The notes beneath the pieces are model-generated. The model saw only the letters and a list, made by a program, of their open reading frames with translations. It did not search any database and was not told the origin of the DNA. From positions 10,013 through 74,012 of the forward strand of contig JAHRAO010000018.1 of NCBI GenBank assembly GCA_020027215.1: a DNA stretch of 64,000 nt. The letters run 5' to 3'. Numbering within the stretch: the stretch's first letter is position 1; the number at the start of each line of letters is the position of its first letter. The stretch comes from Gammaproteobacteria bacterium. GTDB taxonomy: Bacteria > Pseudomonadota > Gammaproteobacteria > JABABF01 > JAHRAO01. The position numbers were made by a program, and so were the translations under genes. Positions 1 to 64,000 of the stretch are shown here, piece after piece.

Positions 1-403
1 TATTGGCGACTCTATCTGTCGTGGGTGCAAACGTTTTGCTACGGAAATAGTCAATTGGAATCGCTATAATCTTTCAGAAAAAAAAGCAATTGAGCAACGA
101 CTACAGCAATTATTGATCCATGTTTTAAGCGATAGAATGCGGGTGTGTGATGCCCAACTACTCGCTAAACGATTGGAGGATGAATCAGTGTCCTACGCAC
201 GTCATCGCCCTCCTTTGTGTTGGGTGAATGACTTATTGCACAGCCCCAACCTATCGTCTCTTGACGATTTGCCCAGCTACGGTATTGAGTGCGTTCAACC
301 ATACACACAGACTCAATTGAATACGCTACGCGATGAAATTGACGATGATTTTTATGCCTTATCCAGCGCCTACTATAAGCGCTATCAAGCAGCCGATTCC
401 TAA
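1..403 (+). CDS. DUF1289-like cysteine-rich protein (5' partial, enters from upstream of window)
   Basis: The reading frame is open from base 2. The translation IGDSICRGCKRFATEIVNWNRYNLSEKKAIEQRL resembles the CxxC...W...EKRA motif of DUF1289/YdhL-type proteins. The ORF track calls only the TTG-started part 113..403. A strong terminator lies downstream. Confidence 0.4.
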   Translation, partial: IGDSICRGCKRFATEIVNWNRYNLSEKKAIEQRLQQLLIHVLSDRMRVCDAQLLAKRLEDESVSYARHRPPLCWVNDLLHSPNLSSLDDLPSYGIECVQPYTQTQLNTLRDEIDDDFYALSSAYYKRYQAADS

Positions 404-468
404 CAAACAAATACATCAGTGGGAACAAACTTCTACAGTGTTCCCGTCTGTAAGCCGCCAGAAACCTC

Positions 469-512
469 AAATCAACGCCAATTTACCCCCGTAAATTGGC
501 GTTGATTTCTGA
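469..512. terminator. Perfect 18-bp inverted repeat hairpin (AAATCAACGCCAATTTAC cccc GTAAATTGGCGTTGATTT) followed by TTTCTGATTGTT; likely bidirectional rho-independent terminator
   Basis: Inverted repeat read directly at 469-486 and 491-508, with a T-rich tract after it. It sits between the end of the plus-strand DUF1289 gene and the MTase remnant/GT genes on the minus strand. Confidence 0.6.
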
Positions 513-580
513 TTGTTCCACATTTTGTTGCACGCCCATCTTACGTATGGTTTTATATTCTTGGGCATAAAAGTTCCTCA

Positions 581-760
581 CTATGATCTATGCCGACACA
601 GTATCGGCTCATGTTTAATCGCCACTACTCTTGTTGTGTCGCTACCACAGAATGGATCAAGTATGTAATCGCCTTCATTGCTCAAAGATAAAATAAGGGA
701 ATTATATTTCCCACAACATATATTCTTTGCCTCGGGAATGTCTGTGTGAAAAGCATACAT
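581..760 (-). pseudogene. Remnant of a beta-class DNA methyltransferase (C-terminal motif I fragment only)
   Basis: ORF 581..814 (-) translates to ...LILSLSNEGDYILDPFCGSDTTRVVAIKHE. This aligns with [35 protein letters not shown] of the intact MTase at 43984..45282. The upstream ~330 aa of an MTase are absent and the ORF abuts the stop of the GT gene at 792. Confidence 0.45.
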
Positions 761-791
761 CACTTGGCAAACCCCACCCAACGACCCCCAT

Positions 792-1904
792 TTAATGCAA
801 TGATTTTGATGCATTTTTTGCCCTGACCATCGGCAAGATGCGCGTTAAGAAATCATGATGGCTTCGTTTGTCTGCCAACAAGCGCACACGACCCGCCTTT
901 GCAATTGCTTGTCTTTCATCATCGTGCGCCAGATAGTAGCGCACCTGTTTAATAAGTGCCTTTTCATCGTTGGGTGGAAAAAAAACTGCCTCTTTCCCAT
1001 CAATATAGAGTTGTCTATGCTCATTTGAATCTTCCGCTAACATAAAAGCAGAACAGGCGGGGATTTCTACCGAACGATCGGTATGCAAATCGCCATTTAA
1101 TTGGCGCAAAAAAGCCAAGTTAATTTTTGTGGCACATAAGTGCTGGATATACTCTTCACCGTAAAGCGGGTGATTGGCAACCAGCAAATTCGGATGCTTG
1201 CCAACCCATTTTTTCCAACCATTCCCAAAAACGCGCACCTTGATTCCGGCGCGCGCCAGCGACAGCATCATTGTGGCACGGGGTCTTTCATAGGTGCCAC
1301 AAAAACCGACATCGCCTCCCAACTGCTTCCGTTCATCACTTGTCGGGTCAATTGGACGATGGTAATGATGATCAAAAGTTTTCATTTCAAAATGCACTTG
1401 ACGCGCTCCGAAAGCAGGTAAGCCATCGGCGCCCGCGTTGGATGATTTTGTGGTAAAAACGTGATGATAAAGTGGTAAACAATGGCGAAAATAAATGCTC
1501 TGGTTGTGAGGCAAGCACATATTATCTTCGCTAAAAAATACTATGGTCATGTGCCTTTGTAGACGCATAATACGCCGTATAGTGGTGGGGTAAAGCACCA
1601 AGCATTTTTCTACCCATAATAGATCAATGGAGTGTTGCTGAGCATGCTGATAGAGTTGTCGATTGACATGATGCCGATCTAAAGGTAATCCGATGCGGTG
1701 CGTAATCTTATCTAGTATGGTTATATTGCCAAACAACAAAGAATCATTTGGTTGGTCAGCCAACATGGTCACTTGATGTTGCAATTCGCGCATGGCACGG
1801 CATCTTTGAGCGGTACGTCCGCAATCATTACCCACCACCACAATACGCAAAACAGATGATTGGTGCGTGCCTGTATTCAAGATTTTGTTTGTAATGCTTG
1901 CCAT
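792..1904 (-). CDS. Glycosyltransferase, GT1-like / CgeB-family (putative LPS or polysaccharide glycosyltransferase)
   Basis: 370-aa ORF. The C-terminal region (EAVFFPPNDEKALIKQVRYYLAHDDERQAIAKAGRVRLL) is typical of the GT-B C-terminal domain of CgeB-like GT1 enzymes. Family call is from motif recognition only. Confidence 0.5.
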   Translation of the reverse strand: MASITNKILNTGTHQSSVLRIVVVGNDCGRTAQRCRAMRELQHQVTMLADQPNDSLLFGNITILDKITHRIGLPLDRHHVNRQLYQHAQQHSIDLLWVEKCLVLYPTTIRRIMRLQRHMTIVFFSEDNMCLPHNQSIYFRHCLPLYHHVFTTKSSNAGADGLPAFGARQVHFEMKTFDHHYHRPIDPTSDERKQLGGDVGFCGTYERPRATMMLSLARAGIKVRVFGNGWKKWVGKHPNLLVANHPLYGEEYIQHLCATKINLAFLRQLNGDLHTDRSVEIPACSAFMLAEDSNEHRQLYIDGKEAVFFPPNDEKALIKQVRYYLAHDDERQAIAKAGRVRLLADKRSHHDFLTRILPMVRAKNASKSLH

Positions 1905-3052
1905 AAACCAGCGACATCCTCTTTATATGAGTGAGAATCTATGATGCGCAAACTTTCTTGTCCCATCTGATGACACAGATCGGGGTGACTGAGTAAAGCA
2001 CGCATACTATTCGTCAAGGCCTCCCGGTCATTTGCAGGGAGAATATAACCGTTGACACCGGTATGCACTAAATCATGCGCAGCGCCAACATGCTCGGTCG
2101 TAATAATTGCCGCACCGCCATTCATTGCCTCGTTGATCACCAAGCCGAAAGGTTCCTTTGTGGAGGGTAAGACAAAAACATCAGCCAATTGGTAATATGC
2201 CGGTAACTCCGATTGGTTCTTAAAACCGAGTGACCGCACACAATTTTCTAATCCCAAAGCAATGATATTTTCCTCGAGTTGAGTGCGTTGATTGCCATCC
2301 CCGATATACAGCAAAACGCTTTTATCTCGCTCATGAGGCTGTAAGTCAGCGTAAGCATCCAGTAAGAGTAACGCATTTTTTCTCTCGTATATTTTACTGG
2401 CAAACAATATCACTTTATCGTCCATGCCAATATTTAACTGGGTGCGTATTTCGCTACCCAGCGCCGCTGCCTCTTGACAGCGTTGGCGAAAATAAGCATT
2501 ATCTACCGCATAAGGCATATAAAAAAATTGATCGTCCTGCGCACCATAATGGCAATAATATTCGCGATTAGCGCGGCTGACCCATAATAAAGCCGCGGCG
2601 TTTTTTACTAATCGGCGAATGAAATAATCTTTCAGTATCCGCTGTGGCGCGCTGGATAAAGTCGCTTCACAACGATAAAATAAAGGGATCTTATACCGCT
2701 GGGATGCGCGCATTGCTTGCAATAGCGCATAATGTTGGTAACCATGCACCCATACTGCGTCCCACGATTGCGTGTGCAACAAGTGGGAAATGCTTGTGGT
2801 GCGCGGGGTGAGAAAAGAAAATTCATTTTGTTGTCCGCGTGATGATAAGAATTGATAATGATATCCAGTCAATAAACGAACGTCCCATTTGATACTCCGA
2901 CCAAATTCTTGATCGTAAAATTCATTGAGTGAAAAATCCGAAACAAAAAAGACCTGCAAGTCAATATATGGGTGGCGCGCAATCTCCTGTAATAAAGGAA
3001 TTTGGTACTGTATGGGATGAGAAACAAAATAGGCTAAACGGTATATTTTCAT
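1877..3052 (-). CDS. Glycosyltransferase family 4 (GT-B, group 1 glycosyl transferase)
   Basis: 391-aa ORF with the characteristic EPFGLVINEAMNGGAAIITTEHVGAAHDLV motif (E-x7-E region) of GT4 enzymes. It overlaps the downstream GT gene by 28 nt, which suggests an operon. Confidence 0.7.
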   Translation of the reverse strand: MKIYRLAYFVSHPIQYQIPLLQEIARHPYIDLQVFFVSDFSLNEFYDQEFGRSIKWDVRLLTGYHYQFLSSRGQQNEFSFLTPRTTSISHLLHTQSWDAVWVHGYQHYALLQAMRASQRYKIPLFYRCEATLSSAPQRILKDYFIRRLVKNAAALLWVSRANREYYCHYGAQDDQFFYMPYAVDNAYFRQRCQEAAALGSEIRTQLNIGMDDKVILFASKIYERKNALLLLDAYADLQPHERDKSVLLYIGDGNQRTQLEENIIALGLENCVRSLGFKNQSELPAYYQLADVFVLPSTKEPFGLVINEAMNGGAAIITTEHVGAAHDLVHTGVNGYILPANDREALTNSMRALLSHPDLCHQMGQESLRIIDSHSYKEDVAGLWQALQTKS

Positions 3053-3130
3053 TCGTGATCTTTATAAAATTACATGCGAGAAGACCATGCAGCTTGAATG
3101 GCTACTCCGTCTCATCCCCTCAACACAATC

Positions 3131-4066
3131 TTAATGGTACGGGGATTTCCCATCAGGTTGCACCCTAAAACGCCGGGCGAGCCACATATATTGTTCGGGT
3201 GCCAATGCAATGAGTTCTTCCATTGCTTTATTGATACGCACAGCGTTGTCTCGGTTATCATCGCTGGGAAAATTCTGGAGTGGCGCTCCAAAGTGGATAT
3301 GACAGCCTTCTCCGTTGGGCTGGATGATAGGGATCACAGGAATGACTATGGATTGAAATAAACGTGCTAAGCGAGCGATAGCAGAATTGGTTGAGAATTG
3401 CGTGCCAAAGAATGGGGCAAATACAGCGCGTTGTGCGTCGCCTGATGTGTCGTATGAGGCGATATAGCATGGGTTCACTTTTAACGCGCGTGCCAAATTC
3501 ATTACACCGCTATTGCGGTCAATGACGATACCACCATAGCGCGTACGGTAACGGGTATGCAAGTAATCCAGCAGTCGGTTATTGACAGGGTTAATGAATG
3601 ACACGGACGGAATAAATTGGGACAAAGTAACCCCGCACCAATCAATACCTATCATATGGGCATTGATTAAAATGACATTATCACCATTATCAATTGCGCG
3701 TTGGAGATGGTGTAAGCCGATATAACGCGTCATATGCGTGATGTATCGACTACTGCGAAACCAGAGCACTGCATAGAGGGGAACAATTTGACCATAACAA
3801 TAAAAACATTGCCGCACCATCTTGTTTCGTTCATCGGCAGATTGATCGGGGAAACAAAGGCGTAGATTAGTCATTGCAACTGTGCGTCCTTTTTTATAGA
3901 CGATGTAGTAGAGCCGCCCAAGGACATTGCCGATAAAGTAGCGCACGAATTTCGGCATATACGCCAACACAAATATCGCCAATAAAACCAACCATATCAA
4001 CCAATATTGGGGTAAAAAAAAGGAAGCGCTCAAACGCGGCTGGAATAACTTTATGTGACTCACCAC
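3131..4066 (-). CDS. lpxL: Lipid A biosynthesis lauroyl/myristoyl acyltransferase (LpxL/LpxM/HtrB family)
   Basis: 311 aa with an N-terminal transmembrane segment and the HxxxxD acyltransferase motif (NAHMIGIDW). Overall length and layout match Kdo2-lipid IVA acyltransferases. Confidence 0.7.
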   Translation of the reverse strand: MVSHIKLFQPRLSASFFLPQYWLIWLVLLAIFVLAYMPKFVRYFIGNVLGRLYYIVYKKGRTVAMTNLRLCFPDQSADERNKMVRQCFYCYGQIVPLYAVLWFRSSRYITHMTRYIGLHHLQRAIDNGDNVILINAHMIGIDWCGVTLSQFIPSVSFINPVNNRLLDYLHTRYRTRYGGIVIDRNSGVMNLARALKVNPCYIASYDTSGDAQRAVFAPFFGTQFSTNSAIARLARLFQSIVIPVIPIIQPNGEGCHIHFGAPLQNFPSDDNRDNAVRINKAMEELIALAPEQYMWLARRFRVQPDGKSPYH

Positions 4067-4203
4067 AAATATGCTCGCATCGTATCAGTAAAAGGTTCTA
4101 CCATACATCAATTATAATATCTGGGGGAACAATTTTATCCGCATGCACCATTAACTGATAGTGCCGTAGTAATTTTCATTAGACCAAAGAATACCGTAAA
4201 AAG

Positions 4204-5655
4204 ATGACAATTGATTGGGAAACAATGATCGGCGTTGAGATTCACGTCCAGCTCGCTACGCAATCCAAGTTATTTTCGGCAGCGCATACCCTTTACGGCG
4301 CGGCTCCTAATAGTCAAGCACATGAAATTGATCTCGCTTTGCCCGGTACACTCCCCGTACTCAACCAACAATCTGTGTCTATGGCGGTCAAATTCGGCAT
4401 TGCCATAGGCGCACATATTAACCAGCGATCAACATTTGATAGAAAAAATTATTTTTATCCCGATCTTCCCAAAGGATATCAAATTAGCCAATATTATACC
4501 CCCATCATCGGCAACGGGAAGGTGAGCATTACAAGTAATAACGTGGCTAAAACCATCCGCATCCATCATGCACATTTAGAAGAAGATGCAGGAAAATTAC
4601 TCCACGATCAATCTCCCCATCAATCTGCAGTGGACTTAAATCGCGCCGGAATGCCTTTATTAGAGATCGTATCCGAACCCGACATGTGCAATGCCCACGA
4701 GACAGTGGCATACCTCAAACAGATCCATCAATTAGTCCGTTACATTGGCATTTCAGATGGAAAAATGGCAGAAGGGTCTATGCGTTTTGACATTAATGTC
4801 TCCGTCAGACCGGCGGGGAGCACAAAACTTGGTCAAAGAACGGAAATCAAAAATATCAATTCTTTCCGCTTCGTTGAGCAGGCCATTGACTACGAAGTGC
4901 AGCGGCACATCAGTTTACTTCGCAAAGGACAAAGCATTACTCGTGAAACGCGACTATACGATGAAAAAAGTCGCACAACACGGAGTATGCGCGAAAAAGA
5001 AGCCGATCACGATTACCGCTATTTTACCGATCCCGATTTGCCGCCAGTAATCGTCAGCGAAAAAAACATTGACGCCCTACGCACAGGCATGCCAGAATTA
5101 CCGCAAGAAAAAAGTCAGCGCTTTATAAAAGAGTACGGTATCCCTCCAACAACCGCCAATTTCATTGCCACAGATTTTGATCGGTCCCAGTATTTTGAAG
5201 AACTCATCATTCATTGTGAAGACAAACTATTCGCCGCCAATACGGTTGTCGGTATGCTAACCGCCCAATTAAATAAAACGCACACCGCCATCGCCGATTG
5301 TCCAGTTGCCCCAAAACGGCTCGGTGAACTATTAAATCAAGTGTGCGCTCAAACGATTAGCAATACTGCCGCCCAGCACGTACTCACAAAAATGTGGGAA
5401 AGCAATCAGGACCCCAAATCAATTATTGACCGAGAACATTTAGCGCAGTTATCCGATTCCGACACTTTATTGGGCTGGATTAATGAAGTGATTGTCGCGT
5501 CGCCCAAACAGGTGGCACAATACCGAGTAGCAGATGAAAATAAGCGCAAAAAATTATTGGGTTACTTTGTCGGGCAAGCCATGCGCCTATCTAAAGGACA
5601 AGCAAATCCCAAAATGCTCAATCAAATGATGCACGATAAGTTATTGGATAAATAA
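4204..5655 (+). CDS. gatB: Asp-tRNA(Asn)/Glu-tRNA(Gln) amidotransferase subunit B
   Basis: 483 aa. The N-terminus MTIDWETMIGVEIHVQL and the motifs DRKNYFYPDLPKGYQISQ and SMRFDINVS are canonical for GatB. Confidence 0.9.
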   Translation: MTIDWETMIGVEIHVQLATQSKLFSAAHTLYGAAPNSQAHEIDLALPGTLPVLNQQSVSMAVKFGIAIGAHINQRSTFDRKNYFYPDLPKGYQISQYYTPIIGNGKVSITSNNVAKTIRIHHAHLEEDAGKLLHDQSPHQSAVDLNRAGMPLLEIVSEPDMCNAHETVAYLKQIHQLVRYIGISDGKMAEGSMRFDINVSVRPAGSTKLGQRTEIKNINSFRFVEQAIDYEVQRHISLLRKGQSITRETRLYDEKSRTTRSMREKEADHDYRYFTDPDLPPVIVSEKNIDALRTGMPELPQEKSQRFIKEYGIPPTTANFIATDFDRSQYFEELIIHCEDKLFAANTVVGMLTAQLNKTHTAIADCPVAPKRLGELLNQVCAQTISNTAAQHVLTKMWESNQDPKSIIDREHLAQLSDSDTLLGWINEVIVASPKQVAQYRVADENKRKKLLGYFVGQAMRLSKGQANPKMLNQMMHDKLLDK

Positions 5656-5665
5656 CCCCACCATA

Positions 5666-5962
5666 TTGAAAAAAGATAAAGAAAAAGTCATTGATGAGGT
5701 ATGGACTCCCGAACGAGTGCGTAGTTTCCTCTATATACAGCCCCCTACACACCTTCATGCCGATTTTCATTGTCTATTGCGAGCATATCAAAGCATGCGT
5801 AGCAGTGATTTTCGCCTATTTGTACAATACTTTTGTGCAGCAGGGCGCGACATTAATGTGCGCAATGATCGCGGCGCAACGCTGTTAGAGATTATCAGCC
5901 AACACCGCCACGCCAGCGAATTTATCGCAGTGTTACGCCAAGCGGGTGTGCAGAAAAAGTAA
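5666..5962 (+). CDS. Small hypothetical protein with one to two ankyrin-like repeats
   Basis: 98 aa. The C-terminal half (GRDINVRNDRGATLLEIISQHRHASEFIAVLRQAGV) fits the ankyrin repeat consensus. No other recognisable domain. Confidence 0.3.
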   Translation: MKKDKEKVIDEVWTPERVRSFLYIQPPTHLHADFHCLLRAYQSMRSSDFRLFVQYFCAAGRDINVRNDRGATLLEIISQHRHASEFIAVLRQAGVQKK

Positions 5963-5973
5963 TTTACTTTCTT

Positions 5974-7068
5974 TTATTTGTGCTGCCGACCTCGCCGACA
6001 CAGTGCAACAATAAAGGGTAACAGCAACAATAAAGGTGCTGACGATGCGCCGACTGATGCAGGAGCAAAACTACATCCACTACTGCTGGACGAAGTAGGG
6101 GATGATGGTGTGGGCGTTGTTGGCGGCGCAACCACAGTAATACTCACCGTAGCAGTGGTGGAACGTGATACGCCATCCGATACACTATATTGGATATCAT
6201 CGGCACCCGTATAATTTGCGTTGGGCATATATCTATACTGCCCTCCAGTAGCGGTGAGCATGCCGTTACTGGGGTTGGTCACGGAGGCCGTCAAAGTCGT
6301 ATTGCCCACATCAGTGCCACTCAATGAAAAAGTAACGCTTTGGTTTTGGGTTGTGCGCACCGTCACTGCTCTGACGGTGGGGCGGGCGTTATAGATAATA
6401 TTTTCGCTGGCCGAGACGAATGCGGAGTCACTAGTCTGCACCCCATTGGCATCAACTGCCATAGCGACAATGCTCAGCGTATCGCTCCCACTACCCGCAC
6501 TGGTTAATGCCGCGCCCGCCATCCATCTTAAACCATTCCACGTGACTGTATGTGTAGATCCGGATATTGTAGTGCCTTTACGTTGCGCATGGGTTAATTC
6601 CGCCACACCACTCCGGCGTGCCATGCTTCCACTTGTTGTTTGGCTTGTAGCGTTGACATCCGTGATTCCAGACATCACGCCTAAGGTAGCAGACGTATTC
6701 TGATTCCACAGGTTAAAGCCACCACCAAAAGAGGTGTCTCCTACAGTAAAGCTACTCGTTTGAGGGAAAGCGAGTACGATATTAAACGTGGCGGGGCTAG
6801 CATTGATTACTTTAGAAGCAGTGGAAATTACGCCAGGGCTGGACATAATTTGTATGGATACAGTGGCACTCGCATTTCTGGGCGAGGCGTGGCAGCCACT
6901 TTGATTACAATTCATTTGAGTGGTCACTCCAACTCTGCCCGTTGCATTGCCGTACGCCAATGCAGACCAAGTCAAGGCAATGACTATTCCAATCAAAGTG
7001 GCTAGAATACAATATCCTTGCGCACAATGTTGCACAAAAGACTTGGAGAATAAAAATAATTTTTCCAT
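5974..7068 (-). CDS. Secreted Ig-like/cadherin-like repeat protein with C-terminal hydrophobic helix plus basic tail (sorting-signal-like)
   Basis: 364 aa with an N-terminal signal/TM segment and a Ser/Thr/Gly/Asn-rich beta-repeat body (..ADDIQYSVSDGVSRSTTATVSITVVAPP..). The C-terminus is PTTPTPSSPTSSSSSGCSFAPASVGASSAPLLLLLPFIVALCRRGRQHK. It resembles the giant adhesin at the 3' end of the window. Confidence 0.5.
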   Translation of the reverse strand: MEKLFLFSKSFVQHCAQGYCILATLIGIVIALTWSALAYGNATGRVGVTTQMNCNQSGCHASPRNASATVSIQIMSSPGVISTASKVINASPATFNIVLAFPQTSSFTVGDTSFGGGFNLWNQNTSATLGVMSGITDVNATSQTTSGSMARRSGVAELTHAQRKGTTISGSTHTVTWNGLRWMAGAALTSAGSGSDTLSIVAMAVDANGVQTSDSAFVSASENIIYNARPTVRAVTVRTTQNQSVTFSLSGTDVGNTTLTASVTNPSNGMLTATGGQYRYMPNANYTGADDIQYSVSDGVSRSTTATVSITVVAPPTTPTPSSPTSSSSSGCSFAPASVGASSAPLLLLLPFIVALCRRGRQHK

Positions 7069-7150
7069 TGTAGAGTACTCCTCATAGTTTATAAATTACA
7101 ACGGGTTTATTATATCATATTCTTTGTGAAAACATAATAAGTGATGACAA

Positions 7151-8494
7151 GTGATGACTAAGCACATAGAAGGTAGCACAGTGGTAAGCGACAATAAAGA
7201 TGCGGTTTATATCGCCCCGCATTATCTTTTAACAACGCCCTTTCGCCGAACGGCTGCCCTGACGCAGAAATTACATCGGGCGGGTTACCAAGCATGGATA
7301 GTGGGTGGAGCAGTGCGCGATATGGTATTGGGAATGATGCCGCGTGAATACGATCTGGTGAGTGATGCCACACCGCAAGAATTACAAAAGATTTTTCCAA
7401 TATCCAAAGGTGTCGGTAAAGCCTTTGGTATCTCATTAGTCATTTACGAACAACACGCATTTGAAATTGCCACTTTTAGAAAAGAACGATTTTACGATGA
7501 TGGACGCCACCCTCGTACAGTGCATTATTGTCGTTCCGCTCAGCAAGATGTCTTACGGCGCGATTTTACGGTGAATGGTTTGCTGTGCGATGTACGTAAT
7601 GGGCAGGTCGTAGATTATGTCAATGGGGTAGAGGACATCCGGCAGCGCATCATTCGAACCATTGGCACCGCACAAAAAAGATTTGCGGAAGACCGCCTCC
7701 GTATTTTACGCGCTATCCGTTTTGCCACCATTTTGCAATTTGATATAGAAGAGCACACCATGCACGCCATAGTGAAAAGCGCACATTCCATTGATATTTT
7801 AAGCTGGGAGCGCATTCGCAACGAATTATTCCTGATTATCACCAGCCCTTTTCCTGGTCGTGGACTGCAGTGGCTACACCACACGGGATTGCTCGCTCAT
7901 ATTCTTCCTGAAATCCATAGTGCCATGGAGGCAGAAGACAATGAATTTTGCCGTGCACTGGACTATTTATCCAAACAATCCGCAAACGTCAGCGACCACC
8001 ATAAGCAGGCGGAAGCCCTTGCTCTGTTACTTTACCAATTGCCCGGTCAAACACAATCTATACAGACACACGCAACCACAATCTGTAATCGCCTGCGTTT
8101 ATCACGTCAGCAACGCACATTGATTATCTCTTTTATTACTCATCGGACGGACTTTGCCTCAGCAAGGGGCATGACCCAAGCCCAGCTCAAAAAAATGATT
8201 GCCTTACCGCAGTTTGCGAATCATCTCAGATTATACTTAGTGCATTGCTTAACCCATCAGCACGACTTGGCAACATATCATTGGATCAATCAACAGGCAG
8301 TACTCTTGAAAAATGAATTACACCCCACACCACTGCTCAATGGAAACGATTTAATCGCTATGGATTATGCCCCGAGTCGCTTATTGAGCCACATTTTAGA
8401 AGAAGTGTACACACAACAATTAGAGGGAAAATTGAAAGATAAAGCAGAGGCTATACAATTTGTTCGCAATCACTTTCCTCGTAAGGGCATTTGA
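7151..8494 (+). CDS. cca: tRNA nucleotidyltransferase (CCA-adding) / poly(A) polymerase family protein
   Basis: 447 aa. The head-domain motifs GGAVRD..., ...DLVSDATP... and RRDFTVNGL match the Pol-beta nucleotidyltransferase head of CCA/PcnB enzymes. It has an unusual ~35-aa N-terminal extension, and I saw no HD motif in the C-terminal half. Confidence 0.65.
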   Translation: MMTKHIEGSTVVSDNKDAVYIAPHYLLTTPFRRTAALTQKLHRAGYQAWIVGGAVRDMVLGMMPREYDLVSDATPQELQKIFPISKGVGKAFGISLVIYEQHAFEIATFRKERFYDDGRHPRTVHYCRSAQQDVLRRDFTVNGLLCDVRNGQVVDYVNGVEDIRQRIIRTIGTAQKRFAEDRLRILRAIRFATILQFDIEEHTMHAIVKSAHSIDILSWERIRNELFLIITSPFPGRGLQWLHHTGLLAHILPEIHSAMEAEDNEFCRALDYLSKQSANVSDHHKQAEALALLLYQLPGQTQSIQTHATTICNRLRLSRQQRTLIISFITHRTDFASARGMTQAQLKKMIALPQFANHLRLYLVHCLTHQHDLATYHWINQQAVLLKNELHPTPLLNGNDLIAMDYAPSRLLSHILEEVYTQQLEGKLKDKAEAIQFVRNHFPRKGI

Positions 8495-8521
8495 TATAAT
8501 GCCCCATAAAGTTTGGGCATG

Positions 8522-8598
8522 CGGGGTATAGCGCAGTTTGGCAGCGCACCAGCTTTGGGAGCTGGGGGTCGGGAGTTCGAATCTCCCTGCCCCGACCA
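8522..8598 (+). tRNA. tRNA-Pro (anticodon TGG)
   Basis: Manual cloverleaf: acceptor CGGGGTA/TGCCCCG, anticodon stem CCAGC/GCTGG with loop TTTGGGA, T-arm GGGAGTTCGAATCTCCC, 3' ACCA encoded. Confidence 0.85.
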
Positions 8599-8600
8599 GT

Positions 8601-8677
8601 GCGCCTGTAGCTCAATTGGATAGAGCAACGGCCTTCTAAGCCGTAGGTTGTAGGTTCGAATCCTACCTGGCGCACCA
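8601..8677 (+). tRNA. tRNA-Arg (anticodon TCT)
   Basis: Acceptor GCGCCTG/..CAGGCGC, anticodon stem ACGGC/GCCGT with loop CTTCTAA, T-arm GGTTCGAATCC, CCA encoded. Begins 3 nt after tRNA-Pro. Confidence 0.85.
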
Positions 8678-8759
8678 ATTTTCTTCTCTTTCCTCCGCGA
8701 TGAAATAATCAATCCCCTATAGTTTATGTCATAATATCTCCACAATCATTCATTGTGAT

Positions 8760-8836
8760 GGTGAGCGTAGCTCAGATGGTAGAGCACAGGATTGTGGCTC
8801 CTGCGGTCGGGGGTTCGATTCCCCTCGCTCACCCCA
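8760..8836 (+). tRNA. tRNA-His (anticodon GTG) with genomically encoded G-1
   Basis: Acceptor GTGAGCG/CGCTCAC, anticodon stem CAGGA/TCCTG with loop TTGTGGC, T-arm GGGGGTTCGATTCCCC. An extra 5' G opposes discriminator C, as is typical of bacterial tRNA-His. Confidence 0.85.
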
Positions 8837-8849
8837 CCATAATACACAT

Positions 8850-9689
8850 ATGACAGCAATTAAATTAGACGGCGCAGCCCTTGCCCAACAGAACGAAATC
8901 CAATTAGCGGCGCGTATGGCGGCTTTAGATGAGTACCGCCACATTCTAGCGACTATTTTAGTTGGCGACGATCCGAGCTCGGCAATTTATGTGCGGATGA
9001 AATGTCGCGCGTGTGAACGCATTGGGCTCGGAACGCGCACCATCCATTTACCGCACGAAACAACAACGCGTGAACTTTTGGACACTCTACAAGCACTCAA
9101 TGCTGATCATGCAGTGGTGGGTATTTTATTGCAACATCCTGTCCCCGCCCATATTGATGAACGGCAGTGTTTTGACCACATAGCGGTTGAAAAAGATGTT
9201 GACGGAGTGACCTGTCATGGTTTTGGTCGTCTCGCCATGCAAGTGAATACTTTTGCTAGCGCAACCCCTTTGGGGATCGCACGTTTACTCAGACACTATG
9301 AAATTCCGTTAGCGGGGAAAGATGCCTTGATTATTGGACGGAGTGCCATTCTCGGCAAACCAATGGCGATGATGCTCCTCAATGACGATGCCACTGTCAC
9401 TCTTTGCCATTCGCATACCACAGATCTTCCCGATAAAATAGCACGTGCCGATTTGGTCATTGCTGCTCTCGGCAAGGCACAATGGGTGCAAGGTTCTTGG
9501 TTAAAAGACGGGGCGGTGGCGATAGATGCCGGTTATCATATAGGTGGGCAAGGAGATATGGCACTCCATGCAACAGACATTGAGCGTTTATCCGCTTATA
9601 CGCCAGTCCCTGGAGGAGTTGGACCAATGACTATCAACTCCCTCATGTTCAATACGGTCAGTGCCGCTGAGAAGCGGTCGGCTCATTGA
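8850..9689 (+). CDS. folD: Bifunctional 5,10-methylenetetrahydrofolate dehydrogenase / methenyl-THF cyclohydrolase
   Basis: 279 aa. MTAIKLDGAALAQ..., ...YVRMKCRACE..., GVGPMTI and the overall layout are canonical FolD. Confidence 0.9.
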   Translation: MTAIKLDGAALAQQNEIQLAARMAALDEYRHILATILVGDDPSSAIYVRMKCRACERIGLGTRTIHLPHETTTRELLDTLQALNADHAVVGILLQHPVPAHIDERQCFDHIAVEKDVDGVTCHGFGRLAMQVNTFASATPLGIARLLRHYEIPLAGKDALIIGRSAILGKPMAMMLLNDDATVTLCHSHTTDLPDKIARADLVIAALGKAQWVQGSWLKDGAVAIDAGYHIGGQGDMALHATDIERLSAYTPVPGGVGPMTINSLMFNTVSAAEKRSAH

Positions 9690-11743
9690 GATTGGTTGAG
9701 GCGCGCGCGAAACGCTTGGTCGTTATAAGGGCGTCCTAAAAAACGCTCCACTATATCGGCAGCATCTAGCGATCCACCCGCACCCAATACATCACGCATA
9801 TAACGGCGCGCTAACTGCTGATTCAGCAATCCTTTACGGCGAAAAACCTCAAACATATCGGCGGCAATCACTTCCGACCACATGTAGGTATAATACACTG
9901 CCGAATAGCCAAATAAGTGACCAAAATTGGCATAAAAATAAGTTTTGGGCACATAGGGAAATGGCGAATACTGCTTTTGCAATGCGATCATATCGTCAGT
10001 CAGCGACACTTCTTGCGGGGGTTTATTGTAGTACTGTAAGGATAACGAGGCGTAAAACATTTGATTGCGAATGTGTGCACCTAAACCAAAATCACGCGCA
10101 GCGCGCATCCGGCGCACTAAATCAGCAGGAATGCGCTGCCCTTGTGCGTTGACGGCAAATGTCTGCAACACTTTAGGGTCCCATGCCCATTCTTCAAACA
10201 TTTGAGACGGCGCTTCAACAAAATCATGCTCGGTAGCAATACCACTCAAATCACTCCATCTTTGATGTCCACCAAACAGGGAATGCAACAAATGTCCGAA
10301 TTCGTGGAAGAATGTCTCCACTTGGCGGTGCTCCATTAATTCATCGCCATGCGGAAAGTTACACACTAATGCCGACACTGGCAATTGCTTACCTTTAATG
10401 CCAGTGCGCAAAGTAAAGTGGGCAGCATGTTTGTATTTCCCTGTGCGCGGATGCATATCCAAATAAAAACGGCCGATCATTTTTCCATTCTCCAACACTT
10501 CGTATGCTTCAACACTATCGTGCCATAAAACAGCATCCTTCCATGGTCGTATCTGCACACCAAATAAGTTTTGGGTGAGTTGTAAAAGCCCTGTCTTGAC
10601 TTTTTCGTATGGAAAATAAGAACGCACTTCTGTCCCTTTAATATTATATTTTTCGGCTTTGATTTTTTCGGTCAACCAAAAATGACGCCAGCGTCCGACA
10701 TTTTTTGCGCGCGGGTGTGTTGCGTGCAGTTTTTTCAGCAGGAGTGCGTAATCGCGATCCGAGCGCGGGCGCGCTAACTCGTTAATTTGTTCTATAAATG
10801 CTTCAACGCGCTGTGCACTCCCCGACATCAGCGTTTCCATTGCGTAATCGGCATAGTGATCGTATCCTAGCAATTGTGCTAACTCGTAACGTTTAACGAG
10901 GATTTTTTTCAATACAGTCTTATTTTTTGGGTAACCGCGGTTCAGCGACTTGCGATGGAGAATGAAGCGCGCCGTATCATTCTCCGCATAGCGCATAAAA
11001 GGAATGGATAATGGATAGTCGGTACTCACCCGATATCCTTTTTGTTCGCGGGGGAGAGAGGTAATATAATCTTCAGGTAATCCGGCAAGGTGTTTGTTCT
11101 TCTCTAACCAGATATAACGCACATCATCATTGATATTGCGCGAAAATTGTTGTCCGAGCTCGGTCAATTCACTCCGTAACTGGGCAATCTGTGTGCGCTT
11201 TTCCTCACTTGCTGACACACCCGACCGCCGAAAATCACGCAATAATCGCTTGAGAAAGCGTTGGGTATCTTTATCATCGCTCTGCACGCGCGTCACCAGA
11301 TCGTATATTGGACGCGATAAACTCACCATAGTGGACCATTTACTAAAACGACTCGCGCAGGCCGCAGCCACATCACGCAATTCTTTTTGCGGGTGAACCT
11401 GATAGTAGAAAGATGCGACATTGGCATCATTTGCTGTTGCCGTTAATAGACGATCAAAAGGAAGCAACATTTTTGTTTCGGTTCCCTCGCCTTTGAATGC
11501 CTCGAACTTCTCAAAACGTTGGGTCGCCAAATCCACACGCCGATCGCACCACGACTGCATGGCTTGAACATTATCGGGCAGTAAAATGGCTTGATTGTCT
11601 AATGCAATATGTATTTTTGAGTGCATTTGTGGCGGCGACGGGGGCACAACAACATCTTTTTTTTGCCTAGGGACAGAAGCAGTGCACCCTACAATGCACA
11701 ATCCGAGTAACCACAATAAAAGAATTTTTATGTATTTATGCAT
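9683..11743 (-). CDS. M3-family Zn-dependent oligopeptidase (oligopeptidase A / dipeptidyl carboxypeptidase-like), predicted lipoprotein
   Basis: HEFGHLLH zinc-binding HEXXH motif, with length and layout matching thimet/PrlC/Dcp peptidases. The likely start is the internal Met (MHKYIKILLLWLLGLCIVGC), which gives a signal peptide with an IVGC lipobox. The ORF track starts 15 codons earlier, at 11788. Confidence 0.8.
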   Translation of the reverse strand: MHKYIKILLLWLLGLCIVGCTASVPRQKKDVVVPPSPPQMHSKIHIALDNQAILLPDNVQAMQSWCDRRVDLATQRFEKFEAFKGEGTETKMLLPFDRLLTATANDANVASFYYQVHPQKELRDVAAACASRFSKWSTMVSLSRPIYDLVTRVQSDDKDTQRFLKRLLRDFRRSGVSASEEKRTQIAQLRSELTELGQQFSRNINDDVRYIWLEKNKHLAGLPEDYITSLPREQKGYRVSTDYPLSIPFMRYAENDTARFILHRKSLNRGYPKNKTVLKKILVKRYELAQLLGYDHYADYAMETLMSGSAQRVEAFIEQINELARPRSDRDYALLLKKLHATHPRAKNVGRWRHFWLTEKIKAEKYNIKGTEVRSYFPYEKVKTGLLQLTQNLFGVQIRPWKDAVLWHDSVEAYEVLENGKMIGRFYLDMHPRTGKYKHAAHFTLRTGIKGKQLPVSALVCNFPHGDELMEHRQVETFFHEFGHLLHSLFGGHQRWSDLSGIATEHDFVEAPSQMFEEWAWDPKVLQTFAVNAQGQRIPADLVRRMRAARDFGLGAHIRNQMFYASLSLQYYNKPPQEVSLTDDMIALQKQYSPFPYVPKTYFYANFGHLFGYSAVYYTYMWSEVIAADMFEVFRRKGLLNQQLARRYMRDVLGAGGSLDAADIVERFLGRPYNDQAFRARLNQSQ

Positions 11744-11855
11744 GATGACCTTGTACAGAGTATATTGACTGTTTTTATTATACAGCACACCGCTTTGTTT
11801 GACAACACCGAGCGCGACACATGTAACCCAGTGTATCGCTCACATCGCCAATCAG

Positions 11856-13295
11856 TTAGTGGTTATCCGCATTGGATAAAGCGACATTTAATTCCAATAA
11901 ATGGCGAATGGGGAAAGTCGTTTGTGGTTTATATGGTATTTTTTTCACTTGCGTATGCTTGTTACCGACGACCAGTACCTGTGAAGGGTATATTTTATGG
12001 GGGGTGCGAATATTATTCCATCGCATCAGTTGTCGCACACGCGCACCGTAATAAGCTGCCACAGTAGATAAGTTTTCTCCGCTCTGCACAATATGCATCC
12101 GTTTATTTGCCGCAAAATATTTTTGGCGCGTTTTTGCATCGGCAACTACGGGAACCAAAATCCACTGCTGGGGGTAAATACGGTTATTCTTTAAGAAGTT
12201 AATCCTTTTGAGAACATCCACCGACGTATGGTATTTTTGGGCAATTTTAGCCAGAGTGTCGCCACGGCGAATAGAGTAAGGTTGCCATCCCATCGCTAAT
12301 TTCTGCCGCATTTTTTGCATTGCGTGGCGGAAGTGCGTTATCTTCGTGCGTGGAATCAAGATTTTATGTGGTCCCCCAGGAGGAGTAATATAGCGGAAAT
12401 AACTCGGATTAAGCCATTGCATAATCCGAATATTCATTCCCATTAATTGACTCAATTGAATCAAATCAATTTGGCGCCCCACATCTATCGCAAACCAGTA
12501 ATTTTCATTAGCGATATGGGGCAGGCGCAAACCGTAGTGTCGTGCATTGCGAATTAATTTAGCAAATGCTAATAAACGCGGTACATATTGGCGCGTTTCC
12601 CGAGGCAATTTGAGCGACCAAAAATCAGTGCGTTTGCCGTGGCGGCGATTGCGCTTGATCGCTCGGCGCACCGTCCCCTCGCCTCCATTATACGCGGCTA
12701 AAGTCAATAGCCAATCTCCATCAAACTCTTTATTCAAACGAACTAAATAGCGCACTGCCGCTTGCGTAGAGAGGCGAATATCACGGCGGGCATCGTACCA
12801 ATGGTTGCGTTCTAAATCAAATATTGCCGCGGTGGGAGGGATGAACTGCCATAAACCGGCAGCGTGTGATTTGGAGTATGCAAAAGGGTTAAACGAACTT
12901 TCCACCATCGGTAAAAAAGCTAATTCTAATGGTATATCACTCAATTCAAGCAGTTTGACAATGTAATACAAATAAAGTTTGCTACGCTGTAATGTTTTTT
13001 GTATGTATTTTTTCTCCTGCAGGTAATGACGCAATTCCCGATTGACATGATGATGGTTAGGGATATGGAGTGCAAATCCACGCCTAAGGCGATGCCACAG
13101 GGTGTTGTGAGCAGGGATGGCATAAATATGGCGGCTATTAATAGTGTCGGGGCTACGAATGAACAACCGATCAGAAGTAGATTGGGCGTGTGCACTCGCA
13201 GTTATTATTAATGCACTGATGAGCCCTCCAGCTAAAAAGAGCCGAAGCGAGAGGCCTGTCGGTTTTTTATTGATAGTTTTGATTAACAGTATCAT
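11856..13295 (-). CDS. mltD: Membrane-bound lytic murein transglycosylase D
   Basis: SLT domain motif ELAFLPMVESSFNPFAYSKSHAAGLWQFIP, followed by two C-terminal LysM domains (GDTLAKIAQKYHTSVDVL and GENLSTVAAYYGARVRQL). The start is probably the internal Met preceding the signal peptide LSLRLFLAGGLISALIITASAHA. The ORF track extends to 13376. Confidence 0.8.
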   Translation of the reverse strand: MILLIKTINKKPTGLSLRLFLAGGLISALIITASAHAQSTSDRLFIRSPDTINSRHIYAIPAHNTLWHRLRRGFALHIPNHHHVNRELRHYLQEKKYIQKTLQRSKLYLYYIVKLLELSDIPLELAFLPMVESSFNPFAYSKSHAAGLWQFIPPTAAIFDLERNHWYDARRDIRLSTQAAVRYLVRLNKEFDGDWLLTLAAYNGGEGTVRRAIKRNRRHGKRTDFWSLKLPRETRQYVPRLLAFAKLIRNARHYGLRLPHIANENYWFAIDVGRQIDLIQLSQLMGMNIRIMQWLNPSYFRYITPPGGPHKILIPRTKITHFRHAMQKMRQKLAMGWQPYSIRRGDTLAKIAQKYHTSVDVLKRINFLKNNRIYPQQWILVPVVADAKTRQKYFAANKRMHIVQSGENLSTVAAYYGARVRQLMRWNNIRTPHKIYPSQVLVVGNKHTQVKKIPYKPQTTFPIRHLLELNVALSNADNH

Positions 13296-13421
13296 ATAAG
13301 CATATAGATTATAAAGGTTATTTTTTATATTATCAAGTGCAAAGAAAAAATAAAATTCGTGCCGCTTTGCGCACAAGTGGCAGCAACGAATTTATCTCTT
13401 TTTATGAAGGGCGTGGAAAGT

Positions 13422-14045
13422 CTAAGCTAAAGACATACTATCGGCAGTGATACGCGCAATACGCTCCCAATCTTGTTGCTCCACACTGGATGAAGGCACC
13501 ATCCACGAACCACCGACACAGAGCACGTTAGGGAGAGCAAGATAATCGGCAACACTATGCTCATCAATACCGCCGGTCGGGCAAAAAAGTGCCTGCTTTA
13601 ATGGGGCGTGCCACGATTTAAGGAGGCTGTGCCCGCCCACAGCTACAGCCGGAAAAAGTTTGAAGCACGTCATACCATGCTGCATCCCCAACATCACTTC
13701 AGATGCGGTTGCCACACCGGGTAAGAATGGGATTTGTAACTCATTTGCGCGCAATATCAGCGGTATGGATATGCCCGGACTCACCGCAAAATCTGCTCCA
13801 GCTTCGTATGCTGCGGTAAGATGTTCGGTGGTCGTAATCGTCCCCGCCGCTACCTTCACTTCGGGTAAGGCCTGTTTCACAATATAAATTGCATTTAATC
13901 CTACATCGCTACGGAGGGTAATTTCTATCCCCTTTGCTCCCCCCTTGACGAGGGCGCGACACAAGGGCAGAATATCTTGCTCACGATGTATCGTGATGAC
14001 CGGCAGGATTTTCAGCGGGCGCAATTGATCGGCACAATTCATCAT
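13422..14045 (-). CDS. eda: 2-dehydro-3-deoxy-6-phosphogluconate (KDPG) / KHG aldolase
   Basis: 207 aa with the Eda-family layout (..LPVITIHREQDILPLCRALVKGGAKGIEITLRS.., GAGTI..). Last gene of the zwf-pgl-edd-eda operon. Confidence 0.85.
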   Translation of the reverse strand: MMNCADQLRPLKILPVITIHREQDILPLCRALVKGGAKGIEITLRSDVGLNAIYIVKQALPEVKVAAGTITTTEHLTAAYEAGADFAVSPGISIPLILRANELQIPFLPGVATASEVMLGMQHGMTCFKLFPAVAVGGHSLLKSWHAPLKQALFCPTGGIDEHSVADYLALPNVLCVGGSWMVPSSSVEQQDWERIARITADSMSLA

Positions 14046-14050
14046 CGTAA

Positions 14051-15889
14051 TTATTCAGCCAAGTCCGTATCAAAAAAACACGATGCACCCAAATGGGGAG
14101 AACTCACCGACCGCCGCATATAGTGGAATAATTGTTGCCCTAAAATTGACGCACGGGCAGGGGCAGGAGCGCATGGACGCGTATCCCATTCACTTGCGGG
14201 AACCTGAACGGTTAAACTGCCCTCTTCGCTATCTAAAGCAATCACATCGCCCGAGCACAATTTGGCAATAGGACCATCCGCTGCCGCTTCTGGAGTCAAA
14301 TGAATGGCCGCCGGCACTTTCCCCGAAGCACCTGACATACGCCCATCGGTGACTAAGGCAACTTTATGCCCTTTATTTTGGAGCACCTCTAAGTAGGGAG
14401 TGAGTTTATGCAATTCTGGCATACCATTTGCACGGGCACCTTGAAAACGAACCACGGCCACAACATCACGATTCAATGCACCGCTCTCAAATGCGGTTTT
14501 GAAATCTGCTTGCGCATGAAAAATTTCGCACGGAGCTATGACTTTACGCCTATCGTGGGGCAATGATGACACCTTAATAATGCTCTGACCAAGGTTCCCA
14601 TTCAACACGCGAATGCCACCTTCAGCAGAAAACGGTCGGTCTACTCCTGTGAGCACATCAGGTTGGCGACTTTGAGTGGGCGCAGCACACCACTTGACTT
14701 CTCCGTCATTCTCTAATGTCGGTGCCTGCTCCATATGGTCCAAACCCGGACCCGTCAAGGTGAGCACATCTTCATTCAATAATCCCGCCGCACGCAATTC
14801 ATGGACGAGGAAAGCCATCCCTCCTGCTTGCTGGAAAGCGTTTATATCGGCACTTCCATTGGGGTATATGCGCGCTAATAAAGGAACGGCTGCTGATAAT
14901 TTGGCGATATCTTCCCAGTGCAAAATAATTCCCGCCGCGCGAGCAATTGCAACTAAATGGAGCGTATGGTTTGTTGAACCACCCGTTGCCAACCATCCGA
15001 CTAAAGCATTGATCAACGAGGATTCGTTCACTATGTCGCCCAATGTATAATTTTTATCCACCGCTTCTATCGTATAACGCACACTTGCACGCGTCAATAC
15101 GGGACGCAATGTATGATTGGGATTGATAAAGGATGAACCGGGCAGTTGAAGACCCAGCATTTCCATTAAGAGTTGATTGCTGTTCGCTGTGCCATAAAAA
15201 GTGCACGTGCCTGGGCTGTGATAAGCGGCAGATTCCACCGCCAGCAATTCGTCTTTATTCGCCGAACCTTCTGCATACTTTTGCCGCACTATCGCCTTTT
15301 CTTTGTTGGAAATTCCCGAAGGCATAGGTCCACCGGGAACAAAACCAACTGGGATGTGCCCAAATTGGAGAGCTCCTATTAACATCCCCGGCACAATCTT
15401 GTCGCATACGCCTAAACACAAAGCGGCATCAAACATATTGTGGCTCAATCCGACCGCTGTTGCCATTGCCACAACGTCGCGGCTAAACAAGCTCAACTCC
15501 ATGCCTGGCTGTCCTTGCGTAATACCGTCACACATAGCGGGAACCCCGCTTGCCACTTGGGCACTACACCCAAGCCTGCGCGCTTCTTCTTTGATCAGCT
15601 GTGGATACGATGCTAAAGGCTGATGGGCGGACAGCATATCGTTATAAGAAGTAATAATCCCCACATGGGGGCTTTTCATCGCTCGGATTGTCTTTTTCTC
15701 ATCGGCAGCACAAGAGGCGTATCCATGCGCAAGGTTGCCACACGAGAGGGTTCGTTTCGGGGGATATTGGTCACGCGTCTGTGCCATGTTGTCCAAATAA
15801 GCGCGGCGGGTCGCGCGACTGCGCTGGCGCACTTGATCGGTCACGGTCGCAATAGTGGTATTCATTTTCTTTAAGCCATCCTCACACAA
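14051..15889 (-). CDS. edd: Phosphogluconate dehydratase (Entner-Doudoroff)
   Basis: 612 aa ILVD/EDD family with the [12 protein letters not shown] motif. Sits between pgl and eda. Confidence 0.9.
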
Positions 15890-16593
15890 TGATAGACCGA
15901 TACAGGTGTTTGGGTTTGATGGATAACCCGACTCACCGGCAATTCATCACCTTTACCGGACAAAGCATCATGGAGCAATTGCCATTTTTTTTCACCAGTA
16001 AGATGGAAAACAATTTGATGGGCGCGTAATATAGTTGGCAGCGTGAGGGTCATCCGCGCGTGTATACCCGCTGGCAAAGTGATACCACAACAATGTGCGT
16101 TTCCCTCCAAGGCTACTGCCCGAGCATACTCTTCGCTGTGTCTAAAAAAAGACGCCGTATGTCCATCTACCCCCATACCCAACATCACCACATCAAAAGG
16201 GGAAGGCAAAGCAGCAAGGCGGGTATGCACTGCGGGAACGGCATCCACGGGTTGCAGATGATCGGTTTTAAGGGGTACGAAGTTTGCTTTTTCCGCCCAA
16301 TTACATAATAGATAATCGCGCACCAATAACTCATTAGAAGCGGCATCAGACGGATTAACCCAGCGCTCGTCCACCAAAGTAATGGTGATGTCTTGCCATG
16401 GCAAAGGTTGTTGAGCCAAAGCGGTAAAAATCGGTTGTGGGGTGCTCCCCCCCGATACCGCCAATACCGCCTCTCCCTTTTTCTCCACGCCTCGTCGTAA
16501 TTGCACACTCACGTGCGCTACGAGCGCATCAACCCATTCAGCAATAGTCTGGTGAAGAGAAATAGCAAGCGCCATCGTTACTGCTCGTACCAA
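15871..16593 (-). CDS. pgl: 6-phosphogluconolactonase
   Basis: 240 aa with the GVDGHTASFF motif of the DevB/Pgl family. Overlaps the zwf stop and edd start, consistent with an operon. Confidence 0.8.
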   Translation of the reverse strand: MVRAVTMALAISLHQTIAEWVDALVAHVSVQLRRGVEKKGEAVLAVSGGSTPQPIFTALAQQPLPWQDITITLVDERWVNPSDAASNELLVRDYLLCNWAEKANFVPLKTDHLQPVDAVPAVHTRLAALPSPFDVVMLGMGVDGHTASFFRHSEEYARAVALEGNAHCCGITLPAGIHARMTLTLPTILRAHQIVFHLTGEKKWQLLHDALSGKGDELPVSRVIHQTQTPVSVYHCVRMA

Positions 16594-18029
16594 CTGCGGT
16601 CGCGTTTAGCCAATAGCGCGACCGCATCGGTTGGTCCCCATGTTCCCGCAGTATATTGGCCAATGGGGTGTTTAATTTTATGCCATCCTGCACGGATTTT
16701 ATCCACCCATTCCCATGCGGCTTCTACTTCATCGGCACGCATAAATAAAGTTGTGTCGCCACGGATGACATTGAGTAATAAGAGTTCGTAAGCATCTATA
16801 TGACGATTTTGCGCAAATATTTTGGAAAAAAACAAGTCCAAAGTCATCGGGCTCAATTCAATGTCTTGGTCTAAGCCGGGAACTTTATTCATCACTTTCA
16901 GTTGAATCCCTTCGTTCGGTTGCAACCGAATAATCAAAGTATTGGGAGAAGCCGCACTGTGCGGAAAAATGATATGAGGCACTTGCTTATACTGGATAAC
17001 GATTTCTGATGAACGTTTCGGTAAGCGTTTGCCGGTGCGTAGATAAAATGGCACCCCCGACCAGCGCCAGCTATCAATTTCAGCACGGAGGGCAACAAAA
17101 GTTTCAGTGGTAGATTGAGCGGGCATATTTTTTTCTTCCATATACCCTACCACCGATTTACCATCGACTGCACCGCCAGTATATTGTGCGCGCACCGTAT
17201 AATCTCGCGCATTGGTGTGATCAATCGTTTTCAAACTGCGCAGTATTTTCAATTTTTCATCACTGACCGCATTAGAAGATAAGGTGGCAGGGGGATCCAT
17301 AGCAATTAAACACAGTAATTGCAATAAGTGGTTTTGTACCATATCACGCAGGGCTCCGGTCGCATCATAAAATTGAGCGCGCCCGTCTACCCCCACCGTC
17401 TCGGCAACGGTAATTTGAACATGGTCAATATAATTATGATTCCACAAGGGTTCGTAGAGCAGGTTAGCAAAGCGTAGCACTAAAAGGTTTTGCACCGCTT
17501 CCTTCCCCAAATAATGGTCAATGCGGTAGATTTGTTGTTCGTGAAAAATATCGCTCAAAAGATTATTGGTTTCAATAAAGCTGTGCTGTGAATCACCGAG
17601 CGGTTTTTCTACCACAATGCGAGTATGTTCATTGACAATATCAGCGCTTTTTAACGATTGGCACGTTGCCGTGAATAGGTTGGGGGGCATTGCTAAATAA
17701 ATAATCAATGACCGTCTGGTCTTTTTTAATTCACGGGAAAATTTTTTCATCGTCGGCGGGTCAGTGGCATCAAGCGACGTATAAATTAAGCGCCGTGCGA
17801 ACGATTGCCATGCATTATCATCAAAAAATTTGTCCGCCGCTATATTAGATTTGATGGTATTCAAAAAAGTATTTTTGCGTAGGGTGCGGCGTGAAATACC
17901 GTATATGGACATTTCTTCTGGACAATTACCATCGCGATGTAAGTAGTAAAGTGCGGGATAAAGCTTATTCAAAGCCAAATCACCAGCAGCGCCAATAATT
18001 AAAATATTGTATGCGTCATCTGTAGGCAT
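16578..18029 (-). CDS. zwf: Glucose-6-phosphate 1-dehydrogenase
   Basis: 483 aa. The Rossmann motif IIGAAGDLA, the active-site signature RIDHYLGKE and the overall layout are canonical Zwf. Confidence 0.9.
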   Translation of the reverse strand: MPTDDAYNILIIGAAGDLALNKLYPALYYLHRDGNCPEEMSIYGISRRTLRKNTFLNTIKSNIAADKFFDDNAWQSFARRLIYTSLDATDPPTMKKFSRELKKTRRSLIIYLAMPPNLFTATCQSLKSADIVNEHTRIVVEKPLGDSQHSFIETNNLLSDIFHEQQIYRIDHYLGKEAVQNLLVLRFANLLYEPLWNHNYIDHVQITVAETVGVDGRAQFYDATGALRDMVQNHLLQLLCLIAMDPPATLSSNAVSDEKLKILRSLKTIDHTNARDYTVRAQYTGGAVDGKSVVGYMEEKNMPAQSTTETFVALRAEIDSWRWSGVPFYLRTGKRLPKRSSEIVIQYKQVPHIIFPHSAASPNTLIIRLQPNEGIQLKVMNKVPGLDQDIELSPMTLDLFFSKIFAQNRHIDAYELLLLNVIRGDTTLFMRADEVEAAWEWVDKIRAGWHKIKHPIGQYTAGTWGPTDAVALLAKRDRSWYEQ

Positions 18030-18091
18030 GGTAGCGTTATAATATCACACCATTAAAATATGCATCTATTGCACAAAAATAAAATAATCGC

Positions 18092-18119
18092 TTGACAATC
18101 GGGAGAATATTTTTATAAT
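18092..18119 (+). promoter_or_regulatory. Consensus sigma70 promoter (TTGACA - 16 nt - TATAAT) upstream of the ABC transporter operon, in the zwf divergent intergenic region
   Basis: TTGACA at 18092-18097 and TATAAT at 18114-18119 read directly. This is about 30 nt upstream of the 18151 start codon. Confidence 0.5.
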
Positions 18120-18150
18120 ACCGCTATAGGATTTACTTGACAGACAATAC

Positions 18151-18909
18151 ATGATCGTTATTGATAAAATCAGCAAACATTTCGGCTCCATTACCGCAGT
18201 CGATATGATCTCTTTTTCGGTGAGCACGGGCGAAGTCCTCGGTTTTTTAGGACCGAATGGCGCCGGAAAATCCACTACCATGAAGATGATTACTGGTTAT
18301 CTCCCCCCAGATCATGGCACTATACAAGTCTGCGGATTTGATACGGTGGACTCTCCGTTAGAAGCAAAACGTAATATCGGGTATCTTCCTGAAGGAGCGG
18401 CATCGTATGGCGATATGGTGGTGCAGGATTATCTCTCTTTTATCGCCGACATTCGTCATTTGAAAAAAGAAAAGAAGAAAAGGGCCTTAGACAGTGCTAT
18501 CACCAACATGGCATTGGAAAAAGTACTGTGGCAAAAAATAGAGACTCTTTCTAAAGGGTTCAAACGGAGGGTTGCGTTGGCACAGGCAATTCTACATGAT
18601 CCCAAAGTACTCATATTAGACGAACCCACCGATGGGCTCGACCCCAATCAAAAATATCAGGTTCGTGAATTGATCCGCAACCTATCCACCGACAAAATTG
18701 TCATTATCTCTACCCATATTTTAGAAGAAGTCGGGGCGGTCTGTAGTCGGGCGATGATTATTGCCGCCGGTAAAGTCGTTGCCGATAGCACTCCCGATGA
18801 ATTAGCACGCCAAGCCACCCAAGCAGCGCTACCACAGCAGCACGGACACGATATATTGCCGGCGTTGAATGAAGTCTTTCGCACTTTAACCGCAGGAAGC
18901 ATGCAATGA
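18151..18909 (+). CDS. ABC transporter ATP-binding protein (ABC-2 / GldA-like)
   Basis: Walker A GPNGAGKST, ABC signature LSKGFKRRV, Walker B ILILDEP. The ATGA overlap with the next gene indicates an operon. Confidence 0.8.
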   Translation: MIVIDKISKHFGSITAVDMISFSVSTGEVLGFLGPNGAGKSTTMKMITGYLPPDHGTIQVCGFDTVDSPLEAKRNIGYLPEGAASYGDMVVQDYLSFIADIRHLKKEKKKRALDSAITNMALEKVLWQKIETLSKGFKRRVALAQAILHDPKVLILDEPTDGLDPNQKYQVRELIRNLSTDKIVIISTHILEEVGAVCSRAMIIAAGKVVADSTPDELARQATQAALPQQHGHDILPALNEVFRTLTAGSMQ

Positions 18910-19649
18910 AGATATGCACTTCCGCAATGGGCGTTATTTTTCGCCGTGAATTTAGTGCTTACTTTGCCACCCCACTGGCTTATGTTTTTGTCCTCATTTT
19001 TTTAGTGTTGAGTAGCGTATTTACTTTTTATCTCGGTGGATTTTACGAGCGCAGTCAAGCGGATTTAACGACTTTCTTTAATTTTCACCCGTGGTTGTAT
19101 TTGTTTCTCGTGCCAGCAATATCTATGCGTTTATGGGCCGAAGAAAGAAGTAGCGGGGTCATTGAATTATTGACGACTTTGCCGATTACGCAGTTGGATG
19201 CCGTATTGGGCAAATTCCTTGCCGCATGGGCATTTTGCGGACTCGCCATAGTGTTAACTTTCCCTCTGTGGATCACGGTCAATTATTTAGGGGCGCCCGA
19301 CAACGGTATCATTATCGCTGCCTATTGGGGAAGTTGGCTCATGGCGGGAAGCTTTCTCGCCATAGGGTGCTGTATGTCTGCACTGAGTAAGAGTCAAGTC
19401 ATCGCTTTTATTCTCACCGTGGTGGTATGTTTTCTTTTTATTTTGATGGGGTTTCCATTAGTGCTTGACTTATTTACCGGCTGGGCGCCGAGCATATTAC
19501 TGGACGCCATTGCCGGCCTTAGTTTTCTAACCCATTTTCAATCTGTGTCGCGTGGCGTTCTATCGCTTCATGACACCTTATATTATTTCACCATGATTGT
19601 CGTGTGGCTTGCAGCAACCGTCTATGTTTTACAGGTGTCGCAGGACTGA
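18906..19649 (+). CDS. ABC-2 type permease (GldF-like)
   Basis: 247 aa polytopic membrane protein immediately after the ATPase. The layout is typical of ABC-2 permeases. Confidence 0.65.
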   Translation: MKICTSAMGVIFRREFSAYFATPLAYVFVLIFLVLSSVFTFYLGGFYERSQADLTTFFNFHPWLYLFLVPAISMRLWAEERSSGVIELLTTLPITQLDAVLGKFLAAWAFCGLAIVLTFPLWITVNYLGAPDNGIIIAAYWGSWLMAGSFLAIGCCMSALSKSQVIAFILTVVVCFLFILMGFPLVLDLFTGWAPSILLDAIAGLSFLTHFQSVSRGVLSLHDTLYYFTMIVVWLAATVYVLQVSQD

Positions 19650-21496
19650 TGGTAGCACGATTACTTCATTTTTTACGTTGGGCGGCACCGGCAACTGTTT
19701 TTGCCCTCCTCGCCATTGTCTTTATTGCACTCAATGCCTTGAATGATTTATTGTTTGATGGGGTGCATTGGGATCTCACCGAAAACCGCCTCTATACTTT
19801 ATCTGATGGGAGCAGAGGGGTCATCAATACTATATCCGAGCCGATTGATCTTTATTTTTTCTTTTCCGATGAAGCGACACGCACTATCGCTCCTATACGC
19901 AATTATTCTCGCCGAGTGCGTGAGCTATTGGAAGAATATGAGTCTTATGCAGATGGCAAAATTCGGTTGCATTTCATTGACCCCGAACCTTTTTCGGTCG
20001 CCGAAGATAGGGCAACGCAATACGGACTCCAAGCAGTGCCTTCGGGAGTGGGTGCGGCTACTTTCTATTTAGGGTTAGCGGGGGTGAATAGTGTAGACAC
20101 ACAAGAATCTATCCCCTTTTTCCATCCGCAAAAAGAACGCTTTTTAGAATACGATATTACGCAATTGATCGATCGCCTATCGCAAACACAACGCCCCGTG
20201 GTGGGTCTCTATAATGGATTAGGTGACGAAGTTTTTGATCGCCTGACTATCAAACAAAATATTGAACGCACCTATACCATTGAAACCATCTCTTCGCAAA
20301 CCACTGAGATTCCCGACTATATCGCATTATTGGTCGTTATTCATCCGACCAATTTAAGCGACAATCTCCTCTACGCTATTGATCAGTATGCACTGAAAGG
20401 CAAAGCAATCCTATTGTTTGCCGATCCAATGAGCAATTTGCTACGTGAATCAGTATTGCAAAATGCGGCAAGTGACCCGCAAAGCATGTTTCAACAAGCA
20501 CAGTCAAACCCACACAAACTTTTGAATGCTTGGGGAGTCAACATGCGTGATGGTGTCGTATTATCGGATAATTTGCGCGCCATCACCGTCAATACGAATA
20601 GCGGAGCCGCAATGCGCCATCCCGCATTCATTAATCTCCATTCTAGTGATTTTAGTGATACCGACATCGTTACTTCCGGACTTGACCGAATCAATTTAGG
20701 TGCGGTGGGCGTCATTGATTTATTAGAGAGCACGGAAAACATTACCATTGAACCCCTATTGCGCTCTAGCCACGAAGGGAAAACCATTCCTACTCAGCAA
20801 ATGCTCGGGATGCAAGATACGGCACAAATAATGCGGGCGGCAACTGGTGATGGAAAAAATCTATCCATTGGCGTGCGGATTAGCGGTGAAGTGAACACCG
20901 CTTTTGCCGAACGATCCGAAGAAAATCATACCGCAAAGGGGCGTATCAATGTCATTTTTATTGCCGACACCGATATTCTGAGCGATGAATTTTGGGTGCG
21001 TTCACAAAATTTCTTTGGACAACGAATTGTATCCGCATGGGCTGACAACGGTAATTTAGTGATGAACATTTTAGACAATTTAATTGGGAGCTCCAATTTA
21101 ATCAGCATTCGCAGTCGTGGACGCTTTACACGCCCATTTACCACAGTGGATAGTCTGCGCGTGAATGCCGAACAACACTATAAACAAGAAGCCGAGGCCT
21201 TGGAAACCCGCCTGCGCGAAACCGAACAGCAACTCACCCAACTACAGCAAGCACGACGTGAACGCAAACAACTGACAATTAGCGTTGCAGAACAAAACAC
21301 TATTAATCGCTTCCAGCAAGATAAACTTAACACCCGTAAGCAATTACGCAATGTGCGTCACCAACTGAATAAAGATATTGAAAACCTCGGTGCCCTATTA
21401 AAAATCATCAATATCGTCGTTGCGCCATTGTTGCTTACATTTTTGTTATGGCTCATTTATTATTGGAGTGCGCGCCGGATGATGAAGGAGCAATAA
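19649..21496 (+). CDS. GldG-like ABC transporter auxiliary/substrate-binding component with C-terminal coiled coil and TM anchor
   Basis: Large periplasmic protein with an N-terminal TM segment, a C-terminal coiled coil (EQHYKQEAEALETRLRETEQQL..) and a final TM helix. This architecture is known for GldG-family proteins. The start is chosen at the Met that overlaps the permease stop (TGATG). The ORF track begins at 19604. Confidence 0.6.
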   Translation: MVARLLHFLRWAAPATVFALLAIVFIALNALNDLLFDGVHWDLTENRLYTLSDGSRGVINTISEPIDLYFFFSDEATRTIAPIRNYSRRVRELLEEYESYADGKIRLHFIDPEPFSVAEDRATQYGLQAVPSGVGAATFYLGLAGVNSVDTQESIPFFHPQKERFLEYDITQLIDRLSQTQRPVVGLYNGLGDEVFDRLTIKQNIERTYTIETISSQTTEIPDYIALLVVIHPTNLSDNLLYAIDQYALKGKAILLFADPMSNLLRESVLQNAASDPQSMFQQAQSNPHKLLNAWGVNMRDGVVLSDNLRAITVNTNSGAAMRHPAFINLHSSDFSDTDIVTSGLDRINLGAVGVIDLLESTENITIEPLLRSSHEGKTIPTQQMLGMQDTAQIMRAATGDGKNLSIGVRISGEVNTAFAERSEENHTAKGRINVIFIADTDILSDEFWVRSQNFFGQRIVSAWADNGNLVMNILDNLIGSSNLISIRSRGRFTRPFTTVDSLRVNAEQHYKQEAEALETRLRETEQQLTQLQQARRERKQLTISVAEQNTINRFQQDKLNTRKQLRNVRHQLNKDIENLGALLKIINIVVAPLLLTFLLWLIYYWSARRMMKEQ

Positions 21497-21777
21497 ACTG
21501 ATTAGGTTTATGGTGAATATTAAAAAAGAATTTGTAGATATCTATGACTATTTGAAACAGAACCACGATAAGAAAATTAAAATCTTATTGCCACTTCTGA
21601 AATAGAGGATGATGATATCTTATAAGTATAACCGTGACGAGAATGTAACTTCCCCTTGGAATGGCTTTGGAGAAGTCGTAGCGCTTCGTTGTTATTACTA
21701 TAATTGGTCGACGACGCAGCGAGCCATAGACCAAAAGGAAACTTCACTCCGCTTCAATATACACAAGTACGCGTGCA

Positions 21778-22824
21778 ATGAAAAATAAACGCTTCATATT
21801 GTTCACTGGTAGCGCACTCGTAGCGATTATTTTCATTTGTGTGCTGGTTATCGCAATTATTGATCGCCCAGCCAAAAGTGTGATGCACACTGGCAATGCG
21901 TTATTTCCCAATTTAGCCGATCACTTAAACGACATTAATAGCATTGTCATTGGTAATCCTTCTACTGCAGTACACCTTATCCAAACGGATGGGGAATGGA
22001 CGGTACAAAATCATCACCAATACCCAGCGAGCTTTACATCTATTGATCGTATGGTGCGCGCCTTAGTCAATGCCAAAAAAGAAGAACAAAAAACAAATCA
22101 GCCCGCCAATTATTCGCAATTAGGATTGGGTGAAGAAGCATTGTCTGTGCAATTGTTCGGCACAAAGTTGTGGGATAAACTCCATATTGGTGCGCAAGCA
22201 ACGCAACGCAATGGACAGTTCATCCGTTTTGAGCAGGAAGAACACGTGTGGTTGATTGACCAGGACCTACACCTATTTGATAATCCCAACGATTGGTTAG
22301 AACGGCAAATCATCAATATCCCTTTTACGCGTATTGCAAAAGTGGTTTACAGCAAAAAAGGAAAAGGAAAGCGCAAGGCACAAAAAATAACCCTCACTCG
22401 TAGCGAGTCAATTGCCGCGTTACAACCGACCAAGTTACCGAAAAAAAAGAAACTACAATACGAGCGCATATTAGAGCGCTACGGTCAATCTTTACAAAAT
22501 ATTAACCTTGCAGATGTGCAACCTGCCGATACGGTCAAATTCAAAGCAAATTTTAATGTAACTTACCAGTGCTTTGACCCCTTAATCATCCATGCGGCAT
22601 TGATGGAAATGGATGGTGAGCGTTATTTGCGCCTATCCTTTGAGCGCGCAGAAAAACCAGTTGCCGCCCCCAGCACAGCAAGTCAACACAGCGATGTTAT
22701 TGTGACTGCCGACACAGTAGCGGCGCTCAATACACGCCATAGCCCGTGGGTTTACCTACTCAACGATTACGAATTTAACCGCTTTAAGGTCAGTTTGAAA
22801 GACGCCCTCATCCCAGCAGAATAA
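21778..22824 (+). CDS. DUF4340-like exported protein (commonly follows gldG-like genes)
   Basis: 348 aa with an N-terminal TM/signal segment. The assignment rests on synteny with gldAFG-like operons and general features. Low sequence-level certainty. Confidence 0.4.
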   Translation: MKNKRFILFTGSALVAIIFICVLVIAIIDRPAKSVMHTGNALFPNLADHLNDINSIVIGNPSTAVHLIQTDGEWTVQNHHQYPASFTSIDRMVRALVNAKKEEQKTNQPANYSQLGLGEEALSVQLFGTKLWDKLHIGAQATQRNGQFIRFEQEEHVWLIDQDLHLFDNPNDWLERQIINIPFTRIAKVVYSKKGKGKRKAQKITLTRSESIAALQPTKLPKKKKLQYERILERYGQSLQNINLADVQPADTVKFKANFNVTYQCFDPLIIHAALMEMDGERYLRLSFERAEKPVAAPSTASQHSDVIVTADTVAALNTRHSPWVYLLNDYEFNRFKVSLKDALIPAE

Positions 22825-22830
22825 TTTCTG

Positions 22831-24288
22831 TCATGCCGCAATCGGGGGGCGTTGCCGATGCCAATCGGTTGCTTGTTGGTAAATATGTGCGGCATTCAAC
22901 AATTGTGCTTCGTGCCACCACGGCGCAATCAGTTGGAGCCCCACTGGGCGATTAGAGGTAGCAAATCCTGCGGGATAGCTCAATGCAGGTAAGCCAGCTA
23001 AATTAGCACCGACCAAAAATGTATCTCCCAAGTACATTTGTACTGAGTCATTAACTTTTTCACCGAGGTTAAAAGAGACATACGGAGTAGACGGCATAGC
23101 AATGAAATCCACGCTATCAAATATGCGCACAAATTCGTCACGGATCACTTGCCGCATACATTGTGCTTTATGGTAATAGGCATCATAATAGCCGGATGAA
23201 AGGACGTAAGTTCCCATCATAATTCGCCGTTTTACTTCGTCACCGAATGCCTCACTGCGCGAACGCACCAATAAATCTTCAACACTCTCGGCATTATCAC
23301 ATTGATATCCATAACGCACGCCGTCATAACGCGCTAAATTTGCCGAACACTCAGCCATAGCGAGCACACAATAAGTGGGTACCGCATAATCATTATGCGC
23401 CAAAGTAATATCCATGCACGTTGCTCCTAATTGGCGATATTGGTCAATAGCGGCAAGAGTAATATCGGCAACTGCAGGATCGAGTCGCGAGTCATAAATA
23501 TTTTGTGGAACCCCTATCTTTTTACCCTTGAGGGGTTGAGTCAAGGTTGCCATGTAGTTAGGCAAAGGGTAATCCACCGCAGTGGAATCGCGCTTATCGT
23601 AAGTCGCCATACTCTGCAGTACTAAAGCGCAATCTTCGGCACTACGGGCGATAAGCCCCCCTTGATCTAAGCTAGAAGCAAAAGCGACCATCCCGTAACG
23701 CGATACCCGTCCATAAGTCGGTTTCATACCTGTGACACTACATAGCGATGCTGGCTGACGGATAGATCCACCCGTATCACTTCCCGTGGCAATTGGAGCA
23801 AGGCCTGCCGCCACTGCCGCCGCCGACCCACCAGACGACCCGCCAGGGACAGTATACTCATCCCACGGATTATGGACATTACCGTAATAGCTGTTTTCAT
23901 TAGATGAACCCATCGCAAATTCATCCATATTTGTTTTGCCCAACAATACCACTCCCGCCCTATCCAATTGTTCCACGACATGCGCATCAATTGGCGAGAT
24001 AAAATTATCCAGCATCCGTGAACCACAGGTGGTGCGTACTTCTGCGGTGCAGAACAAATCCTTATGCGCAATAGGAACTCCAGTCAGCGGAGCGGCGTCT
24101 TTCTTGCGCAAAGCGGTATCGGCGCGTTGAGCGGCAGCGATGGCGCGCTCAGCTAAGATGGTGATATAACTATTAAGTGCCGAATCGTGCTGGTCAATGC
24201 GCGATAAATAGTGTTGAGTTAATTCGCTACTGGAATAATCGCCGCTGCGCAAGCCACGCACTAACTCAGCAACAGTGAAGTGATGCAC
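22831..24288 (-). CDS. gatA: Glutamyl-tRNA(Gln) amidotransferase subunit A
   Basis: 485 aa with the amidase-signature Gly/Ser-rich motif [14 protein letters not shown]. Directly downstream of gatC. Confidence 0.9.
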
Positions 24289-24294
24289 TAATAA

Positions 24295-24573
24295 CTAATC
24301 AATAATTTTAGGAACCCAATAAAACCCGTCATGGAATTTTGGGGTGAGGGATTGTAATGCCTCGCGGGATGTGACTTCGGTGGGTATATCTTCCCGCACA
24401 TGCAGGTGATCGCGATGAACGTTGTATAGCGGAAGTACATCGTGTACAGGAGCATTTTTCAATTGATCGGTCAAGTATAAAATATCACGCAGGGCGTGGA
24501 TAAAAGTTTTATCGGTGGGATCTATTTTTATATGCGCCAGTTGGGCAATATTTTGTACCGTTTGATTATCCAT
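24295..24573 (-). CDS. gatC: Asp/Glu-tRNA amidotransferase subunit C
   Basis: 92 aa, GatC-like (..IAQLAHIKIDPTDKTF..), sitting 6 nt upstream of gatA. Confidence 0.8.
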   Translation of the reverse strand: MDNQTVQNIAQLAHIKIDPTDKTFIHALRDILYLTDQLKNAPVHDVLPLYNVHRDHLHVREDIPTEVTSREALQSLTPKFHDGFYWVPKIID

Positions 24574-24578
24574 ATTTT

Positions 24579-27392
24579 TTAGTATTGATATACCACATCT
24601 AAGCCATAAGTTGCGGGAGGATTATAAAAATTCGCTGCGCCGACGCTACTTAAATGATAGGATTCATTAGTAATGTTTTTACCCCAGAGGGCAACTTTTA
24701 TCTCACCAAAATCGCTCAACGATACATCGCTCAATGCAATGCGTGAATTAACGATCGTATAGCCTTCTACCTTTGCATCGGTCGGGGTGGGGTGATAATC
24801 TCCCGACACACTAAAATCAATATGAAAATCAAACACCCCAAAAGTTGTGTCAGGCAAAATGTAATCAAACGATAAGGAGCCCGCGTAATTGGGGGCACCG
24901 TCTAAGTAAAATTGAGATGGAAACTGAGGCAAGCTGGACGGACGTTGGGGCAGGGTGAGGGTACACCTTTGCCCGAGTTGGACACACGGCGGTAATCGAT
25001 TCGGATGGGCAATAGTCGGCACATCCCAATCAATGAAACTCATATCCCATTTTACGGTGAGACCGTGAAAGGGGATGATAGAAAATTCGGCTTCTAATCC
25101 TGTAATATTCGTGGTGCCCGGAATGTTAGTGGTCACAATATTGGCGGGTGTGGCATCGAGGCGGAAAATATTTTCGCGCGGCGAAATTTGCTTATTGTCG
25201 TAATCCATTGTAAAGAAAGCAACATTGACCGCCATGCTATCCCCTGCTAATCTTCCTTTGTAACCGATTTCAGTATTCGCTAAAGTTTCCTCTTCAAAAA
25301 CATTAAAAGCCACCGAGCGCTGGCTAATGCCACCAGCTTTATAGCCTGTCGCATAACGCAAGTATAAATTGTGTTGGTCAGACAGCCGCCAACGTCCAGC
25401 AAGTGAATAGTCGGTGCGGTTATCATCAATTGTTGCCGAATTTGCCACCGCAAGCGCATTACTCACTGTTTGTCGACCAATGCGTTCATCTTGAGTATAG
25501 CGAAGACCTAAAGAGACATCCCACTGAGGGTTAAAACGATAGGTCACTTGTCCAAACACCGCCTGTGAAGTTGCCTCAAATTGCACTCGGCTATTAAAAC
25601 GGCTCGCTTCGGTTGGATTATCGTTATTGCGGATCCCATTTGGAGTGCGGCAGCTCAAACAATAAGGTGATGCAAGGGCTGTCGGTAAATTGTTGTTCCC
25701 CAATAGTGGCAGCACAAAATCATAGGGGAAAATATTGGTCCCTGCGATAATGGCATCGCCATTGCTACCGATAATTGCCGTCGCTAACAACTGTGGTTGT
25801 TGCTGTAAAGGTTGAACAGATAGTGCATACTGCGGGGTAGAGAGCAGGAAATGGCGGTAAACCGTGTGAAAAGCGCCTTGATTTTCGCGAGCTTCCTCAT
25901 CAAAATAATAGAATCCACTGACAAACTGTAATTGCCCATCCATAAAATCGCCCAATACTTGAATCTCTTGGGATAACTGTTCTTGCGCAACAACTTCTCC
26001 ATTATCGCCAGCGCTACTACTAATCCCCATACCAGTCAGCGCCCCATTAAAATTATTATTGAGTGTTTGATCTATTTCACGCATACTTGTAATGGACTTC
26101 AAAGTCAAATGGTCAAATTCAACTGTCGCTAAAAAAGTATGCCCAATTTGGTCAATATTATTGTCGTTAAGATATTGCGGTGAGCGAACTTGGTCGGCAC
26201 GCTCGTTTTGTTCGGTCGCATTGGCAGTAACATAAGGCACAATCCATTGTGTGCTGAGCGCAATCGGATCGGGAGATAAATTTGGATTCTGCATCACTGC
26301 TTGCCGCACTCCCTGTGCCACGCCAACTATATAGTTATTGGCGGCACCACTCAATCTACCCGGTCCAGCGAGAGGGTTTTGTCCGATCGAAGCGCCTTGC
26401 GATGCCAGCATTTGCGTTAAAGTGTTGGTGGTTGCAATTGCCTGCAACAATCCTCCGCACACGGCAATATTACCTGGGTTTGGATTGCCAAAATTGCCAA
26501 AATCATTCATGGACAAATGGTCCCCATCGTTCGGCAATCCACAATAATGAGTAAATGCTTGCGACAAACCGACTCGCTCTACCCCATTGCTCGCTTGTAA
26601 ATAACCTTGCGTATTTTCAATTGTGCCATCATCGTAAGCGTAATCTAAAGTCGCCCGATTGCTTTGCCAACGTAGCGCCACCCGGTAAGCCGACTGATCG
26701 TTGCGCGAAAAATCTTCATTATTGCGTACTCCAGGATATGTCCGATTTTCAATATAGCCATCGTAATTACGGTCTAGGTAAGTAATGCGGGCTGCCAATC
26801 CATTGTAGCTCGGCAAATCAATATGCGACAACGAACGCAATTCGCCGTATTCACTGCCGATGGTCAGCACCTGTTTAATGCCAAATTCACCGCTGGGTTT
26901 TGTCGAAATTAAATTGACCACTCCTGCTATATTGTTGCGCCCGTATAAAGTGCCCTGCGGCCCGCGCAAAACTTCTAGCCGTTCTATATTCAGCATATCG
27001 GCAATCAGCCCTTGCATACGCCCTAAGTACACCCCATCAATATTAATCCCGACCGGTGCCTCTAACCCAATCGATCCTGCGTCAGTGACTTGAATACCGC
27101 GCATTCCAATGCTAAGGGTTGCGGGGCTATTCGCAAAAGGTGTAATCCGTAAAGAGGGTAATTGACCACTCGCTAAATCACCCAAGCTGGTGACATTGCG
27201 CCGTCCTAACTCATCCGCATCCCACGCAGTGACTGATAGCGGGGTTTCGCTGAGCAGTTCATCTCTTTTTTGCGCTGTAACAATAATTTCTTCCAAAGCG
27301 GTTGAGGCGGTCGGTGTAGAATTATTTTGTGCCCACGCCTGTTGCCAACTCAGTAATGTCAAAAACAAAATCATTGCGATAAATAAATTCAT
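24579..27392 (-). CDS. TonB-dependent outer membrane receptor
   Basis: 937 aa with a signal peptide (..SWQQAWAQN) and a TonB-box/plug region (EEIIVTAQKRDELLSETPLSVTA, NVTSLGDLASG). It is a long beta-barrel ending in an aromatic residue. The upstream region has a TATAAT -10 box and a GAGAGG RBS. Confidence 0.8.
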   Translation of the reverse strand: MNLFIAMILFLTLLSWQQAWAQNNSTPTASTALEEIIVTAQKRDELLSETPLSVTAWDADELGRRNVTSLGDLASGQLPSLRITPFANSPATLSIGMRGIQVTDAGSIGLEAPVGINIDGVYLGRMQGLIADMLNIERLEVLRGPQGTLYGRNNIAGVVNLISTKPSGEFGIKQVLTIGSEYGELRSLSHIDLPSYNGLAARITYLDRNYDGYIENRTYPGVRNNEDFSRNDQSAYRVALRWQSNRATLDYAYDDGTIENTQGYLQASNGVERVGLSQAFTHYCGLPNDGDHLSMNDFGNFGNPNPGNIAVCGGLLQAIATTNTLTQMLASQGASIGQNPLAGPGRLSGAANNYIVGVAQGVRQAVMQNPNLSPDPIALSTQWIVPYVTANATEQNERADQVRSPQYLNDNNIDQIGHTFLATVEFDHLTLKSITSMREIDQTLNNNFNGALTGMGISSSAGDNGEVVAQEQLSQEIQVLGDFMDGQLQFVSGFYYFDEEARENQGAFHTVYRHFLLSTPQYALSVQPLQQQPQLLATAIIGSNGDAIIAGTNIFPYDFVLPLLGNNNLPTALASPYCLSCRTPNGIRNNDNPTEASRFNSRVQFEATSQAVFGQVTYRFNPQWDVSLGLRYTQDERIGRQTVSNALAVANSATIDDNRTDYSLAGRWRLSDQHNLYLRYATGYKAGGISQRSVAFNVFEEETLANTEIGYKGRLAGDSMAVNVAFFTMDYDNKQISPRENIFRLDATPANIVTTNIPGTTNITGLEAEFSIIPFHGLTVKWDMSFIDWDVPTIAHPNRLPPCVQLGQRCTLTLPQRPSSLPQFPSQFYLDGAPNYAGSLSFDYILPDTTFGVFDFHIDFSVSGDYHPTPTDAKVEGYTIVNSRIALSDVSLSDFGEIKVALWGKNITNESYHLSSVGAANFYNPPATYGLDVVYQY

Positions 27393-27440
27393 AAAATACT
27401 ACCTCTCATTATGATGTTTAATTATAGGGGAATAACTGAG
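27393..27440 (-). promoter_or_regulatory. Promoter region of the TonB-dependent receptor gene, with a possible weak Fur-box-like AT-rich dyad
   Basis: In gene orientation the sequence reads ...CCCCTATAATTAAACATCATAATGAGAGGTAGTATTTTATG. That gives TATAAT at -35 nt relative to the ATG, a GAGAGG RBS, and ATCATAATGA, which resembles half of a Fur box. The Fur assignment is weak. Confidence 0.3.
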
Positions 27441-27550
27441 ACGATTCTCGACAAAACAAAGGGCAAGCAGATAGTATACACCACTATCGCTAAAAAAATA
27501 GGCATATATTTATTGATAAATACGACAATATTCTGCGTGGTCGCCCGCAA

Positions 27551-28885
27551 TCATGTAGGTTCCCGCGACGCTGTATGGCTACATTCAGCAGCAATGGGTT
27601 CGCCAATACAAAAATAATCAAAACCATCTAACGCTGTGCTCTTTTCGCGGTAAAGGTTACGACCATCAAAAATCACTGGTCGGCGCATCATGTTGCGCAC
27701 GCGTGCCATATCCATATCCCTATACTCATCCCATTCGGTATGGATGAGGAGTGCATCGGCATCAACACAAGCATCGTATGCCGATGTCGCCACAGTGATA
27801 TGCTGAGTGATTGGGTCACCCGACGAGTGAGCAAAAGCCACTGGATCGTGGGCAACGACCATTGCTTTTTCATCTAATAGTTGGCGCATAATCGCCACCG
27901 AAGGCGAACTACGGGTATCATCTGTGCCGGGCTTAAATGCCACTCCCCACACGGCAATACGCTTGTTTTTTAAGCCATCCGCAAAATAATTACGGATGCG
28001 GTGGACAAAACGATCAATTTGCCGATCATTGACTCGCTGGGCAGCCGAACAAATTGACATTTCCTGTTCTACAGCCCGAGCTAAATGAATGATTGCATGC
28101 ATATCTTTGGGAAAACACGATCCGCCATAGCCTATGCCGCATGAGAGAAATTGGTGACCGATACGCATATCACTACCCATCACCGCTTTAACTTCGGCAA
28201 AACTCGCTCCATATGCTTCGCAAAGGTGTGCTAATTCATTGGCAAAAGAAATGCGCACTGCCAACATTGCATTGGCAGCGTATTTAGATAGTTCGGCTGA
28301 AAGAATGGATACTTGGAATAGTTGAGCATCGCCTTCTAAAAATGGAGCGTATAAGCGAGCAAGAGTAGTTGCTACCGATGGGTTATCGGCACCTATGACA
28401 ATGCGGTCGGGTGCAAAGAAATCGTGCACTGCACGACCCTCGCGAAGAAATTCTGGATTGGACGCCACATAATCGTGGCGCAATTGCTGACTAATTTTGT
28501 ATGTTGTTCCCATGGGGACAGTACTCTTCATAACAATAACTTTCTGTCCCATATCGCCAATATGCGCCAATTGTGCGATGATATTATCAATGGAGGACAT
28601 ATCTGCCGCTCTATCGAGGGATGCAGGTGTACCCGCCGCAATGAATAAGATCTCGGCATGGCGGACCACCGAAGGGAGCGAAGTGGTGAAAGTCAAGCGG
28701 TTTTGGGCAATATTACTTTGCACCAGCGTCGCCAATTCGGGTTCAGAGAATGGGATTACACCTCGTTGCAAAGTATCAATTTTGTCCGTCGCACTGTCCA
28801 TACAGACAACGGTATTGTCTTTAGCGGCAAAACAAGCCCCAGTCACTAAACCGACATAGCCTGTTCCAATGATACCGATATTCAA
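27551..28885 (-). CDS. ugd: UDP-glucose 6-dehydrogenase
   Basis: N-terminal NAD-binding motif IGIIGTGYVGLVTG and the catalytic motif GGSCFPKD. The likely start is TTG at 28885, preceded by GAGG. The ORF track's 43-aa N-terminal extension to 28978 looks spurious. Confidence 0.8.
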   Translation of the reverse strand: MNIGIIGTGYVGLVTGACFAAKDNTVVCMDSATDKIDTLQRGVIPFSEPELATLVQSNIAQNRLTFTTSLPSVVRHAEILFIAAGTPASLDRAADMSSIDNIIAQLAHIGDMGQKVIVMKSTVPMGTTYKISQQLRHDYVASNPEFLREGRAVHDFFAPDRIVIGADNPSVATTLARLYAPFLEGDAQLFQVSILSAELSKYAANAMLAVRISFANELAHLCEAYGASFAEVKAVMGSDMRIGHQFLSCGIGYGGSCFPKDMHAIIHLARAVEQEMSICSAAQRVNDRQIDRFVHRIRNYFADGLKNKRIAVWGVAFKPGTDDTRSSPSVAIMRQLLDEKAMVVAHDPVAFAHSSGDPITQHITVATSAYDACVDADALLIHTEWDEYRDMDMARVRNMMRRPVIFDGRNLYREKSTALDGFDYFCIGEPIAAECSHTASREPT

Positions 28886-29079
28886 TGAGCGCCTCGCATT
28901 GTTTCCATAAAAATACCTGTGAATATACGCACACAAACAAATAGCACCTCCGTTCTCGCAAATGCTACCCGCTTGCAATATAGTTGTATGTATCCAATCA
29001 GATTTTTGCTATTATAATCTCATTCAATAAACTAGCCACAATTATTATGGTCAATAAAGCGCCCCCCGATCCAACGGCA

Positions 29080-30468
29080 ATGCCTCATGCATTGCATGCA
29101 TTGTCGCCGCTGGATGGCCGTTATAGCGAACACACGCGCAATTTAGCACAATTCTTCAGCGAATACGCTCTGATACGCTATCGCGTGCGGGTAGAAATTC
29201 AATGGCTACAACATTTAGCGGCAATCCCCGATCTAACGGAATTACCCCCATTTGACGATGCCTGTAATAAATTACTCAACGACATTGTAGAATCTTTTTC
29301 CGACCACGATGCTCTGCACATTAAACATATTGAACAGAGCCTGCGCCATGATGTTAAAGCGGTAGAGTATTTTCTGCGCGAAAAATTTTCACCACACCCT
29401 GCCTTAAAAAAAGCCATTCCATTTGTGCATTTTGCGTGCACTTCTGACGATATCAACAATCTCGCTTATAGTCTCATGCTGTGCGATGCCCAGCAGGCGA
29501 TAGTGCTCCCGACTTTAGCCACCTTCAATGACTCCCTCACTGCGCTGGCACAAAAATATGCTGGTCAACCTATGTTAGCACGCACGCACGGACAGCCAGC
29601 CAGCCCAACAACGATGGGAAAAGAAATGGCAGTATTTGCTTATCGCCTCTACAATCAACGCCAGCAACTCCAATCTCACCAATTTTGCGCAAAAATGAAC
29701 GGCGCAGTCGGGAATTACAATGCCCACTTCATCGCCTACCCCAATTTAGATTGGCAAAAAATATGCCAAAATTTTGTGACGCATATGGGGTTGCAATGGA
29801 CCCCCCTCACCACACAAATTGAACCGCACGATCGATTAGCCGAATGGTGCCATATTATGCTGCGCATCAATACCATTGCCATAGATACATGCCGCGATAT
29901 GTGGGGGTACATTGCATTAAACTACTTTACGCAAAAAAAAGACAAACGGGAAGTCGGATCATCCACTATGCCGCATAAAATCAATCCGATTGATTTTGAA
30001 AATGCAGAAGGCAATTTAGGGGTTGCCAATGCGATGTTGACTCATTTAGCCGAAAAACTGCCCATATCCAGATGGCAGCGCGATCTCAGCGATTCCACTG
30101 CGGAACGCAATATCGGTATTGCTTTAGGTCATACGCTGATCGCTTGGCGATCTATTCATCGCGGGCTCAGCCATCTCAAATTAAATGAACGCATACTCGC
30201 CGATGATTTAGAAGCGCATCCGCAAGTGTTAGGAGAAGCTGTCAGCACTGTTTTGCGCCGTTATGGAGAGTTAGATGCCTACGAACAAGTGAAAAAACTG
30301 ATCCATGACTCATTGACTGTGCATACTTTGCGTGATTTTATTGACAACCACCCCACATTACCGCACTCCGTCAAGGCGCAATTAAACACACTCGTGCCCA
30401 AAAATTATTGTGGCAACGCCGTCCAGCAAGTGCAGGATTTTGTTACGCTCTATAGCGATCCATCTTAA
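29080..30468 (+). CDS. purB: Adenylosuccinate lyase
   Basis: The N-terminus ALSPLDGRYSE matches E. coli PurB (AVSPVDGRYGD), and the fumarate-lyase family layout is present. The start is chosen at the Met 33 codons into ORF-track 28984..30468. Confidence 0.9.
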   Translation: MPHALHALSPLDGRYSEHTRNLAQFFSEYALIRYRVRVEIQWLQHLAAIPDLTELPPFDDACNKLLNDIVESFSDHDALHIKHIEQSLRHDVKAVEYFLREKFSPHPALKKAIPFVHFACTSDDINNLAYSLMLCDAQQAIVLPTLATFNDSLTALAQKYAGQPMLARTHGQPASPTTMGKEMAVFAYRLYNQRQQLQSHQFCAKMNGAVGNYNAHFIAYPNLDWQKICQNFVTHMGLQWTPLTTQIEPHDRLAEWCHIMLRINTIAIDTCRDMWGYIALNYFTQKKDKREVGSSTMPHKINPIDFENAEGNLGVANAMLTHLAEKLPISRWQRDLSDSTAERNIGIALGHTLIAWRSIHRGLSHLKLNERILADDLEAHPQVLGEAVSTVLRRYGELDAYEQVKKLIHDSLTVHTLRDFIDNHPTLPHSVKAQLNTLVPKNYCGNAVQQVQDFVTLYSDPS

Positions 30469-30579
30469 TTACCTTCCATCATTTCTTCGGAAAAAATACT
30501 CTATGCGATCAGCATAGTATTGATTTTTGGTGCCTGCGCCTATACAATATAGGCAGCGAGTAATTTTAGGAGTATAGCA

Positions 30580-31299
30580 ATGAATGACAACAAAAATATA
30601 TCCAAAAACGATGCCGTATTTATGAATAGTGGCGGAGCGTCAGATGCCACTTTTGCCGCTCGGGATAAGCGCGCTCAAATCAGCCAGGAAGCGAGTCAAG
30701 TATTGCGCAATACTTATGCTTTATTGGCGTTGACCATTATGTTTAGTGCAGTCACAGCCTCGGTCTCCATTGCTATTGGAATGCCTTATATGGGTTTATG
30801 GACTTTACTCCCTTACTTTGCCCTTTTGTTTGCTGTCGCCAAAACACAAAATTCGGCATGGGGATTGCTTTGGGTATTTGCACTCACCGGTTGGTTAGGA
30901 ATTACCATAGGGCCAATTTTAAGTATGGTCATAGGGCTCAGGGGATATGAACCTATATTCATGGCATTGGTGGGCACCGCAGCGATATTTTTCACTCTCT
31001 CCGGTTATATATTGATCACCCGCAAAGATCTCAGTTTTATGACTGGCTTCCTGTTTATCGGAATTCTGATCGCCTTCCTCGCTGGCATTGCAAATTATTT
31101 TCTCCAAATTCAAGGGCTTTATTTGGCAGTGAGCTGTGTATTTTTACTGCTGAGTTCGGCGCTCATTATGTGGCAAACCAGTGCCATCATTCATGGCGGT
31201 GAACGCAATTATATTGCCGCAACTGTGACCTTGTATGTCATGCTCTACAATATTTTCTCAATATTAGTTACTTTTTTTGCCAGTTCATCAGACGACTAA
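30580..31299 (+). CDS. Bax inhibitor-1 / YccA family inner membrane protein
   Basis: 239 aa with 7 predicted TM helices and the BI-1 motif QEASQVLRNTYALLALTIMFSAVTA at the N-terminus. Confidence 0.75.
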   Translation: MNDNKNISKNDAVFMNSGGASDATFAARDKRAQISQEASQVLRNTYALLALTIMFSAVTASVSIAIGMPYMGLWTLLPYFALLFAVAKTQNSAWGLLWVFALTGWLGITIGPILSMVIGLRGYEPIFMALVGTAAIFFTLSGYILITRKDLSFMTGFLFIGILIAFLAGIANYFLQIQGLYLAVSCVFLLLSSALIMWQTSAIIHGGERNYIAATVTLYVMLYNIFSILVTFFASSSDD

Positions 31300-31330
31300 G
31301 CCCTCCTCACTCACGGCAACACTATAATCA

Positions 31331-31732
31331 TTGCCTTGCGGTGGTTTTTATTGTGATGTCATCACAAGGTTGAAAATTGCCCTTGCCGTATACGGCGCAC
31401 CTCACTTGAGTCATGCGCCGGCGAGTGCGTGGCATTTTGCCACCGCTGCTATTCATCAGTCGCACAAGATTGTGCGCGTTTTCTTTTACGGTGACGGCAC
31501 CTATATTGCTCATCCGCAATATTCGCAAAACGACTTTAATAACCTTGATAGCCACCAGCAATGGATTGTTTTAGCCCACACACAACAAATTGAATTGGCA
31601 ATTTGTCGCACCTCTGCTATGCGCCGAGGATTAGGGGAAGACATACCCCCCCCTTTTGTCCTTTGCGGACTCGGACAATTGATAGATGCTGGATTAGTTG
31701 CTGATCGTTTTATTGCTTTCCATACCGCATGA
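31331..31732 (+). CDS. tusD: Sulfurtransferase complex subunit TusD (DsrE family)
   Basis: DsrE/TusD-like (IALAVYGAPH..., VFFYGDGTY). The start codon is uncertain; the ORF track uses TTG at 31331. First gene of a tusDCB-like operon. Confidence 0.65.
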   Translation: MPCGGFYCDVITRLKIALAVYGAPHLSHAPASAWHFATAAIHQSHKIVRVFFYGDGTYIAHPQYSQNDFNNLDSHQQWIVLAHTQQIELAICRTSAMRRGLGEDIPPPFVLCGLGQLIDAGLVADRFIAFHTA

Positions 31733-32010
31733 ACGATTGCTTAATTATTCTCCACCACCCACCGATTGACGAGCGCATTAATATTGCCCTCACCGCAATT
31801 GCATTTATTCCGCATGCCACTCTCCTCATCACTCACGCACAAGCGATCGAACAAGAATTACTGATTCAATTGAAGCACTACAATATCGACCACATTTATC
31901 TCGCAAAAGGATTAGACACGCCTTCTATAAAAGATATGCGTGCCACAGTGTTAAATGACTCCCAAATTCGCGATATGTTTTGTCAAACAGATTTTGTTTT
32001 AACCCTATAA
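31729..32010 (+). CDS. tusC: Sulfurtransferase complex subunit TusC (DsrF family)
   Basis: 93 aa DsrF-like protein between tusD and tusB, overlapping both neighbours. Confidence 0.55.
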   Translation: MNDCLIILHHPPIDERINIALTAIAFIPHATLLITHAQAIEQELLIQLKHYNIDHIYLAKGLDTPSIKDMRATVLNDSQIRDMFCQTDFVLTL

Positions 32011-32327
32011 TGCTTCATTTAGTCAACGCCCTACTCGATCCAGATGATCTCGCCCGCCTGTGCAGGTGGCTAGATCGGGAGAGTAAAATATTACTCATTG
32101 AGGATGGAGTCTATGCCGCCGCCCACTCGCACCCTCATGCCACACAATTTGCCGAGAAACAGGCAAGTGCTTTGCGCCGCGATAGCCTCCAGCGCAGTAT
32201 TCCGCGCATCCATCCCGCAATAATGCTCATTGACGATAATGATTTTGTCGCTTATGTCGTGCAGTGCGGTGGCGTTATGAATTGGGGGACACGCTCAGCT
32301 GGGCACAACAAAGATTACAAAGGATGA
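32010..32327 (+). CDS. tusB: Sulfurtransferase complex subunit TusB (DsrH family)
   Basis: The start MLHLVNALL.. overlaps the tusC stop (TAATG). About 105 aa, of DsrH/TusB size and position. The ORF track starts earlier, at 31980. Confidence 0.5.
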   Translation: MLHLVNALLDPDDLARLCRWLDRESKILLIEDGVYAAAHSHPHATQFAEKQASALRRDSLQRSIPRIHPAIMLIDDNDFVAYVVQCGGVMNWGTRSAGHNKDYKG

Positions 32328-35300
32328 AAAAGAGGCACCCGCGGGAAATAGAGGGCAATGCGAGGCTGTTTGGAATGATGAGCAAAAACCAATTGGGCAT
32401 ACTCCTGCAACTGCGCTTGATGGGACTGGACTTGTTGCGCAATAAACCGCTCTTGCGACTCTGTGGGTGTTGGAACGGCTGATTTATAATCTATTATCCA
32501 CGGTACGCCTTTTTCATCAATGAAATAGCGGTCAATAACGCGTCTTTTTAATTCTCCTTTTTCATAATATGTCAGTGCCCATTCTGCAACACCTTGTTTA
32601 TGGGCAGGATTGAGTATCCATTGTCCAGTTTTATCTGCCAAAGTTTTATCAATCGCATCATTGACCGCCACCACCGCATCATTCATTTGCTGTGACGCCA
32701 CACCTTGTTGGCGGAGCAACGATTCAACCATCTCTTGCCGCCGCGCTGCTGGCGGGAGATCTACACCCTCTGCCAAATGTTTGAGTAGTTCATGAATGAC
32801 ATTACCGATAGCAGTGCTGACACGAGGATATTCCACCCACTCCGATTCAGGTAATTTGCTATCTTTTTGAGGTGGAGATGTGCGTGCCGATGGTGATTCG
32901 GGGACCGACAATGACGACAAAGGTAAGCGCCATATAGTTGGTTCAGCGATCTGTTCGGGTGCTTGTTGCTGAGATGGAACTTCGTGGATTTCATAACGTG
33001 TCACAGCGCACACTCTTCCTAATGCATCTGTCAACGACAATTTTTGTTCTTTTTGTGTCGCCCATCCACTCAAAATCAATCGTTTCCGCGCACGGGTTGC
33101 GCCAATATACAATAAGCGATCTTCTTCATACTCTCGCCGCAACTTATTTTGTTTCTCTAAAAAATAATAGAGCAATTCATGTTTATTTTTTTGCACCTGC
33201 GGCAATTTGGCACCAATGAGAAGTGGCGATTGTTTTTCCCATGCTTGATAATCCCACAATAATAGCGGTGTAGAGTCATTGTGGGATGCGCGGTGCAATG
33301 ATGGTAAAAAAACCGTGTCAAACTCTAATCCTTTTGCGGTATGCACGGTCATAATGTGCACACTATTCGCATCGGGTGCTAGTGAGGAAGAATACAGCTT
33401 GGCAATCTGCTTTTCTATGTAAACCGCATCGGGTAATTGATCATCCAATTGAGCGAGCAACGCAAAAAATTGATCCGCGTCTTGCCATTCATTTCTCTTG
33501 GCAACAAGAGCAGGCCCGCCTAATGATCGCCATACTCCTAATATCCACTGCGAAAAAGGCACGCGTTCACGGCGGTCAAAAGCAGCGTGCAGTATATTGA
33601 CTAATGCCGTTATTCGCACAGCACCATCCCGAGACAAACCATCACTCTGTGCTCGCACAGCACATAATCGGTGCCATATTGTCTCGCCCATTCCATCACC
33701 TGCAACCGCCAATAAGTCGGCGTGATCCAAAGCGCACCAAGGCGCCCGCAATAGTGCTAACCACGCAATGCGATCGTTGGGGTTAGTGAATGCGCGCACC
33801 AAAGCGAGCAATTCACCAATTGTCATCTTGATTGCCAATTTATCAATTTCTTCTGCACGCCAATTCACTTTATGGGCGCGTAAAGCTGGCAATATATACT
33901 CAAGACATTTACGGGTACGCACTAAAATAGCAATACTCTCCCTGGGAGAGATCTGCTGGTATTCTTTTATTTGTTTTACCAGCCATGTTGCTTCAGCGGT
34001 GCCTTTTTTTTGATTATTGGCACCAACAAAAACATGGACTTGCGGGGCGGCAGTGTCTCCTTGCCGATCTGCCTGCATGGGTGTGTAAGAAACCGCCCCG
34101 AACGCAATATTTTCTTGTCGCGGAAAAATATCGGCAAAACAGTGATTAATCCATTCAATAATGGTATGGGTCGTGCGAAAATTGGTTTGCAGGTTGCAGA
34201 GTTCTAAACCCACATTGCCGATACCATTGCGACGCGTGTGTAAAAACAAACCCACCATGGCGCCACGCCAACTATAACACGACTGCATGGCATCACCGAC
34301 GACAAAGATGGTGCGCGAGGATTGTGGGTACTGTTCATTGTATTCTGCCCAGTCAGCGGTTAATTTTCGCACCAATTGGAATTGATGGGATGATGTATCT
34401 TGAAATTCATCAATCAAAATATGGTGCAGTCGATAATCCAGTTGCAAAGCAATATCGGTCGGACAATCATCGCGTCCCAGTGCGTCTTGTGCGCCCATGG
34501 CAATTTGCTGATAATCCACCTGTCGCTTATTGTGAAAAATCACCATCAAGTGGGCTGCCAATTTCGGTAATATGGCGGTCACTGCTTCCACTAAACGCCA
34601 CTCGTTTTCACTACTTTTCAACTGGGGTAACTCGCGCACATTTTCTAAAGACTTCGGGATATCGGCATGTGCTTGACCAATGTGGGCAATAATGTCCAGC
34701 ATTGCATCCTTTTGTGTTTTATTTTTTTTCGGCAGAAATTCTTGTTTTTTAGTAAGTTTTTTTCGCAAGCCGTTCCCTTGAGTCAATAGCAAATCGGCAA
34801 TCTTTCGCAGTGCCGCAAGTCGTTGATCATCATCGGTGGGTAAGCACGGATATTGCAATGGTGAGCAGTCCAGCTCGGCGCATATAGCAAAAATTTTATC
34901 GAGCCACGGCTTCAAATTTTCAATCGTTTCTTCAACTACTTGCATAATCATGCCCGCGCGCGCTTTATCTAATTCATCGCAAACCTCTTTGCCGCTCATT
35001 CCTCCCGTTCCACACAGTGGCAACCATTGCTCACGAGAAGGCAATAGTTTTACTAACATCTTGACCAAGTCATCGCTACGATTATCAACCACTTCGCGCA
35101 ATAAAGTTTCAATAGGGATCCGCAAATCGGGATGCGCAATGACCTCACGCGCTGCCTGATCATATAAAATGTCGGGGTCGCTCACAATACCCATTTTTTC
35201 ACTTAAACCAGATTTAATCGGTAATTGTTCGGCGACAAAACGATTAAAGCTATCAATGGTCATAATTTGTAAGCGATTGGGGTAATCCAATAAACGCCAG

Positions 35301-35608
35301 TTTTTTTGCGCATCGCACTGGAGCACCTTATGCGCCAATTGCCACGTTTGCTGGAGATGCTCTTCATTTGGCGGCGATGAAGATTCTTTGGCAGCAGTCA
35401 AATGTTCAAGGATGCGATTTTTCATCTCCGCCGCCGCCTTCTTTGTAAAAGTCATCGCTAAAATGGCTTCGGGTTGATCGACATCTGCCAAAAGTGCTAA
35501 CATGCGTTGGGTCAGCAAGTCGGTTTTACCTGATCCAGCGGGAGCACTCACACAAAAAGATGTGCGGATATCTAAAGCGCGCTCACGTGCGCGCGCATCA
35601 ACAATCAT
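32315..35608 (-). CDS. addA: AddA-type ATP-dependent helicase/nuclease (UvrD/REP helicase with C-terminal PD-(D/E)XK nuclease)
   Basis: Walker A SAPAGSGKT and UvrD-family helicase motifs. The C-terminal nuclease motif GVPWIIDYKS (D-Y-K) is typical of AddA/RecB nuclease domains. The start is taken at the Met forming an ATGA overlap with the addB stop at 35605-35608. Confidence 0.75.
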   Translation of the reverse strand: MIVDARARERALDIRTSFCVSAPAGSGKTDLLTQRMLALLADVDQPEAILAMTFTKKAAAEMKNRILEHLTAAKESSSPPNEEHLQQTWQLAHKVLQCDAQKNWRLLDYPNRLQIMTIDSFNRFVAEQLPIKSGLSEKMGIVSDPDILYDQAAREVIAHPDLRIPIETLLREVVDNRSDDLVKMLVKLLPSREQWLPLCGTGGMSGKEVCDELDKARAGMIMQVVEETIENLKPWLDKIFAICAELDCSPLQYPCLPTDDDQRLAALRKIADLLLTQGNGLRKKLTKKQEFLPKKNKTQKDAMLDIIAHIGQAHADIPKSLENVRELPQLKSSENEWRLVEAVTAILPKLAAHLMVIFHNKRQVDYQQIAMGAQDALGRDDCPTDIALQLDYRLHHILIDEFQDTSSHQFQLVRKLTADWAEYNEQYPQSSRTIFVVGDAMQSCYSWRGAMVGLFLHTRRNGIGNVGLELCNLQTNFRTTHTIIEWINHCFADIFPRQENIAFGAVSYTPMQADRQGDTAAPQVHVFVGANNQKKGTAEATWLVKQIKEYQQISPRESIAILVRTRKCLEYILPALRAHKVNWRAEEIDKLAIKMTIGELLALVRAFTNPNDRIAWLALLRAPWCALDHADLLAVAGDGMGETIWHRLCAVRAQSDGLSRDGAVRITALVNILHAAFDRRERVPFSQWILGVWRSLGGPALVAKRNEWQDADQFFALLAQLDDQLPDAVYIEKQIAKLYSSSLAPDANSVHIMTVHTAKGLEFDTVFLPSLHRASHNDSTPLLLWDYQAWEKQSPLLIGAKLPQVQKNKHELLYYFLEKQNKLRREYEEDRLLYIGATRARKRLILSGWATQKEQKLSLTDALGRVCAVTRYEIHEVPSQQQAPEQIAEPTIWRLPLSSLSVPESPSARTSPPQKDSKLPESEWVEYPRVSTAIGNVIHELLKHLAEGVDLPPAARRQEMVESLLRQQGVASQQMNDAVVAVNDAIDKTLADKTGQWILNPAHKQGVAEWALTYYEKGELKRRVIDRYFIDEKGVPWIIDYKSAVPTPTESQERFIAQQVQSHQAQLQEYAQLVFAHHSKQPRIALYFPRVPLFHPL

Positions 35609-38214
35609 ATTTTTTCCTGCTCGCGAATACGGCAACAATGATGCAAATGACAATAACGGCACGTACTCTCTTTTTGTGGCGCCACCCGCGCAACGCCGCG
35701 GCAGTATTCATCCGCCAAACATTCAATAGCCACACGCCACTCTTTGAGCAGAGATGGGGTGATTTCTTGTGTATGATACTTATACTTAGATTCGGAAGAA
35801 CATACTTGTGCCACCGCTAATGTGTGCAGTTTCCGCTTTTTATCTTGGGTATACACAAGGGCATAAAGAGGCATTTGCGGGGCACTCAGGCGCTTATAGT
35901 CCCATTTAGTATCAATTTTTTTGCCGGTCTTGTAGTCAATCAACCAATAATCCCCTTTATGGGTGCGATCAAGCCTATCAATGCGCAGATTGACTTCGGC
36001 ATCACCGATCTTTCCTTTAATCGTGCTCTCGCATTCTACCACCTTAAATTTTTCTCGTTGAGATCGTTGAGATTCGGCTGTCTCCATCCATTGACTAATG
36101 AGATTCACTAAACGTTCGCGTTCAAGGGATAGCCAGATTTCGCCCCATCTTTGCACAGCTTTATTCTCCTTCTGCCATTTTTCCAAGATGCGATCGCATG
36201 AATCGGCAATCAATGATTTGCGAGAATCACGACCGAATAAATAAGACATATTTCCTGTCTCCGTCGCCTGTTTATATAATTCAGCCAACACTTCATGCAC
36301 CAATTGACCTCGTTCAGCATAATCCGGACCTATTGCCGTCTCGTCTATCTGCCTCGCGCCCAAGCGATGGAGGGCAAAAGCACGGAAAGGACAGGCATAT
36401 TGATCGGTGAAATGTCCGCTACGCATAACGGGAGACTCAACGCGCACATCATCGAGTACAACAGGTTCTAACTGTGGCGCATCGGCTGGGTCCATGACCC
36501 AATGGGGCTGCCAAGTGTGTTCCCATTCTGCATTAGGCTTGTAACCACTCACCAAATTATGGGGGAGCATTTCGCAATCATCAGCCGATTGCGCCATACT
36601 CCATAAAATATGCGGGGCGCTTTGTTGGTAATCAGCAAATAATTGGGTTGCCATATCTGCATTGTGTGCGACATCGGCGTAATTCATTCCCCATTCCTTT
36701 TGTAACGACAAAGGAATCATCGGATTGGGATGAGGAAATACTGGCCAGTTAGTATTCCAACCGGTATACCATACCCCATCACAACGCAACCCTGCTATTT
36801 CCAGCGCACCCAACACATGCACTGTCACAGTGGGCACACTTTGTGCTTGGAACTGACAACGCCATGCCATATCGTTTAATCGTTGCGTTGCTTGTGGACG
36901 ATTCAATTGACCTAACAAAGCGTCATACAAAGCAAATTCATTTAATAAATCTTGCCATCGCTCCCATTGCTGATACTCGGCATGATTAAAACGCCCTCTC
37001 CCCGGATAACCGAGTGCACGTAACTCCTGCCGCCACTGATCGACCCAAGCACTCGGGGCACAAAGAGTAGGTTTATCTTTCTTCATTTCCTTTAATGCCC
37101 GCACCATCTGAGGGCAGGTTTCCCCCAATGTGCTTTCATCGCACCACTGATATAAATCATCTGGCGTCATCTCTTCCTGCCGCCGTTTCAATAATTCCTT
37201 GATAGGACGAGCGGTGTTCCCGGGTGCACTACACTCGGTAATGTAAGGGGATTGCAATAGTGCACACAACAGGGACACCTGTATTGGTCGGTAGGGGAGA
37301 TCTAATAGGTGGAGTGCGGTCGATACCAGCGAGAAATGAGTCAAGCTTCTTGGCGCAGCAATATTGACTACTGCAGAGATATCGGGGTTCAATAAACAAT
37401 CCCCCGCAAAAACATCGGTGAGTACACGTTCCACTATCGGGCGTTGCTGAGTTAAGTTGGGCACCACTACGGCATAGGTCTTTTCGGGGTGCGCCGCCGA
37501 TTTTTCTCGTGCCCAGCGCGCCGCACTATATAGTTCACTTAATGAATCGGTGCATTGGATGAGCTCGCTCTCTGCAGTGAGTTCAGAGACCGCTATATCT
37601 TCATTTTTTTCGCCAATGAATGCGGCTAATTCACGATACAAAGGCGGAAACGGTTGAAAACCTATAGGGGCAATAATGGGCACTTTTTTCTTCTGCCCTG
37701 TGCGATACATTTCTATCACCATGGGCGCTATTTCCAAGCACGTCATGGCTTTTTTTTCATTGGCAAGTATGCGATACGACTGCAAGCACTTATAAAATAA
37801 TTCGCCATTATCCCGCCGTTGGAATTCCTGCATCACCAACTCTTCGTCCCAATCAATCTGCCATAAAAGCAATTGTTTATAAGCCTGACGCATATGATTG
37901 ACCGTATCAAACGAATGTTCATCGCAGTTTTGCGCTATCGCTTGCTGCCACAAAATCTGTTCTCCCTCATCCGAGAGAATGTACCATGGCGAGGCTTTCG
38001 CTGACTCTACACACACCAATGATGTCCATTGGCTACGCAACCATTGTTCCGCAGTAGAGATGAATGGGGTTTGCCACGCATGGCGTTTTTGTTGGCGCTG
38101 ATGGTCGTCATACACCCCCATCATCGCACGACACAAGCGTTGGCGGGCACCCCAAACGACACCTCCCGCCTCTAATACACCTATCAAACGAGTGGAATCA
38201 TAAATAATATTCAT
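35605..38214 (-). CDS. addB: AddB-type helicase-nuclease partner subunit (PD-(D/E)XK nuclease with C-terminal Fe-S cysteine cluster)
   Basis: 869 aa. The C-terminus has a nuclease motif (..GDYWLIDYKTGKK..) followed by cysteines CRYCHLHHCC, typical of the AddB iron-sulfur staple. It lies directly upstream of addA with ATGA coupling. Confidence 0.7.
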   Translation of the reverse strand: MNIIYDSTRLIGVLEAGGVVWGARQRLCRAMMGVYDDHQRQQKRHAWQTPFISTAEQWLRSQWTSLVCVESAKASPWYILSDEGEQILWQQAIAQNCDEHSFDTVNHMRQAYKQLLLWQIDWDEELVMQEFQRRDNGELFYKCLQSYRILANEKKAMTCLEIAPMVIEMYRTGQKKKVPIIAPIGFQPFPPLYRELAAFIGEKNEDIAVSELTAESELIQCTDSLSELYSAARWAREKSAAHPEKTYAVVVPNLTQQRPIVERVLTDVFAGDCLLNPDISAVVNIAAPRSLTHFSLVSTALHLLDLPYRPIQVSLLCALLQSPYITECSAPGNTARPIKELLKRRQEEMTPDDLYQWCDESTLGETCPQMVRALKEMKKDKPTLCAPSAWVDQWRQELRALGYPGRGRFNHAEYQQWERWQDLLNEFALYDALLGQLNRPQATQRLNDMAWRCQFQAQSVPTVTVHVLGALEIAGLRCDGVWYTGWNTNWPVFPHPNPMIPLSLQKEWGMNYADVAHNADMATQLFADYQQSAPHILWSMAQSADDCEMLPHNLVSGYKPNAEWEHTWQPHWVMDPADAPQLEPVVLDDVRVESPVMRSGHFTDQYACPFRAFALHRLGARQIDETAIGPDYAERGQLVHEVLAELYKQATETGNMSYLFGRDSRKSLIADSCDRILEKWQKENKAVQRWGEIWLSLERERLVNLISQWMETAESQRSQREKFKVVECESTIKGKIGDAEVNLRIDRLDRTHKGDYWLIDYKTGKKIDTKWDYKRLSAPQMPLYALVYTQDKKRKLHTLAVAQVCSSESKYKYHTQEITPSLLKEWRVAIECLADEYCRGVARVAPQKESTCRYCHLHHCCRIREQEKI

Positions 38215-38319
38215 TGCAAATTATTTTAATGTCGTTGAGATGGGATGGATCTGTTGAACCGATTTAATTACATTCCGTTTCAAAAGGTATGTAACTTCCC
38301 TATTTTAACATAGCGAATT

Positions 38320-39348
38320 TCACTCGCCCGAGTGCGCCGTAATAGCGCGCCAGTAAAGGCGGAATTTCCTATTGAATTGGATATGACGCAATAACCTTGT
38401 TTGGCGGTAAAGGCGGTAAGTTGCATCGGGAGAGTCCTGATTGAGAGACATCAGTGCCCTATATAAAAATAATGCTCCATTGTAAGTGAGCCAATGAGTG
38501 CTATAGGCAGGATTATTGATGTTGAGGGCGACAATTTTTTCCACTACCACATTGAGACGAGTAAATTGTTCGCTCTCTTTGAGTTCACCATCGGAACTAA
38601 TTTCATCAATACATATGGAAAAGCGTTCACGCCATAGATTAGAGACGGCGCGCCAAACACACTGATTCATCAAACGAATATTAGCCGTGTCTTGTTGGGG
38701 GTGGCGGCGATAATACAATAAAGGTTTATTGAGGAATACTAATTCGCTGACTTCGCTGAAACGCATTAACATTTCCGTATCCATTGCCATAGGTAAATTG
38801 GTGTCGTAACGGATATCGTGTTGGCGTAATACGCTACTGCGTAGCATTGCTGTGCAATTGTACCCGATAACAATACGACCAAATAACAGCTGGGAGCGAA
38901 TACGCTCGGCAGAACAACGCCGTCGCCAAGCGACACTGGTGATGCGTCTATAACGAGGTGGGGAATCTTCAAAGGCGATGAATGGGGCACTCACCGCACC
39001 AACATGGGGGTGGTCACTTAAAAAAGTGGACTCTATCGCCAAACGTTGTGGGTGGGAGATATCATCGGAATCGTGAATGGCGATATATTGTCCTTGGGCA
39101 TGGGCGATCGCCTGATTATACCCGCCGGCAATACCGATATTGTCGCGACAGGCATAGTATTTTATTTTTGGGGTGGAATACGAGCGGATAACTGATTCGG
39201 TATCATCAGTAGAGCCATTGTTAAAGATAATCAGCTCAAAATCTTGTTCGCTCTGATGCAAAATACCATCTATGGTTTCACCGATGAAAGCCGCTCGATT
39301 GTAAGCCGGTATCACAACCGAGATGAGTGGGGTAGACATCAGCGACAC
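38320..39348 (-). CDS. Glycosyltransferase family 2 (tandem paralog 2)
   Basis: GT-A N-terminus ISVVIPAYNRAAFIGETIDGILHQSEQDFELIIFNNGSTDDTE and a DSDD motif (DXD). Confidence 0.75.
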   Translation of the reverse strand: MSLMSTPLISVVIPAYNRAAFIGETIDGILHQSEQDFELIIFNNGSTDDTESVIRSYSTPKIKYYACRDNIGIAGGYNQAIAHAQGQYIAIHDSDDISHPQRLAIESTFLSDHPHVGAVSAPFIAFEDSPPRYRRITSVAWRRRCSAERIRSQLLFGRIVIGYNCTAMLRSSVLRQHDIRYDTNLPMAMDTEMLMRFSEVSELVFLNKPLLYYRRHPQQDTANIRLMNQCVWRAVSNLWRERFSICIDEISSDGELKESEQFTRLNVVVEKIVALNINNPAYSTHWLTYNGALFLYRALMSLNQDSPDATYRLYRQTRLLRHIQFNRKFRLYWRAITAHSGE

Positions 39349-40389
39349 TCAATCACGAGCAACCCACCCACACCATTTTTGCAATAAATGTTTCGCTAAA
39401 AAACGCAATTTCCCGAGAAATGGCGCATATTGCATATAACGAGACTGCCGATAAGCCCGATAGACAGCAGAGTGATCTTGAATGACCCCCCCTATACGTT
39501 TTAAGTGCGTATATAAACTATGGCTACAATAAAGACGCATACTATGATCATTATAATCGGGGTGAGACAAGCCGAACTGCAAAATTTGTGCACAGGCACG
39601 TTCAAAGGTAGCAAACTGTTGCAAATCATGTATCCTTCCCGCATCGTCATACACCGCACCTTGTACTGCGCAGATTTGTTGCCAAAACCTTTCCCGCACA
39701 GTAGCCTCTTCACGCATAGCGGTAGCCCAACTACCTCCTTGCTGGGTTCCATGTTTGCGGTAATACACTAATTTCACATACAAACTCGCCATATTTACTT
39801 GCATACTCCAACGCAGAAACAAATCTAAATCCATAGAGATAGTGTATTGTAGGTCATAACGCAACTGGCTACGGGATAAAGCATCGGCACGCAACATTAC
39901 GGTGGGATGGCGCACCATAATATGACCAAAAAGAAAGCCAGCTTTGGCATGAAGAGTATCATAGCGCACGCGCACTTTATTGCGATTAATAGGCTGTGCA
40001 GATGGCGGGGCAGTGGTGAAATCCTTTAAGTCACACCCGACTGCGGCAATATGGAGGTTATCATTCAAAAAACGGGATTGGATTTCTAAGCGCTGGGGAT
40101 GCGAAATGTCATCCGAATCATGGATAGCGATATACCGACCCCGCGCCAGGTCAACACCGCGATTGTAACCGCTTCCCGGTCCATGGTTCTGTGGTAAATA
40201 ATCGTAGCGGATCTTATCTGAAGTATAGCCATGGATAAAGGATTCAACATCATCTGTGGAGCCATTATTGATAATAATCAGCTCAAAATCTTGTTCGCTC
40301 TGGGCAAGCAGTGCATCAATTGCGGGACGAACATATTCGAGGCGATTATAAACCGGCATCACAACCGAAATAAGCGGGGAAGAGGACAT
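39349..40389 (-). CDS. Glycosyltransferase family 2 (tandem paralog 1)
   Basis: ISVVMPVYNRLEYVRPAIDALLAQSEQDFELIIINNGSTDDVE and a DSDD motif. Shares near-identical DNA stretches with the downstream paralog. Confidence 0.75.
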   Translation of the reverse strand: MSSSPLISVVMPVYNRLEYVRPAIDALLAQSEQDFELIIINNGSTDDVESFIHGYTSDKIRYDYLPQNHGPGSGYNRGVDLARGRYIAIHDSDDISHPQRLEIQSRFLNDNLHIAAVGCDLKDFTTAPPSAQPINRNKVRVRYDTLHAKAGFLFGHIMVRHPTVMLRADALSRSQLRYDLQYTISMDLDLFLRWSMQVNMASLYVKLVYYRKHGTQQGGSWATAMREEATVRERFWQQICAVQGAVYDDAGRIHDLQQFATFERACAQILQFGLSHPDYNDHSMRLYCSHSLYTHLKRIGGVIQDHSAVYRAYRQSRYMQYAPFLGKLRFLAKHLLQKWCGWVARD

Positions 40390-40560
40390 TATGATGTGCT
40401 CTGGCTCCTGCGTTCAATCCATTCGGTCATTGTGAACAGCGATTGCCAAAAGATATCTATGCTTCATCAGATTCTTCCATCGCATGTGCGCACATTATTT
40501 ATTTTCACAACATATCCGTCCCATAAATTATAGTATTATAGTGCACATAGGTTATCCATT

Positions 40561-41091
40561 ATGCAGTTCCATCCGACATCCATTCTAGACGTTATGGCCG
40601 TTGAGACAGGCGGTTTTCGCGATGAGCGCGGGGCTTTTGCGCGCATTTACTGCCCGCAAGAGTTTTCCGCCGCCGGCATAGATTTTGCTCCGGTACAAAC
40701 GAATGTCGCGATCAGCCGGTGCAAGCATACTTTGCGGGGAATGCATTACCAAAGCGAACCCCATGGTGAAATGAAGCTACTCACCCTCGTGCACGGCGAA
40801 ACTTTCAATGTCGCTATAGATATGCGCAAAAACAGCCCAACCTATAGGAAGTGGGTGGGAATGCATTTAAGTAGCGAAAAATTGGACGGCATATTGGTGC
40901 CTTGTGGATTTGCCAATGGATATATCACCCTATCGGATGAGGTGATTCTCTTCTACCATACTAGTGCCATGTATGCTCCCGATTACGAAAAAGGCGTCCG
41001 ATGGGATGATCCGACAATTGGGGTCAAATGGCCTTGCCAGCCCGCACTCGTCAGCGATAAGGATCAGAATTGGTCATTATTATCTAGGTGA
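40561..41091 (+). CDS. dTDP-4-dehydrorhamnose 3,5-epimerase family (RmlC-like cupin); nucleotide-sugar substrate uncertain
   Basis: 176 aa. It aligns along its length with RmlC (GDERG.F.., ..LRGMHYQ.., V.G..F.VA.D.RK.SPT..KWVG, P.GFA.G, YAP..E.G.RWDDP..G..WP). Confidence 0.8.
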   Translation: MQFHPTSILDVMAVETGGFRDERGAFARIYCPQEFSAAGIDFAPVQTNVAISRCKHTLRGMHYQSEPHGEMKLLTLVHGETFNVAIDMRKNSPTYRKWVGMHLSSEKLDGILVPCGFANGYITLSDEVILFYHTSAMYAPDYEKGVRWDDPTIGVKWPCQPALVSDKDQNWSLLSR

Positions 41092-42125
41092 TTGCACCAA
41101 CGCAATTCGGTATCTAATCGTTGCATATCACATAAATGGCGGAGCTGCTTAATGCGTATAGTGGCTCTGCCATTAAAATCAGCGGCACTCAATCCTACTC
41201 TTTTGAATTGTGCGTATAAATCGGCAATACCGCGCTCAAGCGTCCAATCTGGACGAAAATCGGGCAATAGTTTTTGTGCTTTGCCAAAATTGACTTGATA
41301 ATTGCGTTGATCTGCTGTGCTTCCAGCCGCAATGGTGACTGTGGAACGAGGAACTGCGGTGGCAACCATATCGGCAATAGTGCGCACCTGACAATTGACC
41401 GCTTGCGAACCAATATTAAATGCCTGATTATGAATCACCGCTTGTGGTTGTTCCAACACGCTCACACAGGATTGCGCTATATCACGCACATGCACTAAAG
41501 GGCGCCATGCGGTGCCATCGCTCAATAACTTCACCTCCCCACTGGTGAATGCCGATGCGGTCAAGTTATTGACCACTATATCGCAACGCAAGCGCGGAGA
41601 GAAGCCAAATGCGGTCGCAAAACGCATAAAGATGGGGGAAAAATGATCGCTCGCCAAATCCGCTACATCTCGTTCGGTGTCCACTTTAGAATGCGCATAG
41701 GCGGTGAGAGGCGCAAATGCGGCTTCTTCACTTAATGATGTGTTCCCGCCTGCACCATAAATACTGCATGATGAGGCAAAAATAAACCGTTTGACTCCCG
41801 CTGTGCGCGCCGTTTGTGCTAAACGCAGTGATGCGCGATGGTTGATCGCTGTGGTTAGGTGGGGGTTCAATTCTCCAATCGGATCGTTGGATAAAGCAGC
41901 GAGATGAATAATTGCGCCGCAGTAGGTCAAGTGTTCGGCGGTGATATCGCGCACGTCTAACCGCAGTTGACGAGCAACGCCATGAGGGGCATTGGGCGAG
42001 ATGCCGAAAGCGTGTTCGCAATAGTATCCCGTATCAATCCCCCACACTTCATAACCGAGGTCAGCGAGGGTTTCACTCAATACACTGCCGATATAGCCGA
42101 GGTTCCCTGTAATGATGATGCGCAT
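41064..42125 (-). CDS. NAD-dependent epimerase/dehydratase (SDR family)
   Basis: Starts at the internal Met MRIIITGNLGYIGSVL (GxxGxxG Rossmann motif) and is about 354 aa. The ORF track's upstream extension to 42224 is probably spurious. Downstream of rfbF on the minus strand. Confidence 0.7.
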   Translation of the reverse strand: MRIIITGNLGYIGSVLSETLADLGYEVWGIDTGYYCEHAFGISPNAPHGVARQLRLDVRDITAEHLTYCGAIIHLAALSNDPIGELNPHLTTAINHRASLRLAQTARTAGVKRFIFASSCSIYGAGGNTSLSEEAAFAPLTAYAHSKVDTERDVADLASDHFSPIFMRFATAFGFSPRLRCDIVVNNLTASAFTSGEVKLLSDGTAWRPLVHVRDIAQSCVSVLEQPQAVIHNQAFNIGSQAVNCQVRTIADMVATAVPRSTVTIAAGSTADQRNYQVNFGKAQKLLPDFRPDWTLERGIADLYAQFKRVGLSAADFNGRATIRIKQLRHLCDMQRLDTELRWCNHLDNNDQF

Positions 42126-42129
42126 AGAT

Positions 42130-42933
42130 TTAATCGCTCCATACCTTCCACGGTGCGCCACTATGCCAATACCGTTCAAGCAATTTTTTATCGCGCACCG
42201 AATCCATAGGCTGCCAAAAACCACTGTGCGGATACGCCATCAATTGTCTATCACGCGTTAGATTCACTAAAGGGTCTTGCTCAAATGGCATAGAATCGCC
42301 TTCAATATAATCCAACACTTTTTTTTCCAAGACAAAGAATCCCCCATTAATCCGCCCTTGGTTATCGTGTGGTTTTTCAGCGAATTGAGTGATTTGATGA
42401 TTGTCGTCTGTATGAATCACTCCGTAACGGTTGGGCGGTGCAACGCTAGTGAGGGTTGCCAATTTGCCATGCTGCTGGTGTAATTGAAGCACCGCCGCAA
42501 TATTGACATCAGACAAGCCGTCACCGTAAGTAAACAAGAATGGCTTGTCCGCTGGCAAAAAATCGCCCACTCTTTTCAGCCTTCCCCCAGTCATGGTATC
42601 CAGTCCTGTATCCACCAAAGTCACGCGCCACGGAGCGGAACGGCACGCATGAAATTGCATTTCTCCCGATTGGAGATCCATCGTCACATCGGAAGAGTGG
42701 AGCATGAAATTGGCGAAGTATTCACGGATGACGTGTCCTTTGTAACCGAGACATATGATGAAATCGGTCACTCCAAAATGTTCGTAATATTTCATAATAT
42801 GCCAGAGGATAGGGTATCCCCCGATTTCAATCATCGGTTTAGGTTTATACATTGTCTCTTCCGCAATGCGGGTGCCATACCCCCCAGCAACAATGACCAA
42901 GTGCAGGTCGCTACATTTTATTGCGCTCATCAC
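42130..42933 (-). CDS. rfbF: Glucose-1-phosphate cytidylyltransferase (CDP-glucose pyrophosphorylase)
   Basis: LVIVAGGYGTRIAEETMYKPKPMIEIGGYPILWHIMKYYEHFGVTDFIICLGYKGHVIREYF matches RfbF/DdhA nearly motif for motif. Its start overlaps the upstream SDR stop. Confidence 0.8.
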   Translation of the reverse strand: MMSAIKCSDLHLVIVAGGYGTRIAEETMYKPKPMIEIGGYPILWHIMKYYEHFGVTDFIICLGYKGHVIREYFANFMLHSSDVTMDLQSGEMQFHACRSAPWRVTLVDTGLDTMTGGRLKRVGDFLPADKPFLFTYGDGLSDVNIAAVLQLHQQHGKLATLTSVAPPNRYGVIHTDDNHQITQFAEKPHDNQGRINGGFFVLEKKVLDYIEGDSMPFEQDPLVNLTRDRQLMAYPHSGFWQPMDSVRDKKLLERYWHSGAPWKVWSD

Positions 42934-43775
42934 AGTTCCTCTGCTAATAATGGGTCAAGGCGCTGGGCAGAACCCCAAAACGCCATAGGTTCATACACAG
43001 GATAGGGATAGTAACCTAAATTGAGGCGCAAGGTCGCGCCGCGTTCGGCAATGCGCTTCTCTACCAATTGGCGCACTGTGATCGGCACCCCGCGACAGCA
43101 ATTAACAATGCCCTGCACTTCTGGATGTTCAACCAATATCGCCAAGCGGCGAGCCACTTCATTTACTGTAAGATAGTCACGTTGTTGATCGCCTGGCGAC
43201 ATATTAAACACTGGGTCCCCATTATCAATTGCCGCGTCCAATTGCGCCATCAATGAGCGTTGTGCTTGCCCCGCACCGTATAAATAAAAAATACGCACCC
43301 ATTGCAAAAGAGGGGGCGATGGCATTTGTGCAATGTGCTCTGTTAACTGTAAGTGCAATTGGTGTTTGGCTTGCGCATAAGCGAGTATAGGTGCGGGAGG
43401 AGATGTTTCGCTGAGGCAACCTTCTTGTTTGCCATACTCAAAACAAGTGCCGGCACCTATGATGCGTTTAACGCCGGCACCTATCATCATCTTTAACCAG
43501 CGTAGTTGTGCGGGCAGTATTTCGGTGAGATGAAATTCACTCGCCATATCATCTAGCCGTGGCCAAGCTAAATGCAGTAATAAATCAGGCGAAGGCGGCG
43601 GCACAATATCATCATTGCCGATGGGTGCGGCGATAAATTGCACTTCATTCCACCACGCGGGAAGAGTGGGGGGAATAGATCTCGCCAATGCGGTGACTTG
43701 ATGTCCTCGTGCCAATAAAAGCGGCACCGTATGGCGACCAATAAAGCCCGTGGCTCCTGTGAGCAAAATTTTCAT
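42930..43775 (-). CDS. NAD(P)-dependent epimerase/reductase (short SDR, CDP-paratose/abequose synthase-like size)
   Basis: Starts at the internal Met MKILLTGATGFIGRH (GxxGxxG) and is about 281 aa. Its stop overlaps the rfbF start, consistent with a CDP-6-deoxy sugar pathway operon. Confidence 0.6.
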   Translation of the reverse strand: MKILLTGATGFIGRHTVPLLLARGHQVTALARSIPPTLPAWWNEVQFIAAPIGNDDIVPPPSPDLLLHLAWPRLDDMASEFHLTEILPAQLRWLKMMIGAGVKRIIGAGTCFEYGKQEGCLSETSPPAPILAYAQAKHQLHLQLTEHIAQMPSPPLLQWVRIFYLYGAGQAQRSLMAQLDAAIDNGDPVFNMSPGDQQRDYLTVNEVARRLAILVEHPEVQGIVNCCRGVPITVRQLVEKRIAERGATLRLNLGYYPYPVYEPMAFWGSAQRLDPLLAEEL

Positions 43776-43983
43776 CGCATGCACTCCAACAAAAAGAAAT
43801 GACCGCTCCATTTATGCATGCACACTATAATAATGGATGTTGCCATTTCTATAGTGAAGTTTTTCATCAGAGCACAATTGAATAAGGATATATCGCAAGG
43901 GATTATAATAATGGACGAAATGATTATCAGGCACTCTATCGTTATTTATGGCAATATGGCTTATAAAAGGTCAGGGGGAATAA

Positions 43984-45282
43984 ATGGCAGCGCTCAACGT
44001 CGCCAATAGAACGCTCTTTAATAGAGATAACTTGGATATTTTGCACGGAATCAACGATAGTTGTATTGATCTGATCTATTTAGACCCCCCATTCAATAAA
44101 AAAAAGACTTTCACCGCCCCGATTGGCAGTAGCGCAGAGGGTGCATCGTTCACCGATATTTTTAGACAAGAAGATATTAAGGACGAATGGGTGGATAGTA
44201 TCCGCTATGAAAATCATCAACTGCACGAATATCTAAAAGGAGTGAAGTTCTTTAGCAATCAATATAATTATTGCTACCTCGTTTATATGGCCGTGCGACT
44301 GATGGAATGCCACAGAATACTGAAAAATACGGGTAGCCTTTATCTCCATTGTGATCCGACTATGTCGCACTATCTGAAAATAGTGCTGGATTGTATTTTT
44401 GGAGAGGATAATTTTAGGAATGAAGTTGTTTGGAGCTACAGCACGGGTGGAGTTAGCAAAAGACATTTTGCAAAAAAACACGACATTATTTTGTTTTATT
44501 CTAAAACTTCTAAAAAGTGTTTTAATCAACCGAGAATACCAAGCAAAGATAGCAAAAGATTTAACATACAGGATAATTATGGCAAAATGTATTATGAAAA
44601 AGCTGGCAATCGTTATTACCTAGATGAAGGTGTTGCCATGACTGATGTATGGGATGTTTATCCTGTTAGAAATGTATCAAAAGAACGTACCGGCTACCCC
44701 ACCCAAAAACCGCTTGCTTTATTAGAGCGGATCGTACAAGCGAGTAGCAACAAAGGGGATGTGGTGCTGGACCCTTTTTGTGGTTGCGCCACAACCTGCA
44801 TAGCGGCAGAAAAACTGGAAAGACAATGGATAGGAATAGATGTATCGGTCACGGCGTATGATTTAGTTAGGAAGCGGATGCGCGATGTTTATCCGGACAC
44901 CGAAATGTTCAAGGATTACGGGATTATTTGTCAAACCACCGTGCCCACCCGCACTGCAATGGGTACAGCAGACAGCAGTGGATTTGTTTACGTGATCAAA
45001 AACGCTGCTTGGAAAGCGCGCTACAAAGTCGGTATCGCCAAAGATGTGGGCAAACGATTAAAGAGCTACCAAACATCAGACCCGCATCGGGGTTATGAAT
45101 TAGTGTATAGCCGACAAAGTATTTATTACCGAGAGATAGAAAAATACATCCACAAGCGGTTTGATAGCGACTATGAATGGGTCTTGTGTCGCGATGAACA
45201 GGCGTTAATTGAAGCCATAGAAAAATATAAAAAAGCCCCGTCGTTGCTCAAAGTCGCCGAACAAGATAATGATTATACATAG
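43984..45282 (+). CDS. Beta-class DNA N6-adenine/N4-cytosine methyltransferase fused to a C-terminal T5orf172 (GIY-YIG-like) domain; no adjacent restriction gene
   Basis: Motif IV IYLDPPF (DPPY-type) comes before motif I VVLDPFCGCATT, which is the beta-class order. The C-terminal ~100 aa (GFVYVIKNAAWKARYKVGIAKDVGKRLKSYQTS...YELVY..) matches the T5orf172/MUG113 domain pattern. The RBS AGGGGG sits 5 nt before the ATG. The upstream 170 bp is AT-rich. Confidence 0.75.
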   Translation: MAALNVANRTLFNRDNLDILHGINDSCIDLIYLDPPFNKKKTFTAPIGSSAEGASFTDIFRQEDIKDEWVDSIRYENHQLHEYLKGVKFFSNQYNYCYLVYMAVRLMECHRILKNTGSLYLHCDPTMSHYLKIVLDCIFGEDNFRNEVVWSYSTGGVSKRHFAKKHDIILFYSKTSKKCFNQPRIPSKDSKRFNIQDNYGKMYYEKAGNRYYLDEGVAMTDVWDVYPVRNVSKERTGYPTQKPLALLERIVQASSNKGDVVLDPFCGCATTCIAAEKLERQWIGIDVSVTAYDLVRKRMRDVYPDTEMFKDYGIICQTTVPTRTAMGTADSSGFVYVIKNAAWKARYKVGIAKDVGKRLKSYQTSDPHRGYELVYSRQSIYYREIEKYIHKRFDSDYEWVLCRDEQALIEAIEKYKKAPSLLKVAEQDNDYT

Positions 45283-45311
45283 GCTAATCTAATGGCTTAA
45301 GCACTCTCATT

Positions 45312-47051
45312 ATGGGCATGGCGATTATTCGGGAATTAAACCAACGGTTGATTGACCAAATCAGTGCGGGGGAAGTCATTGAGCGGCCTTCATCAATCAT
45401 CAAAGAGTTGTTAGAAAATAGCTTAGACGCTTCCGCGACACAAATTGAAATCACCTTGCAACAGAGCGGATTGCGGCTGATTCAGCTGCGCGATAATGGG
45501 GTGGGCATTGCGAAAGAGGATTTAATCATGGCGTTGCGCCGCCATGCGACAAGTAAAATCAGCAACTTAGACGAGCTTCTAGCCATAGGGAGTTTTGGTT
45601 TCCGCGGCGAAGCACTCGCATCCATTGCCGCTGTATCGCGCACCGTATTGACTTCATCGTGCGGTGGACAAAGCGGATGGCGGATGGAAAATGGCACCAT
45701 TACTGCGGCACCTCATCCACAAGGCACCACCGTTGCAGTCAGCGACCTATTTTACAACACTCCAGCACGGCGAAAATTTTTACGTTCCGAACGCACCGAA
45801 TTACGTCATCTACTCCAATGCAGCAGGGAAATAGCACTGAGCTGTTTTGATGTGGAATTATCCATCACCCATAATAAGCGCAGGATCAATCATCTGCCGG
45901 TGTGCCACAATGACGCAGATAAAAAAGACCGTTTAGCCGCGATTTGCGGCAAAGACTTTATAACTCACGCCATACCGGTCCATCAAGAAAACAACGGCAT
46001 CGTCTTAGAAGGTTGGATTGCTGAACCCGCTTACGCACGAAGCCAAGCGGATATGTTTTATCTCTATGTGAACAAGCGCTCAATCAATGATCGCTCCATT
46101 TACCATGCCATTCGCCAAGGATACCGTGATGTGCTCTACCACGATAGGCACCCAGCATTTGTTCTCCATCTAACCGTTGATCCAGCAACAGTAGATGTCA
46201 ATGTACATCCCACTAAACGAGAAGTGCGCTTTACCGCACCGCAGGCGGTGCATAGCTTTGTCACCGGTGTTATCCAACATACTTTAGCCACCCACAGTCC
46301 GCGCAATGCCCAAGAATCGCGACAAATAAAAGTGACTTCCACTGATTCAGCGGCAGTGCAGCTCCGCCACCAACAAACTCCATCTCTCCCGCTGACTGGA
46401 GGGCGTGCCGATTCGGCAATACGCGATCTAAACCTTTCCTCTATCAAAGAGAAATCCGAGGAGATACCGCCTTTAGGATATGCATTGGCACAATTAAAAA
46501 ACATCTACATTCTCGCCGAAAATGCAGAAGGGCTCATTATTGTAGATATGCATGCCGCTCACGAACGCATCACCTATGAAAAAATGAAGCAAGAGTTTGC
46601 CCAATATAGCAGCATTGCATCTCAATCTTTGCTCACTCCGATTACCGTGAATATCAACACACAAGAATATGCTCTCGTAGAGCAACACAGTGCGTTACTC
46701 GCCAATATGGGGTTGGAAATTGATTTAGTGGGTGAGGAGCAACTGCTTATTCGCTCCTATCCAACTCGATTAGCGCACGATAAAGTGAGCGCATTAGTGC
46801 GCGATCTGCTCAGCGATTTAGCGCAATACGGGGTGAGCGAACGCATAACAGATCATTATAATGATCTATTATCTTCTATGGCTTGTTATCACTCAATACG
46901 GGCGGGACGGCAACTCACCCTTGCTGAAATGAACGCCTTACTGCGTGAAATGGAGAGTACAAGTTATAGTGGGAGTTGCAATCACGGTCGTCCAACTTGG
47001 GTGGTGCAAAGCATAACTGAATTAGATAAGCTATTCTTGCGCGGGCAGTGA
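45312..47051 (+). CDS. mutL: DNA mismatch repair protein MutL
   Basis: GHKL ATPase N-terminus ISAGEVIERPSSIIKELLENSLDA and GFRGEALASI, with a C-terminal dimerisation region. 579 aa. Confidence 0.9.
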   Translation: MGMAIIRELNQRLIDQISAGEVIERPSSIIKELLENSLDASATQIEITLQQSGLRLIQLRDNGVGIAKEDLIMALRRHATSKISNLDELLAIGSFGFRGEALASIAAVSRTVLTSSCGGQSGWRMENGTITAAPHPQGTTVAVSDLFYNTPARRKFLRSERTELRHLLQCSREIALSCFDVELSITHNKRRINHLPVCHNDADKKDRLAAICGKDFITHAIPVHQENNGIVLEGWIAEPAYARSQADMFYLYVNKRSINDRSIYHAIRQGYRDVLYHDRHPAFVLHLTVDPATVDVNVHPTKREVRFTAPQAVHSFVTGVIQHTLATHSPRNAQESRQIKVTSTDSAAVQLRHQQTPSLPLTGGRADSAIRDLNLSSIKEKSEEIPPLGYALAQLKNIYILAENAEGLIIVDMHAAHERITYEKMKQEFAQYSSIASQSLLTPITVNINTQEYALVEQHSALLANMGLEIDLVGEEQLLIRSYPTRLAHDKVSALVRDLLSDLAQYGVSERITDHYNDLLSSMACYHSIRAGRQLTLAEMNALLREMESTSYSGSCNHGRPTWVVQSITELDKLFLRGQ

Positions 47052-47054
47052 ATG

Positions 47055-48419
47055 CTACATTGTGCGGCGCCAAGTGGTTCCCGAACGCCCATCCTCTAAT
47101 ACCACTCCTTGCAAGGAGAGTTTTAAACGAATGGCATCAGCCCGCTCATAATCGCCAGCCGCTTTAGCGGCGGCGCGCTCGTGAATTAATTGTTCTATTG
47201 CGGCTGCATGCGTATCGCCGCGTAAAAATGTCAATGGTGCTTGTTGTAAAATGCCCAATACGCTGGACAGATGCTTCAATTCAGCCACTAATGCGGCTGC
47301 TTTCTTATTGCGCGGTAAACTATTCAAATCTCGGGTCATATCAAATAATACCGCCAATGCTGCTGGAGTATTGAAGTCATCAGCCATAGTTTCGGTAAAT
47401 TGTTGGCTCCAATCACTTGCCGTGTATGGTTGTTCCGCACAATCTTTATGGGATTGCAACGCCAAATAAAAACGTCGCAGCGACGCCATGGATTCATTCA
47501 TTTGTTGGTCATTAAATTGAATTGGGCTACGATAATGGGACGCACAGAATAAATAGCGCAACGCTTCGGCGGGGTAATGCTGTATCACATCGCGGATTGT
47601 AAAAAAATTGCCTAATGACTTAGACATTTTTTCTTCACCCGATCGCACCGCACCAACATGCATCCACAAACGAACAAATGGCTGTCCATAGGTTGCTTCA
47701 CTTTGGGCAATTTCATTTTCATGGTGGGGAAAAATTAAATCCGGCCCACCACCGTGTATATCAATTGAAGGGGCAAGACAATATGCCACCATAGCCGAAC
47801 ATTCAATATGCCACCCCGGACGACCACGTCCCCATGGAGAATCCCAGCCGACTTCATCGGGTTGAGATCCTTTCCACAACGAGAAATCATGCACATTTTT
47901 TTTCAGTGGGTTGGGGGTAATGCGCGCACCTGCCATGAGTTGGGTTAAATCTTTACGCGCTAATTTTCCATAAGTGGGAAATTGCTCTACCGCAAAATAG
48001 ACATCGCCACCGCTGCAATAGGCGTATTTTTTCTCAATTAACACCTTAATCATGGCAATAATATGGGATAAATGTTGAGTGGCGCGCGGCTCAATATCGG
48101 GGGGCAGCACAGCAAGTGCCTGCTCATCTTCATGCAAAGCAGTGATAAAGCGGTCAGTCAGTGCGCTGTGATGAATTTTTTCTGCGCTGGCACGTTGTAA
48201 AATCTTATCGTCTATGTCGGTGATATTGCGAGCATAGGTAAGATGGTAACCGCAATGGCGCACAAAACGGCTGATGATATCAAAAGAAACCAGTACGCGC
48301 GCGTGCCCGACATGGCAATAGTCGTAAGCCGTAATACCGCACACATACATATTTAATTTATCGTGCAGTGCCCCGAGCGGTTCTTTGCGCCGCGTAAAGG
48401 TATTGTATATACGAATCAT
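47055..48419 (-). CDS. cysS: Cysteine--tRNA ligase
   Basis: MYVCGITAYDYCHVGHARV (HIGH region), KMSKSLGN, and an N-terminus closely matching E. coli CysRS. Confidence 0.9.
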   Translation of the reverse strand: MIRIYNTFTRRKEPLGALHDKLNMYVCGITAYDYCHVGHARVLVSFDIISRFVRHCGYHLTYARNITDIDDKILQRASAEKIHHSALTDRFITALHEDEQALAVLPPDIEPRATQHLSHIIAMIKVLIEKKYAYCSGGDVYFAVEQFPTYGKLARKDLTQLMAGARITPNPLKKNVHDFSLWKGSQPDEVGWDSPWGRGRPGWHIECSAMVAYCLAPSIDIHGGGPDLIFPHHENEIAQSEATYGQPFVRLWMHVGAVRSGEEKMSKSLGNFFTIRDVIQHYPAEALRYLFCASHYRSPIQFNDQQMNESMASLRRFYLALQSHKDCAEQPYTASDWSQQFTETMADDFNTPAALAVLFDMTRDLNSLPRNKKAAALVAELKHLSSVLGILQQAPLTFLRGDTHAAAIEQLIHERAAAKAAGDYERADAIRLKLSLQGVVLEDGRSGTTWRRTM

Positions 48420-50071
48420 TTTGTGCGTGCCTGCAAGGCGACAATACGATGAAATATCTTTTTCCCGCCGCTACTCAACCCACTATCTGCACAAAAATAA
48501 CCCAAGCGCTCAAATTGGAAACTCCCTTGTGCCTCCTTTAATGACGGATCCAACTGACAATCGGATAATATACGCATAGAGTGCGGATTGAGGGTTGGCT
48601 CGGATAAAAAATCGGCATCTTCTTCCAGAAATAAGGGCTCATACAGGCGGACTTCTGCAGACCAAGCGGTATGCTTTGCCACCCAGTGAATCACGCCGTG
48701 CACTTTATAACCGTCCGGTTTCACTCCTAAAGAATGTGGATCGTAATGGCAATGCACCTCTCTAACTCTACCATCGTCGTCGGTGGTATAGTCATCACAA
48801 TGCACCGTATAACCACCGCGCAAACGCACCCAACGTCCCACCGCAAGCCGTTTGTATTTCGCTGGCGGGTCACGATGAAAATCCGACCGCTCAATATACA
48901 AGTCGTGCGTAAAAGTAAAAGAGCGCCGCTCATTCGAATTACATTCATTCGGATACTTGGGCATAGATAATTCCTCCTCTTGCTCGGGGGGATAATTAGT
49001 GATCACTAAGCGGATAGGGTCTAATACTGCCATTACGCGAGGGGCAGATTTATTTAGCTCGCTGCGTACTTCGTGTTCCAGTAAAGCGAGGTCTACAATA
49101 CTATCCGTTTTTGCCACACCTATCGCATCACAAAATCGGCGAATGGCTACGGGAGGATAACCCCTACGTTTCATTCCCTCTAATGTCGGCATACGCGGGT
49201 CAGACCAATCGCACACTTTTCCACTAGCCACCAATTTCTTCAATTTACGCTTACTCAATACTGTGTGGCTGAGATGTAAGCGCGCAAATTCAATTTGGCG
49301 TGGATTATGGGCAGTATGGACATGCTGCACAAACCAATCGTAGAGTGGGCGGTGATCTTCAAATTCTAAGCTGCATAATGAATGAGTCACACCATCCAAC
49401 GCATCGCAGAGGCTATGGCTAAAATCGTAAGTTGGGTAAATACACCACTCGTCACCTGTACGGTAGTGATTTTGATGGAGGATACGATACATCACTGGGT
49501 CACGCATATTCATGTTGGGCGATGCCATATCTATTTTTGCCCGTAGAACATAACGCCCTTCAGCGTGTTGTCCAGATTTCATTTCCCGAAACAGGGTGAG
49601 GTTTTCGGCACTTGAACGGTCGCGCCATGGACTATTGCTCCCCGCAGCGGTTAAAGAACCACGATAATCGCGCATTTGTGCAGGGGTCAATTCACAGACA
49701 AACGCTAATCCCTTTTCAATCAATTGCTCTGCAAATGCATACAACTTGCCAAAATAATCCGAAGTATAGCGGGGTTCGTTATCCCATTCAAAACCCAACC
49801 ATTTTATATTGGCTTTTATTGCCTCAACATAAGTGATATTTTCGCCTGTCGGATTCGTATCATCTAAACGCAGATAACACTTCCCTCCGTAGTTCTTGCT
49901 GAGACCAAAATTGAGACATATGGATTTCGCGTGTCCGATATGCAGGTACCCATTCGGCTCGGGTGGAAAACGCATCACAATATGAGGGGTCAACCCAGTC
50001 GCTTTATCTTCTTCAATTGCCGTACGGATAAAATGACTTTTGATGGAGCAATTCGTATTTCTTTTACTCAT
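48416..50071 (-). CDS. glnS: Glutamine--tRNA ligase
   Basis: RFPPEPNGYLHIGHAKS (HIGH) and a class I GlnRS layout. Its stop overlaps the cysS start. Confidence 0.9.
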   Translation of the reverse strand: MSKRNTNCSIKSHFIRTAIEEDKATGLTPHIVMRFPPEPNGYLHIGHAKSICLNFGLSKNYGGKCYLRLDDTNPTGENITYVEAIKANIKWLGFEWDNEPRYTSDYFGKLYAFAEQLIEKGLAFVCELTPAQMRDYRGSLTAAGSNSPWRDRSSAENLTLFREMKSGQHAEGRYVLRAKIDMASPNMNMRDPVMYRILHQNHYRTGDEWCIYPTYDFSHSLCDALDGVTHSLCSLEFEDHRPLYDWFVQHVHTAHNPRQIEFARLHLSHTVLSKRKLKKLVASGKVCDWSDPRMPTLEGMKRRGYPPVAIRRFCDAIGVAKTDSIVDLALLEHEVRSELNKSAPRVMAVLDPIRLVITNYPPEQEEELSMPKYPNECNSNERRSFTFTHDLYIERSDFHRDPPAKYKRLAVGRWVRLRGGYTVHCDDYTTDDDGRVREVHCHYDPHSLGVKPDGYKVHGVIHWVAKHTAWSAEVRLYEPLFLEEDADFLSEPTLNPHSMRILSDCQLDPSLKEAQGSFQFERLGYFCADSGLSSGGKKIFHRIVALQARTK

Positions 50072-50115
50072 ATTTTTGATATTATAGGAGGAATTTTGAA
50101 TAAGGCGTAACCATT

Positions 50116-50868
50116 TTGATTAGATTATTTATTTCCGATTTGCATCTACATAGTGACCGCCCGCAGGTAGCAGAAGGATTAAACAACTTTCTCAATACCC
50201 ATGCACATCGCGCTGACGCATTGTATATTTTAGGTGATTTATTTGATTCGTGGATAGGTGACGATTACTGCCTGCCTCTTTATCAACAGATAATCGACTC
50301 ACTGGCACAAGTCGGTAAAAGTAAGGTTGCACTCTACTTTATGCACGGAAACCGCGATTTTCTCATCCGTGAAGAATTTAGTCGCCATACCGCCTGCCAA
50401 ATTATTAATGATCCTCATACTATTACTGGGCATGCACAAGATGTTTTACTGACCCACGGTGATATCTTATGCACCAAAGATATCACCCACAAGATTTTAA
50501 TTGCCATCACGCGTCGGCGGCGATGGATTAAAAACATCCTCGTCAATAGCTTCCTCGCTCAACCGATTCGCAGGCGGCTTCAAATACTCCAAGCGGTCAA
50601 ACGAATTAATGTGAAATTCAAAAAGAACAAAAGTCTAGAGATAATGGATGTCGTACCAAAAACCGTACAACAAGTCATGGAAACCCATCGTACATCAATT
50701 ATGATCCATGGTCACACACATCGTCCAGCAATTCACCGATTGGCAACCAATGGTGAGCCGCAATATCGTATCGTACTCGGCGATTGGGATGAGTATGGGT
50801 GGTATGTTCAATGGGATGATCAATTATCTGGGATTGACGCATTTCAATTGCAAAAGTTTAAAATTTAA
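50116..50868 (+). CDS. lpxH: UDP-2,3-diacylglucosamine diphosphatase
   Basis: Calcineurin-like metallophosphoesterase motifs (FISDLHL, GDLFD, GNRD, HGHTH) in LpxH order. 250 aa. Confidence 0.85.
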   Translation: MIRLFISDLHLHSDRPQVAEGLNNFLNTHAHRADALYILGDLFDSWIGDDYCLPLYQQIIDSLAQVGKSKVALYFMHGNRDFLIREEFSRHTACQIINDPHTITGHAQDVLLTHGDILCTKDITHKILIAITRRRRWIKNILVNSFLAQPIRRRLQILQAVKRINVKFKKNKSLEIMDVVPKTVQQVMETHRTSIMIHGHTHRPAIHRLATNGEPQYRIVLGDWDEYGWYVQWDDQLSGIDAFQLQKFKI

Positions 50869-51364
50869 AAGAATTGATCTTATGAATAATCCAACATATT
50901 TGGAAAACTTTGTAGAACCCGCTGTGCTTAACCGCAAACGTTTAGAAATTAATGAAATTCTAAATATATAATTCCCACATTGAAACACTCGCTTCATTGT
51001 CCTCAAACACATTAAAAAGCCATACCCGCTACAACATTCCCAACGTTGCAGAACGAAAGGGTACGGCATACAATATTGTCACTTAAAAGTATGCTCCCAA
51101 AAATTATTGACGAGGATGTTGTTTGTGTCATTCACGACCCCACTCCCGCAAAAAATTTCGTCCAGTCCATTGTTGCCGCACAATGAGCAATGACACTTTT
51201 GGGTTGCAGTAGTGGTGTTTGGTGGGGGCGATAGTTGCCGAAAGTTATATCACCGATGGTTTATCAAATTGGGGGCAATGGACTGTGTGAACGGAGGCAA
51301 TTGACGACTGGATTTTTAAGCGATTGAAGCATCAACAATAAATTGATTCTCCAAAATATTGTGA

Positions 51365-52015
51365 CTATTGTAACAATCTCGTGACGATCTTGTTATCAGA
51401 ATAACTGTGTCTTTGCGAGGAGGGACGGGCTTGGGTGCCATCAACGATCATTGCGTGATGTGAATTGCATACGCTCTGTGGACATTCTGTATTCATTTCA
51501 ATTTTTTGGTGGGCAGTGTGAATGTCTATGGCACCAGAACACAAACATATATAATCACGCTCAGAATCGACTTTCATATACATCATCGTATTCCGCACGG
51601 TCACTTGTGAAATTTTAGATTCCAGCTCCAATATGGAAGCGGTCTCATCGGGACGGACGACATAGGATAATAGTTTACCTTTTTGGATACTCAATTTAGT
51701 TTTTGTCCCCAGTGACGATACGCGTAAATTACTGACCCCGCGCAGTAAAAATGCATTATGCCCTACAGTAAATCCCACTGCCGAATCGGGTTCTTGTATC
51801 GAAATATTAGCATCATGAGCATTAAATGCGCCGGGGGATGCGCGTTCACCATTGATGAACACTTCTCCCTCCAATATTTTTATCGCATCAGGCAAATCTG
51901 CATTTGATCCCAATGCGAAAAGTGGGGAATGATTGAGCACATAAGGATGGGCTTTTGCGACTACAGACAATCCTGTAGCGGCAAAAGCCCAGTGGAGAAA
52001 ATTTCTTCGATCCAC
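51365..52015 (-). CDS. Tat-signal exported hypothetical protein, paralog A (FecR-domain-like beta-rich region, CxC motif)
   Basis: The N-terminus MDRRNFLHWAFAATGLSVVA carries a twin-arginine RRxFL motif. It is a paralog of the next gene (GEVFINGERA../GKVFVNGKLA.., ..NAFLLRGVSNL../..DAFLLRSNSQL.., DYICLCSG/SYLCTCYG). Confidence 0.4.
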   Translation of the reverse strand: MDRRNFLHWAFAATGLSVVAKAHPYVLNHSPLFALGSNADLPDAIKILEGEVFINGERASPGAFNAHDANISIQEPDSAVGFTVGHNAFLLRGVSNLRVSSLGTKTKLSIQKGKLLSYVVRPDETASILELESKISQVTVRNTMMYMKVDSERDYICLCSGAIDIHTAHQKIEMNTECPQSVCNSHHAMIVDGTQARPSSQRHSYSDNKIVTRLLQ

Positions 52016-52019
52016 TAAT

Positions 52020-52757
52020 TTAATAGTCTATCTGACGTGGCGCCTTATAGATATCTGGTTTGATCCCAAACGGTGGCACACGTCCTAATAGCCCTTCAAT
52101 AAGAGCAAGTTCCTGGTCCGTATGATTCTTGAATGGAGCAGATTCTATTTTTCTGCCAGTCGGAGCATCATTGACCAAGTAGCGCGGTTGGTCATGGTAT
52201 TCCGATTCAATGATTTCACGACTATTCGGGTCAGATTGGGAAGCAACTTCCACCATACCATAACATGTGCACAAGTAACTCGCATCGGGATCATTTTCTA
52301 AATAAAAACCAGTACCACGCACCGTCAAACCCCAACCGGCAGTTTGCATATTTAAGGGCTGTTCATTTTCCCCGCGTTTACCGAAAACAGACAACACTTT
52401 TCCCGAAACCACATCGATCTTTTCGACTTCTCCCGATTTTTGTTTCCCTTGGAAAGAGAGCTGGCTATTACTGCGGAGTAAGAATGCATCCTTCCCAACA
52501 GCAAAAACCGCTCCGCTATTTGAACCAGAAGCAACGCTATCATTTGGTCCAATTACCGTACGCTTATTTGCTAATTTGCCATTAACAAAAACTTTACCTT
52601 TAATGTCTTGAAAGGATCTGCCTTTACGCAAAGAAGGTTTGCCATCCGCACCCAATACAATGCGTGGAACAGCCACCGATAAAAGACCCAGAGTCAAAAA
52701 TTTGACTAATACATCCCGTCGGGTCGCAATAAATAAATCTATATCTCTAATTTTCAT
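52020..52757 (-). CDS. Tat-signal-like exported hypothetical protein, paralog B (FecR-domain-like)
   Basis: TRRDVLVKFLTLGLL.. signal-like N-terminus. The conserved blocks shared with paralog A include WGLTVRGTGFYLE, which resembles the FecR-domain signature. Function unknown. Confidence 0.4.
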   Translation of the reverse strand: MKIRDIDLFIATRRDVLVKFLTLGLLSVAVPRIVLGADGKPSLRKGRSFQDIKGKVFVNGKLANKRTVIGPNDSVASGSNSGAVFAVGKDAFLLRSNSQLSFQGKQKSGEVEKIDVVSGKVLSVFGKRGENEQPLNMQTAGWGLTVRGTGFYLENDPDASYLCTCYGMVEVASQSDPNSREIIESEYHDQPRYLVNDAPTGRKIESAPFKNHTDQELALIEGLLGRVPPFGIKPDIYKAPRQIDY

Positions 52758-52945
52758 ATCCCATCACCATACATATTCTAATTACTATAACCTATATAGT
52801 TAACATAAATTAATTCTAAGATATAACAAAGTAAATAATTCACACTTCTATAATGTATTATTACCATAACAATAGTTATTTCCTTATATTTATTATAACG
52901 CAATTGAAGATACGAGTATACAAATGGCACAATTGATGATCGCAG

Positions 52946-53608
52946 ATGATGTCGGCTAGTCTCCTCTATGTCCTCACTTATTACAAGCGCACCCGCAATA
53001 TGTCCCGTATTTGTCAAATCATGCGGAGCACACCAGAGACAGATACTTTACTGATCTGTAACGGCGATATAAATCGCATTCAATCGTATACATACGATAT
53101 CCCTGTTATTGTGACCGATAACCGCTGGAAAAATTTTCAGCGGCATATCGTCATCCAAAATTTCTTGCGGCACAAAACATACGATCATGTCCTCCTTTTA
53201 GATGATGATGTCATCCCCTCCTTTGAATTACCACATTATTTTTTATCGGGCAGCGCCCCGCATACCATAGTAGGCGGATGGGGGTATCGCATTGATGGTG
53301 ATGATTATACGCGCAGGACCAAAATAGAGGATGGTAGTGAATGTCATTATATGGGGGCGGGAATCACACTTTATCCGAGTGATTTTTACCGCCACCTCAA
53401 TTTAATGAACATTGATGCCAATATGATGGTGATGGATGATATATGGCTAAGTTATATGGCAAAATGCCTCAACTATCGCCTGCTGGGAATGTCATGCCAG
53501 CATTGGCAATTCAAAGGCAATGATGATCGGCATGCCACTTACTTGCGGCTCGGCGAAAATAAAAAGAGAAAGTATTGGCGTGCGCTATTTGTAAATGAAT
53601 CTCACTGA
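52946..53608 (+). CDS. Hypothetical protein with a DXD motif (possible GT-A-like glycosyltransferase)
   Basis: 220 aa containing YDHVLLLDDDVIPS (hydrophobic strand plus DDD) and a later MMVMDDIWLSY. Preceded by a ~190-bp very AT-rich divergent promoter region. The start could be an internal Met. The family is not firmly recognised. Confidence 0.3.
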   Translation: MMSASLLYVLTYYKRTRNMSRICQIMRSTPETDTLLICNGDINRIQSYTYDIPVIVTDNRWKNFQRHIVIQNFLRHKTYDHVLLLDDDVIPSFELPHYFLSGSAPHTIVGGWGYRIDGDDYTRRTKIEDGSECHYMGAGITLYPSDFYRHLNLMNIDANMMVMDDIWLSYMAKCLNYRLLGMSCQHWQFKGNDDRHATYLRLGENKKRKYWRALFVNESH

Positions 53609-55956
53609 GGCGCACCCTGCATAATCCAATTCACCATAAGGTCGTAATTGGCACGATCGCCAACGCGAAGGTTAAATCCACTCCGTATGCCGCCACCATG
53701 ATTTTCGGTTGACGGTTTAATCAAAATTTTACTCCAGCGCGGATATTGAAAATTGACCCATTCTACCGTTGCTTGATAAATCGTCCCTTTATTATCAGGC
53801 TGTTGTTCTGAAAACCATACCGGAATATTAGCGTAAGCAATCTGATTTCCAGGTGTTTTCTGTTGGTGACAGGTCACACATGCATTTGAATCGTCAGCAC
53901 TCGGGTTATTAAATTTAGGATCTAAAATGGATCGGATATGCGATGTAAAGTTCACCGTTGACGGCAAACTATTGTCCACTGTAATACGGTGGGACGCTAT
54001 GGAATCTTGATCGGCATTACCATTACCTACCCGCAATTCTATAGTATATTCACCTGGAATACTAGTTTCTAAAGAAGCGAGCACGCTATCTGCATTACGC
54101 AGAGCAACATCACCTGCAGTCGCATTCGTCGGCATACTCCGCACAGTCCATTGGTATTGTTTGGCAAATTGACTGCCAATACCATTAAGGGTCACTGGTG
54201 ATGCGGCATGACGATCCGGACCTGGATCGGAAATGGGACGACCTGGAAGTAGTATATTCCCCGTTGCACCGCGGCGAGTAAAGTTTGGAATAGCCGCCGC
54301 CAAAAGTTCTAATTTGCGCGGGTCGCCAAATAAACGGTTGTAGTTTAATCCAGATAACGGCATAATACCTAAATCAAAGATATAGCTTTGGAGCTGTTCT
54401 CCATAAGAGATAAAATCTTGGTAATTTGATAAATCCACCACCGGATTGAATCGGCGTCCTTCCGCTTCACCAGGCCAACTACTTCCTCGTCCGGCATGAC
54501 AAACATGGCAATTAGGACCAACCACTTCACGGAAAATTTCCTCCGCTATCAATGGGGGGTCGTTGTCTAATGGGTCATGCCTCCATCCGCTCGGGATAAA
54601 ATCTTCCCTATAGTATGCGGAGGGAAAATTAACACCTCCATACCATCCCTCCACGAGTTCGCGTAGCAAATCGCCTTGCCAATATCCATCATTGGCGCGT
54701 GGTTGACCATAGTTGACCATTCGACCATTATGTTCACGCATACATATCTGTTTATCATTTGTCCCGGGGTAGGTACAATACAGCATGATATTCATCCTTT
54801 TAATCATTGCCTCTTGCGCCGTCTTAGTATAAGCGGATATATTTTCGGAAAAAATCAAATCAACAACTTCTAAAGGCTGTAATAACGCTTTTGTATCACC
54901 GTTATTACGGTAAATAAAACCACTGATGGCATTCGTGGCAGTGGAACGCACCAGTGGTTGCGTCAGTCCGTTATGACAAACAATACATGGGCCGGGCATG
55001 GATTTAGCACCGCGACCATCTAAATCCACGACAAGTAGCCTATTGCCCGCCGGATCAAAAGTATAGAACTGGGCAAAACGCGTTCCATCAGGGGCTTTAC
55101 TAAATTCAATTGCATTCGTCCCCACTAAATAACGCCGATCATCCATAATTGCCGCTTCTAAACTCAATGCATTGCCATATTCCGCAGGAGATATCGCACC
55201 TTGGGTTTCGGTGCGCACTAAGTAATTGCCGACAAAGACCGACAAAGATTCGTTTCCGCTGCTGGTACCAGGATTTTGACGCATAAACATATTACGACCA
55301 TAACCCAAATCTCTTGCATCGCGAAAAATAATATGTGCATCGTGTCCTTCATCAAATCCATTGACTTTTTTCCAATCCTCCAAAGTGGTGCGCGTATTGC
55401 TCGGGTCAATAGTTTGATAATACGCCCGAGCGTGGAGTTCGTAATCTATCAATGAACGTTGTAACAACAAGCGATTATTTTCTGCCGTCGCGCGCATTCT
55501 ACCGTGTTCATCAAAAAAATAAAAACTATAGTTATTGGTCGGTGACGTTGCCAAAGATGCGCTCAATCCGCCGGGGCGAGAAACCATAATGGGATAACAA
55601 TTGTCGTTAGATCCCACCACAAAACTGCCACTCGGTAACTGGCAATTACTGCGTTGCATTACGGTTGGGCTACTTCCTGTCAATTCAACGCGTACTGACA
55701 TATTGTTTGCCGCTGCCATGCGCAAGAGTAAAGTATACCGCCCCGCTGGCAAACCGCGTTGCTGATTTACTAGCTGTAAATACTCATTTGGGCCACTCCG
55801 ATCAACCGACGGTAACCCTTGCAGCACTTGTAATTGATCGGTGACTTGGTTATTGTCACCCCCACACCCCGCAACGAACAATAACATCAAAAAGATATGC
55901 CGTTGAATATAAGGGGTCCGGCGAAATAATAAGTGATACAACATTTTTTTTACCAT
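53602..55956 (-). CDS. Large lipoprotein with three c-type heme-binding CXXCH motifs (putative triheme cytochrome c)
   Basis: Signal peptide with lipobox LLFVAGCGG. CIVCH, CHVCH and CVTCH were each verified on the DNA. Only 10 Cys occur in 784 aa, and 6 of them are in CXXCH motifs. Candidate distal Met ligands are IMP/RMNIM. The start lies 5 nt after the upstream OMP stop. Confidence 0.55.
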   Translation of the reverse strand: MVKKMLYHLLFRRTPYIQRHIFLMLLFVAGCGGDNNQVTDQLQVLQGLPSVDRSGPNEYLQLVNQQRGLPAGRYTLLLRMAAANNMSVRVELTGSSPTVMQRSNCQLPSGSFVVGSNDNCYPIMVSRPGGLSASLATSPTNNYSFYFFDEHGRMRATAENNRLLLQRSLIDYELHARAYYQTIDPSNTRTTLEDWKKVNGFDEGHDAHIIFRDARDLGYGRNMFMRQNPGTSSGNESLSVFVGNYLVRTETQGAISPAEYGNALSLEAAIMDDRRYLVGTNAIEFSKAPDGTRFAQFYTFDPAGNRLLVVDLDGRGAKSMPGPCIVCHNGLTQPLVRSTATNAISGFIYRNNGDTKALLQPLEVVDLIFSENISAYTKTAQEAMIKRMNIMLYCTYPGTNDKQICMREHNGRMVNYGQPRANDGYWQGDLLRELVEGWYGGVNFPSAYYREDFIPSGWRHDPLDNDPPLIAEEIFREVVGPNCHVCHAGRGSSWPGEAEGRRFNPVVDLSNYQDFISYGEQLQSYIFDLGIMPLSGLNYNRLFGDPRKLELLAAAIPNFTRRGATGNILLPGRPISDPGPDRHAASPVTLNGIGSQFAKQYQWTVRSMPTNATAGDVALRNADSVLASLETSIPGEYTIELRVGNGNADQDSIASHRITVDNSLPSTVNFTSHIRSILDPKFNNPSADDSNACVTCHQQKTPGNQIAYANIPVWFSEQQPDNKGTIYQATVEWVNFQYPRWSKILIKPSTENHGGGIRSGFNLRVGDRANYDLMVNWIMQGAPQ

Positions 55957-55961
55957 AAAAC

Positions 55962-56843
55962 TTAAAAAATACTGGTGAAAGTCATGCGATAAAGCAAGCG
56001 TTCATAGCGATTACCTCCATCCGCCCTCACCTGCACCGTACGAGCAGATAAATCTAAAGAGCGTTTGTTATTATGGAACGCCATAACACCTCCCAAGGAA
56101 AACACATGCGTATCACCTTTCAAACGGTAAGCAAATTGGTTTTCCTGTGATCCACCAAACACTTCATCTGGTTCTATTGCGCGGGCATTATTAATCACAT
56201 TTAATGGCGCAATACCACTTGAAGTCGTATCGCCCGTGAGAAACCTGTAATTAGTATAGAGCAAGAAATTATTACTCAATTGAAAATCAAAATTAGTAAA
56301 TAGCCCAGTGTTAATCGTATCAAATGTCTCACCTTTTGCTTCACGTTGGCGGTAGTCAATCCCCGCAAAAAAAGATGTGCGCAGTGATAATGGCGAGAGC
56401 ATTTGCATGCCGTAAATATAGGTCGTTGAATCGCGCCTATCGGAAAACACATCATCCTCTACGACGCGTACAAAAAGTTGATAACGGTTGGAAAAGGGAC
56501 CGAGGGAACGTGCAAAATGTAATGCCAATTTTGTCTCGTATTCATATTCGCTTAATTCGTTAAAATGCCTGAAATCTGTGTAAGCCACTTTTCCATGGAG
56601 GGTCACAAACACCTTGTGGCTAATATTTTTTGCCAAATTGACTTGCATGTTGGCCGTGTTCAATATATCCTCACGGCGAATATCTGATTTTTCTGCCGTA
56701 TTGACATTATTATCCAACACAGCGGATAGGCCAAAAAAACCTGAAAAGCCATCCAAGAAATCAGCGTTTGCCGTCACGGAATAGCAACACAATACAAAGC
56801 CGATCCATATCGGGCGACAGGCATATGCCATCACCTTAATCAT
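55962..56843 (-). CDS. Predicted outer-membrane beta-barrel protein (small OMP, family unassigned)
   Basis: Signal peptide ..IWIGFVLCCYSVTANA followed by alternating amphipathic beta-strand-like segments and a C-terminal ...RMTFTSIF ending in Phe, as is typical of OMPs. The start is chosen at the Met forming an ATGA overlap with the adhesin stop. The ORF track begins at 56861. Confidence 0.45.
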   Translation of the reverse strand: MIKVMAYACRPIWIGFVLCCYSVTANADFLDGFSGFFGLSAVLDNNVNTAEKSDIRREDILNTANMQVNLAKNISHKVFVTLHGKVAYTDFRHFNELSEYEYETKLALHFARSLGPFSNRYQLFVRVVEDDVFSDRRDSTTYIYGMQMLSPLSLRTSFFAGIDYRQREAKGETFDTINTGLFTNFDFQLSNNFLLYTNYRFLTGDTTSSGIAPLNVINNARAIEPDEVFGGSQENQFAYRLKGDTHVFSLGGVMAFHNNKRSLDLSARTVQVRADGGNRYERLLYRMTFTSIF

Positions 56844-59800
56844 TGGTTTATGAATCTGCATAATTTTATCTTTCTTGCAATTATAAGATATATTTTAACC
56901 CCAACCAGCAATAAGAGCAAGTATAATATTATCTGCCCGATTGCCCCGCCGCGCGCGAGAATCGGGGTGGGAGGAATTACTTTCTGTGGGAGTGCCAATT
57001 TTATAGTCGTTTCCAGCACCCCATTCGCCATGCGATCATCATCGTAGATCCCTCCATCACGCAACGATATCCTCACACATCGGCTTGAACCGTGTAAACC
57101 TAACACGTATGCGCTACTGCCCGGGGGGGGACATCCTCTTGTCGAATCGCCAATAATACTCGCAAACTGGGTGCCGCTTGCCGCATTCGCGACCACCGAC
57201 TGCCACATACCAGCACGACGATTATATCTCCGCCACTGCGCATCAGAAGTCAAGCCAATAGGCAATTCAAATATTATACCAATATCCTGTCCAGGCATAG
57301 CTCGATTGACAACAAAAGAATATATAGCACTGATATCAACAAATTTACTGTCCGTCACGATAGCGGTACTGGTCACCATATCCCCATTTTCTCCACCAAA
57401 TTGTGCAATTTGGTGGTAAGTAACGCCAACACCTCCTGAAATAGTGCTACCAGCTAAAGCAATTGCACTCGGTTGTAACACCAATCCCGGCATAGTTTCA
57501 ATTAAGTAAGGGGGGGAACTGTTCGGATAAACATGCATCACATGCATAGGGAGGGATGAGTGTTGCGTCACAGTACTCGCTCGCCACACGCTTGCAATAT
57601 CGGTGCGCATGGGGGGAGCGCCATTATCGGTGATAGTGACGGCCAAACGATAGAGCCTGTGGGGAATCAGATTGCGCGCATCAAAGCTAAACATGCGTAC
57701 CGAAGACATTGGGGCAGCAAAAGAAGCATCACTCCCTCGCCAACTGATATTCTGTTGGTTATCTGCATTGGGATCTCTAATGTTGAGGAGCACCGACACT
57801 GGCGTTGTACTGATCGGAATAACATTATTGGATAACAACACTCCGTCTTGCCGCAAATCAAACCAAGCCGTTGACGGAAAATTGTCTTCAATAATAGAAA
57901 TCCTATGGTCGCGATTACCGCGCAAGGTTGCCCCTATAGCGGACTGCAAACGCACAACTATTGTCTCTTCTCCTTCTTGTACATCATCATTACATATCGA
58001 AAAATTAATCGCGGCGCTGGTTTGGCCTTGAGTAATCATAGTATTACGGAAAGAAGGGAGCACAACATCCACTCCAGAGGCACAACTATCGCCGACCATT
58101 GCCGTGCCTGACACAGTATAAGTCACAGTGACAGGATAGAACGGGGTCACGCCATTCAGTATGAATTGGATTGTGCCCGTACTGCCCTCTCCCAATACTT
58201 GATTATTTCCCACTTCCACAATGGGAATAATATAAATCGTCTGGTTAATAGTACTTTCAACGGGTTGGCTTATACCTTCAAATGTCGCCCGCCAAGTAAT
58301 AATATGCCGTCCAGTAGTTAAACTCAGGCTCACCGCGGGCGCAAAGACCGTTAAAGATTGACTAGTATTAAATAATTGTGCGCTCGGCCGTTCTAAAGCA
58401 CTCAGTGGAGTTAGTCGTCCAACCGCTGCAATGATTTGTTGCATTTGAGATAGCTGCCATACCACAGCATATCCCGGCAATTGATCCATAAAATATTCAT
58501 TTGCATTAGGTAATAAATCGCCATCTAAATCTTCCAAAGCATCCGATATACCGTCATTATCACTGTCTGCGTTGAGTGGGTTTAATCCATAAATAATTTC
58601 CCATTCATTGGGCAATCCATCGTTATCGCTATCATGTGGTAAGGTTATTACCACTTGGATCGTTGATGATGAGCGCGCACCATCTTCGTCAGAAATGGTG
58701 TAATGCATTACTTCTGGTTGTTGGGGTAAAGTCACTTGACGACAGAGCGGAATATAATGGATACTATTGGTCTCTGTATCAATAGTGATTGTGGCTGAAG
58801 CCTGAATCGGAGTCACCTGTACAATGTCTAAGAATTGATTCTCACTATCAAAATCATTACGTTGTGGCATAAATCGGTTGATTACAGGCGGAGTTTCACA
58901 CGAACTAATTACTGAAAAATAATCAGGATACGCCACTGGCGTATCGTTCACTGGGTTCACTTCAATATCATAAAATTGATTGGAGATGGTATCGTTTGCG
59001 CCATCCCGTACCAGATAAATAAACTTATCACTGGTCGTCTCGCTACCATCGTGCCGATAACTCACCATGCCTGCGTCTAACATGGCTTGCGAAAATTGAG
59101 TGACGCGCTCGTCAGGGGTATCCGCCTTGATCAGTCGCCCATAAGATGGTTCTTGGACAATATTGTAAAGGATCTGGGAAACAGGGTGATCATTATCCGC
59201 CACCGATAAACTCATTGAAGTGAGCACTGCCTCACTTCCCTCATCCAAGACCAATGTTCCGGTAGAAACAATGTGGGGTACATCATTGACATCGCGAATA
59301 TTAATTTGCAAAGATAGAGGCAGAGAAACAGTTGCACCATCATAAACTGTGAGATTAAATGATGTCGTGCGAATTGGCGGATTGGGGTTTTCACTGCCAT
59401 CATGCACATAACGCAACCGTTGATCAATCCCCATCATATCGCGCATCAAATCATCATTGACATCTTCTTGCGAAAAAATATCTCCCGTCCCCAAAAAACC
59501 GTGCTCTAACATCAGCACTCCATATTGCGGTGTGCTGATGAGCGTATAAATAATATCAAAATCTAATGGTCCGTCGCGATCGATTAAACGCAGGACATTA
59601 TCATCAATCGCAACGACCCCGCCTTCGTCCACCCATATGGTTGCAGTGACAATAGTGGGGGTGGTATTATTAGAATCAATGATTGCAACAAGTGTTTGAG
59701 TGACCACCATAGCGGGCGCATCTGTGTCGTGTACTGCATAGAGGATTTCATCCCGCCCGTTAGAAGCATCCCCGCGCGGTATATGGTGATTGTAAACAAT

Positions 59801-62800
59801 ATTTCCATCATTGAGCGCCTTTTGGGTAAAGGTTGATCCAGAAGCCATTATTGACGAGGTAAATATGTTCAGTAAATCACCTTCTTCGGGTAATTCTGCC
59901 ACTTGGTACACTATTTCTTCGGGCGGGTTATCTACATCTATCCACGATAAGTTCGCGGTTGTAACAGTGACGCTCGTATTGATGACAGGAAGTACTAATG
60001 AAAGCAGACCCTGTCGTTCTTCAGGAATATCATTAATGGGTGTGATTTCTATATTCACCGTATATTGCGGCGACTCTAATCCTTCGTTATCGCTTACCAC
60101 AAAACGAAAGTTATCGGTACCCGAGGTATGGTTTTGCGGCGGGTAATTAGGCTGAGGGTGATAATACAGTACGTACTCCCCATTATTATTGAGGAAGTAC
60201 TGCCCACTGGTGTCAATGGACACACCGTTATTGTCCGCTAAGGTACCGTTAGTTGGGCTACTTGTCAAGCGCACGCGCAAAGAAGTTCCTATATCTTCTA
60301 CATCGGCGCCGCGCAAAACAATTTGCACCGAACTATCTTCCACCACGACCACGTTCGCACTAGACGGAAGCAAGTTCCCCACCCCCGCCACAGGCGTACT
60401 ATCATTAATGGCAACACTCGGAGTATCATTAATCGGTTGAATCATGAGTGTCACTGTGGTCGGTAGTGAACTAGAGACGAAGTCATTCGCCACAAAAGTC
60501 GCAGTATCTTGACCGTTTTCATGAAGATTGGTAGTATAGGTTAGAGTGGCCACTCCGGCGACAAAGGAACCGGTAGTCGGCACTATAGTACCCTTTAAAG
60601 GTGCTGATAATATTTCATAAGACAAGGCATCGCCATCAACATCCATTGCGCGAAGAGTAATCGTGCTGGATGTATCTTCATCCAGCATTACTTGAACAGG
60701 AGTAGCGGTTGGGGTGTCATTGACGGGGATAATGGTTACGGATAAGGATGCCGGAAGCGAATCTGTGCTGCCATCATTGATTGTATAAGTAATGGTCGTC
60801 AATCCAAAAAAATTCGGCGGTGGTCGATAATGGACAATAAAGGTCGCGCTTGTGATACTGTCGCCTTGTAACATTCCACTCGTCGCAGAAAACATGGCAC
60901 CCGGCGGCGATGAACGCAATAGCCACGACAAAGGATCGCCATCACTATCGCTCCCGCGCACCGTGAGGGGGATTAATGTATCTTCAAGTCCCATAAAACT
61001 ATCGGAAATAGCGAGTGGTCTGTCTGGTTGATTATAGACAATAAAATTGATTGTGGGGCGGAGTAAAGTGCCGTATTGAAAGACAAAATTGTCCAGTCCG
61101 CGAAAATGAGCCCTTGGGCGATAGTTCAGCGTGGCAATACCATCAATAAAATTGATTGCACTCCCTACACCGAGCATATTTCCCGCCATCATTAAATTAC
61201 CAGAACTGAGTTGTATGATAGTGCCCGTAGTCGTACCGCTCAATGGCAATCTGATATCTACAGTAAAATCGACATCGGTATCTTCGTTTAATAATACGGT
61301 CACCGTCGGTGTAGTCGGTAAGTCGGCAATCGGCGTGACTGCTATACTAATCGTATGAGGAGATGATTGTAATAAGCTATTCACATTATAGGCAATAAAA
61401 TTGATTTGGTCTGACCCATTGTAATTAGGATGCGGCCTATAAAGACTACCAGTGAGTGAACCGTTTTGCGGCACGGAAGTAAATATAAAAGCTATATTAC
61501 CAGCATCAACATTGGTCGTAACCGATTCTAAAGACAATTGTAAGTCAATTACCCCATCTTCATTGACAGCGGTAATCAAATCGGCACTCGATGGCGGGTC
61601 TGCAGCATCATGCACCATAATGGTCACCGTAACTGCGGTAGAGAATGTTCCGCCAGAATCGCTTACCCGATATGCTAGCGTTTCCATGCCGACAAAATGA
61701 GCAGCAGGAGTATACAATAAAGATAATTGCCGCAACGCCACATGCGTAGCAGAAAAAGTAGCGGTCGTTCCAGCGGCAAGTGTCCCAGGTGTTCCCATTA
61801 AGCTTAAAGTGCCACTGGATGGCACACTGATCAATTCTACATAACCATCACTCAATCCCTCTCTATCCTGTGCATTGATGACCACTAACGCTGTCGTATC
61901 TTCTAATACATGGATAATCGTTGCATTTTGGGTCGAAGTCCCCACACCAGTTATTGGCGCATCAGGAACTGGATGGACGGTAAAGAATACTTGCGCCTCG
62001 GCAGAAGTAAAAGTGCCGTCATGCACCGCGTAAGTCATAAAATCTAAGCCAAAAAAGTGGGGGGATGGGGTATATTGAATGTTTGGCAAACTAGGAATGA
62101 TAGAACCATGGCGGGGTGGCGTAATAATCCGGTATGTGAGTGCATCACCATCTACATCACTCCCCCCTTGTAAAATGAAATTGGCAACCGTATCTTCCTG
62201 TAAGGGAACCTGAATTTGTGGAGCAGTCGGAAGATCATCCACCGGATTAATGAAAACGGTGACTGAACTTTCTCCCAGACTAAATGTTTGGGTGGCGACT
62301 TCAAATTGTATATTCCACGAATCGCTCCCATTGTAATTAGGAAGAGGCGTGTAGGTCAGGACATTGCTGGTTGTACAACCTATACCGACCAAAGAACCCA
62401 TACTGGTGATACTGCCTGAAGTGGGCAATAATGTGACACAAACCCGTGCAGTTGCGGCATTGAAAGTGATAGTGAGCGAACTATCCTCATTGAGCGTAAA
62501 AGTAGAGGTGGCTATGCTGAAGTTCGCCGTACTCACATCAGTATGAAAAAAGGTGGGGGTCGATAACGGAGCAACATCTATCTGTAACACACGGAACGTG
62601 ATAGTTGCTGTTGCGGATAAAACATTTTTATCATCCATTACTCGGAACAGCGCGGTGGTGTCGCCGACAAAATCAGGAGGCGCAAAATAATGTAAGGGAG
62701 AAGAAGTGCCCGTATACATGTTTGTCCTAAAATTGAAACTCGGGCGCATAGTGAGAGTACTCCCGATACTAAATGGCATTCCTTGATACAAAAATACACC

Positions 62801-64000
62801 TGTGGAGGGTAATGCTGTTATTTGTAACACAGCCGAGTTGCTGTCCACATCTGCACTGCTCAGCGTAAACTGGGCAGTCGTCCCTTGCGCTACTGCAATA
62901 GTGGAATCATTGGCAATGGGAGGAGCATTATTGATGGTAATATGCACGGTTGCAGGTGCAGACATTGCTCCATCTGCATCATGGACGCGAAAGGTAAAAT
63001 GCGCCGTGGTTTGTGTCCCTGTCGGAGTGTATAACACTTGATTATTCTGCACTGGAGACAAGATGCCCGCTGTTGGGGGAGTAACAATCGTAAAAAACAG
63101 ATCGGTCATGGTGTGATCGGCATCGGAGGCAGCAAGAGTAATCACTGTAGGTACTGCCGCTACCAAAACTGCAGAAACGGGCGTAGCAACGGGTGGGTCA
63201 TTGACGGGGAGGATAAGCACCGTATTGATGACAGTAGTATCTCCGCCGTCAGGATCACGGATATTGACGCGCAATGTATCGCTACCAAAAAATTGAGCAT
63301 TCGGGGTGTATTGCACGCCTATAGTCGCGATACCACTTGTATTGACAGTAAAGGCGGTGGAAGTCAACATCGCCATACCATTTGTGGGTGCCGTAACGAT
63401 TTGGGGGATCAATAAAGTGCTATCTATGTCCCGTAACCGATAATAAAATGACAGATTACTATCCTCTTCACCGCGCACAGGAAAAGTAGTCAATATTTGC
63501 TGTGTGCCACTAACCACAAAAGATTCAATAAACATCGGCGGGTCATTGACTGATTGGACAGTCACCATCAAGGTAATATTCGATGAGCACCCTGCATCAA
63601 TTCCGGTGCCAATTCCACTATCGCATACTCGTATCATCGCGCGAGCGCTACCCGTGAAATGATCTGGTGGACGGTAGCGTAAAGGCAATTGTGTACTGAT
63701 TGTTCCAGATGAGAGAGTGAGCACATGAATAAATAATGCCCCCGTTGTGCTGTCAATATCGTCAACGTGCAAGTCGCTCAGAGTCAACTCCAATACACTA
63801 TCTTCAAGAATGGTACGCGTTATTGTCATTTCCGTCGAAACGGGAAGATCATTGACGGCAACAACTTGAATCATCACGGTCGCCACCGGGGTCAAAAATC
63901 CATCAATACCATTAGACACGCGGAAGGTAAAACTATCGTTACCGTGGTAATTTGCATCGGGGCTATAGTGCAATGTGCGCCGCCCATTGGTTAAAAGGCC
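56840..64000 (-). CDS. Giant cadherin-like/VCBS-repeat adhesin (partial; N-terminus beyond window end), with thrombospondin-type-3-like Ca-binding repeats and a C-terminal hydrophobic helix plus basic tail
   Basis: Over 2377 aa of ~100-aa beta repeats, each ending in a VNDxP/INDTP/VNDLP motif (e.g. VAVNDLPV, VNDPPMF, PVNDPPVA, VNDTPTA, INDTPSV), with DSDNDG repeats near the C-terminal region. The tail reads ...PPTPILARGGAIGQIILYLLLLLVGVKIYLIIARKIKLCRFINQ. The reading frame runs to the window edge. Confidence 0.7.
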   Translation of the reverse strand, partial: GLLTNGRRTLHYSPDANYHGNDSFTFRVSNGIDGFLTPVATVMIQVVAVNDLPVSTEMTITRTILEDSVLELTLSDLHVDDIDSTTGALFIHVLTLSSGTISTQLPLRYRPPDHFTGSARAMIRVCDSGIGTGIDAGCSSNITLMVTVQSVNDPPMFIESFVVSGTQQILTTFPVRGEEDSNLSFYYRLRDIDSTLLIPQIVTAPTNGMAMLTSTAFTVNTSGIATIGVQYTPNAQFFGSDTLRVNIRDPDGGDTTVINTVLILPVNDPPVATPVSAVLVAAVPTVITLAASDADHTMTDLFFTIVTPPTAGILSPVQNNQVLYTPTGTQTTAHFTFRVHDADGAMSAPATVHITINNAPPIANDSTIAVAQGTTAQFTLSSADVDSNSAVLQITALPSTGVFLYQGMPFSIGSTLTMRPSFNFRTNMYTGTSSPLHYFAPPDFVGDTTALFRVMDDKNVLSATATITFRVLQIDVAPLSTPTFFHTDVSTANFSIATSTFTLNEDSSLTITFNAATARVCVTLLPTSGSITSMGSLVGIGCTTSNVLTYTPLPNYNGSDSWNIQFEVATQTFSLGESSVTVFINPVDDLPTAPQIQVPLQEDTVANFILQGGSDVDGDALTYRIITPPRHGSIIPSLPNIQYTPSPHFFGLDFMTYAVHDGTFTSAEAQVFFTVHPVPDAPITGVGTSTQNATIIHVLEDTTALVVINAQDREGLSDGYVELISVPSSGTLSLMGTPGTLAAGTTATFSATHVALRQLSLLYTPAAHFVGMETLAYRVSDSGGTFSTAVTVTIMVHDAADPPSSADLITAVNEDGVIDLQLSLESVTTNVDAGNIAFIFTSVPQNGSLTGSLYRPHPNYNGSDQINFIAYNVNSLLQSSPHTISIAVTPIADLPTTPTVTVLLNEDTDVDFTVDIRLPLSGTTTGTIIQLSSGNLMMAGNMLGVGSAINFIDGIATLNYRPRAHFRGLDNFVFQYGTLLRPTINFIVYNQPDRPLAISDSFMGLEDTLIPLTVRGSDSDGDPLSWLLRSSPPGAMFSATSGMLQGDSITSATFIVHYRPPPNFFGLTTITYTINDGSTDSLPASLSVTIIPVNDTPTATPVQVMLDEDTSSTITLRAMDVDGDALSYEILSAPLKGTIVPTTGSFVAGVATLTYTTNLHENGQDTATFVANDFVSSSLPTTVTLMIQPINDTPSVAINDSTPVAGVGNLLPSSANVVVVEDSSVQIVLRGADVEDIGTSLRVRLTSSPTNGTLADNNGVSIDTSGQYFLNNNGEYVLYYHPQPNYPPQNHTSGTDNFRFVVSDNEGLESPQYTVNIEITPINDIPEERQGLLSLVLPVINTSVTVTTANLSWIDVDNPPEEIVYQVAELPEEGDLLNIFTSSIMASGSTFTQKALNDGNIVYNHHIPRGDASNGRDEILYAVHDTDAPAMVVTQTLVAIIDSNNTTPTIVTATIWVDEGGVVAIDDNVLRLIDRDGPLDFDIIYTLISTPQYGVLMLEHGFLGTGDIFSQEDVNDDLMRDMMGIDQRLRYVHDGSENPNPPIRTTSFNLTVYDGATVSLPLSLQINIRDVNDVPHIVSTGTLVLDEGSEAVLTSMSLSVADNDHPVSQILYNIVQEPSYGRLIKADTPDERVTQFSQAMLDAGMVSYRHDGSETTSDKFIYLVRDGANDTISNQFYDIEVNPVNDTPVAYPDYFSVISSCETPPVINRFMPQRNDFDSENQFLDIVQVTPIQASATITIDTETNSIHYIPLCRQVTLPQQPEVMHYTISDEDGARSSSTIQVVITLPHDSDNDGLPNEWEIIYGLNPLNADSDNDGISDALEDLDGDLLPNANEYFMDQLPGYAVVWQLSQMQQIIAAVGRLTPLSALERPSAQLFNTSQSLTVFAPAVSLSLTTGRHIITWRATFEGISQPVESTINQTIYIIPIVEVGNNQVLGEGSTGTIQFILNGVTPFYPVTVTYTVSGTAMVGDSCASGVDVVLPSFRNTMITQGQTSAAINFSICNDDVQEGEETIVVRLQSAIGATLRGNRDHRISIIEDNFPSTAWFDLRQDGVLLSNNVIPISTTPVSVLLNIRDPNADNQQNISWRGSDASFAAPMSSVRMFSFDARNLIPHRLYRLAVTITDNGAPPMRTDIASVWRASTVTQHSSLPMHVMHVYPNSSPPYLIETMPGLVLQPSAIALAGSTISGGVGVTYHQIAQFGGENGDMVTSTAIVTDSKFVDISAIYSFVVNRAMPGQDIGIIFELPIGLTSDAQWRRYNRRAGMWQSVVANAASGTQFASIIGDSTRGCPPPGSSAYVLGLHGSSRCVRISLRDGGIYDDDRMANGVLETTIKLALPQKVIPPTPILARGGAIGQIILYLLLLLVGVKIYLIIARKIKLCRFINQ

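Follow-up and report, generated by a model that had tools for sequence, protein, structure and literature searches.

Why does a gammaproteobacterial chromosome carry a gene that joins a DNA methyltransferase to a nuclease-type domain, set between sugar-nucleotide and glycosyltransferase genes on its left and mutL, cysS and glnS on its right? The first-pass annotation of the window, by which we mean the whole 64,000-nucleotide stretch analysed, had placed the fusion at 43812-45282 and called it an orphan. The end of the gene was correct, but the open reading frame begins at 43984; position 43812 is where the neighbouring epimerase gene stops, which leaves the 172 bp up to 43983 as an intergenic stretch (Table 1). 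On the plus strand, no promoter-like site was scored in this gap and no terminator-like site in the 29 bp before mutL, and transcription of the fusion gene plausibly runs through into mutL. No restriction endonuclease, specificity subunit or other defence gene adjoins the gene, as had been noted, and the res helicase-nuclease gene expected of a Type III system is absent from the window. On the gene map, then, the word orphan stands, but it is probably misleading, since the protein seems to carry its nuclease partner as one of its own domains. We advise against annotating the gene simply as an orphan methylase.

Table 1. Coordinates of the methyltransferase-T5orf172 gene, its parts and its flanks in the window
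Feature	Position	Strand	Remarks
Upstream intergenic region with ribosome-binding site GGGGGA (43974-43979), GC 0.337	43812..43983	+	
Beta-class DNA methyltransferase + T5orf172 (GIY-YIG-like) fusion gene, intact, 432 aa	43984..45282	+	ATG at 43984
Catalytic motif IV DPPF, aa 34-37	44083..44094	+	kept in 98.8% of 166 family members
Hypervariable central segment, target-recognition-domain position of beta-class methylases, aa ~151-231	44434..44676	+	
AdoMet-binding motif I DPFCGCATT, aa 263-271	44770..44796	+	99-100% conserved in family
Linker between methylase and nuclease-like domain, aa ~306-332	44899..44979	+	low pLDDT, poor conservation
T5orf172/GIY-YIG-like domain, aa 333-412	44980..45219	+	conserved Y336, Y347, K348, G350, R358, E386, H390, E398
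Gap to mutL start codon, 29 bp	45283..45311	+	

What kinds of enzyme are joined in this protein? The Pfam model N6_N4_Mtase (PF01555) covers residues 28-294 with an E-value of 5.4e-47 (161 bits against a cut-off of 26.7), and motif IV lies N-terminal to motif I with the variable segment between them, which is the order of the beta class. The earlier assignment to that class holds, while its reading of motif I as FxGxG does not: the motif is FxGxA, and this form is invariant in the family. Comparison of the model by Foldseek with the solved beta-class methylases M.BceJIV, CcrM, M.MboIIA and M.RsrI gave E-values of 4e-17 to 1e-15, and phmmer matched beta-class methylases at 4e-20. From the DPPF motif, the base modified is probably adenine at N6. 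Conservation across the family falls to its lowest value, 0.42, in the recognition segment, as against 0.77-0.79.

The C-terminal part matches Pfam T5orf172 (PF10544) over residues 333-397 (E 2.6e-8; 34.7 bits, cut-off 20), bearing out the proposed fusion. It also matches the MUG113 model (28.7 bits, cut-off 22.3) and PHROG 5032 (E 5e-21), while the generic GIY-YIG model PF01541 remains below threshold at 14.8 bits against 22.6; by sequence, kinship to GIY-YIG is at the level of the clan only. The modelled domain has a beta-beta-alpha-beta-alpha topology (pLDDT 83), and its 12 best structural matches in the PDB are all GIY-YIG nucleases (Slx1, BH0048 and HIGLE), with E-values of only about 0.1. 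Its N-terminal half aligns with the GIY...YIG...R motif of I-TevI (E 8.5e-4, hhalign probability 24%). Among 166 distinct family members, Y336, K348, G350, R358, E386 and E398 are 99-100% conserved and Y347 is kept in 83%. Judged by these residues and the methylase motifs, both modules look active, and in the model the linker looks flexible, as in tethered nucleases. A profile search with this domain returned 4648 representatives, many of them fragments, and contributed little further.

How might such a protein work? The reading that we put forward, which in our judgement stands as good a chance of being right as of being wrong, is a self-contained, single-chain methylase-nuclease that operates like a Type IIC restriction-modification enzyme. 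Methylase and nuclease-type domains share one recognition module in one polypeptide, which is the Type IIC architecture. The central variable segment would recognise a short DNA sequence, the methylase would mark that sequence on the host chromosome, and the small tethered GIY-YIG-type domain would nick or cut DNA at, or close to, sites not yet methylated, for example those on incoming phage or other foreign DNA. We infer the nuclease activity, the blocking of cleavage by the enzyme's own methylation and the role in defence; our literature search found no biochemical demonstration of DNA cutting by any T5orf172 domain or by this family. To our knowledge, one-polypeptide restriction-modification enzymes use gamma-class methylases and PD-(D/E)XK nucleases, so a beta-class methylase combined with a GIY-YIG-type domain has no direct precedent. 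The idea itself does have precedent, since T5orf172 is listed among the nuclease domains of N6A restriction-modification systems (PMC4738411) and an engineered translational fusion of the GIY-YIG restriction enzyme Eco29kI with a methylase is reported to be fully functional (PMC3039593).

The window gene belongs to a large family with more than 8000 database hits. Going by the habitats in the record titles, the hosts appear to be mostly metagenome-assembled genomes of sponge symbionts from many phyla, across which the distribution is patchy. The closest family member is 62% identical to the window protein, and the nearest homologs of the adjacent MutL, from Cellvibrionales such as Gilvimarinus, are only ~50% identical. 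Family genes lie mostly amid housekeeping genes, not in defence islands. Of 147 immediate neighbours in 77 loci, a single one is a restriction endonuclease, no helicase or Res family recurs, and clustering together with Pfam and PADLOC scans left an IS1595 transposase as the sole recurrent neighbour. Insertion at tadA as a hot spot was considered and dropped, because only two independent loci were found. In our literature search, neither the fusion family nor its arrays nor its carriage on transposons was described.

In a sister clade, an HNH nuclease (PF01844, E 1e-11 to 1e-14) replaces T5orf172 at the same C-terminal position, on a methylase scaffold that shares ~44-55% identity over residues 1 to ~300-327. 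Elsewhere the genes form tandem arrays of 6 to at least 8 members, for example 6 on CBDDBK010000002.1 and at least 8 on ERZ25069764 ctg6703, both from HiFi metagenome-assembled genomes. DNA identity between array paralogs is 0.90-1.00 through about 420 nt at the start of the gene and the greater part of the final 400-450 nt, with nearly identical spacers, and only 0.40-0.57 in the central segment. Across the family, 210 pairs have scaffolds at least 90% identical and recognition segments less than 50% identical; another 11 pairs have the reverse pattern, some of them linking T5orf172-type to HNH-type scaffolds. These alignments suggest that specificity diversifies as it does in restriction-modification systems, by exchange of the recognition segment.

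Could the protein nevertheless be a genuine orphan methylase that serves regulation or housekeeping, and in which T5orf172 binds or positions on DNA and does not cut it? Restriction genes are indeed absent nearby, mutL follows the gene closely and probably shares its transcript, and scaffold GC tracks host GC across the family (r 0.92), which suggests long residence. The domain itself was, as Pfam and Iyer in 2002 are said to describe it, first reported as a module joined to the DNA-binding domains of viral regulators. We nonetheless consider a regulatory orphan unlikely. Methylases of the Dam and CcrM type keep one specificity, whereas here the recognition segment is the least conserved part of the protein and is swapped between scaffolds; arrays of 6 to at least 8 specificities would be senseless for one regulator; the nuclease-type residues are nearly invariant; and an HNH nuclease substitutes for the domain in the sister clade. 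For a conserved orphan like Dam or CcrM, stable specificity and vertical inheritance are expected, and we found a hypervariable, exchanged segment and a patchy spread over phyla, so this class was rejected. The epigenetic regulator that the first-pass annotation had offered as one of three functions accordingly fits poorly with hypervariable recognition segments and multi-gene arrays.

The position just upstream of mutL raises a further possibility, namely a strand-discrimination factor for methyl-directed mismatch repair, equivalent to Dam and MutH in a single chain. A methylase and a nickase are just what that task would require, and co-transcription with mutL is probable. This explanation is hardly credible, however. 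A mutL gene lies beside a family gene only at the window locus and is absent within ~8 kb in the other loci fetched, the window MutL has the DMHAAHERITYE endonuclease motif, as is typical where repair does not depend on MutH, and variable specificities and arrays do not suit the role. We rejected a MutH-like function on the uniqueness of the adjacency and the endonuclease motif of this MutL.

Where did the gene come from? The suspicion of a horizontal origin holds, but base composition argues for it less strongly than had been thought. The gene's GC content of 0.413 is the lowest among the 41 open reading frames of the window (mean 0.462, sd 0.025), while its GC3 of 0.42 lies inside the window range. 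The dip lies in the target-recognition segment (GC 0.33, GC3 0.26), and an AT-rich recognition segment is a trait of the whole family. The upstream gap, described earlier as markedly AT-rich, is so only slightly when set against the 0.413 of all window sequence outside open reading frames of at least 150 aa. AT-richness is thus real but modest. With the gap only slightly AT-richer, the GC3 of the scaffold host-like and the dip family-wide, the argument for an AT-rich insertion is weak.

A related proposal was a protective, anti-restriction methylase of phage or mobile-element origin, shielding DNA from the restriction enzymes of other cells. The methylase core does have many phage relatives (PHROG 67, and matches in IMG/VR and phage records at 34-47% identity), and an array with many specificities might in principle safeguard DNA on its way from one symbiont to another. 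Yet the 80 best IMG/VR loci and the phage records all lack the C-terminal domain, their matches ending at about residues 300-376. The two plasmid records that cover at least 80% of the protein match only residues 1-345, at 30% identity, and the neighbours in the window are chromosomal housekeeping genes. This origin would also leave the conserved nuclease domain unexplained, and we regard it as very improbable. Among the three functions first suggested, methylation coupled to a nuclease-like module is the only one that fits the family evidence.

By our reading of the gene as a single-chain restriction-modification enzyme, the family would move horizontally as a single gene, in part as the cargo of IS1595-type transposons. 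In 17 of 79 loci, about one fifth, an IS1595-type transposase adjoins the family gene. Inverted repeats starting GGGAATTATATA clearly enclose transposase and methylase-nuclease in six units, four of which have perfect 8-bp target duplications. Identity among the linked transposases is no more than 40-54%, and the association must therefore be old. The window copy is a solitary, intact member free of transposon vestiges: we rejected it as IS1595 cargo, as the window contains no transposase and the gene has no repeat ends near it. Across the window the repeat motif is about as common as chance predicts (11 hits, 10.7 expected), and the best repeat-like matches flanking the gene have 4-5 mismatches.

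Does the family then serve its carrier rather than its host? It may be a selfish module for mobility or maintenance that helps the IS1595-type element, or itself, to persist, with defence incidental at most; addiction after loss would be one route, and another would be repair set off by the nuclease, in the course of which the gene or its recognition cassette is copied to new sites. The repeat-bounded units with their target duplications, the age of the association and the single-gene insertions between housekeeping genes in many phyla all point this way. So do the GIY-YIG and HNH folds, which are classic among homing nucleases (PMC1564403), and the homogenisation of scaffolds in arrays, which implies frequent recombination. 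On the other hand, 59 of 76 analysed loci, the window's among them, lack a transposase and retain hardly any trace of the repeats, and neither an intron, an intein nor a fixed target site was seen. One polypeptide would also lose both activities together, making post-segregational killing less obvious. We hold a selfish module to be rather unlikely as the principal account; it overlaps with the restriction-modification mechanism and does not exclude it.

What would it mean if the fused domain cuts DNA? The family would then represent a novel class of restriction-modification enzyme, very abundant and contained in one protein, in which a beta-class methylase with its recognition cassette inside is followed at the C-terminus by a small nuclease, GIY-YIG or HNH. 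Restriction-modification genes have long been noted as enriched and laterally spread in sponge symbionts (PMC8163846), and the family could account for part of that enrichment. Its arrays, in which identical scaffolds carry unrelated recognition cassettes, are a natural experiment in specificity swapping and may be useful for engineering methylases or nucleases with chosen targets. A bolder extension, which we advance as a speculation with a limited chance of being correct, regards the family as a modular, self-diversifying restriction platform. In this picture, an unvarying beta-methylase scaffold would accept different recognition cassettes as well as either of two exchangeable, tethered nucleases, GIY-YIG-type or HNH. 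IS1595 transposons would ferry the gene from phylum to phylum, and amplification would turn it into arrays in which recombination, perhaps promoted by the enzymes' own nuclease, maintains identical scaffolds. Were this so, communities of sponge symbionts would draw their specificities from one shared pool, and the family would offer a natural supply of small enzymes whose cutting sites are dictated by an exchangeable methylase module.

Among known systems, the Type IIC/IIG enzymes (the MmeI family, Eco57I and BcgI-like enzymes) are alike in uniting recognition, methylation and a nuclease domain, here a predicted one, in one protein, in changing specificity through the recognition module and in needing no separate partner gene. 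In the known members a PD-(D/E)XK nuclease at the N-terminus is joined to a gamma-class methylase, and the recognition domain is C-terminal; in the present family the methylase is of the beta class, the recognition segment lies inside it, and the domain at the C-terminus is of GIY-YIG type or HNH. Membership of the MmeI-like Type IIG subfamily was rejected on the beta-class motif order and the C-terminal GIY-YIG-type domain. In fold, motif order and central recognition domain the protein resembles the Type III Mod subunits and the beta-class Type II methylases M.BceJIV, M.MboIIA, M.RsrI and CcrM, which are its best structural and sequence matches. It differs from them in having no Res or separate restriction endonuclease nearby and in its C-terminally fused nuclease-type domain.

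The GIY-YIG restriction enzymes Eco29kI and Hpy188I likewise pair a nuclease of this fold with a methylase, but these nucleases recognise the site themselves and are separately encoded in nature. The T5orf172 domain here is only ~80 aa long with no evident recognition elements, and would therefore depend on the methylase for targeting. In this it recalls homing endonucleases of the I-TevI type, which also join a small GIY-YIG catalytic domain through a flexible linker to a separate DNA-recognition module and whose GIY...YIG...R motif aligns with the window protein; the recognition module here is a methyltransferase, not a zinc finger or HTH, and there is no intron context. Exchange of recognition modules between conserved scaffolds is shared with Helicobacter and with Type I hsdS, as well as with the multispecific methylases of Bacillus phages. 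In this family the variants are kept neither in shufflons nor as several recognition domains in one chain; they stand in tandem as whole genes, each translated separately and each with nearly the same scaffold. Finally, the repeat-bounded units resemble IS1595-family elements with passenger genes, in which a DDE_Tnp_IS1595 transposase, terminal inverted repeats and 8-bp target duplications surround an extra gene. The cargo in this family is a methylase-nuclease, a passenger for which our literature search found no description, and the window copy lies outside any such element.

The gene under study encodes a beta-class DNA methylase joined to a C-terminal T5orf172 domain. As the first-pass annotation had claimed, the tail matches the T5orf172 profile above its cut-off (see the table), and the related MUG113 model likewise exceeds its threshold. 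The generic GIY-YIG model falls under its cut-off (14.8 bits versus 22.6, Pfam), and NCBIfam and PADLOC recognise methylase families alone. DPPF (aa 34-37) precedes motif I (aa 263-271), the beta-class order already proposed, but motif I reads DPFCGCATT, that is, FxGxA and not the FxGxG reported with it. Among solved proteins, M.BceJIV, M.MboIIA, M.RsrI, CcrM, and the Type III Mod subunits are related to it in both sequence and fold.

Coordinates of features in the window and at family loci fetched from other genomes (L-numbers)
Feature	Position	Strand	Details
Methylase-T5orf172 gene	43984-45282	+	intact ORF, 432 aa, only ORF of the interval
GGGGGA ribosome-binding site	upstream of 43984	+	from sequence
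Intergenic stretch	43812-43983		172 bp; start of the interval in the first-pass annotation
DNA methylase domain, PF01555	aa 28-294		Pfam, E 5.4e-47
T5orf172 domain, PF10544	aa 333-397		Pfam, 34.7 bits, cut-off 20
mutL	45312-47051		endonuclease motif DMHAAHERITYE, aa 412-423
AddA/AddB-like pair	32315-38214	-	upstream of sugar cluster
Very long ORF	56840-63973	-	2377 aa, right end of window
Methylase remnant	581-720	-	~45 aa
Solo terminal-repeat motif	50965-50978	-	GTGGGAATTATATA, 1 mismatch
IS1595-type unit	L061 6893-9508		target duplication TTTCTGAT
IS1595-type unit	L058 6830-9440		target duplication AAACCTTT
IS1595-type unit	L025 6945-9735		target duplication AAAATTTT
IS1595-type unit	L080 7019-9653		target duplication CAACCAAA
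Array, at least 8 genes	L005 553-13260		ENA contig
Array, 6 genes	L007/L165 8651-17098		Flammeovirgaceae MAG; independent gene calls agree
Serine recombinase gene (Resolvase/Recombinase)	L165 17815-18525	opposite to array	~700 bp downstream of 6-gene array
Array, 3 genes	L010 5046-9260		Spirochaetia MAG
Array, 5 HNH-type genes	L046 5082-12167		Dehalococcoidia MAG
HNH sister clade	L044, L046, L047, L051, L053, L060, L067, L070, L082		match ~8001-9400 in most
TadA-like deaminase genes	L003 4214-4693; L048 1044-1547		directly upstream of family gene; unrelated loci

What might the tail do? Relatives sharing the methylase scaffold (identity ~44-55% over aa 1 to ~300-327 in the genome collection) carry an HNH tail (PF01844, E 1e-11 to 1e-14) at the T5orf172 position. 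Because two unrelated nuclease folds occupy one place on one scaffold, a nuclease role for the tail is implied, and this comparative replacement is the strongest argument for it. At L051, an HNH locus, the longest ORF takes in a guanylate-kinase domain at its N-terminus as well, possibly through read-through of the ORF call rather than as a true fusion. The modelled fold of aa 318-432 (pLDDT 83) is beta-beta-alpha-beta-alpha, and its best 12 PDB matches, though weak (E ~0.1, TM 0.46-0.55), are all GIY-YIG nucleases (Slx1, BH0048, HIGLE). Profile alignment sets FVYVIKN...YKVGIAKDVGKRLK over GIYQIKN...VYVGSAKDFEKRWK of I-TevI (E 8.5e-4, probability 24%), matching the GIY, YIG, and Arg27 elements. 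Both active sites are conserved among 166 distinct members: DPPF at 98.8%, DPFCGCA at 99-100%, and the GIY-YIG-type residues Y336 (100%), K348 (99.4%), G350 (100%), R358 (99.4%), E386 (99.4%), H390 (97.6%), and E398 (99.4%). The linker (aa 306-332) is poorly conserved and modelled with low confidence, as expected of a tethered catalytic module. A genuine orphan methylase whose tail binds DNA would suit the solitary gene, and the HNH replacement speaks against it; we regard it as unlikely.

A search of 5.8 billion proteins returned at least 8000 matches. Because the best 120 of these, all with the same two-domain architecture, are 52-62% identical to it, the window protein appears to be without a close relative among the matches listed. 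The N- and C-terminal parts are conserved in a 33-member alignment, and the middle, the position of the target-recognition domain in beta-class methylases, is hypervariable and indel-rich. Over the 166 members, column conservation averages 0.77-0.79 across the methylase parts, against 0.66 for the T5orf172 domain and 0.42 for the variable segment. Several genomes hold tandem arrays of three to at least eight complete paralogs, whose specificity has diversified: about 420 nt at the start and most of the final 400-450 nt are 0.90-1.00 identical in DNA, and spacers are near-identical, while central segments are essentially unrelated (0.40-0.57). Recognition segments pass from scaffold to scaffold, since among 232 family genes 210 pairs combine scaffolds at least 90% identical with segments under 50%, and 11 show the reverse (segments at least 75%, scaffolds under 70%). 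The reversed pairs include T5orf172-type against HNH-type genes; L028 and L053 have scaffolds 56% and segments 83% identical. Scaffolds inside an array are either homogenised or recent duplicates with replaced cassettes. A serine recombinase gene lies downstream of the six-gene array.

The best-supported reading, on which our confidence stands about level, is a one-protein enzyme working like a restriction-modification system. The variable segment would read a short DNA sequence, the methylase would mark that sequence on host DNA, and the tethered nuclease domain would nick or cut unmethylated copies, so that methylation would block cleavage; a role in defence is the presumed outcome.

The same segment bears on the origin of the gene, for which AT-rich upstream DNA had been taken as consistent with horizontal acquisition. 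The upstream gap is indeed somewhat GC-poor (0.337 against a non-ORF average of 0.413 in the window), and the gene has the lowest GC (0.413) of 41 ORFs of at least 150 aa (window mean 0.462, sd 0.025), with GC3 (0.42) inside the range of the window. The drop is restricted to aa 151-231 (GC 0.33, GC3 0.26); the remainder is host-like (GC3 0.44-0.49). Because 84% of 116 family genes (host GC 0.30-0.69) show a lower GC3 in the central segment than in the scaffold, and scaffold GC follows host GC (r 0.92), the AT-rich patch is a family-wide trait of the variable segment, not a clean sign of recent insertion. The first-pass annotation holds as an observation, and its interpretation is supported in part.

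Sugar-nucleotide and glycosyltransferase genes lie to the left of the gene; to the right come mutL, which starts 29 bp past the stop codon, then cysS and glnS. None of the adjoining genes is of restriction, specificity, or defence type, in agreement with the earlier claim. The AddA/AddB-like pair, a UvrD-type helicase with a PD-(D/E)XK domain and a second PD-(D/E)XK protein, was rejected as a restriction partner, being ordinary recombination-repair machinery. The right end of the window holds a very long ORF. Because the 29-bp gap contains no terminator, the methylase gene and mutL are probably co-transcribed. A MutH-like repair factor, which this placement might suggest, is scarcely credible and was rejected because, among the family loci fetched, mutL adjoins a family gene at the window locus only and its product carries an endonuclease motif, implying MutH-independent mismatch repair. 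The host is a deep-branching gammaproteobacterium whose MutL is just ~50% identical to Cellvibrionales proteins.

Judged by record titles, family loci lie mostly in MAGs, among them Poribacteria, Candidatus Poriferihabitans, Candidatus Amphirhobacter, Arenicellales, Dehalococcoidia, Spirochaetia, Rhodothermales, Latescibacterota, and others. The prefixes CAR, IRC, STY, and RHO of some bins seem to match host sponges sampled in a MAG survey of demosponges, and from all these names we infer a sponge association; some members, such as that of Hydrotalea, come from other sources. One chromosome can hold both nuclease types (OZ241380.1, with L016 and L056), and OY843583.1 carries at least seven family genes at four loci. 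A protective methylase of phage origin is very improbable: the full fusion is absent from the best 80 IMG/VR loci and all phage records searched. Of the plasmid records, the two that span 80% or more of the protein align with aa 1-345 alone, at 30% identity.

How does the family move? Clustering of flanking ORFs gave one recurrent neighbour, an IS1595-family transposase (PF12762 plus zinc ribbon), present at 17 of the 79 genome loci and beside T5orf172-type and HNH-type genes alike. Its gene usually lies directly upstream in the same orientation and often overlaps the start of the methylase gene, and terminal inverted repeats beginning GGGAATTATATA flank the two genes in units of ~2.6 kb. The four tabulated units are bounded by GGGAATTAT... 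inverted repeats and, out of six units, are those with perfect 8-bp target duplications. Since linked transposases are just 40-54% identical to one another, the partnership is old. This carriage would suit a chiefly selfish mobility or maintenance module, a possible but doubtful account that overlaps with the restriction-like reading; most family loci, the window among them, lack a transposase. At transposase-less loci repeat remnants are scarce, occurring downstream in 6 of 59 and upstream in 3 of 59, versus a 2.4% background, and neither a transposase nor a terminal-repeat remnant was found at the window gene. Remaining neighbours are diverse housekeeping genes; a restriction enzyme is one of 147 immediate neighbours, and matches to defence genes are sporadic. 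TadA-like deaminase genes precede family genes at two loci, too few to retain tadA as an insertion hot spot. Elsewhere in the window, GGGAAATATAATTCCC, resembling the IS1595-type terminal repeat, directly precedes a beta-class methylase remnant (motif I region ...SNEGDYILDPFCGSDTT...), which points to an older copy that has since decayed in this genome. A solo repeat motif lies in a 500-bp gap past an LpxH-like phosphoesterase gene, with no partner repeat or transposase; such matches occur across the window at chance frequency.

Within its large family the window gene is an ordinary member that stands alone, with nothing unusual beyond its close placement upstream of mutL, and interest rests mainly on family-level properties. 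A full-text literature search found no published account of the fusion family, its arrays, or IS1595 carriage, so the family is apparently undescribed. A review counts T5orf172 as one of the nuclease domains found in adenine-methylating restriction-modification systems (PMC4738411), and in sponge symbionts restriction-modification genes are reported to be enriched and to have spread by lateral transfer (PMC8163846). A fusion of nuclease and methylase engineered from Eco29kI works (PMC3039593). The window protein would work like Type IIC/IIG enzymes. It falls outside the MmeI type because it pairs a beta-class methylase, not a gamma-class one, with a predicted nuclease of GIY-YIG type in place of PD-(D/E)XK. 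The methylase resembles Type III Mod, without a Res subunit, and the small tethered GIY-YIG-type domain recalls that of I-TevI.

What the first reader, a model, noticed from the sequence alone, without database searches (positions are those of the whole stretch)
53602..64000. Tightly coupled operon: giant cadherin/VCBS adhesin, small OM beta-barrel, triheme cytochrome c lipoprotein
Three minus-strand genes are packed head to tail. The adhesin stop and the OMP start share ATGA at 56840-56843. The OMP stop and the cytochrome lipoprotein start are 5 nt apart. The strong implication is a single transcript and a functional module.

Giant RTX-like adhesins normally sit with type I secretion genes (ABC/MFP/TolC) or a cognate protease, and none is present here. 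Instead the partners are a 299-aa predicted beta-barrel and a 784-aa lipoprotein with three verified CXXCH sites.

I do not recognise an adhesin + small OMP + multiheme lipoprotein module as a described system. It could represent a surface redox/attachment apparatus, for example electron transfer to or from a substrate the adhesin binds, or heme-dependent processing of the adhesin.
Basis: partly seen in the sequence, partly recalled or inferred. Interest (0 to 1): 0.75.

Follow-up and report, generated by a model that had tools for sequence, protein, structure and literature searches.

The report
Conserved cytochrome-adhesin outer-membrane gene module
The three overlapping genes are real and form a cassette conserved in more than 60 mostly gammaproteobacterial genomes: a giant Ig-repeat surface fibre that in relatives carries one haem at its tip, a small 12-stranded outer-membrane barrel, and a three-haem lipoprotein. 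Held-library searches found no description of it, and it fits none of the known adhesin or cytochrome systems I tested.

Summary
**Observation:** confirmed. The adhesin stop and OMP start share ATGA, and 5 nt separate the OMP stop from the cytochrome start. The adhesin runs off the window.

**Conservation:** of 75 homologous loci with enough upstream DNA, 69 have the barrel directly upstream of the cytochrome. 63 also have the adhesin.

**New findings:**
- The adhesin is not RTX/T1SS-type. It has a GlyGly-CTERM-like sorting tail, and a rhombosortase lies nearby in the closest relatives.
- 46 of 49 full-length homologous adhesins carry one N-terminal CXXCH.
- The OMP models as a 12-stranded barrel. 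About 12% of the top 150 family representatives are fused to the C-terminus of a long protein. In the betaproteobacterial ones scanned, the barrel follows a true autotransporter domain.
- All three CXXCH sites and the lipobox Cys are invariant in the cytochrome family. Outside a PKD domain, its fold has no PDB match.
- A fourth gene, a Tat-signal FecR-like Cys/His protein at 52020-52757, flanks 36 of 42 complete loci. It is often paired with a CHASE2 nucleotide cyclase.

**Function:** not shown. My best reading is an outer-membrane complex for surface redox exchange or sensing. The barrel is too small for an Mtr-type conduit.

**Verdict:** apparently undescribed.

The parts
56840..64000 (-). 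Giant Ig/cadherin-repeat adhesin, C-terminal 2386 aa only. The gene continues beyond the window edge.
   Evidence: The reading frame is open to 64000. Pfam finds Big_9 x12, Cadherin_3 x4, Cadherin_4 x6 and Cadherin_5 x6; NCBIfam tandem-95 repeat scores 328 bits. There are no RTX repeats and no CXXCH in the part present.
56843..58483 (-). Conserved C-terminal module of the adhesin (residues 1840-2386 of the visible part). It is the region shared by adhesins of 63 homologous loci.
   Evidence: An HMM built from six adhesin C-termini gives domain i-E-values of 1.6e-106 and 1.8e-84 in the window, and hits upstream of the OMP in 63 of 75 loci.
58568..58633 (-). Bacterial thrombospondin type-3 (TSP3) repeat within the conserved C-terminal module.
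   Evidence: Pfam TSP3_bac, E 0.0017, below the curated cutoff, so a weak hit. Coordinates.
57002..57085 (-). 'Choice-of-anchor U'-like motif (RDGGIYDDDRMANGV). The family consensus is DGGPNDxDGxxNGxxxDPGG, and it precedes the sorting tail.
   Evidence: NCBIfam NF041766, E 0.0018, below cutoff. The motif was seen in nearly all of about 70 homolog tails.
56843..56953 (-). C-terminal tripartite sorting-signal-like tail: RGG, then a hydrophobic helix, then ARKIK (GlyGly-CTERM-like).
   Evidence: Sequence, with the same architecture across about 70 homolog tails. A rhombosortase (TIGR03902, 125.7 bits) is adjacent in L002, and a Rhomboid-family gene sits in the same position in L001. The GlyGly-CTERM HMMs do NOT hit the window tail.
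55962..56861 (-). Small outer-membrane protein, a 12-stranded beta-barrel (299 aa, or 293 aa from the ATG at 56843). The signal peptide ends in ANA|D and the C-terminal residue is F.
56136..56213 (-). Long conserved loop between strands 9 and 10 of the barrel (family consensus AIExDxAF; window AIEPDEVFGG). By strand parity it is extracellular.
   Evidence: AF2 secondary structure. E230 is invariant among the six closest homologs and D232 is conserved in 90% or more of 37. The extracellular assignment is my inference.
53602..55956 (-). Triheme c-type cytochrome lipoprotein (784 aa).
   Evidence: 651 or more homologs. C31 and the three CXXCH sites are conserved: eight of the nine Cys/His positions are invariant in 41 sequences and C693 is conserved in 90% or more; M532 (MPL) and H753 are also invariant. 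AF2 pLDDT 79.6, pTM 0.81. The only PDB fold match is the PKD domain.
55864..55875 (-). Lipobox V-A-G-C31, followed by a low-confidence tether of about 24 residues.
   Evidence: pLDDT below 50 for residues 28-54. By eye the homologs have a tether of about 17-24 aa; my regex parsed only 13 of 41.
54973..54987 (-). Haem-binding site 1, CIVCH (residues 324-328).
54496..54510 (-). Haem-binding site 2, CHVCH (residues 483-487).
53866..53880 (-). Haem-binding site 3, CVTCH (residues 693-697).
53971..54219 (-). PKD (Ig-like) domain inside the cytochrome.
52020..52757 (-). Fourth conserved component: a 245-aa protein with a Tat-like signal (RRDVLVKFL), a weak FecR-like domain, and invariant C163-x-C165, H188 and H212.
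   Evidence: 44-50% identity to neighbours of the module in L001-L004. Present next to the module in 36 of 42 complete loci. Invariant residues, and the RR motif in 43 of 47 sequences. Pfam FecR E 0.0015, below cutoff.
51365..52015 (-). Divergent paralog (216 aa) of the 245-aa protein. It also has an RR signal and a YICLC motif.
   Evidence: BLASTP to L001_216 gives 1.4e-17, and it also matches the 241-246-aa family.

Best explanation
The genes encode parts of one outer-membrane assembly that places c-type haems at the cell surface next to a long adhesive fibre.

**Shown**
- The adhesin, barrel and cytochrome genes are translationally coupled here and co-inherited across gamma- and some betaproteobacteria.
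- The barrel models with 12 strands.
- The cytochrome is a lipoprotein with three conserved haem sites.
- Homologous adhesins carry one haem motif after their signal peptide.
- Homologous adhesins end either in a rhombosortase-type sorting tail or, in the betaproteobacterial proteins scanned, in an autotransporter barrel that is fused directly to this barrel family.

**Inferred mechanism**
1. The fibre is exported by Sec and haem is attached in the periplasm by the cytochrome c maturation system.
2. The fibre is held in the inner membrane by its C-terminal helix, released by rhombosortase, and moved to the surface.
3. The small barrel is not the fibre's translocator, because the autotransporter versions scanned already have their own. 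It is the constant partner of the lipoprotein.
4. The barrel most likely assembles around the lipoprotein's flexible N-terminal tether of about 20 residues, or otherwise docks it. This would display or fix the triheme cytochrome at the base of the fibre.
5. Electrons are then exchanged over short range between a periplasmic partner and whatever the fibre or cytochrome contacts outside. The Tat-exported Cys2His2 protein at 52020-52757 is the candidate periplasmic partner.

The flux is probably low, suited to surface redox chemistry or signalling rather than bulk respiration.
For: **Coupling:**

**Conservation**
- 69 of 75 loci have OMP-cytochrome and 63 of 75 also have the adhesin, with unrelated flanks.
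- The barrel stays with the cytochrome in loci that lack the conserved adhesin C-terminal module (L012, L070, L071).

**Adhesin-barrel fusions**
- Six in-frame fusions in genome loci.
- 18 of the top 150 barrel-family representatives have the barrel at the C-terminus of an 800-2209-aa protein.
- The betaproteobacterial forms scanned are signal peptide + haem motif + Ig repeats + PF03797 autotransporter domain (E 1e-44 to 1e-48) + this barrel.

**Adhesin haem:** 46 of 49 full-length homologs have one CXXCH near the N-terminus. Two more have CX3-4CH.

**Sorting tail and rhombosortase:**

**Barrel**
- 12 strands.
- Some homologs carry an N-terminal FimV_core domain (64.9-73.6 bits in the two full-length examples, cutoff 43.45). 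I take this to be a LysM-like peptidoglycan-binding motif, which would suit an anchoring role.

**Cytochrome**
- Invariant haem sites, an MP motif and C31.
- A disordered tether after the lipid-modified Cys.
- A PKD domain, which I know mainly from surface proteins.

**Fourth gene:** Tat motif and invariant C-x-C/H/H. It flanks 36 of 42 complete loci.

**Related pairing:** a distant barrel homolog is followed by a secreted protein with a cupredoxin-type H...CxxHxxM motif, so this barrel family may pair with redox proteins more generally. This is a single case.
Against: - No experiment or expression data are available.
- The window lacks the adhesin N-terminus, so the haem on this particular adhesin is unverified.
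- The adhesin haem is at the N-terminus. On an extended fibre of 12-30 Ig domains this is tens of nanometres from the membrane, too far for electron hopping to the lipoprotein.
- Many cytochrome homologs have Asp or Glu at position +2 after the lipid-modified Cys. Under E. coli rules this means inner-membrane retention. The window protein has Gly at +2.
- No curated GlyGly-CTERM model matches the window tail, and no rhombosortase is present in the 64 kb.
- The carriers named in the record titles (Alcanivorax, Oleispira, Moraxellaceae) are, to my knowledge, mostly aerobic heterotrophs with no obvious need for extracellular electron exchange.
- Threading of the tether through the barrel is pure analogy.
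Confidence: 0.4

Rival explanations
1. Trans-envelope sensory device. The surface haems report the extracellular redox state, oxygen or surface contact. The signal passes through the barrel and lipoprotein to the periplasmic FecR-like Cys/His protein, which modulates a membrane CHASE2 nucleotide cyclase. This would resemble FecA-FecR signalling with a cyclase output instead of a sigma factor.
For: - The FecR-like protein is nearly core to the module (36 of 42 complete loci).
- In 24 loci it is immediately followed by a 743-aa CHASE2 + class III cyclase gene.
- Only four haems, in separate domains, suit sensing better than bulk conduction.
- The invariant C-x-C, H and H residues suggest a redox- or metal-sensitive centre.
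Against: - The window itself, and most loci, have no adjacent CHASE2 cyclase.
- The FecR Pfam hit is below the curated threshold.
- No evidence of contact between the FecR-like protein and the cytochrome.
- Tat export with a Cys/His centre fits an electron carrier equally well.
Confidence: 0.2
2. Bulk extracellular electron-transfer conduit. This would be a compact porin-cytochrome system moving respiratory electrons to or from minerals, humics or partner cells, with the adhesin holding the substrate.
For: - An OM barrel, a lipoprotein cytochrome and a haem-bearing surface protein lie in one operon.
- The third haem domain has a weak, non-significant profile hit to the Fe(II) oxidase FoxE (E 0.14).
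- Some carriers are, to my knowledge, sulfur-oxidising symbionts (the Olavius Gamma 3 and Galathealinum symbionts), and Thiotrichaceae also appear.
Against: - The barrel has 12 strands. I judge the lumen too narrow to house a cytochrome; MtrB has 26 strands (figure quoted in 10.1101/2022.05.06.490989).
- Three haems spread over 784 aa in separate domains, with no periplasmic multihaem partner in the conserved set.
- No hit above threshold to Mtr/Omc families.
- MtrB_PioB matches 1 of 37 barrels, at E 0.005.
Confidence: 0.15
3. The cytochrome is an enzyme rather than a wire. It could be a peroxidase, an oxidase or a MauG-like maturase. It would act on the adhesin (cross-linking or processing) or on a small molecule admitted by the 12-stranded channel.
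For: - The large non-haem core (residues about 170-320) has invariant polar motifs (FRDxKDLGYGR, NAIEF), suggestive of an active site.
- Its fold has no PDB match.
- The closest barrel folds include substrate-specific channels: KdgM, NanC, Tsx and COG4313.
- Six 'orphan' cytochrome paralogs occur without barrel or adhesin, so the protein can work alone.
Against: - No similarity to CCP/MauG, TsdA, SoxAX or other haem enzymes in Pfam, NCBIfam or PDB.
- Conservation of a haem on the adhesin itself points to electron exchange between the two proteins.
Confidence: 0.12
4. The barrel serves only the adhesin, as its anchor or secretion pore. The cytochrome would be an unrelated periplasmic, inner-membrane-tethered electron carrier that merely shares the operon.
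For: - Recurrent adhesin-barrel fusions.
- The FimV_core extension on some barrels, which I read as peptidoglycan-binding.
- Asp/Glu at +2 in many cytochrome homologs.
Against: - The barrel-cytochrome pair persists without the conserved adhesin module (L012, L070, L071).
- The autotransporter versions scanned already have their own translocator and still keep this barrel plus the cytochrome.
- The order and overlaps are conserved in 63 loci with differing flanks.
Confidence: 0.08

Closest known systems
Porin-cytochrome conduits (MtrCAB of Shewanella, PioAB/MtoAB, fused Cyc2)
   Same: An outer-membrane beta-barrel is encoded with c-type cytochromes, one of them a lipoprotein (as MtrC is). The products are surface-directed.
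   Different: - The barrel here has 12 strands, against 26 for MtrB, so I judge it cannot enclose a cytochrome.
- There are only 3+1 haems, in separated class-I-like domains, not a packed deca-haem wire.
- No family-level sequence match.
Slam (surface lipoprotein assembly modulator, PF04575) with its adjacent surface lipoprotein
   Same: An OM barrel gene sits directly next to the gene of a lipoprotein that may be surface displayed. Three of 37 barrel homologs give weak SlipAM hits (best 2.8e-5).
   Different: - The window protein gives no Pfam hit.
- 12 strands, not the 14 I recall for Slam.
- No N-terminal TPR domain.
- The lipoprotein is a cytochrome, not a TbpB-like handle-barrel protein.
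RcsF threaded through OmpA/OmpC/OmpF (lipoprotein tether inside a barrel)
   Same: The lipoprotein has a disordered N-terminal tether of about 17-24 residues, paired with a small barrel.
   Different: There is no homology. Threading is an analogy I propose, not a result.
Type Va autotransporter adhesins
   Different: - In the window the adhesin and the barrel are separate proteins.
- The barrel family is distinct from PF03797. In the betaproteobacterial proteins scanned it occurs in addition to the autotransporter barrel.
GlyGly-CTERM / rhombosortase substrates (e.g. VesB of Vibrio cholerae; PMC3237569, PMC6219818)
   Same: Tripartite C-terminal tail: Gly/Ser-rich motif, hydrophobic helix, basic residues. 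A rhombosortase is encoded next to the module in L002 and a Rhomboid-family gene in L001.
   Different: - The curated GlyGly-CTERM models do not match the window tail.
- No rhombosortase in the window.
- Known substrates are mostly enzymes, not 2000+ aa haem-bearing fibres with a dedicated barrel.
RTX/LapA-type giant adhesins with T1SS
   Same: Giant tandem Ig/cadherin-like repeats, presumably for adhesion.
   Different: - No RTX nonapeptides.
- No T1SS genes found in the scanned ORFs.
- A Sec signal peptide and a C-terminal membrane-anchor tail in homologs.

Membership tests
RTX / T1SS giant adhesin (LapA, BpfA type) | C-terminal RTX nonapeptide repeats (GGxGxD) | tested here: not met
   0 GGxGxD in 2386 aa. 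Pfam returned no RTX-type repeat family at E<=0.1.
RTX / T1SS giant adhesin (LapA, BpfA type) | Adjacent ABC transporter, MFP and TolC-like genes | tested here: not met
   None was found among the 24 larger window ORFs scanned. None recurs in 85 homologous loci. The DNA upstream of 64000 is unseen.
Porin-cytochrome conduit (MtrAB/PioAB type) | Large (about 26-strand) porin able to enclose a multihaem cytochrome | tested here: not met
Porin-cytochrome conduit (MtrAB/PioAB type) | Periplasmic or surface deca-haem-type cytochrome with closely packed haems | tested here: not met
   Three CXXCH in 784 aa, 159 and 210 residues apart. The Cytochrome_C7 and MtrC hits are below threshold.
Slam (PF04575 / DUF560) | Match to the SlipAM model, with an N-terminal TPR domain | tested here: not met
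   The window OMP has no Pfam hit. Only 3 of 37 homologs hit SlipAM weakly. The protein is signal peptide plus barrel only.
Slam (PF04575 / DUF560) | Gene adjacent to its lipoprotein substrate | tested here: met
   The barrel lies directly upstream of the lipoprotein cytochrome in 69 of 75 loci. This is a functional analogy only.
GlyGly-CTERM / rhombosortase system | C-terminal Gly/Ser-rich motif + hydrophobic helix + basic cluster | tested here: met
   The window tail is RGG-AIGQIILYLLLLLVGVKIYLII-ARKIK. The same architecture is seen across about 70 homolog tails.
GlyGly-CTERM / rhombosortase system | Match to a curated GlyGly-CTERM model | tested here: not met
   No hit for the window tail at E<=10. 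Only weak MprA_tail hits for the L001 and L002 tails.
GlyGly-CTERM / rhombosortase system | Rhombosortase (TIGR03902) in the same genome | tested here: inconclusive
   Present next to the module in L002 (125.7 bits, cutoff 84), with a Rhomboid-family gene in the same position in L001. Absent from the 64-kb window. The rest of the genome is not available.
Type Va autotransporter | Passenger and PF03797 beta-domain in one polypeptide | tested here: not met
   The window adhesin ends in a TM/basic tail and a stop codon, and the OMP has no PF03797 hit. The feature is met in betaproteobacterial relatives.
EpsL (TIGR03014, XrtB/PEP-CTERM-associated OMP) | Full-length match above the curated cutoff | tested here: not met
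   20 bits against a cutoff of 275, and only the N-terminal 90 residues align.
c-type cytochrome | Conserved CXXCH with an export signal | tested here: met
   Three CXXCH sites conserved in 41 homologs (C693 in 90% or more, the other eight Cys/His invariant), plus a signal peptide and lipobox. Many homologs carry PF13442 or PF00034.
c-type cytochrome | Covalently bound haem demonstrated | not testable with these tools
   Needs haem staining or mass spectrometry.

The most novel reading that the evidence does not exclude
This is a previously unrecognised kind of envelope machine. A fibre up to about 100 nm long carries a single c-type haem at its distal tip. It is rooted beside a dedicated 12-stranded barrel that displays a triheme lipoprotein. 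Together they act as a trans-envelope redox or contact sensor, or possibly a cell-to-cell 'redox handshake' in which the tip haem of one cell docks on the surface cytochrome of another. The output would go through a Tat-exported Cys2His2 FecR-like protein to CHASE2 nucleotide cyclases. In the betaproteobacterial versions scanned, this would also mean that a haem-loaded passenger is exported by a type Va autotransporter fused to a second barrel.
Probability: 0.2. Interest if true: 0.9.

Novelty: categorically new. Interest (0 to 1): 0.72.

Why it matters
**Scale.** The module is not a one-off.
- 143 of 156 pattern-matched stretches in a scan of 185,579 species-representative genomes encode a relative of the cytochrome.
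- More than 650 cytochrome clusters (at 90% identity) and about 1400 barrel representatives (at 50% identity) exist.
- The barrel has no hit at all in Pfam or NCBIfam above threshold, and the cytochrome has only sub-threshold hits.

**Carriers.** Going by the record titles and my own knowledge of these taxa, it occurs in ecologically important marine and soil Gammaproteobacteria. These include oil degraders (Alcanivoracaceae, Oleispira, Bermanella), Moraxellaceae and sulfur-oxidising symbionts.

**If the proteins form a surface complex, it would:**
- add a new way for mostly aerobic bacteria to expose haems outside the cell;
- link adhesion to redox chemistry or second-messenger signalling;
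- define a new client for a small OM barrel, namely a lipoprotein cytochrome;
- raise a secretion puzzle of how a haem-loaded 1000-3000-aa protein crosses the outer membrane, through rhombosortase sorting or, in betaproteobacteria, through an autotransporter.

Cultivable carriers exist, so all of this is directly testable.

Tried and rejected
**Systems considered and rejected**
- T1SS/RTX adhesin: no RTX repeats and no T1SS genes.
- MtrB/PioB-type porin: the strand count is wrong.
- Slam and EpsL membership: only sub-threshold or partial hits.
- Fatty-acid cis/trans isomerase (a haem protein of similar size): only an E 0.047 hit, in one adhesin N-terminus, and none in the cytochrome.
- FoxE similarity: E 0.14, not significant.
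- AupA/AupB alkane-uptake pair of Marinobacter, considered because of the oil-degrader distribution: it is FadL-like with no haem, so unrelated.
- Uet cluster of Ca. Tenderia: different proteins and a 28-strand barrel.

**Searches that led nowhere**
- Exact-sequence lookups of the cytochrome (window translation and P0001) found no contig on record. The OMP lookup gave only a 3.3-kb contig, so the adhesin N-terminus of this organism could not be read.
- The organism could not be named. The cluster members carry no informative names.
- The afdb50 fold library was unavailable.
- The barrel profile has no PDB sequence hit.
- The promoter and terminator scan was at background level.
- Six literature searches found no description of the module.

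Full report
**1. Observation**

The minus strand of 53602-64000 carries three ORFs:
- a 784-aa protein at 53602-55956;
- a 299-aa protein at 55962-56861;
- a very large ORF ending at 56840.

- The large ORF's TGA (56842-56840) overlaps an ATG (56843-56841), giving ATGA. A second in-frame ATG lies at 56861.
- The 299-aa ORF ends in TAA, followed by 5 nt and the ATG at 55956.

The large ORF has no stop between its listed TTG start and the window edge. It is therefore truncated by the window, and only its C-terminal 2386 residues are visible.

Its domains are Big_9, Cadherin_3/4/5 and the NCBIfam 'tandem-95 repeat', with a weak TSP3 repeat. It contains no RTX nonapeptide and no CXXCH in the visible part.

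The 784-aa protein has a lipobox (VAG-C31) and three CXXCH sites.

The other window ORFs I scanned are housekeeping or general genes: GlnRS, CysRS, MutL, an AddAB-like helicase-nuclease pair, a TonB-dependent receptor, and glucose-6-phosphate dehydrogenase with a dihydroxy-acid/6-phosphogluconate dehydratase-family protein. None is a T1SS gene.

**2. Is the association real?**

The cytochrome has more than 650 homologs. I inspected five loci by protein lookup, at 33-41% identity and in unrelated flanks. All show the same order: Ig-repeat adhesin, a protein of 259-299 aa, then the cytochrome.

A scan of species-representative genomes gave 79 further loci. They are mostly Gammaproteobacteria:
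- Moraxellaceae, Alcanivoracaceae, Oleispira and Bermanella;
- Litoribacillus, Litoribrevibacter and Permianibacter;
- HTCC5015, the Olavius Gamma 3 symbiont and Thiotrichaceae;
- a few Burkholderiales.

I searched these loci with HMMs built from the barrel, the cytochrome and the adhesin C-terminus.

| Loci with at least 2.5 kb upstream of the cytochrome | Count |
|---|---|
| Total | 75 |
| Barrel homolog directly upstream of the cytochrome | 69 |
| Conserved adhesin C-terminal module upstream of the barrel as well | 63 |

Six loci, two of them titled Thiotrichaceae, carry the cytochrome alone. There it follows genes I read, from their N-terminal sequences, as tsaD-bioH-bioC.

A barrel homolog found independently (P0124) sits in the same module.

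**3. The adhesin**

All homologous adhesins share a C-terminal module of about 550 aa. It ends in this order:
1. the motif DGGPNDxDGxxNGxxxDPGG, a weak 'choice-of-anchor U' hit;
2. a linker of 20-30 aa;
3. a Gly/Ser-rich motif;
4. a hydrophobic helix of about 18 residues;
5. a basic cluster.

The window protein ends RGG-AIGQIILYLLLLLVGVKIYLII-ARKIKLCRFINQ. This is the tripartite architecture described for GlyGly-CTERM signals (PMC6219818, abstract seen).

In the two closest relatives a Rhomboid-family gene lies two genes upstream of the adhesin. The L002 copy scores as a bona fide rhombosortase (TIGR03902, 125.7 bits, cutoff 84). However, the curated GlyGly-CTERM HMMs do not match the window tail, and the window has no rhombosortase. 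Membership is therefore unproven.

At the other end, 46 of 49 full-length homologs have exactly one CXXCH shortly after the signal peptide. Two more have CX3-4CH. Two N-terminal types exist:
- a class-I-like type, VTYxGTxGV...CTxCH...MP...W..G, with weak Cytochrome_CBB3 and c550/c551 hits;
- a GYSGNPS...CxSCH type.

So the 'adhesin' is itself a monohaem cytochrome in its relatives. This cannot be checked for the window protein.

**4. The barrel**

- AlphaFold2 with 19 sequences gives pLDDT 85 and 12 strands, with a long conserved loop between strands 9 and 10.
- All 78 homologs end in F or W.
- The window protein has no Pfam family. Among 37 homologs the only recurrent weak hits are OMP_b-brl (4) and SlipAM (3).
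- A full HMM search finds 1445 representatives at 50% identity.

Eighteen of the top 150 representatives are proteins of 800-2209 aa with the barrel at the extreme C-terminus. These come in two kinds.
- In gammaproteobacteria the adhesin tail reads in frame into the barrel. In most cases the tail's helix and basic cluster are followed by the barrel's own signal peptide, so the product could be processed into two proteins. In Oleispira only one hydrophobic segment lies between them.
- In the betaproteobacterial proteins examined the architecture is signal peptide, haem motif, Ig repeats, a genuine autotransporter beta-domain (PF03797, E 1e-44 to 1e-48 in the three scanned), then this barrel. 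That gives two barrels in one polypeptide.

The autotransporter versions already have a translocator, and the barrel-cytochrome pair survives without the conserved adhesin module (L012, L070, L071). The barrel is therefore best seen as the constant partner of the cytochrome, placed next to the fibre's base.

A subset of barrels has an N-terminal FimV_core domain. I take this to be a LysM-like peptidoglycan-binding motif, which would be consistent with an anchoring role.

**5. The cytochrome**

- In 41 homologs the lipobox Cys, eight of the nine Cys/His of the three CXXCH sites, M532 (MPL) and H753 are invariant. C693 is conserved in 90% or more.
- AF2 gives pLDDT 79.6 and pTM 0.81.
- The only PDB fold or sequence match is a PKD domain at residues about 580-660.
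- The N-terminal beta-sandwich, the alpha/beta core with motifs FRDxKDLGYGR and NAIEF, and the haem domains have no solved relative.
- After the lipid-modified Cys there is a low-confidence tether of about 17-24 residues.
- Many homologs have Asp or Glu at +2, so inner- versus outer-membrane placement is uncertain. The window protein has Gly at +2.

**6. Further conserved genes**

The 245-aa ORF at 52020-52757 is 44-50% identical to genes flanking the module in L001-L004. It is present in 36 of 42 loci with complete flanks.

It has a twin-arginine motif (43 of 47 sequences) and invariant C163-x-C165, H188 and H212. Its FecR hit is only weak. The 216-aa ORF at 51365-52015 is a diverged paralog.

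Unbiased clustering of all ORFs from 85 loci found only one other recurrent neighbour. This is a 743-aa CHASE2 + class III nucleotide cyclase, in 24 loci, always beside the 245-aa homolog. It is absent from the window.

A distant barrel homolog (P0139) is followed by a secreted protein with a cupredoxin-type H...CxxHxxM motif.

**7. Interpretation**

What is established:
- a conserved cassette of adhesin-cytochrome, 12-stranded barrel and triheme lipoprotein, usually with a Tat-exported Cys/His protein;
- recurrent fusion between the fibre and the barrel.

What is inferred is that the three proteins form an outer-membrane complex that places haems at the surface for short-range redox exchange or sensing.

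I give this 0.4. The rivals are:
- a sensory device signalling to CHASE2 cyclases (0.2);
- a bulk electron-transfer conduit (0.15), disfavoured by the 12-stranded barrel and sparse haems;
- an enzymatic role for the cytochrome (0.12);
- a barrel that serves only the adhesin (0.08).

The main difficulties for my reading:
- The adhesin haem is at the distal tip of the fibre.
- The membrane location of the lipoprotein is untested.
- Nothing is known experimentally.

**8. Comparison and novelty**

The module fails the defining features of every system I tested:
- T1SS/RTX adhesins;
- Mtr-type porin-cytochrome conduits;
- Slam;
- EpsL;
- autotransporters, in the case of the window proteins.

It resembles GlyGly-CTERM substrates only in architecture. 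Six full-text literature searches found no description. I also examined and excluded AupAB and the Tenderia Uet cluster.

I therefore rate it as a new kind of envelope module built from familiar part types. The caveat is that its function is still unknown.

Noticed in passing
window 52946-53608 (+): A 220-aa ORF convergent with the cytochrome gene, overlapping its 3' end by 7 nt. It has no Pfam or NCBIfam hit and no homolog in any of the 88 loci. It contains an LLLDDDV motif and lies in the lowest-GC stretch of the window (0.41). In the closest relatives (L001, L002) this position holds a gene of about 1514-1524 aa with InlB B-repeat and weak FG-GAP hits, so it looks like a replacement or insertion.
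   Followed up: partly
L032:2126-4351(-) and 23 other loci: A 743-aa CHASE2 + adenylate/guanylate cyclase gene always lies next to the homolog of the 245-aa FecR-like protein. This suggests the module is coupled to cyclic-nucleotide signalling in about a third of the loci. It is absent from the window.
   Followed up: partly
L077:5142-9737(+); proteins P0236, P0278 and, by junction sequence, others: Betaproteobacterial relatives are two-barrel polypeptides: signal peptide, one haem motif, Ig repeats, a PF03797 autotransporter beta-domain, then the small-barrel family. A haem-bearing autotransporter passenger fused to a second barrel seems unusual in itself.
   Followed up: partly
L086:8001-9691(+): A distant homolog of the barrel (P0139) is followed by a 224-aa secreted protein with a cupredoxin-like H...CxxHxxM copper-site motif. 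This hints that the barrel family pairs with other redox proteins.
   Followed up: no
proteins P0145, P0150, P0122: Some barrel homologs carry an N-terminal extension of about 200 aa with a FimV_core domain (TIGR03505, above cutoff), which I take to be a LysM-like peptidoglycan-binding motif.
   Followed up: partly
protein P0231 (1028 aa): A single database protein in which the barrel reads in frame into the cytochrome, with the cytochrome's own signal peptide and lipobox retained. It could be a real fusion or a lost stop codon or sequencing error.
   Followed up: no
L018, L021, L022, L024, L026, L083: 'Orphan' copies of the triheme cytochrome occur without barrel or adhesin. They always follow genes I read from sequence as tsaD-bioH-bioC. 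Two of the six records are titled Thiotrichaceae.
   Followed up: partly
window 43984-45282 (+): An N6/N4 DNA methylase fused to a T5orf172/MUG113 domain, sitting just upstream of mutL.
   Followed up: no
window 8522-8836 (+): A tRNA cluster of Pro(TGG), Arg(TCT) and His(GTG).
   Followed up: no
L063, L066 (Oleispira MAGs): In these in-frame adhesin-barrel fusions only one hydrophobic segment lies between the two parts. It may serve both as the adhesin's tail helix and as the barrel's signal peptide, with a possible internal Met start. How such a precursor is processed is unclear.
   Followed up: no

Follow-up and report, generated by a model that had tools for sequence, protein, structure and literature searches.

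The 64,000-nucleotide stretch of Gammaproteobacteria DNA analysed here (the window) encodes a 784-residue lipoprotein with three widely spaced CXXCH motifs, which raises the questions of whether these motifs bind heme, what the long regions between them are, and what the protein does and with which partners. We found the gene to be intact: it is a single minus-strand ORF with an ATG start and a stop codon within its coordinates, an entry in a public protein collection (P0001) is the same protein at 100% identity and coverage, and the full-length homologues number more than 651 after clustering at 90% identity, their alignments spanning 93-100% of its length. There is therefore no sign of a frameshift. 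An AF2 model (pLDDT 85.5, pTM 0.86) gives a compact multi-domain body. A signal peptide and linker lead into a beta-sandwich, after which come the core domain of about 300 aa (heme 1), a cytochrome c domain of class-I type (heme 2), a PKD domain and another cytochrome c domain (heme 3). The positions of these and of the neighbouring genes are listed in Table 1.

Table 1. Features of the triheme lipoprotein gene and its neighbours, in window coordinates
Feature	Position	Strand	Basis or remark
Triheme lipoprotein gene	53602..55956	-	784-aa ORF, ATG start, stop codon within coordinates
Signal peptide and lipobox (aa 1-31, ..LFVAG-Cys31)	55864..55956	-	Sequence; Cys31 in 69/70 homologues
N-terminal beta-sandwich (aa about 60-165)	55462..55779	-	DSSP strands aa 72-165
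Alpha/beta core (aa 166-465), carries heme site 1	54562..55461	-	No described family
Heme site 1, CIVCH (aa 324-328)	54973..54987	-	70/70 homologues; 105/105 aligned core domains
Class-I-type cytochrome c domain (aa 466-575), heme site 2 and Met532	54232..54561	-	PF13442 in homologues
Heme site 2, CHVCH (aa 483-487)	54496..54510	-	C483/C486/H487 in 70/70 homologues
K319L-like PKD domain (aa about 578-662)	53971..54225	-	PDB profile and Foldseek
C-terminal cytochrome c domain (aa 663-784), heme site 3 and His753	53605..53970	-	FoxE 5mab, E=0.0014
Heme site 3, CVTCH (aa 693-697)	53866..53880	-	C696/H697 in 70/70 homologues
Putative outer-membrane beta-barrel, 299 aa	55962..56861	-	5 nt upstream of triheme gene, same operon
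Giant Big_9/cadherin repeat protein, >2,377 aa, 5' end beyond window	56840..64000	-	Overlaps barrel gene by 22 nt
Tat-signal (RRDVLVK) protein, 245 aa	52020..52757	-	Alignments; conserved partner gene
Diverged paralogue of Tat-signal protein (DRRNFL, CLC), 216 aa	51365..52015	-	tblastn, sequence

An initial annotation of this DNA had reported the three motifs and had argued that they were unlikely to have arisen by chance. All three lie inside the approximate ranges that it gave, and the argument holds: only 0.003 CXXCH motifs are expected from the composition, and among 200,000 residue shuffles 539 contained one motif and none contained two or more. Conservation was assessed over 70 homologues at 31-41% identity to the window protein. 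The CH pair is invariant at all three sites in all 70, indicating that the three motifs are functional; at site 3, C693 is present in 57 and the first cysteine is replaced in the other 13, giving (A/N/M)xxCH. The cysteine count in the same annotation was right for the six in the motifs and the one in the lipobox, but the total is 11 (residues 31, 105, 120, 324, 327, 394, 405, 483, 486, 693 and 696), five of them outside the motifs, and not 10.

A potential explanation that would not need to invoke heme is that the motifs are structural disulfides or Zn/Fe sites in a non-redox surface lipoprotein, and the window protein does lack a significant cytochrome match in Pfam. However, the histidine of every motif is invariant, and the retention of the CH pair without the first cysteine at site 3 fits heme attachment, whereas neither a disulfide nor a Cys2 metal site could be maintained in that way. 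Homologues, moreover, match PF13442 or PF00034, and the invariant Met532 and His753 stand where axial ligands are expected. We therefore regard this explanation as extremely improbable and conclude from the alignments that the three motifs are real, conserved heme c attachment sites and that the protein is a genuine c-type cytochrome, predicted to bind heme covalently at each of them.

The N-terminus (..MLLFVAGC) has a basic n-region and conforms to the lipobox pattern [LVI][ASTVI][GAS]C. Of the 70 family members, 59 have a lipobox-like motif, as do 74 of 108 representatives at a greater distance, and the retention of the lipobox cysteine in all but one of the 70 bears out the earlier designation as a lipoprotein. 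As judged from these features, the protein is exported and lipid-anchored through its N-terminal lipobox, and the signal peptide would thus provide the periplasmic export that heme attachment requires. Whether it is sorted to the inner or the outer membrane is uncertain because a Gly follows the lipobox cysteine in the window protein, whereas 14 of the 59 homologues have Asp at this +2 position. The tether that follows (aa 32-55) is disordered, with pLDDT below 50 at aa 30-54, and leads into the beta-sandwich, which is missing from a shorter subfamily in which about 79% of the query is covered (matches span 77-83%). Cys394 and Cys405 probably form a disulfide, since roughly every second homologue has both (36/70 and 34/70), and Cys105 and Cys120 are not conserved.

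The long regions between the heme sites had been taken to suggest fused domains, and separate folded domains are indeed what we find. In the heme 2 domain, PF13442 was matched by 11 of 15 homologues at E=2e-4 or weaker, although not by the window protein itself; some homologues carry precomputed PF13442/PF00034 annotation, and a weak alignment with cytochrome c6 runs from the CXXCH through the MP motif. Because Met532 (54361-54363), 45 residues past His487, is invariant in 70/70 homologues, heme 2 is probably His/Met-ligated. A PKD domain had been suggested as a search target, and it was recovered through the family profile and the fold: the profile matched PDB entries 6nz0 (E=4e-14) and 2yrl (E=1.4e-4), and Foldseek matched the domain to 2yrl, 6ihb and 7kpn with probability 1.0. 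PF22352 is precomputed on many homologues, but on its own the window protein does not reach the threshold at which Pfam reports a match. A Foldseek search of the PDB with the whole AF2 model returned the PKD domain and generic Ig folds alone. The two cytochrome domains matched one another in hhalign around the CXXCH alone (probability 39%).

The closest match to the heme 3 domain is domain 2 of FoxE, the di-heme cytochrome c of Rhodobacter ferrooxidans SW2 (PDB 5MAB). A profile of the heme 3 domain aligned over its whole length with FoxE residues 174-290 at a borderline E=0.0014, and the two share 'F..dI.pil...C..CH', 'dPe.S.l' and a C-terminal 'WI..GA' helix. FoxE homologues are reported to use Met axial ligands, with Met208 near the C-terminus ligating heme I (PMC10654088). 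In our alignment, His753 (53698-53700; invariant in 70/70 homologues) takes the place of the methionine of the FoxE 'RMPPG' motif, and for this reason heme 3, or the heme against which it packs, probably has this histidine as an axial ligand. Both proteins are exported, and the heme 2 domain has a similar layout with an 'MP' methionine, although a profile search of the PDB with that domain did not retrieve FoxE. FoxE is, however, soluble and consists of just two domains in about 290 aa, whereas the cytochrome domains of the triheme lipoprotein are split by the PKD domain and preceded by the 300-aa heme core and the beta-sandwich. The C-terminal heme domain of the hydrazine synthase alpha subunit (5c2v) shares 'dF..dI.PIl..C..CH ... 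WI..GA' with the heme 3 domain in a weak match that is not significant (E=0.22). We regard both resemblances as distant and confined to the level of motifs.

The likeness to FoxE could nevertheless indicate an iron or other-metal redox enzyme that is FoxE-like in function, which would detoxify or take up the metal by oxidising Fe(II), or by reducing Fe(III) or some other metal, at the envelope. FoxE domain 2 was the closest match of the heme 3 domain with the full-length profile (E=0.12) as well as with the domain profile, and a conserved neighbour has a weak FecR-domain match. The similarity, though, is borderline and limited to a single domain of about 110 aa whose cytochrome c type is widespread; the methionine position of FoxE is a histidine here, and no foxY or foxZ partners were identified. 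FecR-type domains are not specific to iron, and the host taxa are not known as metal respirers or iron oxidisers. An iron-directed function is accordingly one that we consider unlikely.

No described family accounts for the core domain. We found no match for it in Pfam or NCBIfam, none in the PDB by sequence profile, and nothing significant in a PDB fold search with a separate model of aa 166-575 (best E=0.07, probabilities <=0.23); the 'new family' option raised in the initial annotation fits the core best. The core is nonetheless widespread, being found in 1,848 representative clusters (E<=1e-3, 50% identity). A CXXCH lies inside the core match in 135 of 140 representative proteins, usually followed by a second one 110-160 aa later, and one representative carries eight. 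The conserved residues are Y179, D184, D216, R221, E284, D313, K318, the CxxCH, N389, Y439 and W458. Among the representatives the core is joined to PKD, Big_9/cadherin, fn3, beta-helix and P-domain modules, which are typical of surface or secreted proteins, and the unit of core and following cytochrome is conserved across these architectures.

No Met or His is conserved throughout as a partner of heme 1. This heme sits among invariant Tyr, Arg, Asp and Glu residues, and of the three it is therefore the strongest candidate for facing a substrate or for catalysis. Met223 is present in 65 of the 70 homologues and in 99 of 105 aligned core domains (94%; 104 from representative proteins plus the window protein), and either it or Lys318 could be the sixth ligand, which would reduce heme 1 to a simple electron relay.

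In bacterial di-heme peroxidases an electron-transfer heme feeds a peroxidatic heme, and the triheme lipoprotein could likewise be a self-contained peroxidase or oxidase, in which a five-coordinate heme 1 would reduce H2O2 or O2 or oxidise a small substrate, hemes 2 and 3 would feed it electrons and the neighbouring genes would be incidental or no more than co-located. The lack of an invariant Met or His as sixth ligand at heme 1, set against the invariance of Met532 and His753, is consistent with this, as are the invariant Arg221, Asp216, Glu284, Asp313 and several Tyr around the core, the conservation of the core with its His/Met cytochrome unit across architectures, the presence of the gene alone in some genomes and the mostly aerobic hosts. 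However, the peroxidase-like (CCP/MauG) suggestion made earlier finds no match: neither PF03150 nor a DyP or other peroxidase model is among the five Pfam matches listed to E=10, and Foldseek returned no CCP, MauG or RoxA fold for the full or the core model. The likeness to di-heme CCP/MauG proteins is conceptual alone, a possibly open-coordination heme beside a His/Met electron-transfer heme in one exported chain, whereas the heme 1 domain is alpha/beta and not all-alpha class-I, and the third heme, PKD domain and lipid anchor are extra. Met223 might, in addition, ligate heme 1, and the tight operon and gene fusions described below argue that the neighbours matter. We think it rather unlikely that the protein works as such an enzyme by itself.

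The suggested PSCyt/PSD-like affiliation fared no better. Like planctomycete PSCyt1-3/PSD proteins, the triheme lipoprotein is large, exported and multi-domain with isolated CXXCH cytochrome domains, but no PSCyt/PSD model, including DUF158x/159x, is among the Pfam matches listed to E=10 for the window protein or to E=1 for 15 + 18 homologue fragments, and its core is unrelated both to these proteins and to hydrazine synthase alpha. Cytochrome_C7, the MtrC domain, SoxA/TsdA and NrfH were rejected as the family, all being sub-threshold Pfam or NCBIfam matches confined to the CXXCH motifs; that to the MtrC domain (PF22113) is faint (E=0.085) and covers 16 residues at a CXXCH. From these searches we place the triheme lipoprotein outside the CCP/MauG, PSCyt and MtrC families. 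The earlier interpretation is thus supported in part: the heme sites and fused domains stand, and the enzyme families named for those domains do not.

The most informative feature is absent from the initial annotation: it is the conserved operon, which also encodes a giant repeat protein that carries a heme site in homologues and a putative outer-membrane barrel. The giant, barrel and triheme genes follow one another with a 22-nt overlap and then a 5-nt gap. Of 83 related loci, 61 have the giant, 58 the barrel and 48 the Tat-signal protein, and in about 6-10 the triheme gene stands alone between bioH/bioC and rpoH-ftsXE. The giant protein matches Big_9 (6.9e-76) and Cadherin_3/4/5 in Pfam and has a choice-of-anchor U domain and a C-terminal tail that is Gly-rich, transmembrane and basic; its NF041766 match scores 32.7 bits against a cutoff of 32, and NCBIfam choice-of-anchor V and U domains were matched among the giant proteins. 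All 45 complete homologues have exactly one CXXCH, at aa 42-158. The barrel protein ends in an aromatic residue, and its matches are all weak (EpsL TIGR03014 at E=3e-4; OMP_b-brl, SlipAM and DUF2490 in few members). SlipAM (DUF560), the barrel family whose cargo are the Slam-dependent surface lipoproteins, was not matched by the window barrel and was matched by 3 of 34 homologues (best E=0.039), with other outer-membrane protein families equally weak, and a profile search of the PDB gave no match. In eight loci the barrel is fused in frame to the giant protein, and from these eight lineages we infer that the small outer-membrane barrel anchors the giant.

The Tat-signal protein has invariant Cys163, Cys165, His188 and His212 and a weak FecR-domain match that is below the Pfam cutoff (E=1.5e-3). 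Judged by gene context, this exported 2Cys/2His protein probably serves in the periplasm as a metal or redox partner. In the other loci, the tblastn matches of its diverged paralogue fall on the same gene as those of the 245-aa protein. A rhomboid (rhombosortase-like) gene was dismissed as a conserved partner, as it lies near the cluster in one locus (L001) and is absent from the window and the 82 other loci. No PQQ-protein or FoxZ-like gene, decaheme gene, or carbohydrate-binding or LPMO gene was found in the neighbourhood, and a promoter and terminator scan of 51000-57500 gave no signal above the shuffled expectation.

The linkage to the giant in 61 of the 83 loci also invites the idea of a maturation enzyme that would, in MauG-like fashion, oxidatively cross-link or modify the adhesin-like protein encoded two genes upstream. 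In the protein P0237 the core domain and Big_9/cadherin repeats form a single chain, and the PKD domain and beta-sandwich could act as protein-binding modules. But neither sequence nor fold searches connected the protein with MauG, the gene is also present without the giant, and the giant's own heme fits a redox partner better than a substrate. A role in maturation therefore appears very unlikely.

Among known surface systems, MtrC/OmcA offer a comparable arrangement, a lipoprotein c-type cytochrome encoded beside an outer-membrane barrel, probably at the envelope or surface. They have ten hemes in MtrC domains II/IV, the large MtrAB porin and a periplasmic decaheme protein, however, whereas here there are three hemes, no decaheme gene nearby and a barrel of about 290 aa, far below MtrB/PioB-type porins (26 strands are cited for MtrB), in hosts that are mostly aerobes. 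Cbp2D and Cbp2E of Cellvibrio japonicus, an aerobic gammaproteobacterium, are secreted or surface multi-domain proteins with single c-type heme domains beside binding modules. The link from the triheme lipoprotein to proteins of this type is PDB 7b21 alone, at a non-significant E=0.5, and the domain sets differ. Two further candidates were set aside. The 'Uet' cluster of Tenderiales is unrelated, its triheme proteins being c7-type and its barrel having 28 strands, and BapP of Pseudoalteromonas is a T1SS adhesin without heme.

Taking the conservation of the operon as our guide, we consider it reasonably probable that the triheme lipoprotein is the redox component of a new multi-component module of the cell envelope. 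Its other parts would be the giant Ig/cadherin-repeat surface protein, with one N-terminal heme (as seen in the homologues) and a C-terminal sorting tail, the small barrel that would anchor it, and the Tat-exported 2Cys/2His protein. Hemes 2 and 3 would form an electron relay, and heme 1 would face the substrate or carry out catalysis. The most likely job of the lipoprotein would be to link carriers in the periplasm, by electron transfer, with a reaction that takes place on the outer membrane or outside it.

Several observations count against the proposed envelope module. Where the gene stands alone it can presumably work without adjacent partners. A barrel of about 290 aa is too small to enclose a cytochrome in the manner of MtrB, leaving no evident path for electrons across the outer membrane. 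The heme of the giant is at the end opposite its anchor, and an extended repeat array would place it at a long distance from the lipoprotein. Finally, the hosts are mainly aerobic Gamma- and Betaproteobacteria, including hydrocarbon degraders such as Alcanivoracaceae and Oleispira, together with sulfur-oxidising symbionts, and do not include known metal respirers.

A bolder form of the module proposal, which we think more doubtful than not, is that the core is a new heme c-binding fold and the catalytic head of a widespread group of undescribed cell-surface redox enzymes, acting here in a four-component system with the heme-tipped giant, the barrel and the Tat-exported metalloprotein. A literature search on triheme lipoproteins with a barrel, choice-of-anchor proteins, GlyGly-CTERM cytochromes and heme-carrying cadherin-like adhesins returned no description of the family or the operon. 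The family is large, as the cluster counts above indicate, and is found in common marine and soil Gamma- and Betaproteobacteria, and its core heme-binding domain, which has neither a name nor a solved structure, is a clean target for the definition of a domain family. Most surface c-type cytochromes known so far belong to bacteria that specialise in metal respiration or iron oxidation. If the bolder proposal were true, it would mean an extracellular redox activity unrelated to Mtr, Pio and Cyc2 in ordinary aerobic Gamma- and Betaproteobacteria. Electron transfer at the surface by the module, should it occur, would extend extracellular redox chemistry to organisms not so far thought capable of it and would contribute a heme-binding fold not seen before.

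The initial annotation described a 784-aa lipoprotein with three CXXCH motifs, and both the open reading frame and all three motifs were recovered on translation (Table), although the cysteines number 11 (positions 31, 105, 120, 324, 327, 394, 405, 483, 486, 693 and 696) rather than ten. The motifs are not a chance occurrence, as had been argued: 0.003 CXXCH would be expected from composition, and two or more motifs were seen in 0 of 200,000 shuffles. At the N-terminus, MVKKMLYHLLFRRTPYIQRHIFLMLLFVAG-C31-GGDNN, a signal peptide runs into a lipobox, in agreement with the lipoprotein assignment. An identical copy is present in the public protein collection and homologue alignments from the protein search span 93-100% of the protein length; the ORF is therefore intact, and nothing suggests the frameshift that had been raised as a concern.

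Table. Features of the triheme locus and its surroundings, and domains of the triheme protein
Feature	Window position	Residues (aa)	Strand	Description
Triheme gene	53602-55956		minus	single ORF, 784 aa, start ATG (ORF listing)
Heme site 1	54973-54987	324-328	minus	CIVCH (translation)
Heme site 2	54496-54510	483-487	minus	CHVCH (translation)
Heme site 3	53866-53880	693-697	minus	CVTCH (translation)
Signal peptide		1-55		with disordered tether
Beta-sandwich		about 60-165
Core		166-465		alpha/beta, with heme site 1
Heme 2 domain		466-575		helical cytochrome c domain
PKD domain		about 578-662
Heme 3 domain		663-784		helical cytochrome c domain
Barrel gene	55962-56861			299-aa product
Giant protein gene	56840-64000		minus	>2,377 aa, cut by window end; Big_9 and cadherin-like repeats
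Tat-signal protein gene	52020-52757		minus	245-aa product
Tandem paralogue	51365-52015		minus	diverged copy of the 245-aa protein, twin-arginine signal
220-aa ORF	52946-53608		plus	convergent with triheme gene
DNA methylase	43984-45282		plus	N6/N4 methylase fused to T5orf172/MUG113-type domain
AddAB-like pair	32315-38214		minus	1,115 aa and 869 aa

A word-indexed protein search that scored 8,000 candidates gave more than 651 relatives, which is a lower bound; among the matches listed the closest share 41% identity, and nearly all are unnamed or annotated as 'mono/diheme cytochrome c family protein'. In a 70-sequence family alignment C324, C327, H328, C483, C486, H487, C696 and H697 are invariant, as are M532 and H753. 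Residue 693 is Cys in 57 of the 70 sequences and Ala, Asn or Met in the other 13, always followed by xxCH, and this loss of the first Cys with the CH pair retained is the pattern of a single-thioether heme site. It speaks against these cysteines forming disulfides or metal sites, the alternative named in the initial annotation, since a disulfide or a Cys2 metal site would not tolerate loss of the first Cys. The (A/N/M)xxCH form itself implies single-thioether heme attachment within a bacterial protein family. The lipobox Cys31 is kept in 69 of the 70 homologues, and the lipobox +2 residue is Gly in the window protein and Asp in 14 of 59 homologues. Cys394 and Cys405 occur together in about half of the aligned sequences and for that reason are likely to form a disulfide; neither Cys105 nor Cys120 is conserved among the 70. 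On sequence grounds we take it as established that this protein is a genuine lipoprotein and triheme c-type cytochrome, and that its family is large and uncharacterised.

The model of the triheme protein that AlphaFold2 built from the family alignment has a pLDDT of 85.5 and a pTM of 0.86, the latter indicating, at this size, a predicted compact body and not beads on a string. We regard the five-domain build as established. The PKD domain is securely assigned: in the PDB the family profile matches 6nz0 (E=4e-14), Foldseek matches it to 2yrl and 6ihb with probability 1.0, and precomputed PF22352 is present on many homologues. The heme 2 domain matches PF13442 in 11 of 15 homologues, with E-values of 2e-4 or weaker, and aligns weakly with cytochrome c6 over a stretch that begins at the CXXCH and takes in the 'MP' methionine; taken with the invariant Met532, these matches make His/Met ligation of heme 2 likely.

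The profile of the heme 3 domain matches FoxE (5mab, residues 174-290, E=0.0014) with the whole domain covered, and pairs His753 with the Met of the FoxE 'RMPPG' motif. The axial ligands in FoxE homologues are described as methionines, and one of these comes from the C-terminal region but serves the other heme (PMC10654088). Because of this alignment and these methionine ligands His753 is very probably an axial ligand, either of heme 3 or of the heme packed against it. FoxE is the nearest named relative, for one 110-aa domain and at borderline significance. Less likely readings are that the triheme protein is a peroxidase or oxidase-like enzyme, a FoxE-like metal redox enzyme, or an enzyme that modifies the giant protein as MauG does its substrate; no match at the level of a family favours any of the three. 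Contrary to an earlier proposal of peroxidase-like or PSCyt/PSD-like domains, the protein is, on the Pfam and Foldseek searches, no member of the CCP/MauG or PSCyt/PSD families. Membership of MtrC/OmcA was also rejected.

The core is a common domain: an exhaustive search of 1.84 billion cluster representatives with its profile retrieved 1,848 proteins at E<=1e-3, of which 1,292 reach E<=1e-10 and 309 reach E<=1e-30. Proteins that bear it are about 600 to 3,900 aa long, its position varies, and eight of them carry K319L-PKD, PKD, Big_9/cadherin, fn3, beta-helix, P-domain or CarboxypepD_reg modules, a set of the sort usual in secreted and surface proteins. Of 140 representatives, 135 have a CXXCH inside the core match, with a second usually 110-160 residues downstream, and from this placement the heme-1 core and the following cytochrome c domain form an evolutionary unit. 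Two distant members of the superfamily are rich in such motifs: P0155 (795 aa) has eight CXXCH, and P0182 (3,907 aa) has six, four of them within the span of three matched core stretches.

We aligned the core domains of the window protein and of 104 representative proteins, 105 in all, at 29-49% identity. Residues kept in at least 90% include Y179, Y180, D184, D216, R221 (105/105), M223 (99/105), E284, R306, D313, K318, C324, C327, H328, N389, Y439 and W458. Across these 105 domains there is no invariant Met or His besides H328, so that heme 1 alone lacks an obligatory sixth ligand, which makes it a candidate substrate-facing heme. Hemes 2 and 3 would act as a relay and heme 1 as the reactive end.

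One genome per species was scanned, and a relative is encoded at 176 loci; the best 80 of the 176 were fetched and, with three other contigs, gave 83 loci for comparison. By tblastn the giant protein was found in 61, the 299-aa barrel in 58 and the 245-aa protein in 48 of these. In the window the barrel gene stops 5 nt ahead of the triheme start and is overlapped by the giant gene by 22 nt, consistent with co-transcription of all three. In a minority of loci (e.g. L016 and L020) the triheme gene lies without these partners between bioH/bioC and rpoH-ftsXE. We conclude that the triheme gene belongs to an established conserved operon with the giant and a putative outer-membrane barrel, and with the Tat-signal protein nearby.

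The giant protein of the window, whose N-terminus falls beyond the window, carries a choice-of-anchor U domain, for which NF041766 scores 32.7 bits where the cutoff is 32, and ends in a Gly-rich segment, a hydrophobic helix and a basic tail. The C-termini of its homologues show the same Gly-rich/TM/Arg-rich tail, which we take to resemble rhombosortase-type GlyGly-CTERM signals; no such model matched here. The complete giants of related loci L003 and L047 match NCBIfam choice-of-anchor V above cutoff, and three other complete giants match PF13442 weakly. Exactly one CXXCH, at aa 42-158 and just past the signal peptide, is present in the 45 complete homologues (among loci L002-L079), and because of it these 'adhesins' would themselves be monoheme cytochromes.

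The 299-aa barrel protein has a signal peptide and a final Phe, and its family matches, EpsL, OMP_b-brl, SlipAM and DUF2490, are weak outer-membrane-barrel ones. In eight loci (L018, L050, L060, L063, L073, L076, L078 and L079; Oleispira, Bermanella, Burkholderiales and one other MAG) a barrel of roughly 290 aa is fused in frame to the C-terminus of the giant in an autotransporter-like layout, the fused ORFs ending at about 9540-9890; in the window the two are separate, overlapping genes. The fusion argues that the barrel would anchor the giant in the outer membrane. The barrel is too small to hold a cytochrome through which electrons might cross the outer membrane. The 245-aa protein has the twin-arginine signal RRDVLVK and a weak FecR-domain match that falls short of the Pfam cutoff (E=1.5e-3); C163, C165 (CxC), H188 and H212 are invariant in a 38-sequence alignment that includes both tandem paralogues. 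The Tat signal and the 2Cys/2His set suggest a cofactor-bearing periplasmic protein, possibly a metalloprotein.

Gammaproteobacterial hosts of triheme loci are Alcanivoracaceae, Oleispira, Bermanella, Litoribacillus, Litoribrevibacter, HTCC5015, Moraxellaceae, Permianibacter, Thiotrichaceae and the Olavius Gamma 3 symbiont; loci also occur in Burkholderiales and Nitrosomonadales, and one homologue comes from a tubeworm symbiont. The 220-aa ORF overlaps the 3' end of the triheme gene by 7 nt, sits where GC content is lower (about 0.41), and matches neither Pfam nor NCBIfam; with no counterpart among the 83 loci, it may be spurious or an insertion specific to this lineage. Otherwise the window has the genes of an ordinary chromosome (tRNA synthetases, mutL, a TonB-dependent receptor, sugar-nucleotide enzymes and an AddAB-like nuclease). 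The fused DNA methylase lies directly upstream of mutL, and the AddAB-like pair consists of a UvrD-type helicase with a PD-(D/E)XK nuclease domain and a second PD-(D/E)XK protein.

Literature searches found no description of the triheme family or its operon. The protein is probably a redox component of the envelope or cell surface and a working partner of the giant protein. As a c-type cytochrome lipoprotein it is of a known kind; the heme-binding core around which it is built is undescribed, and so is the module of four genes to which it belongs.
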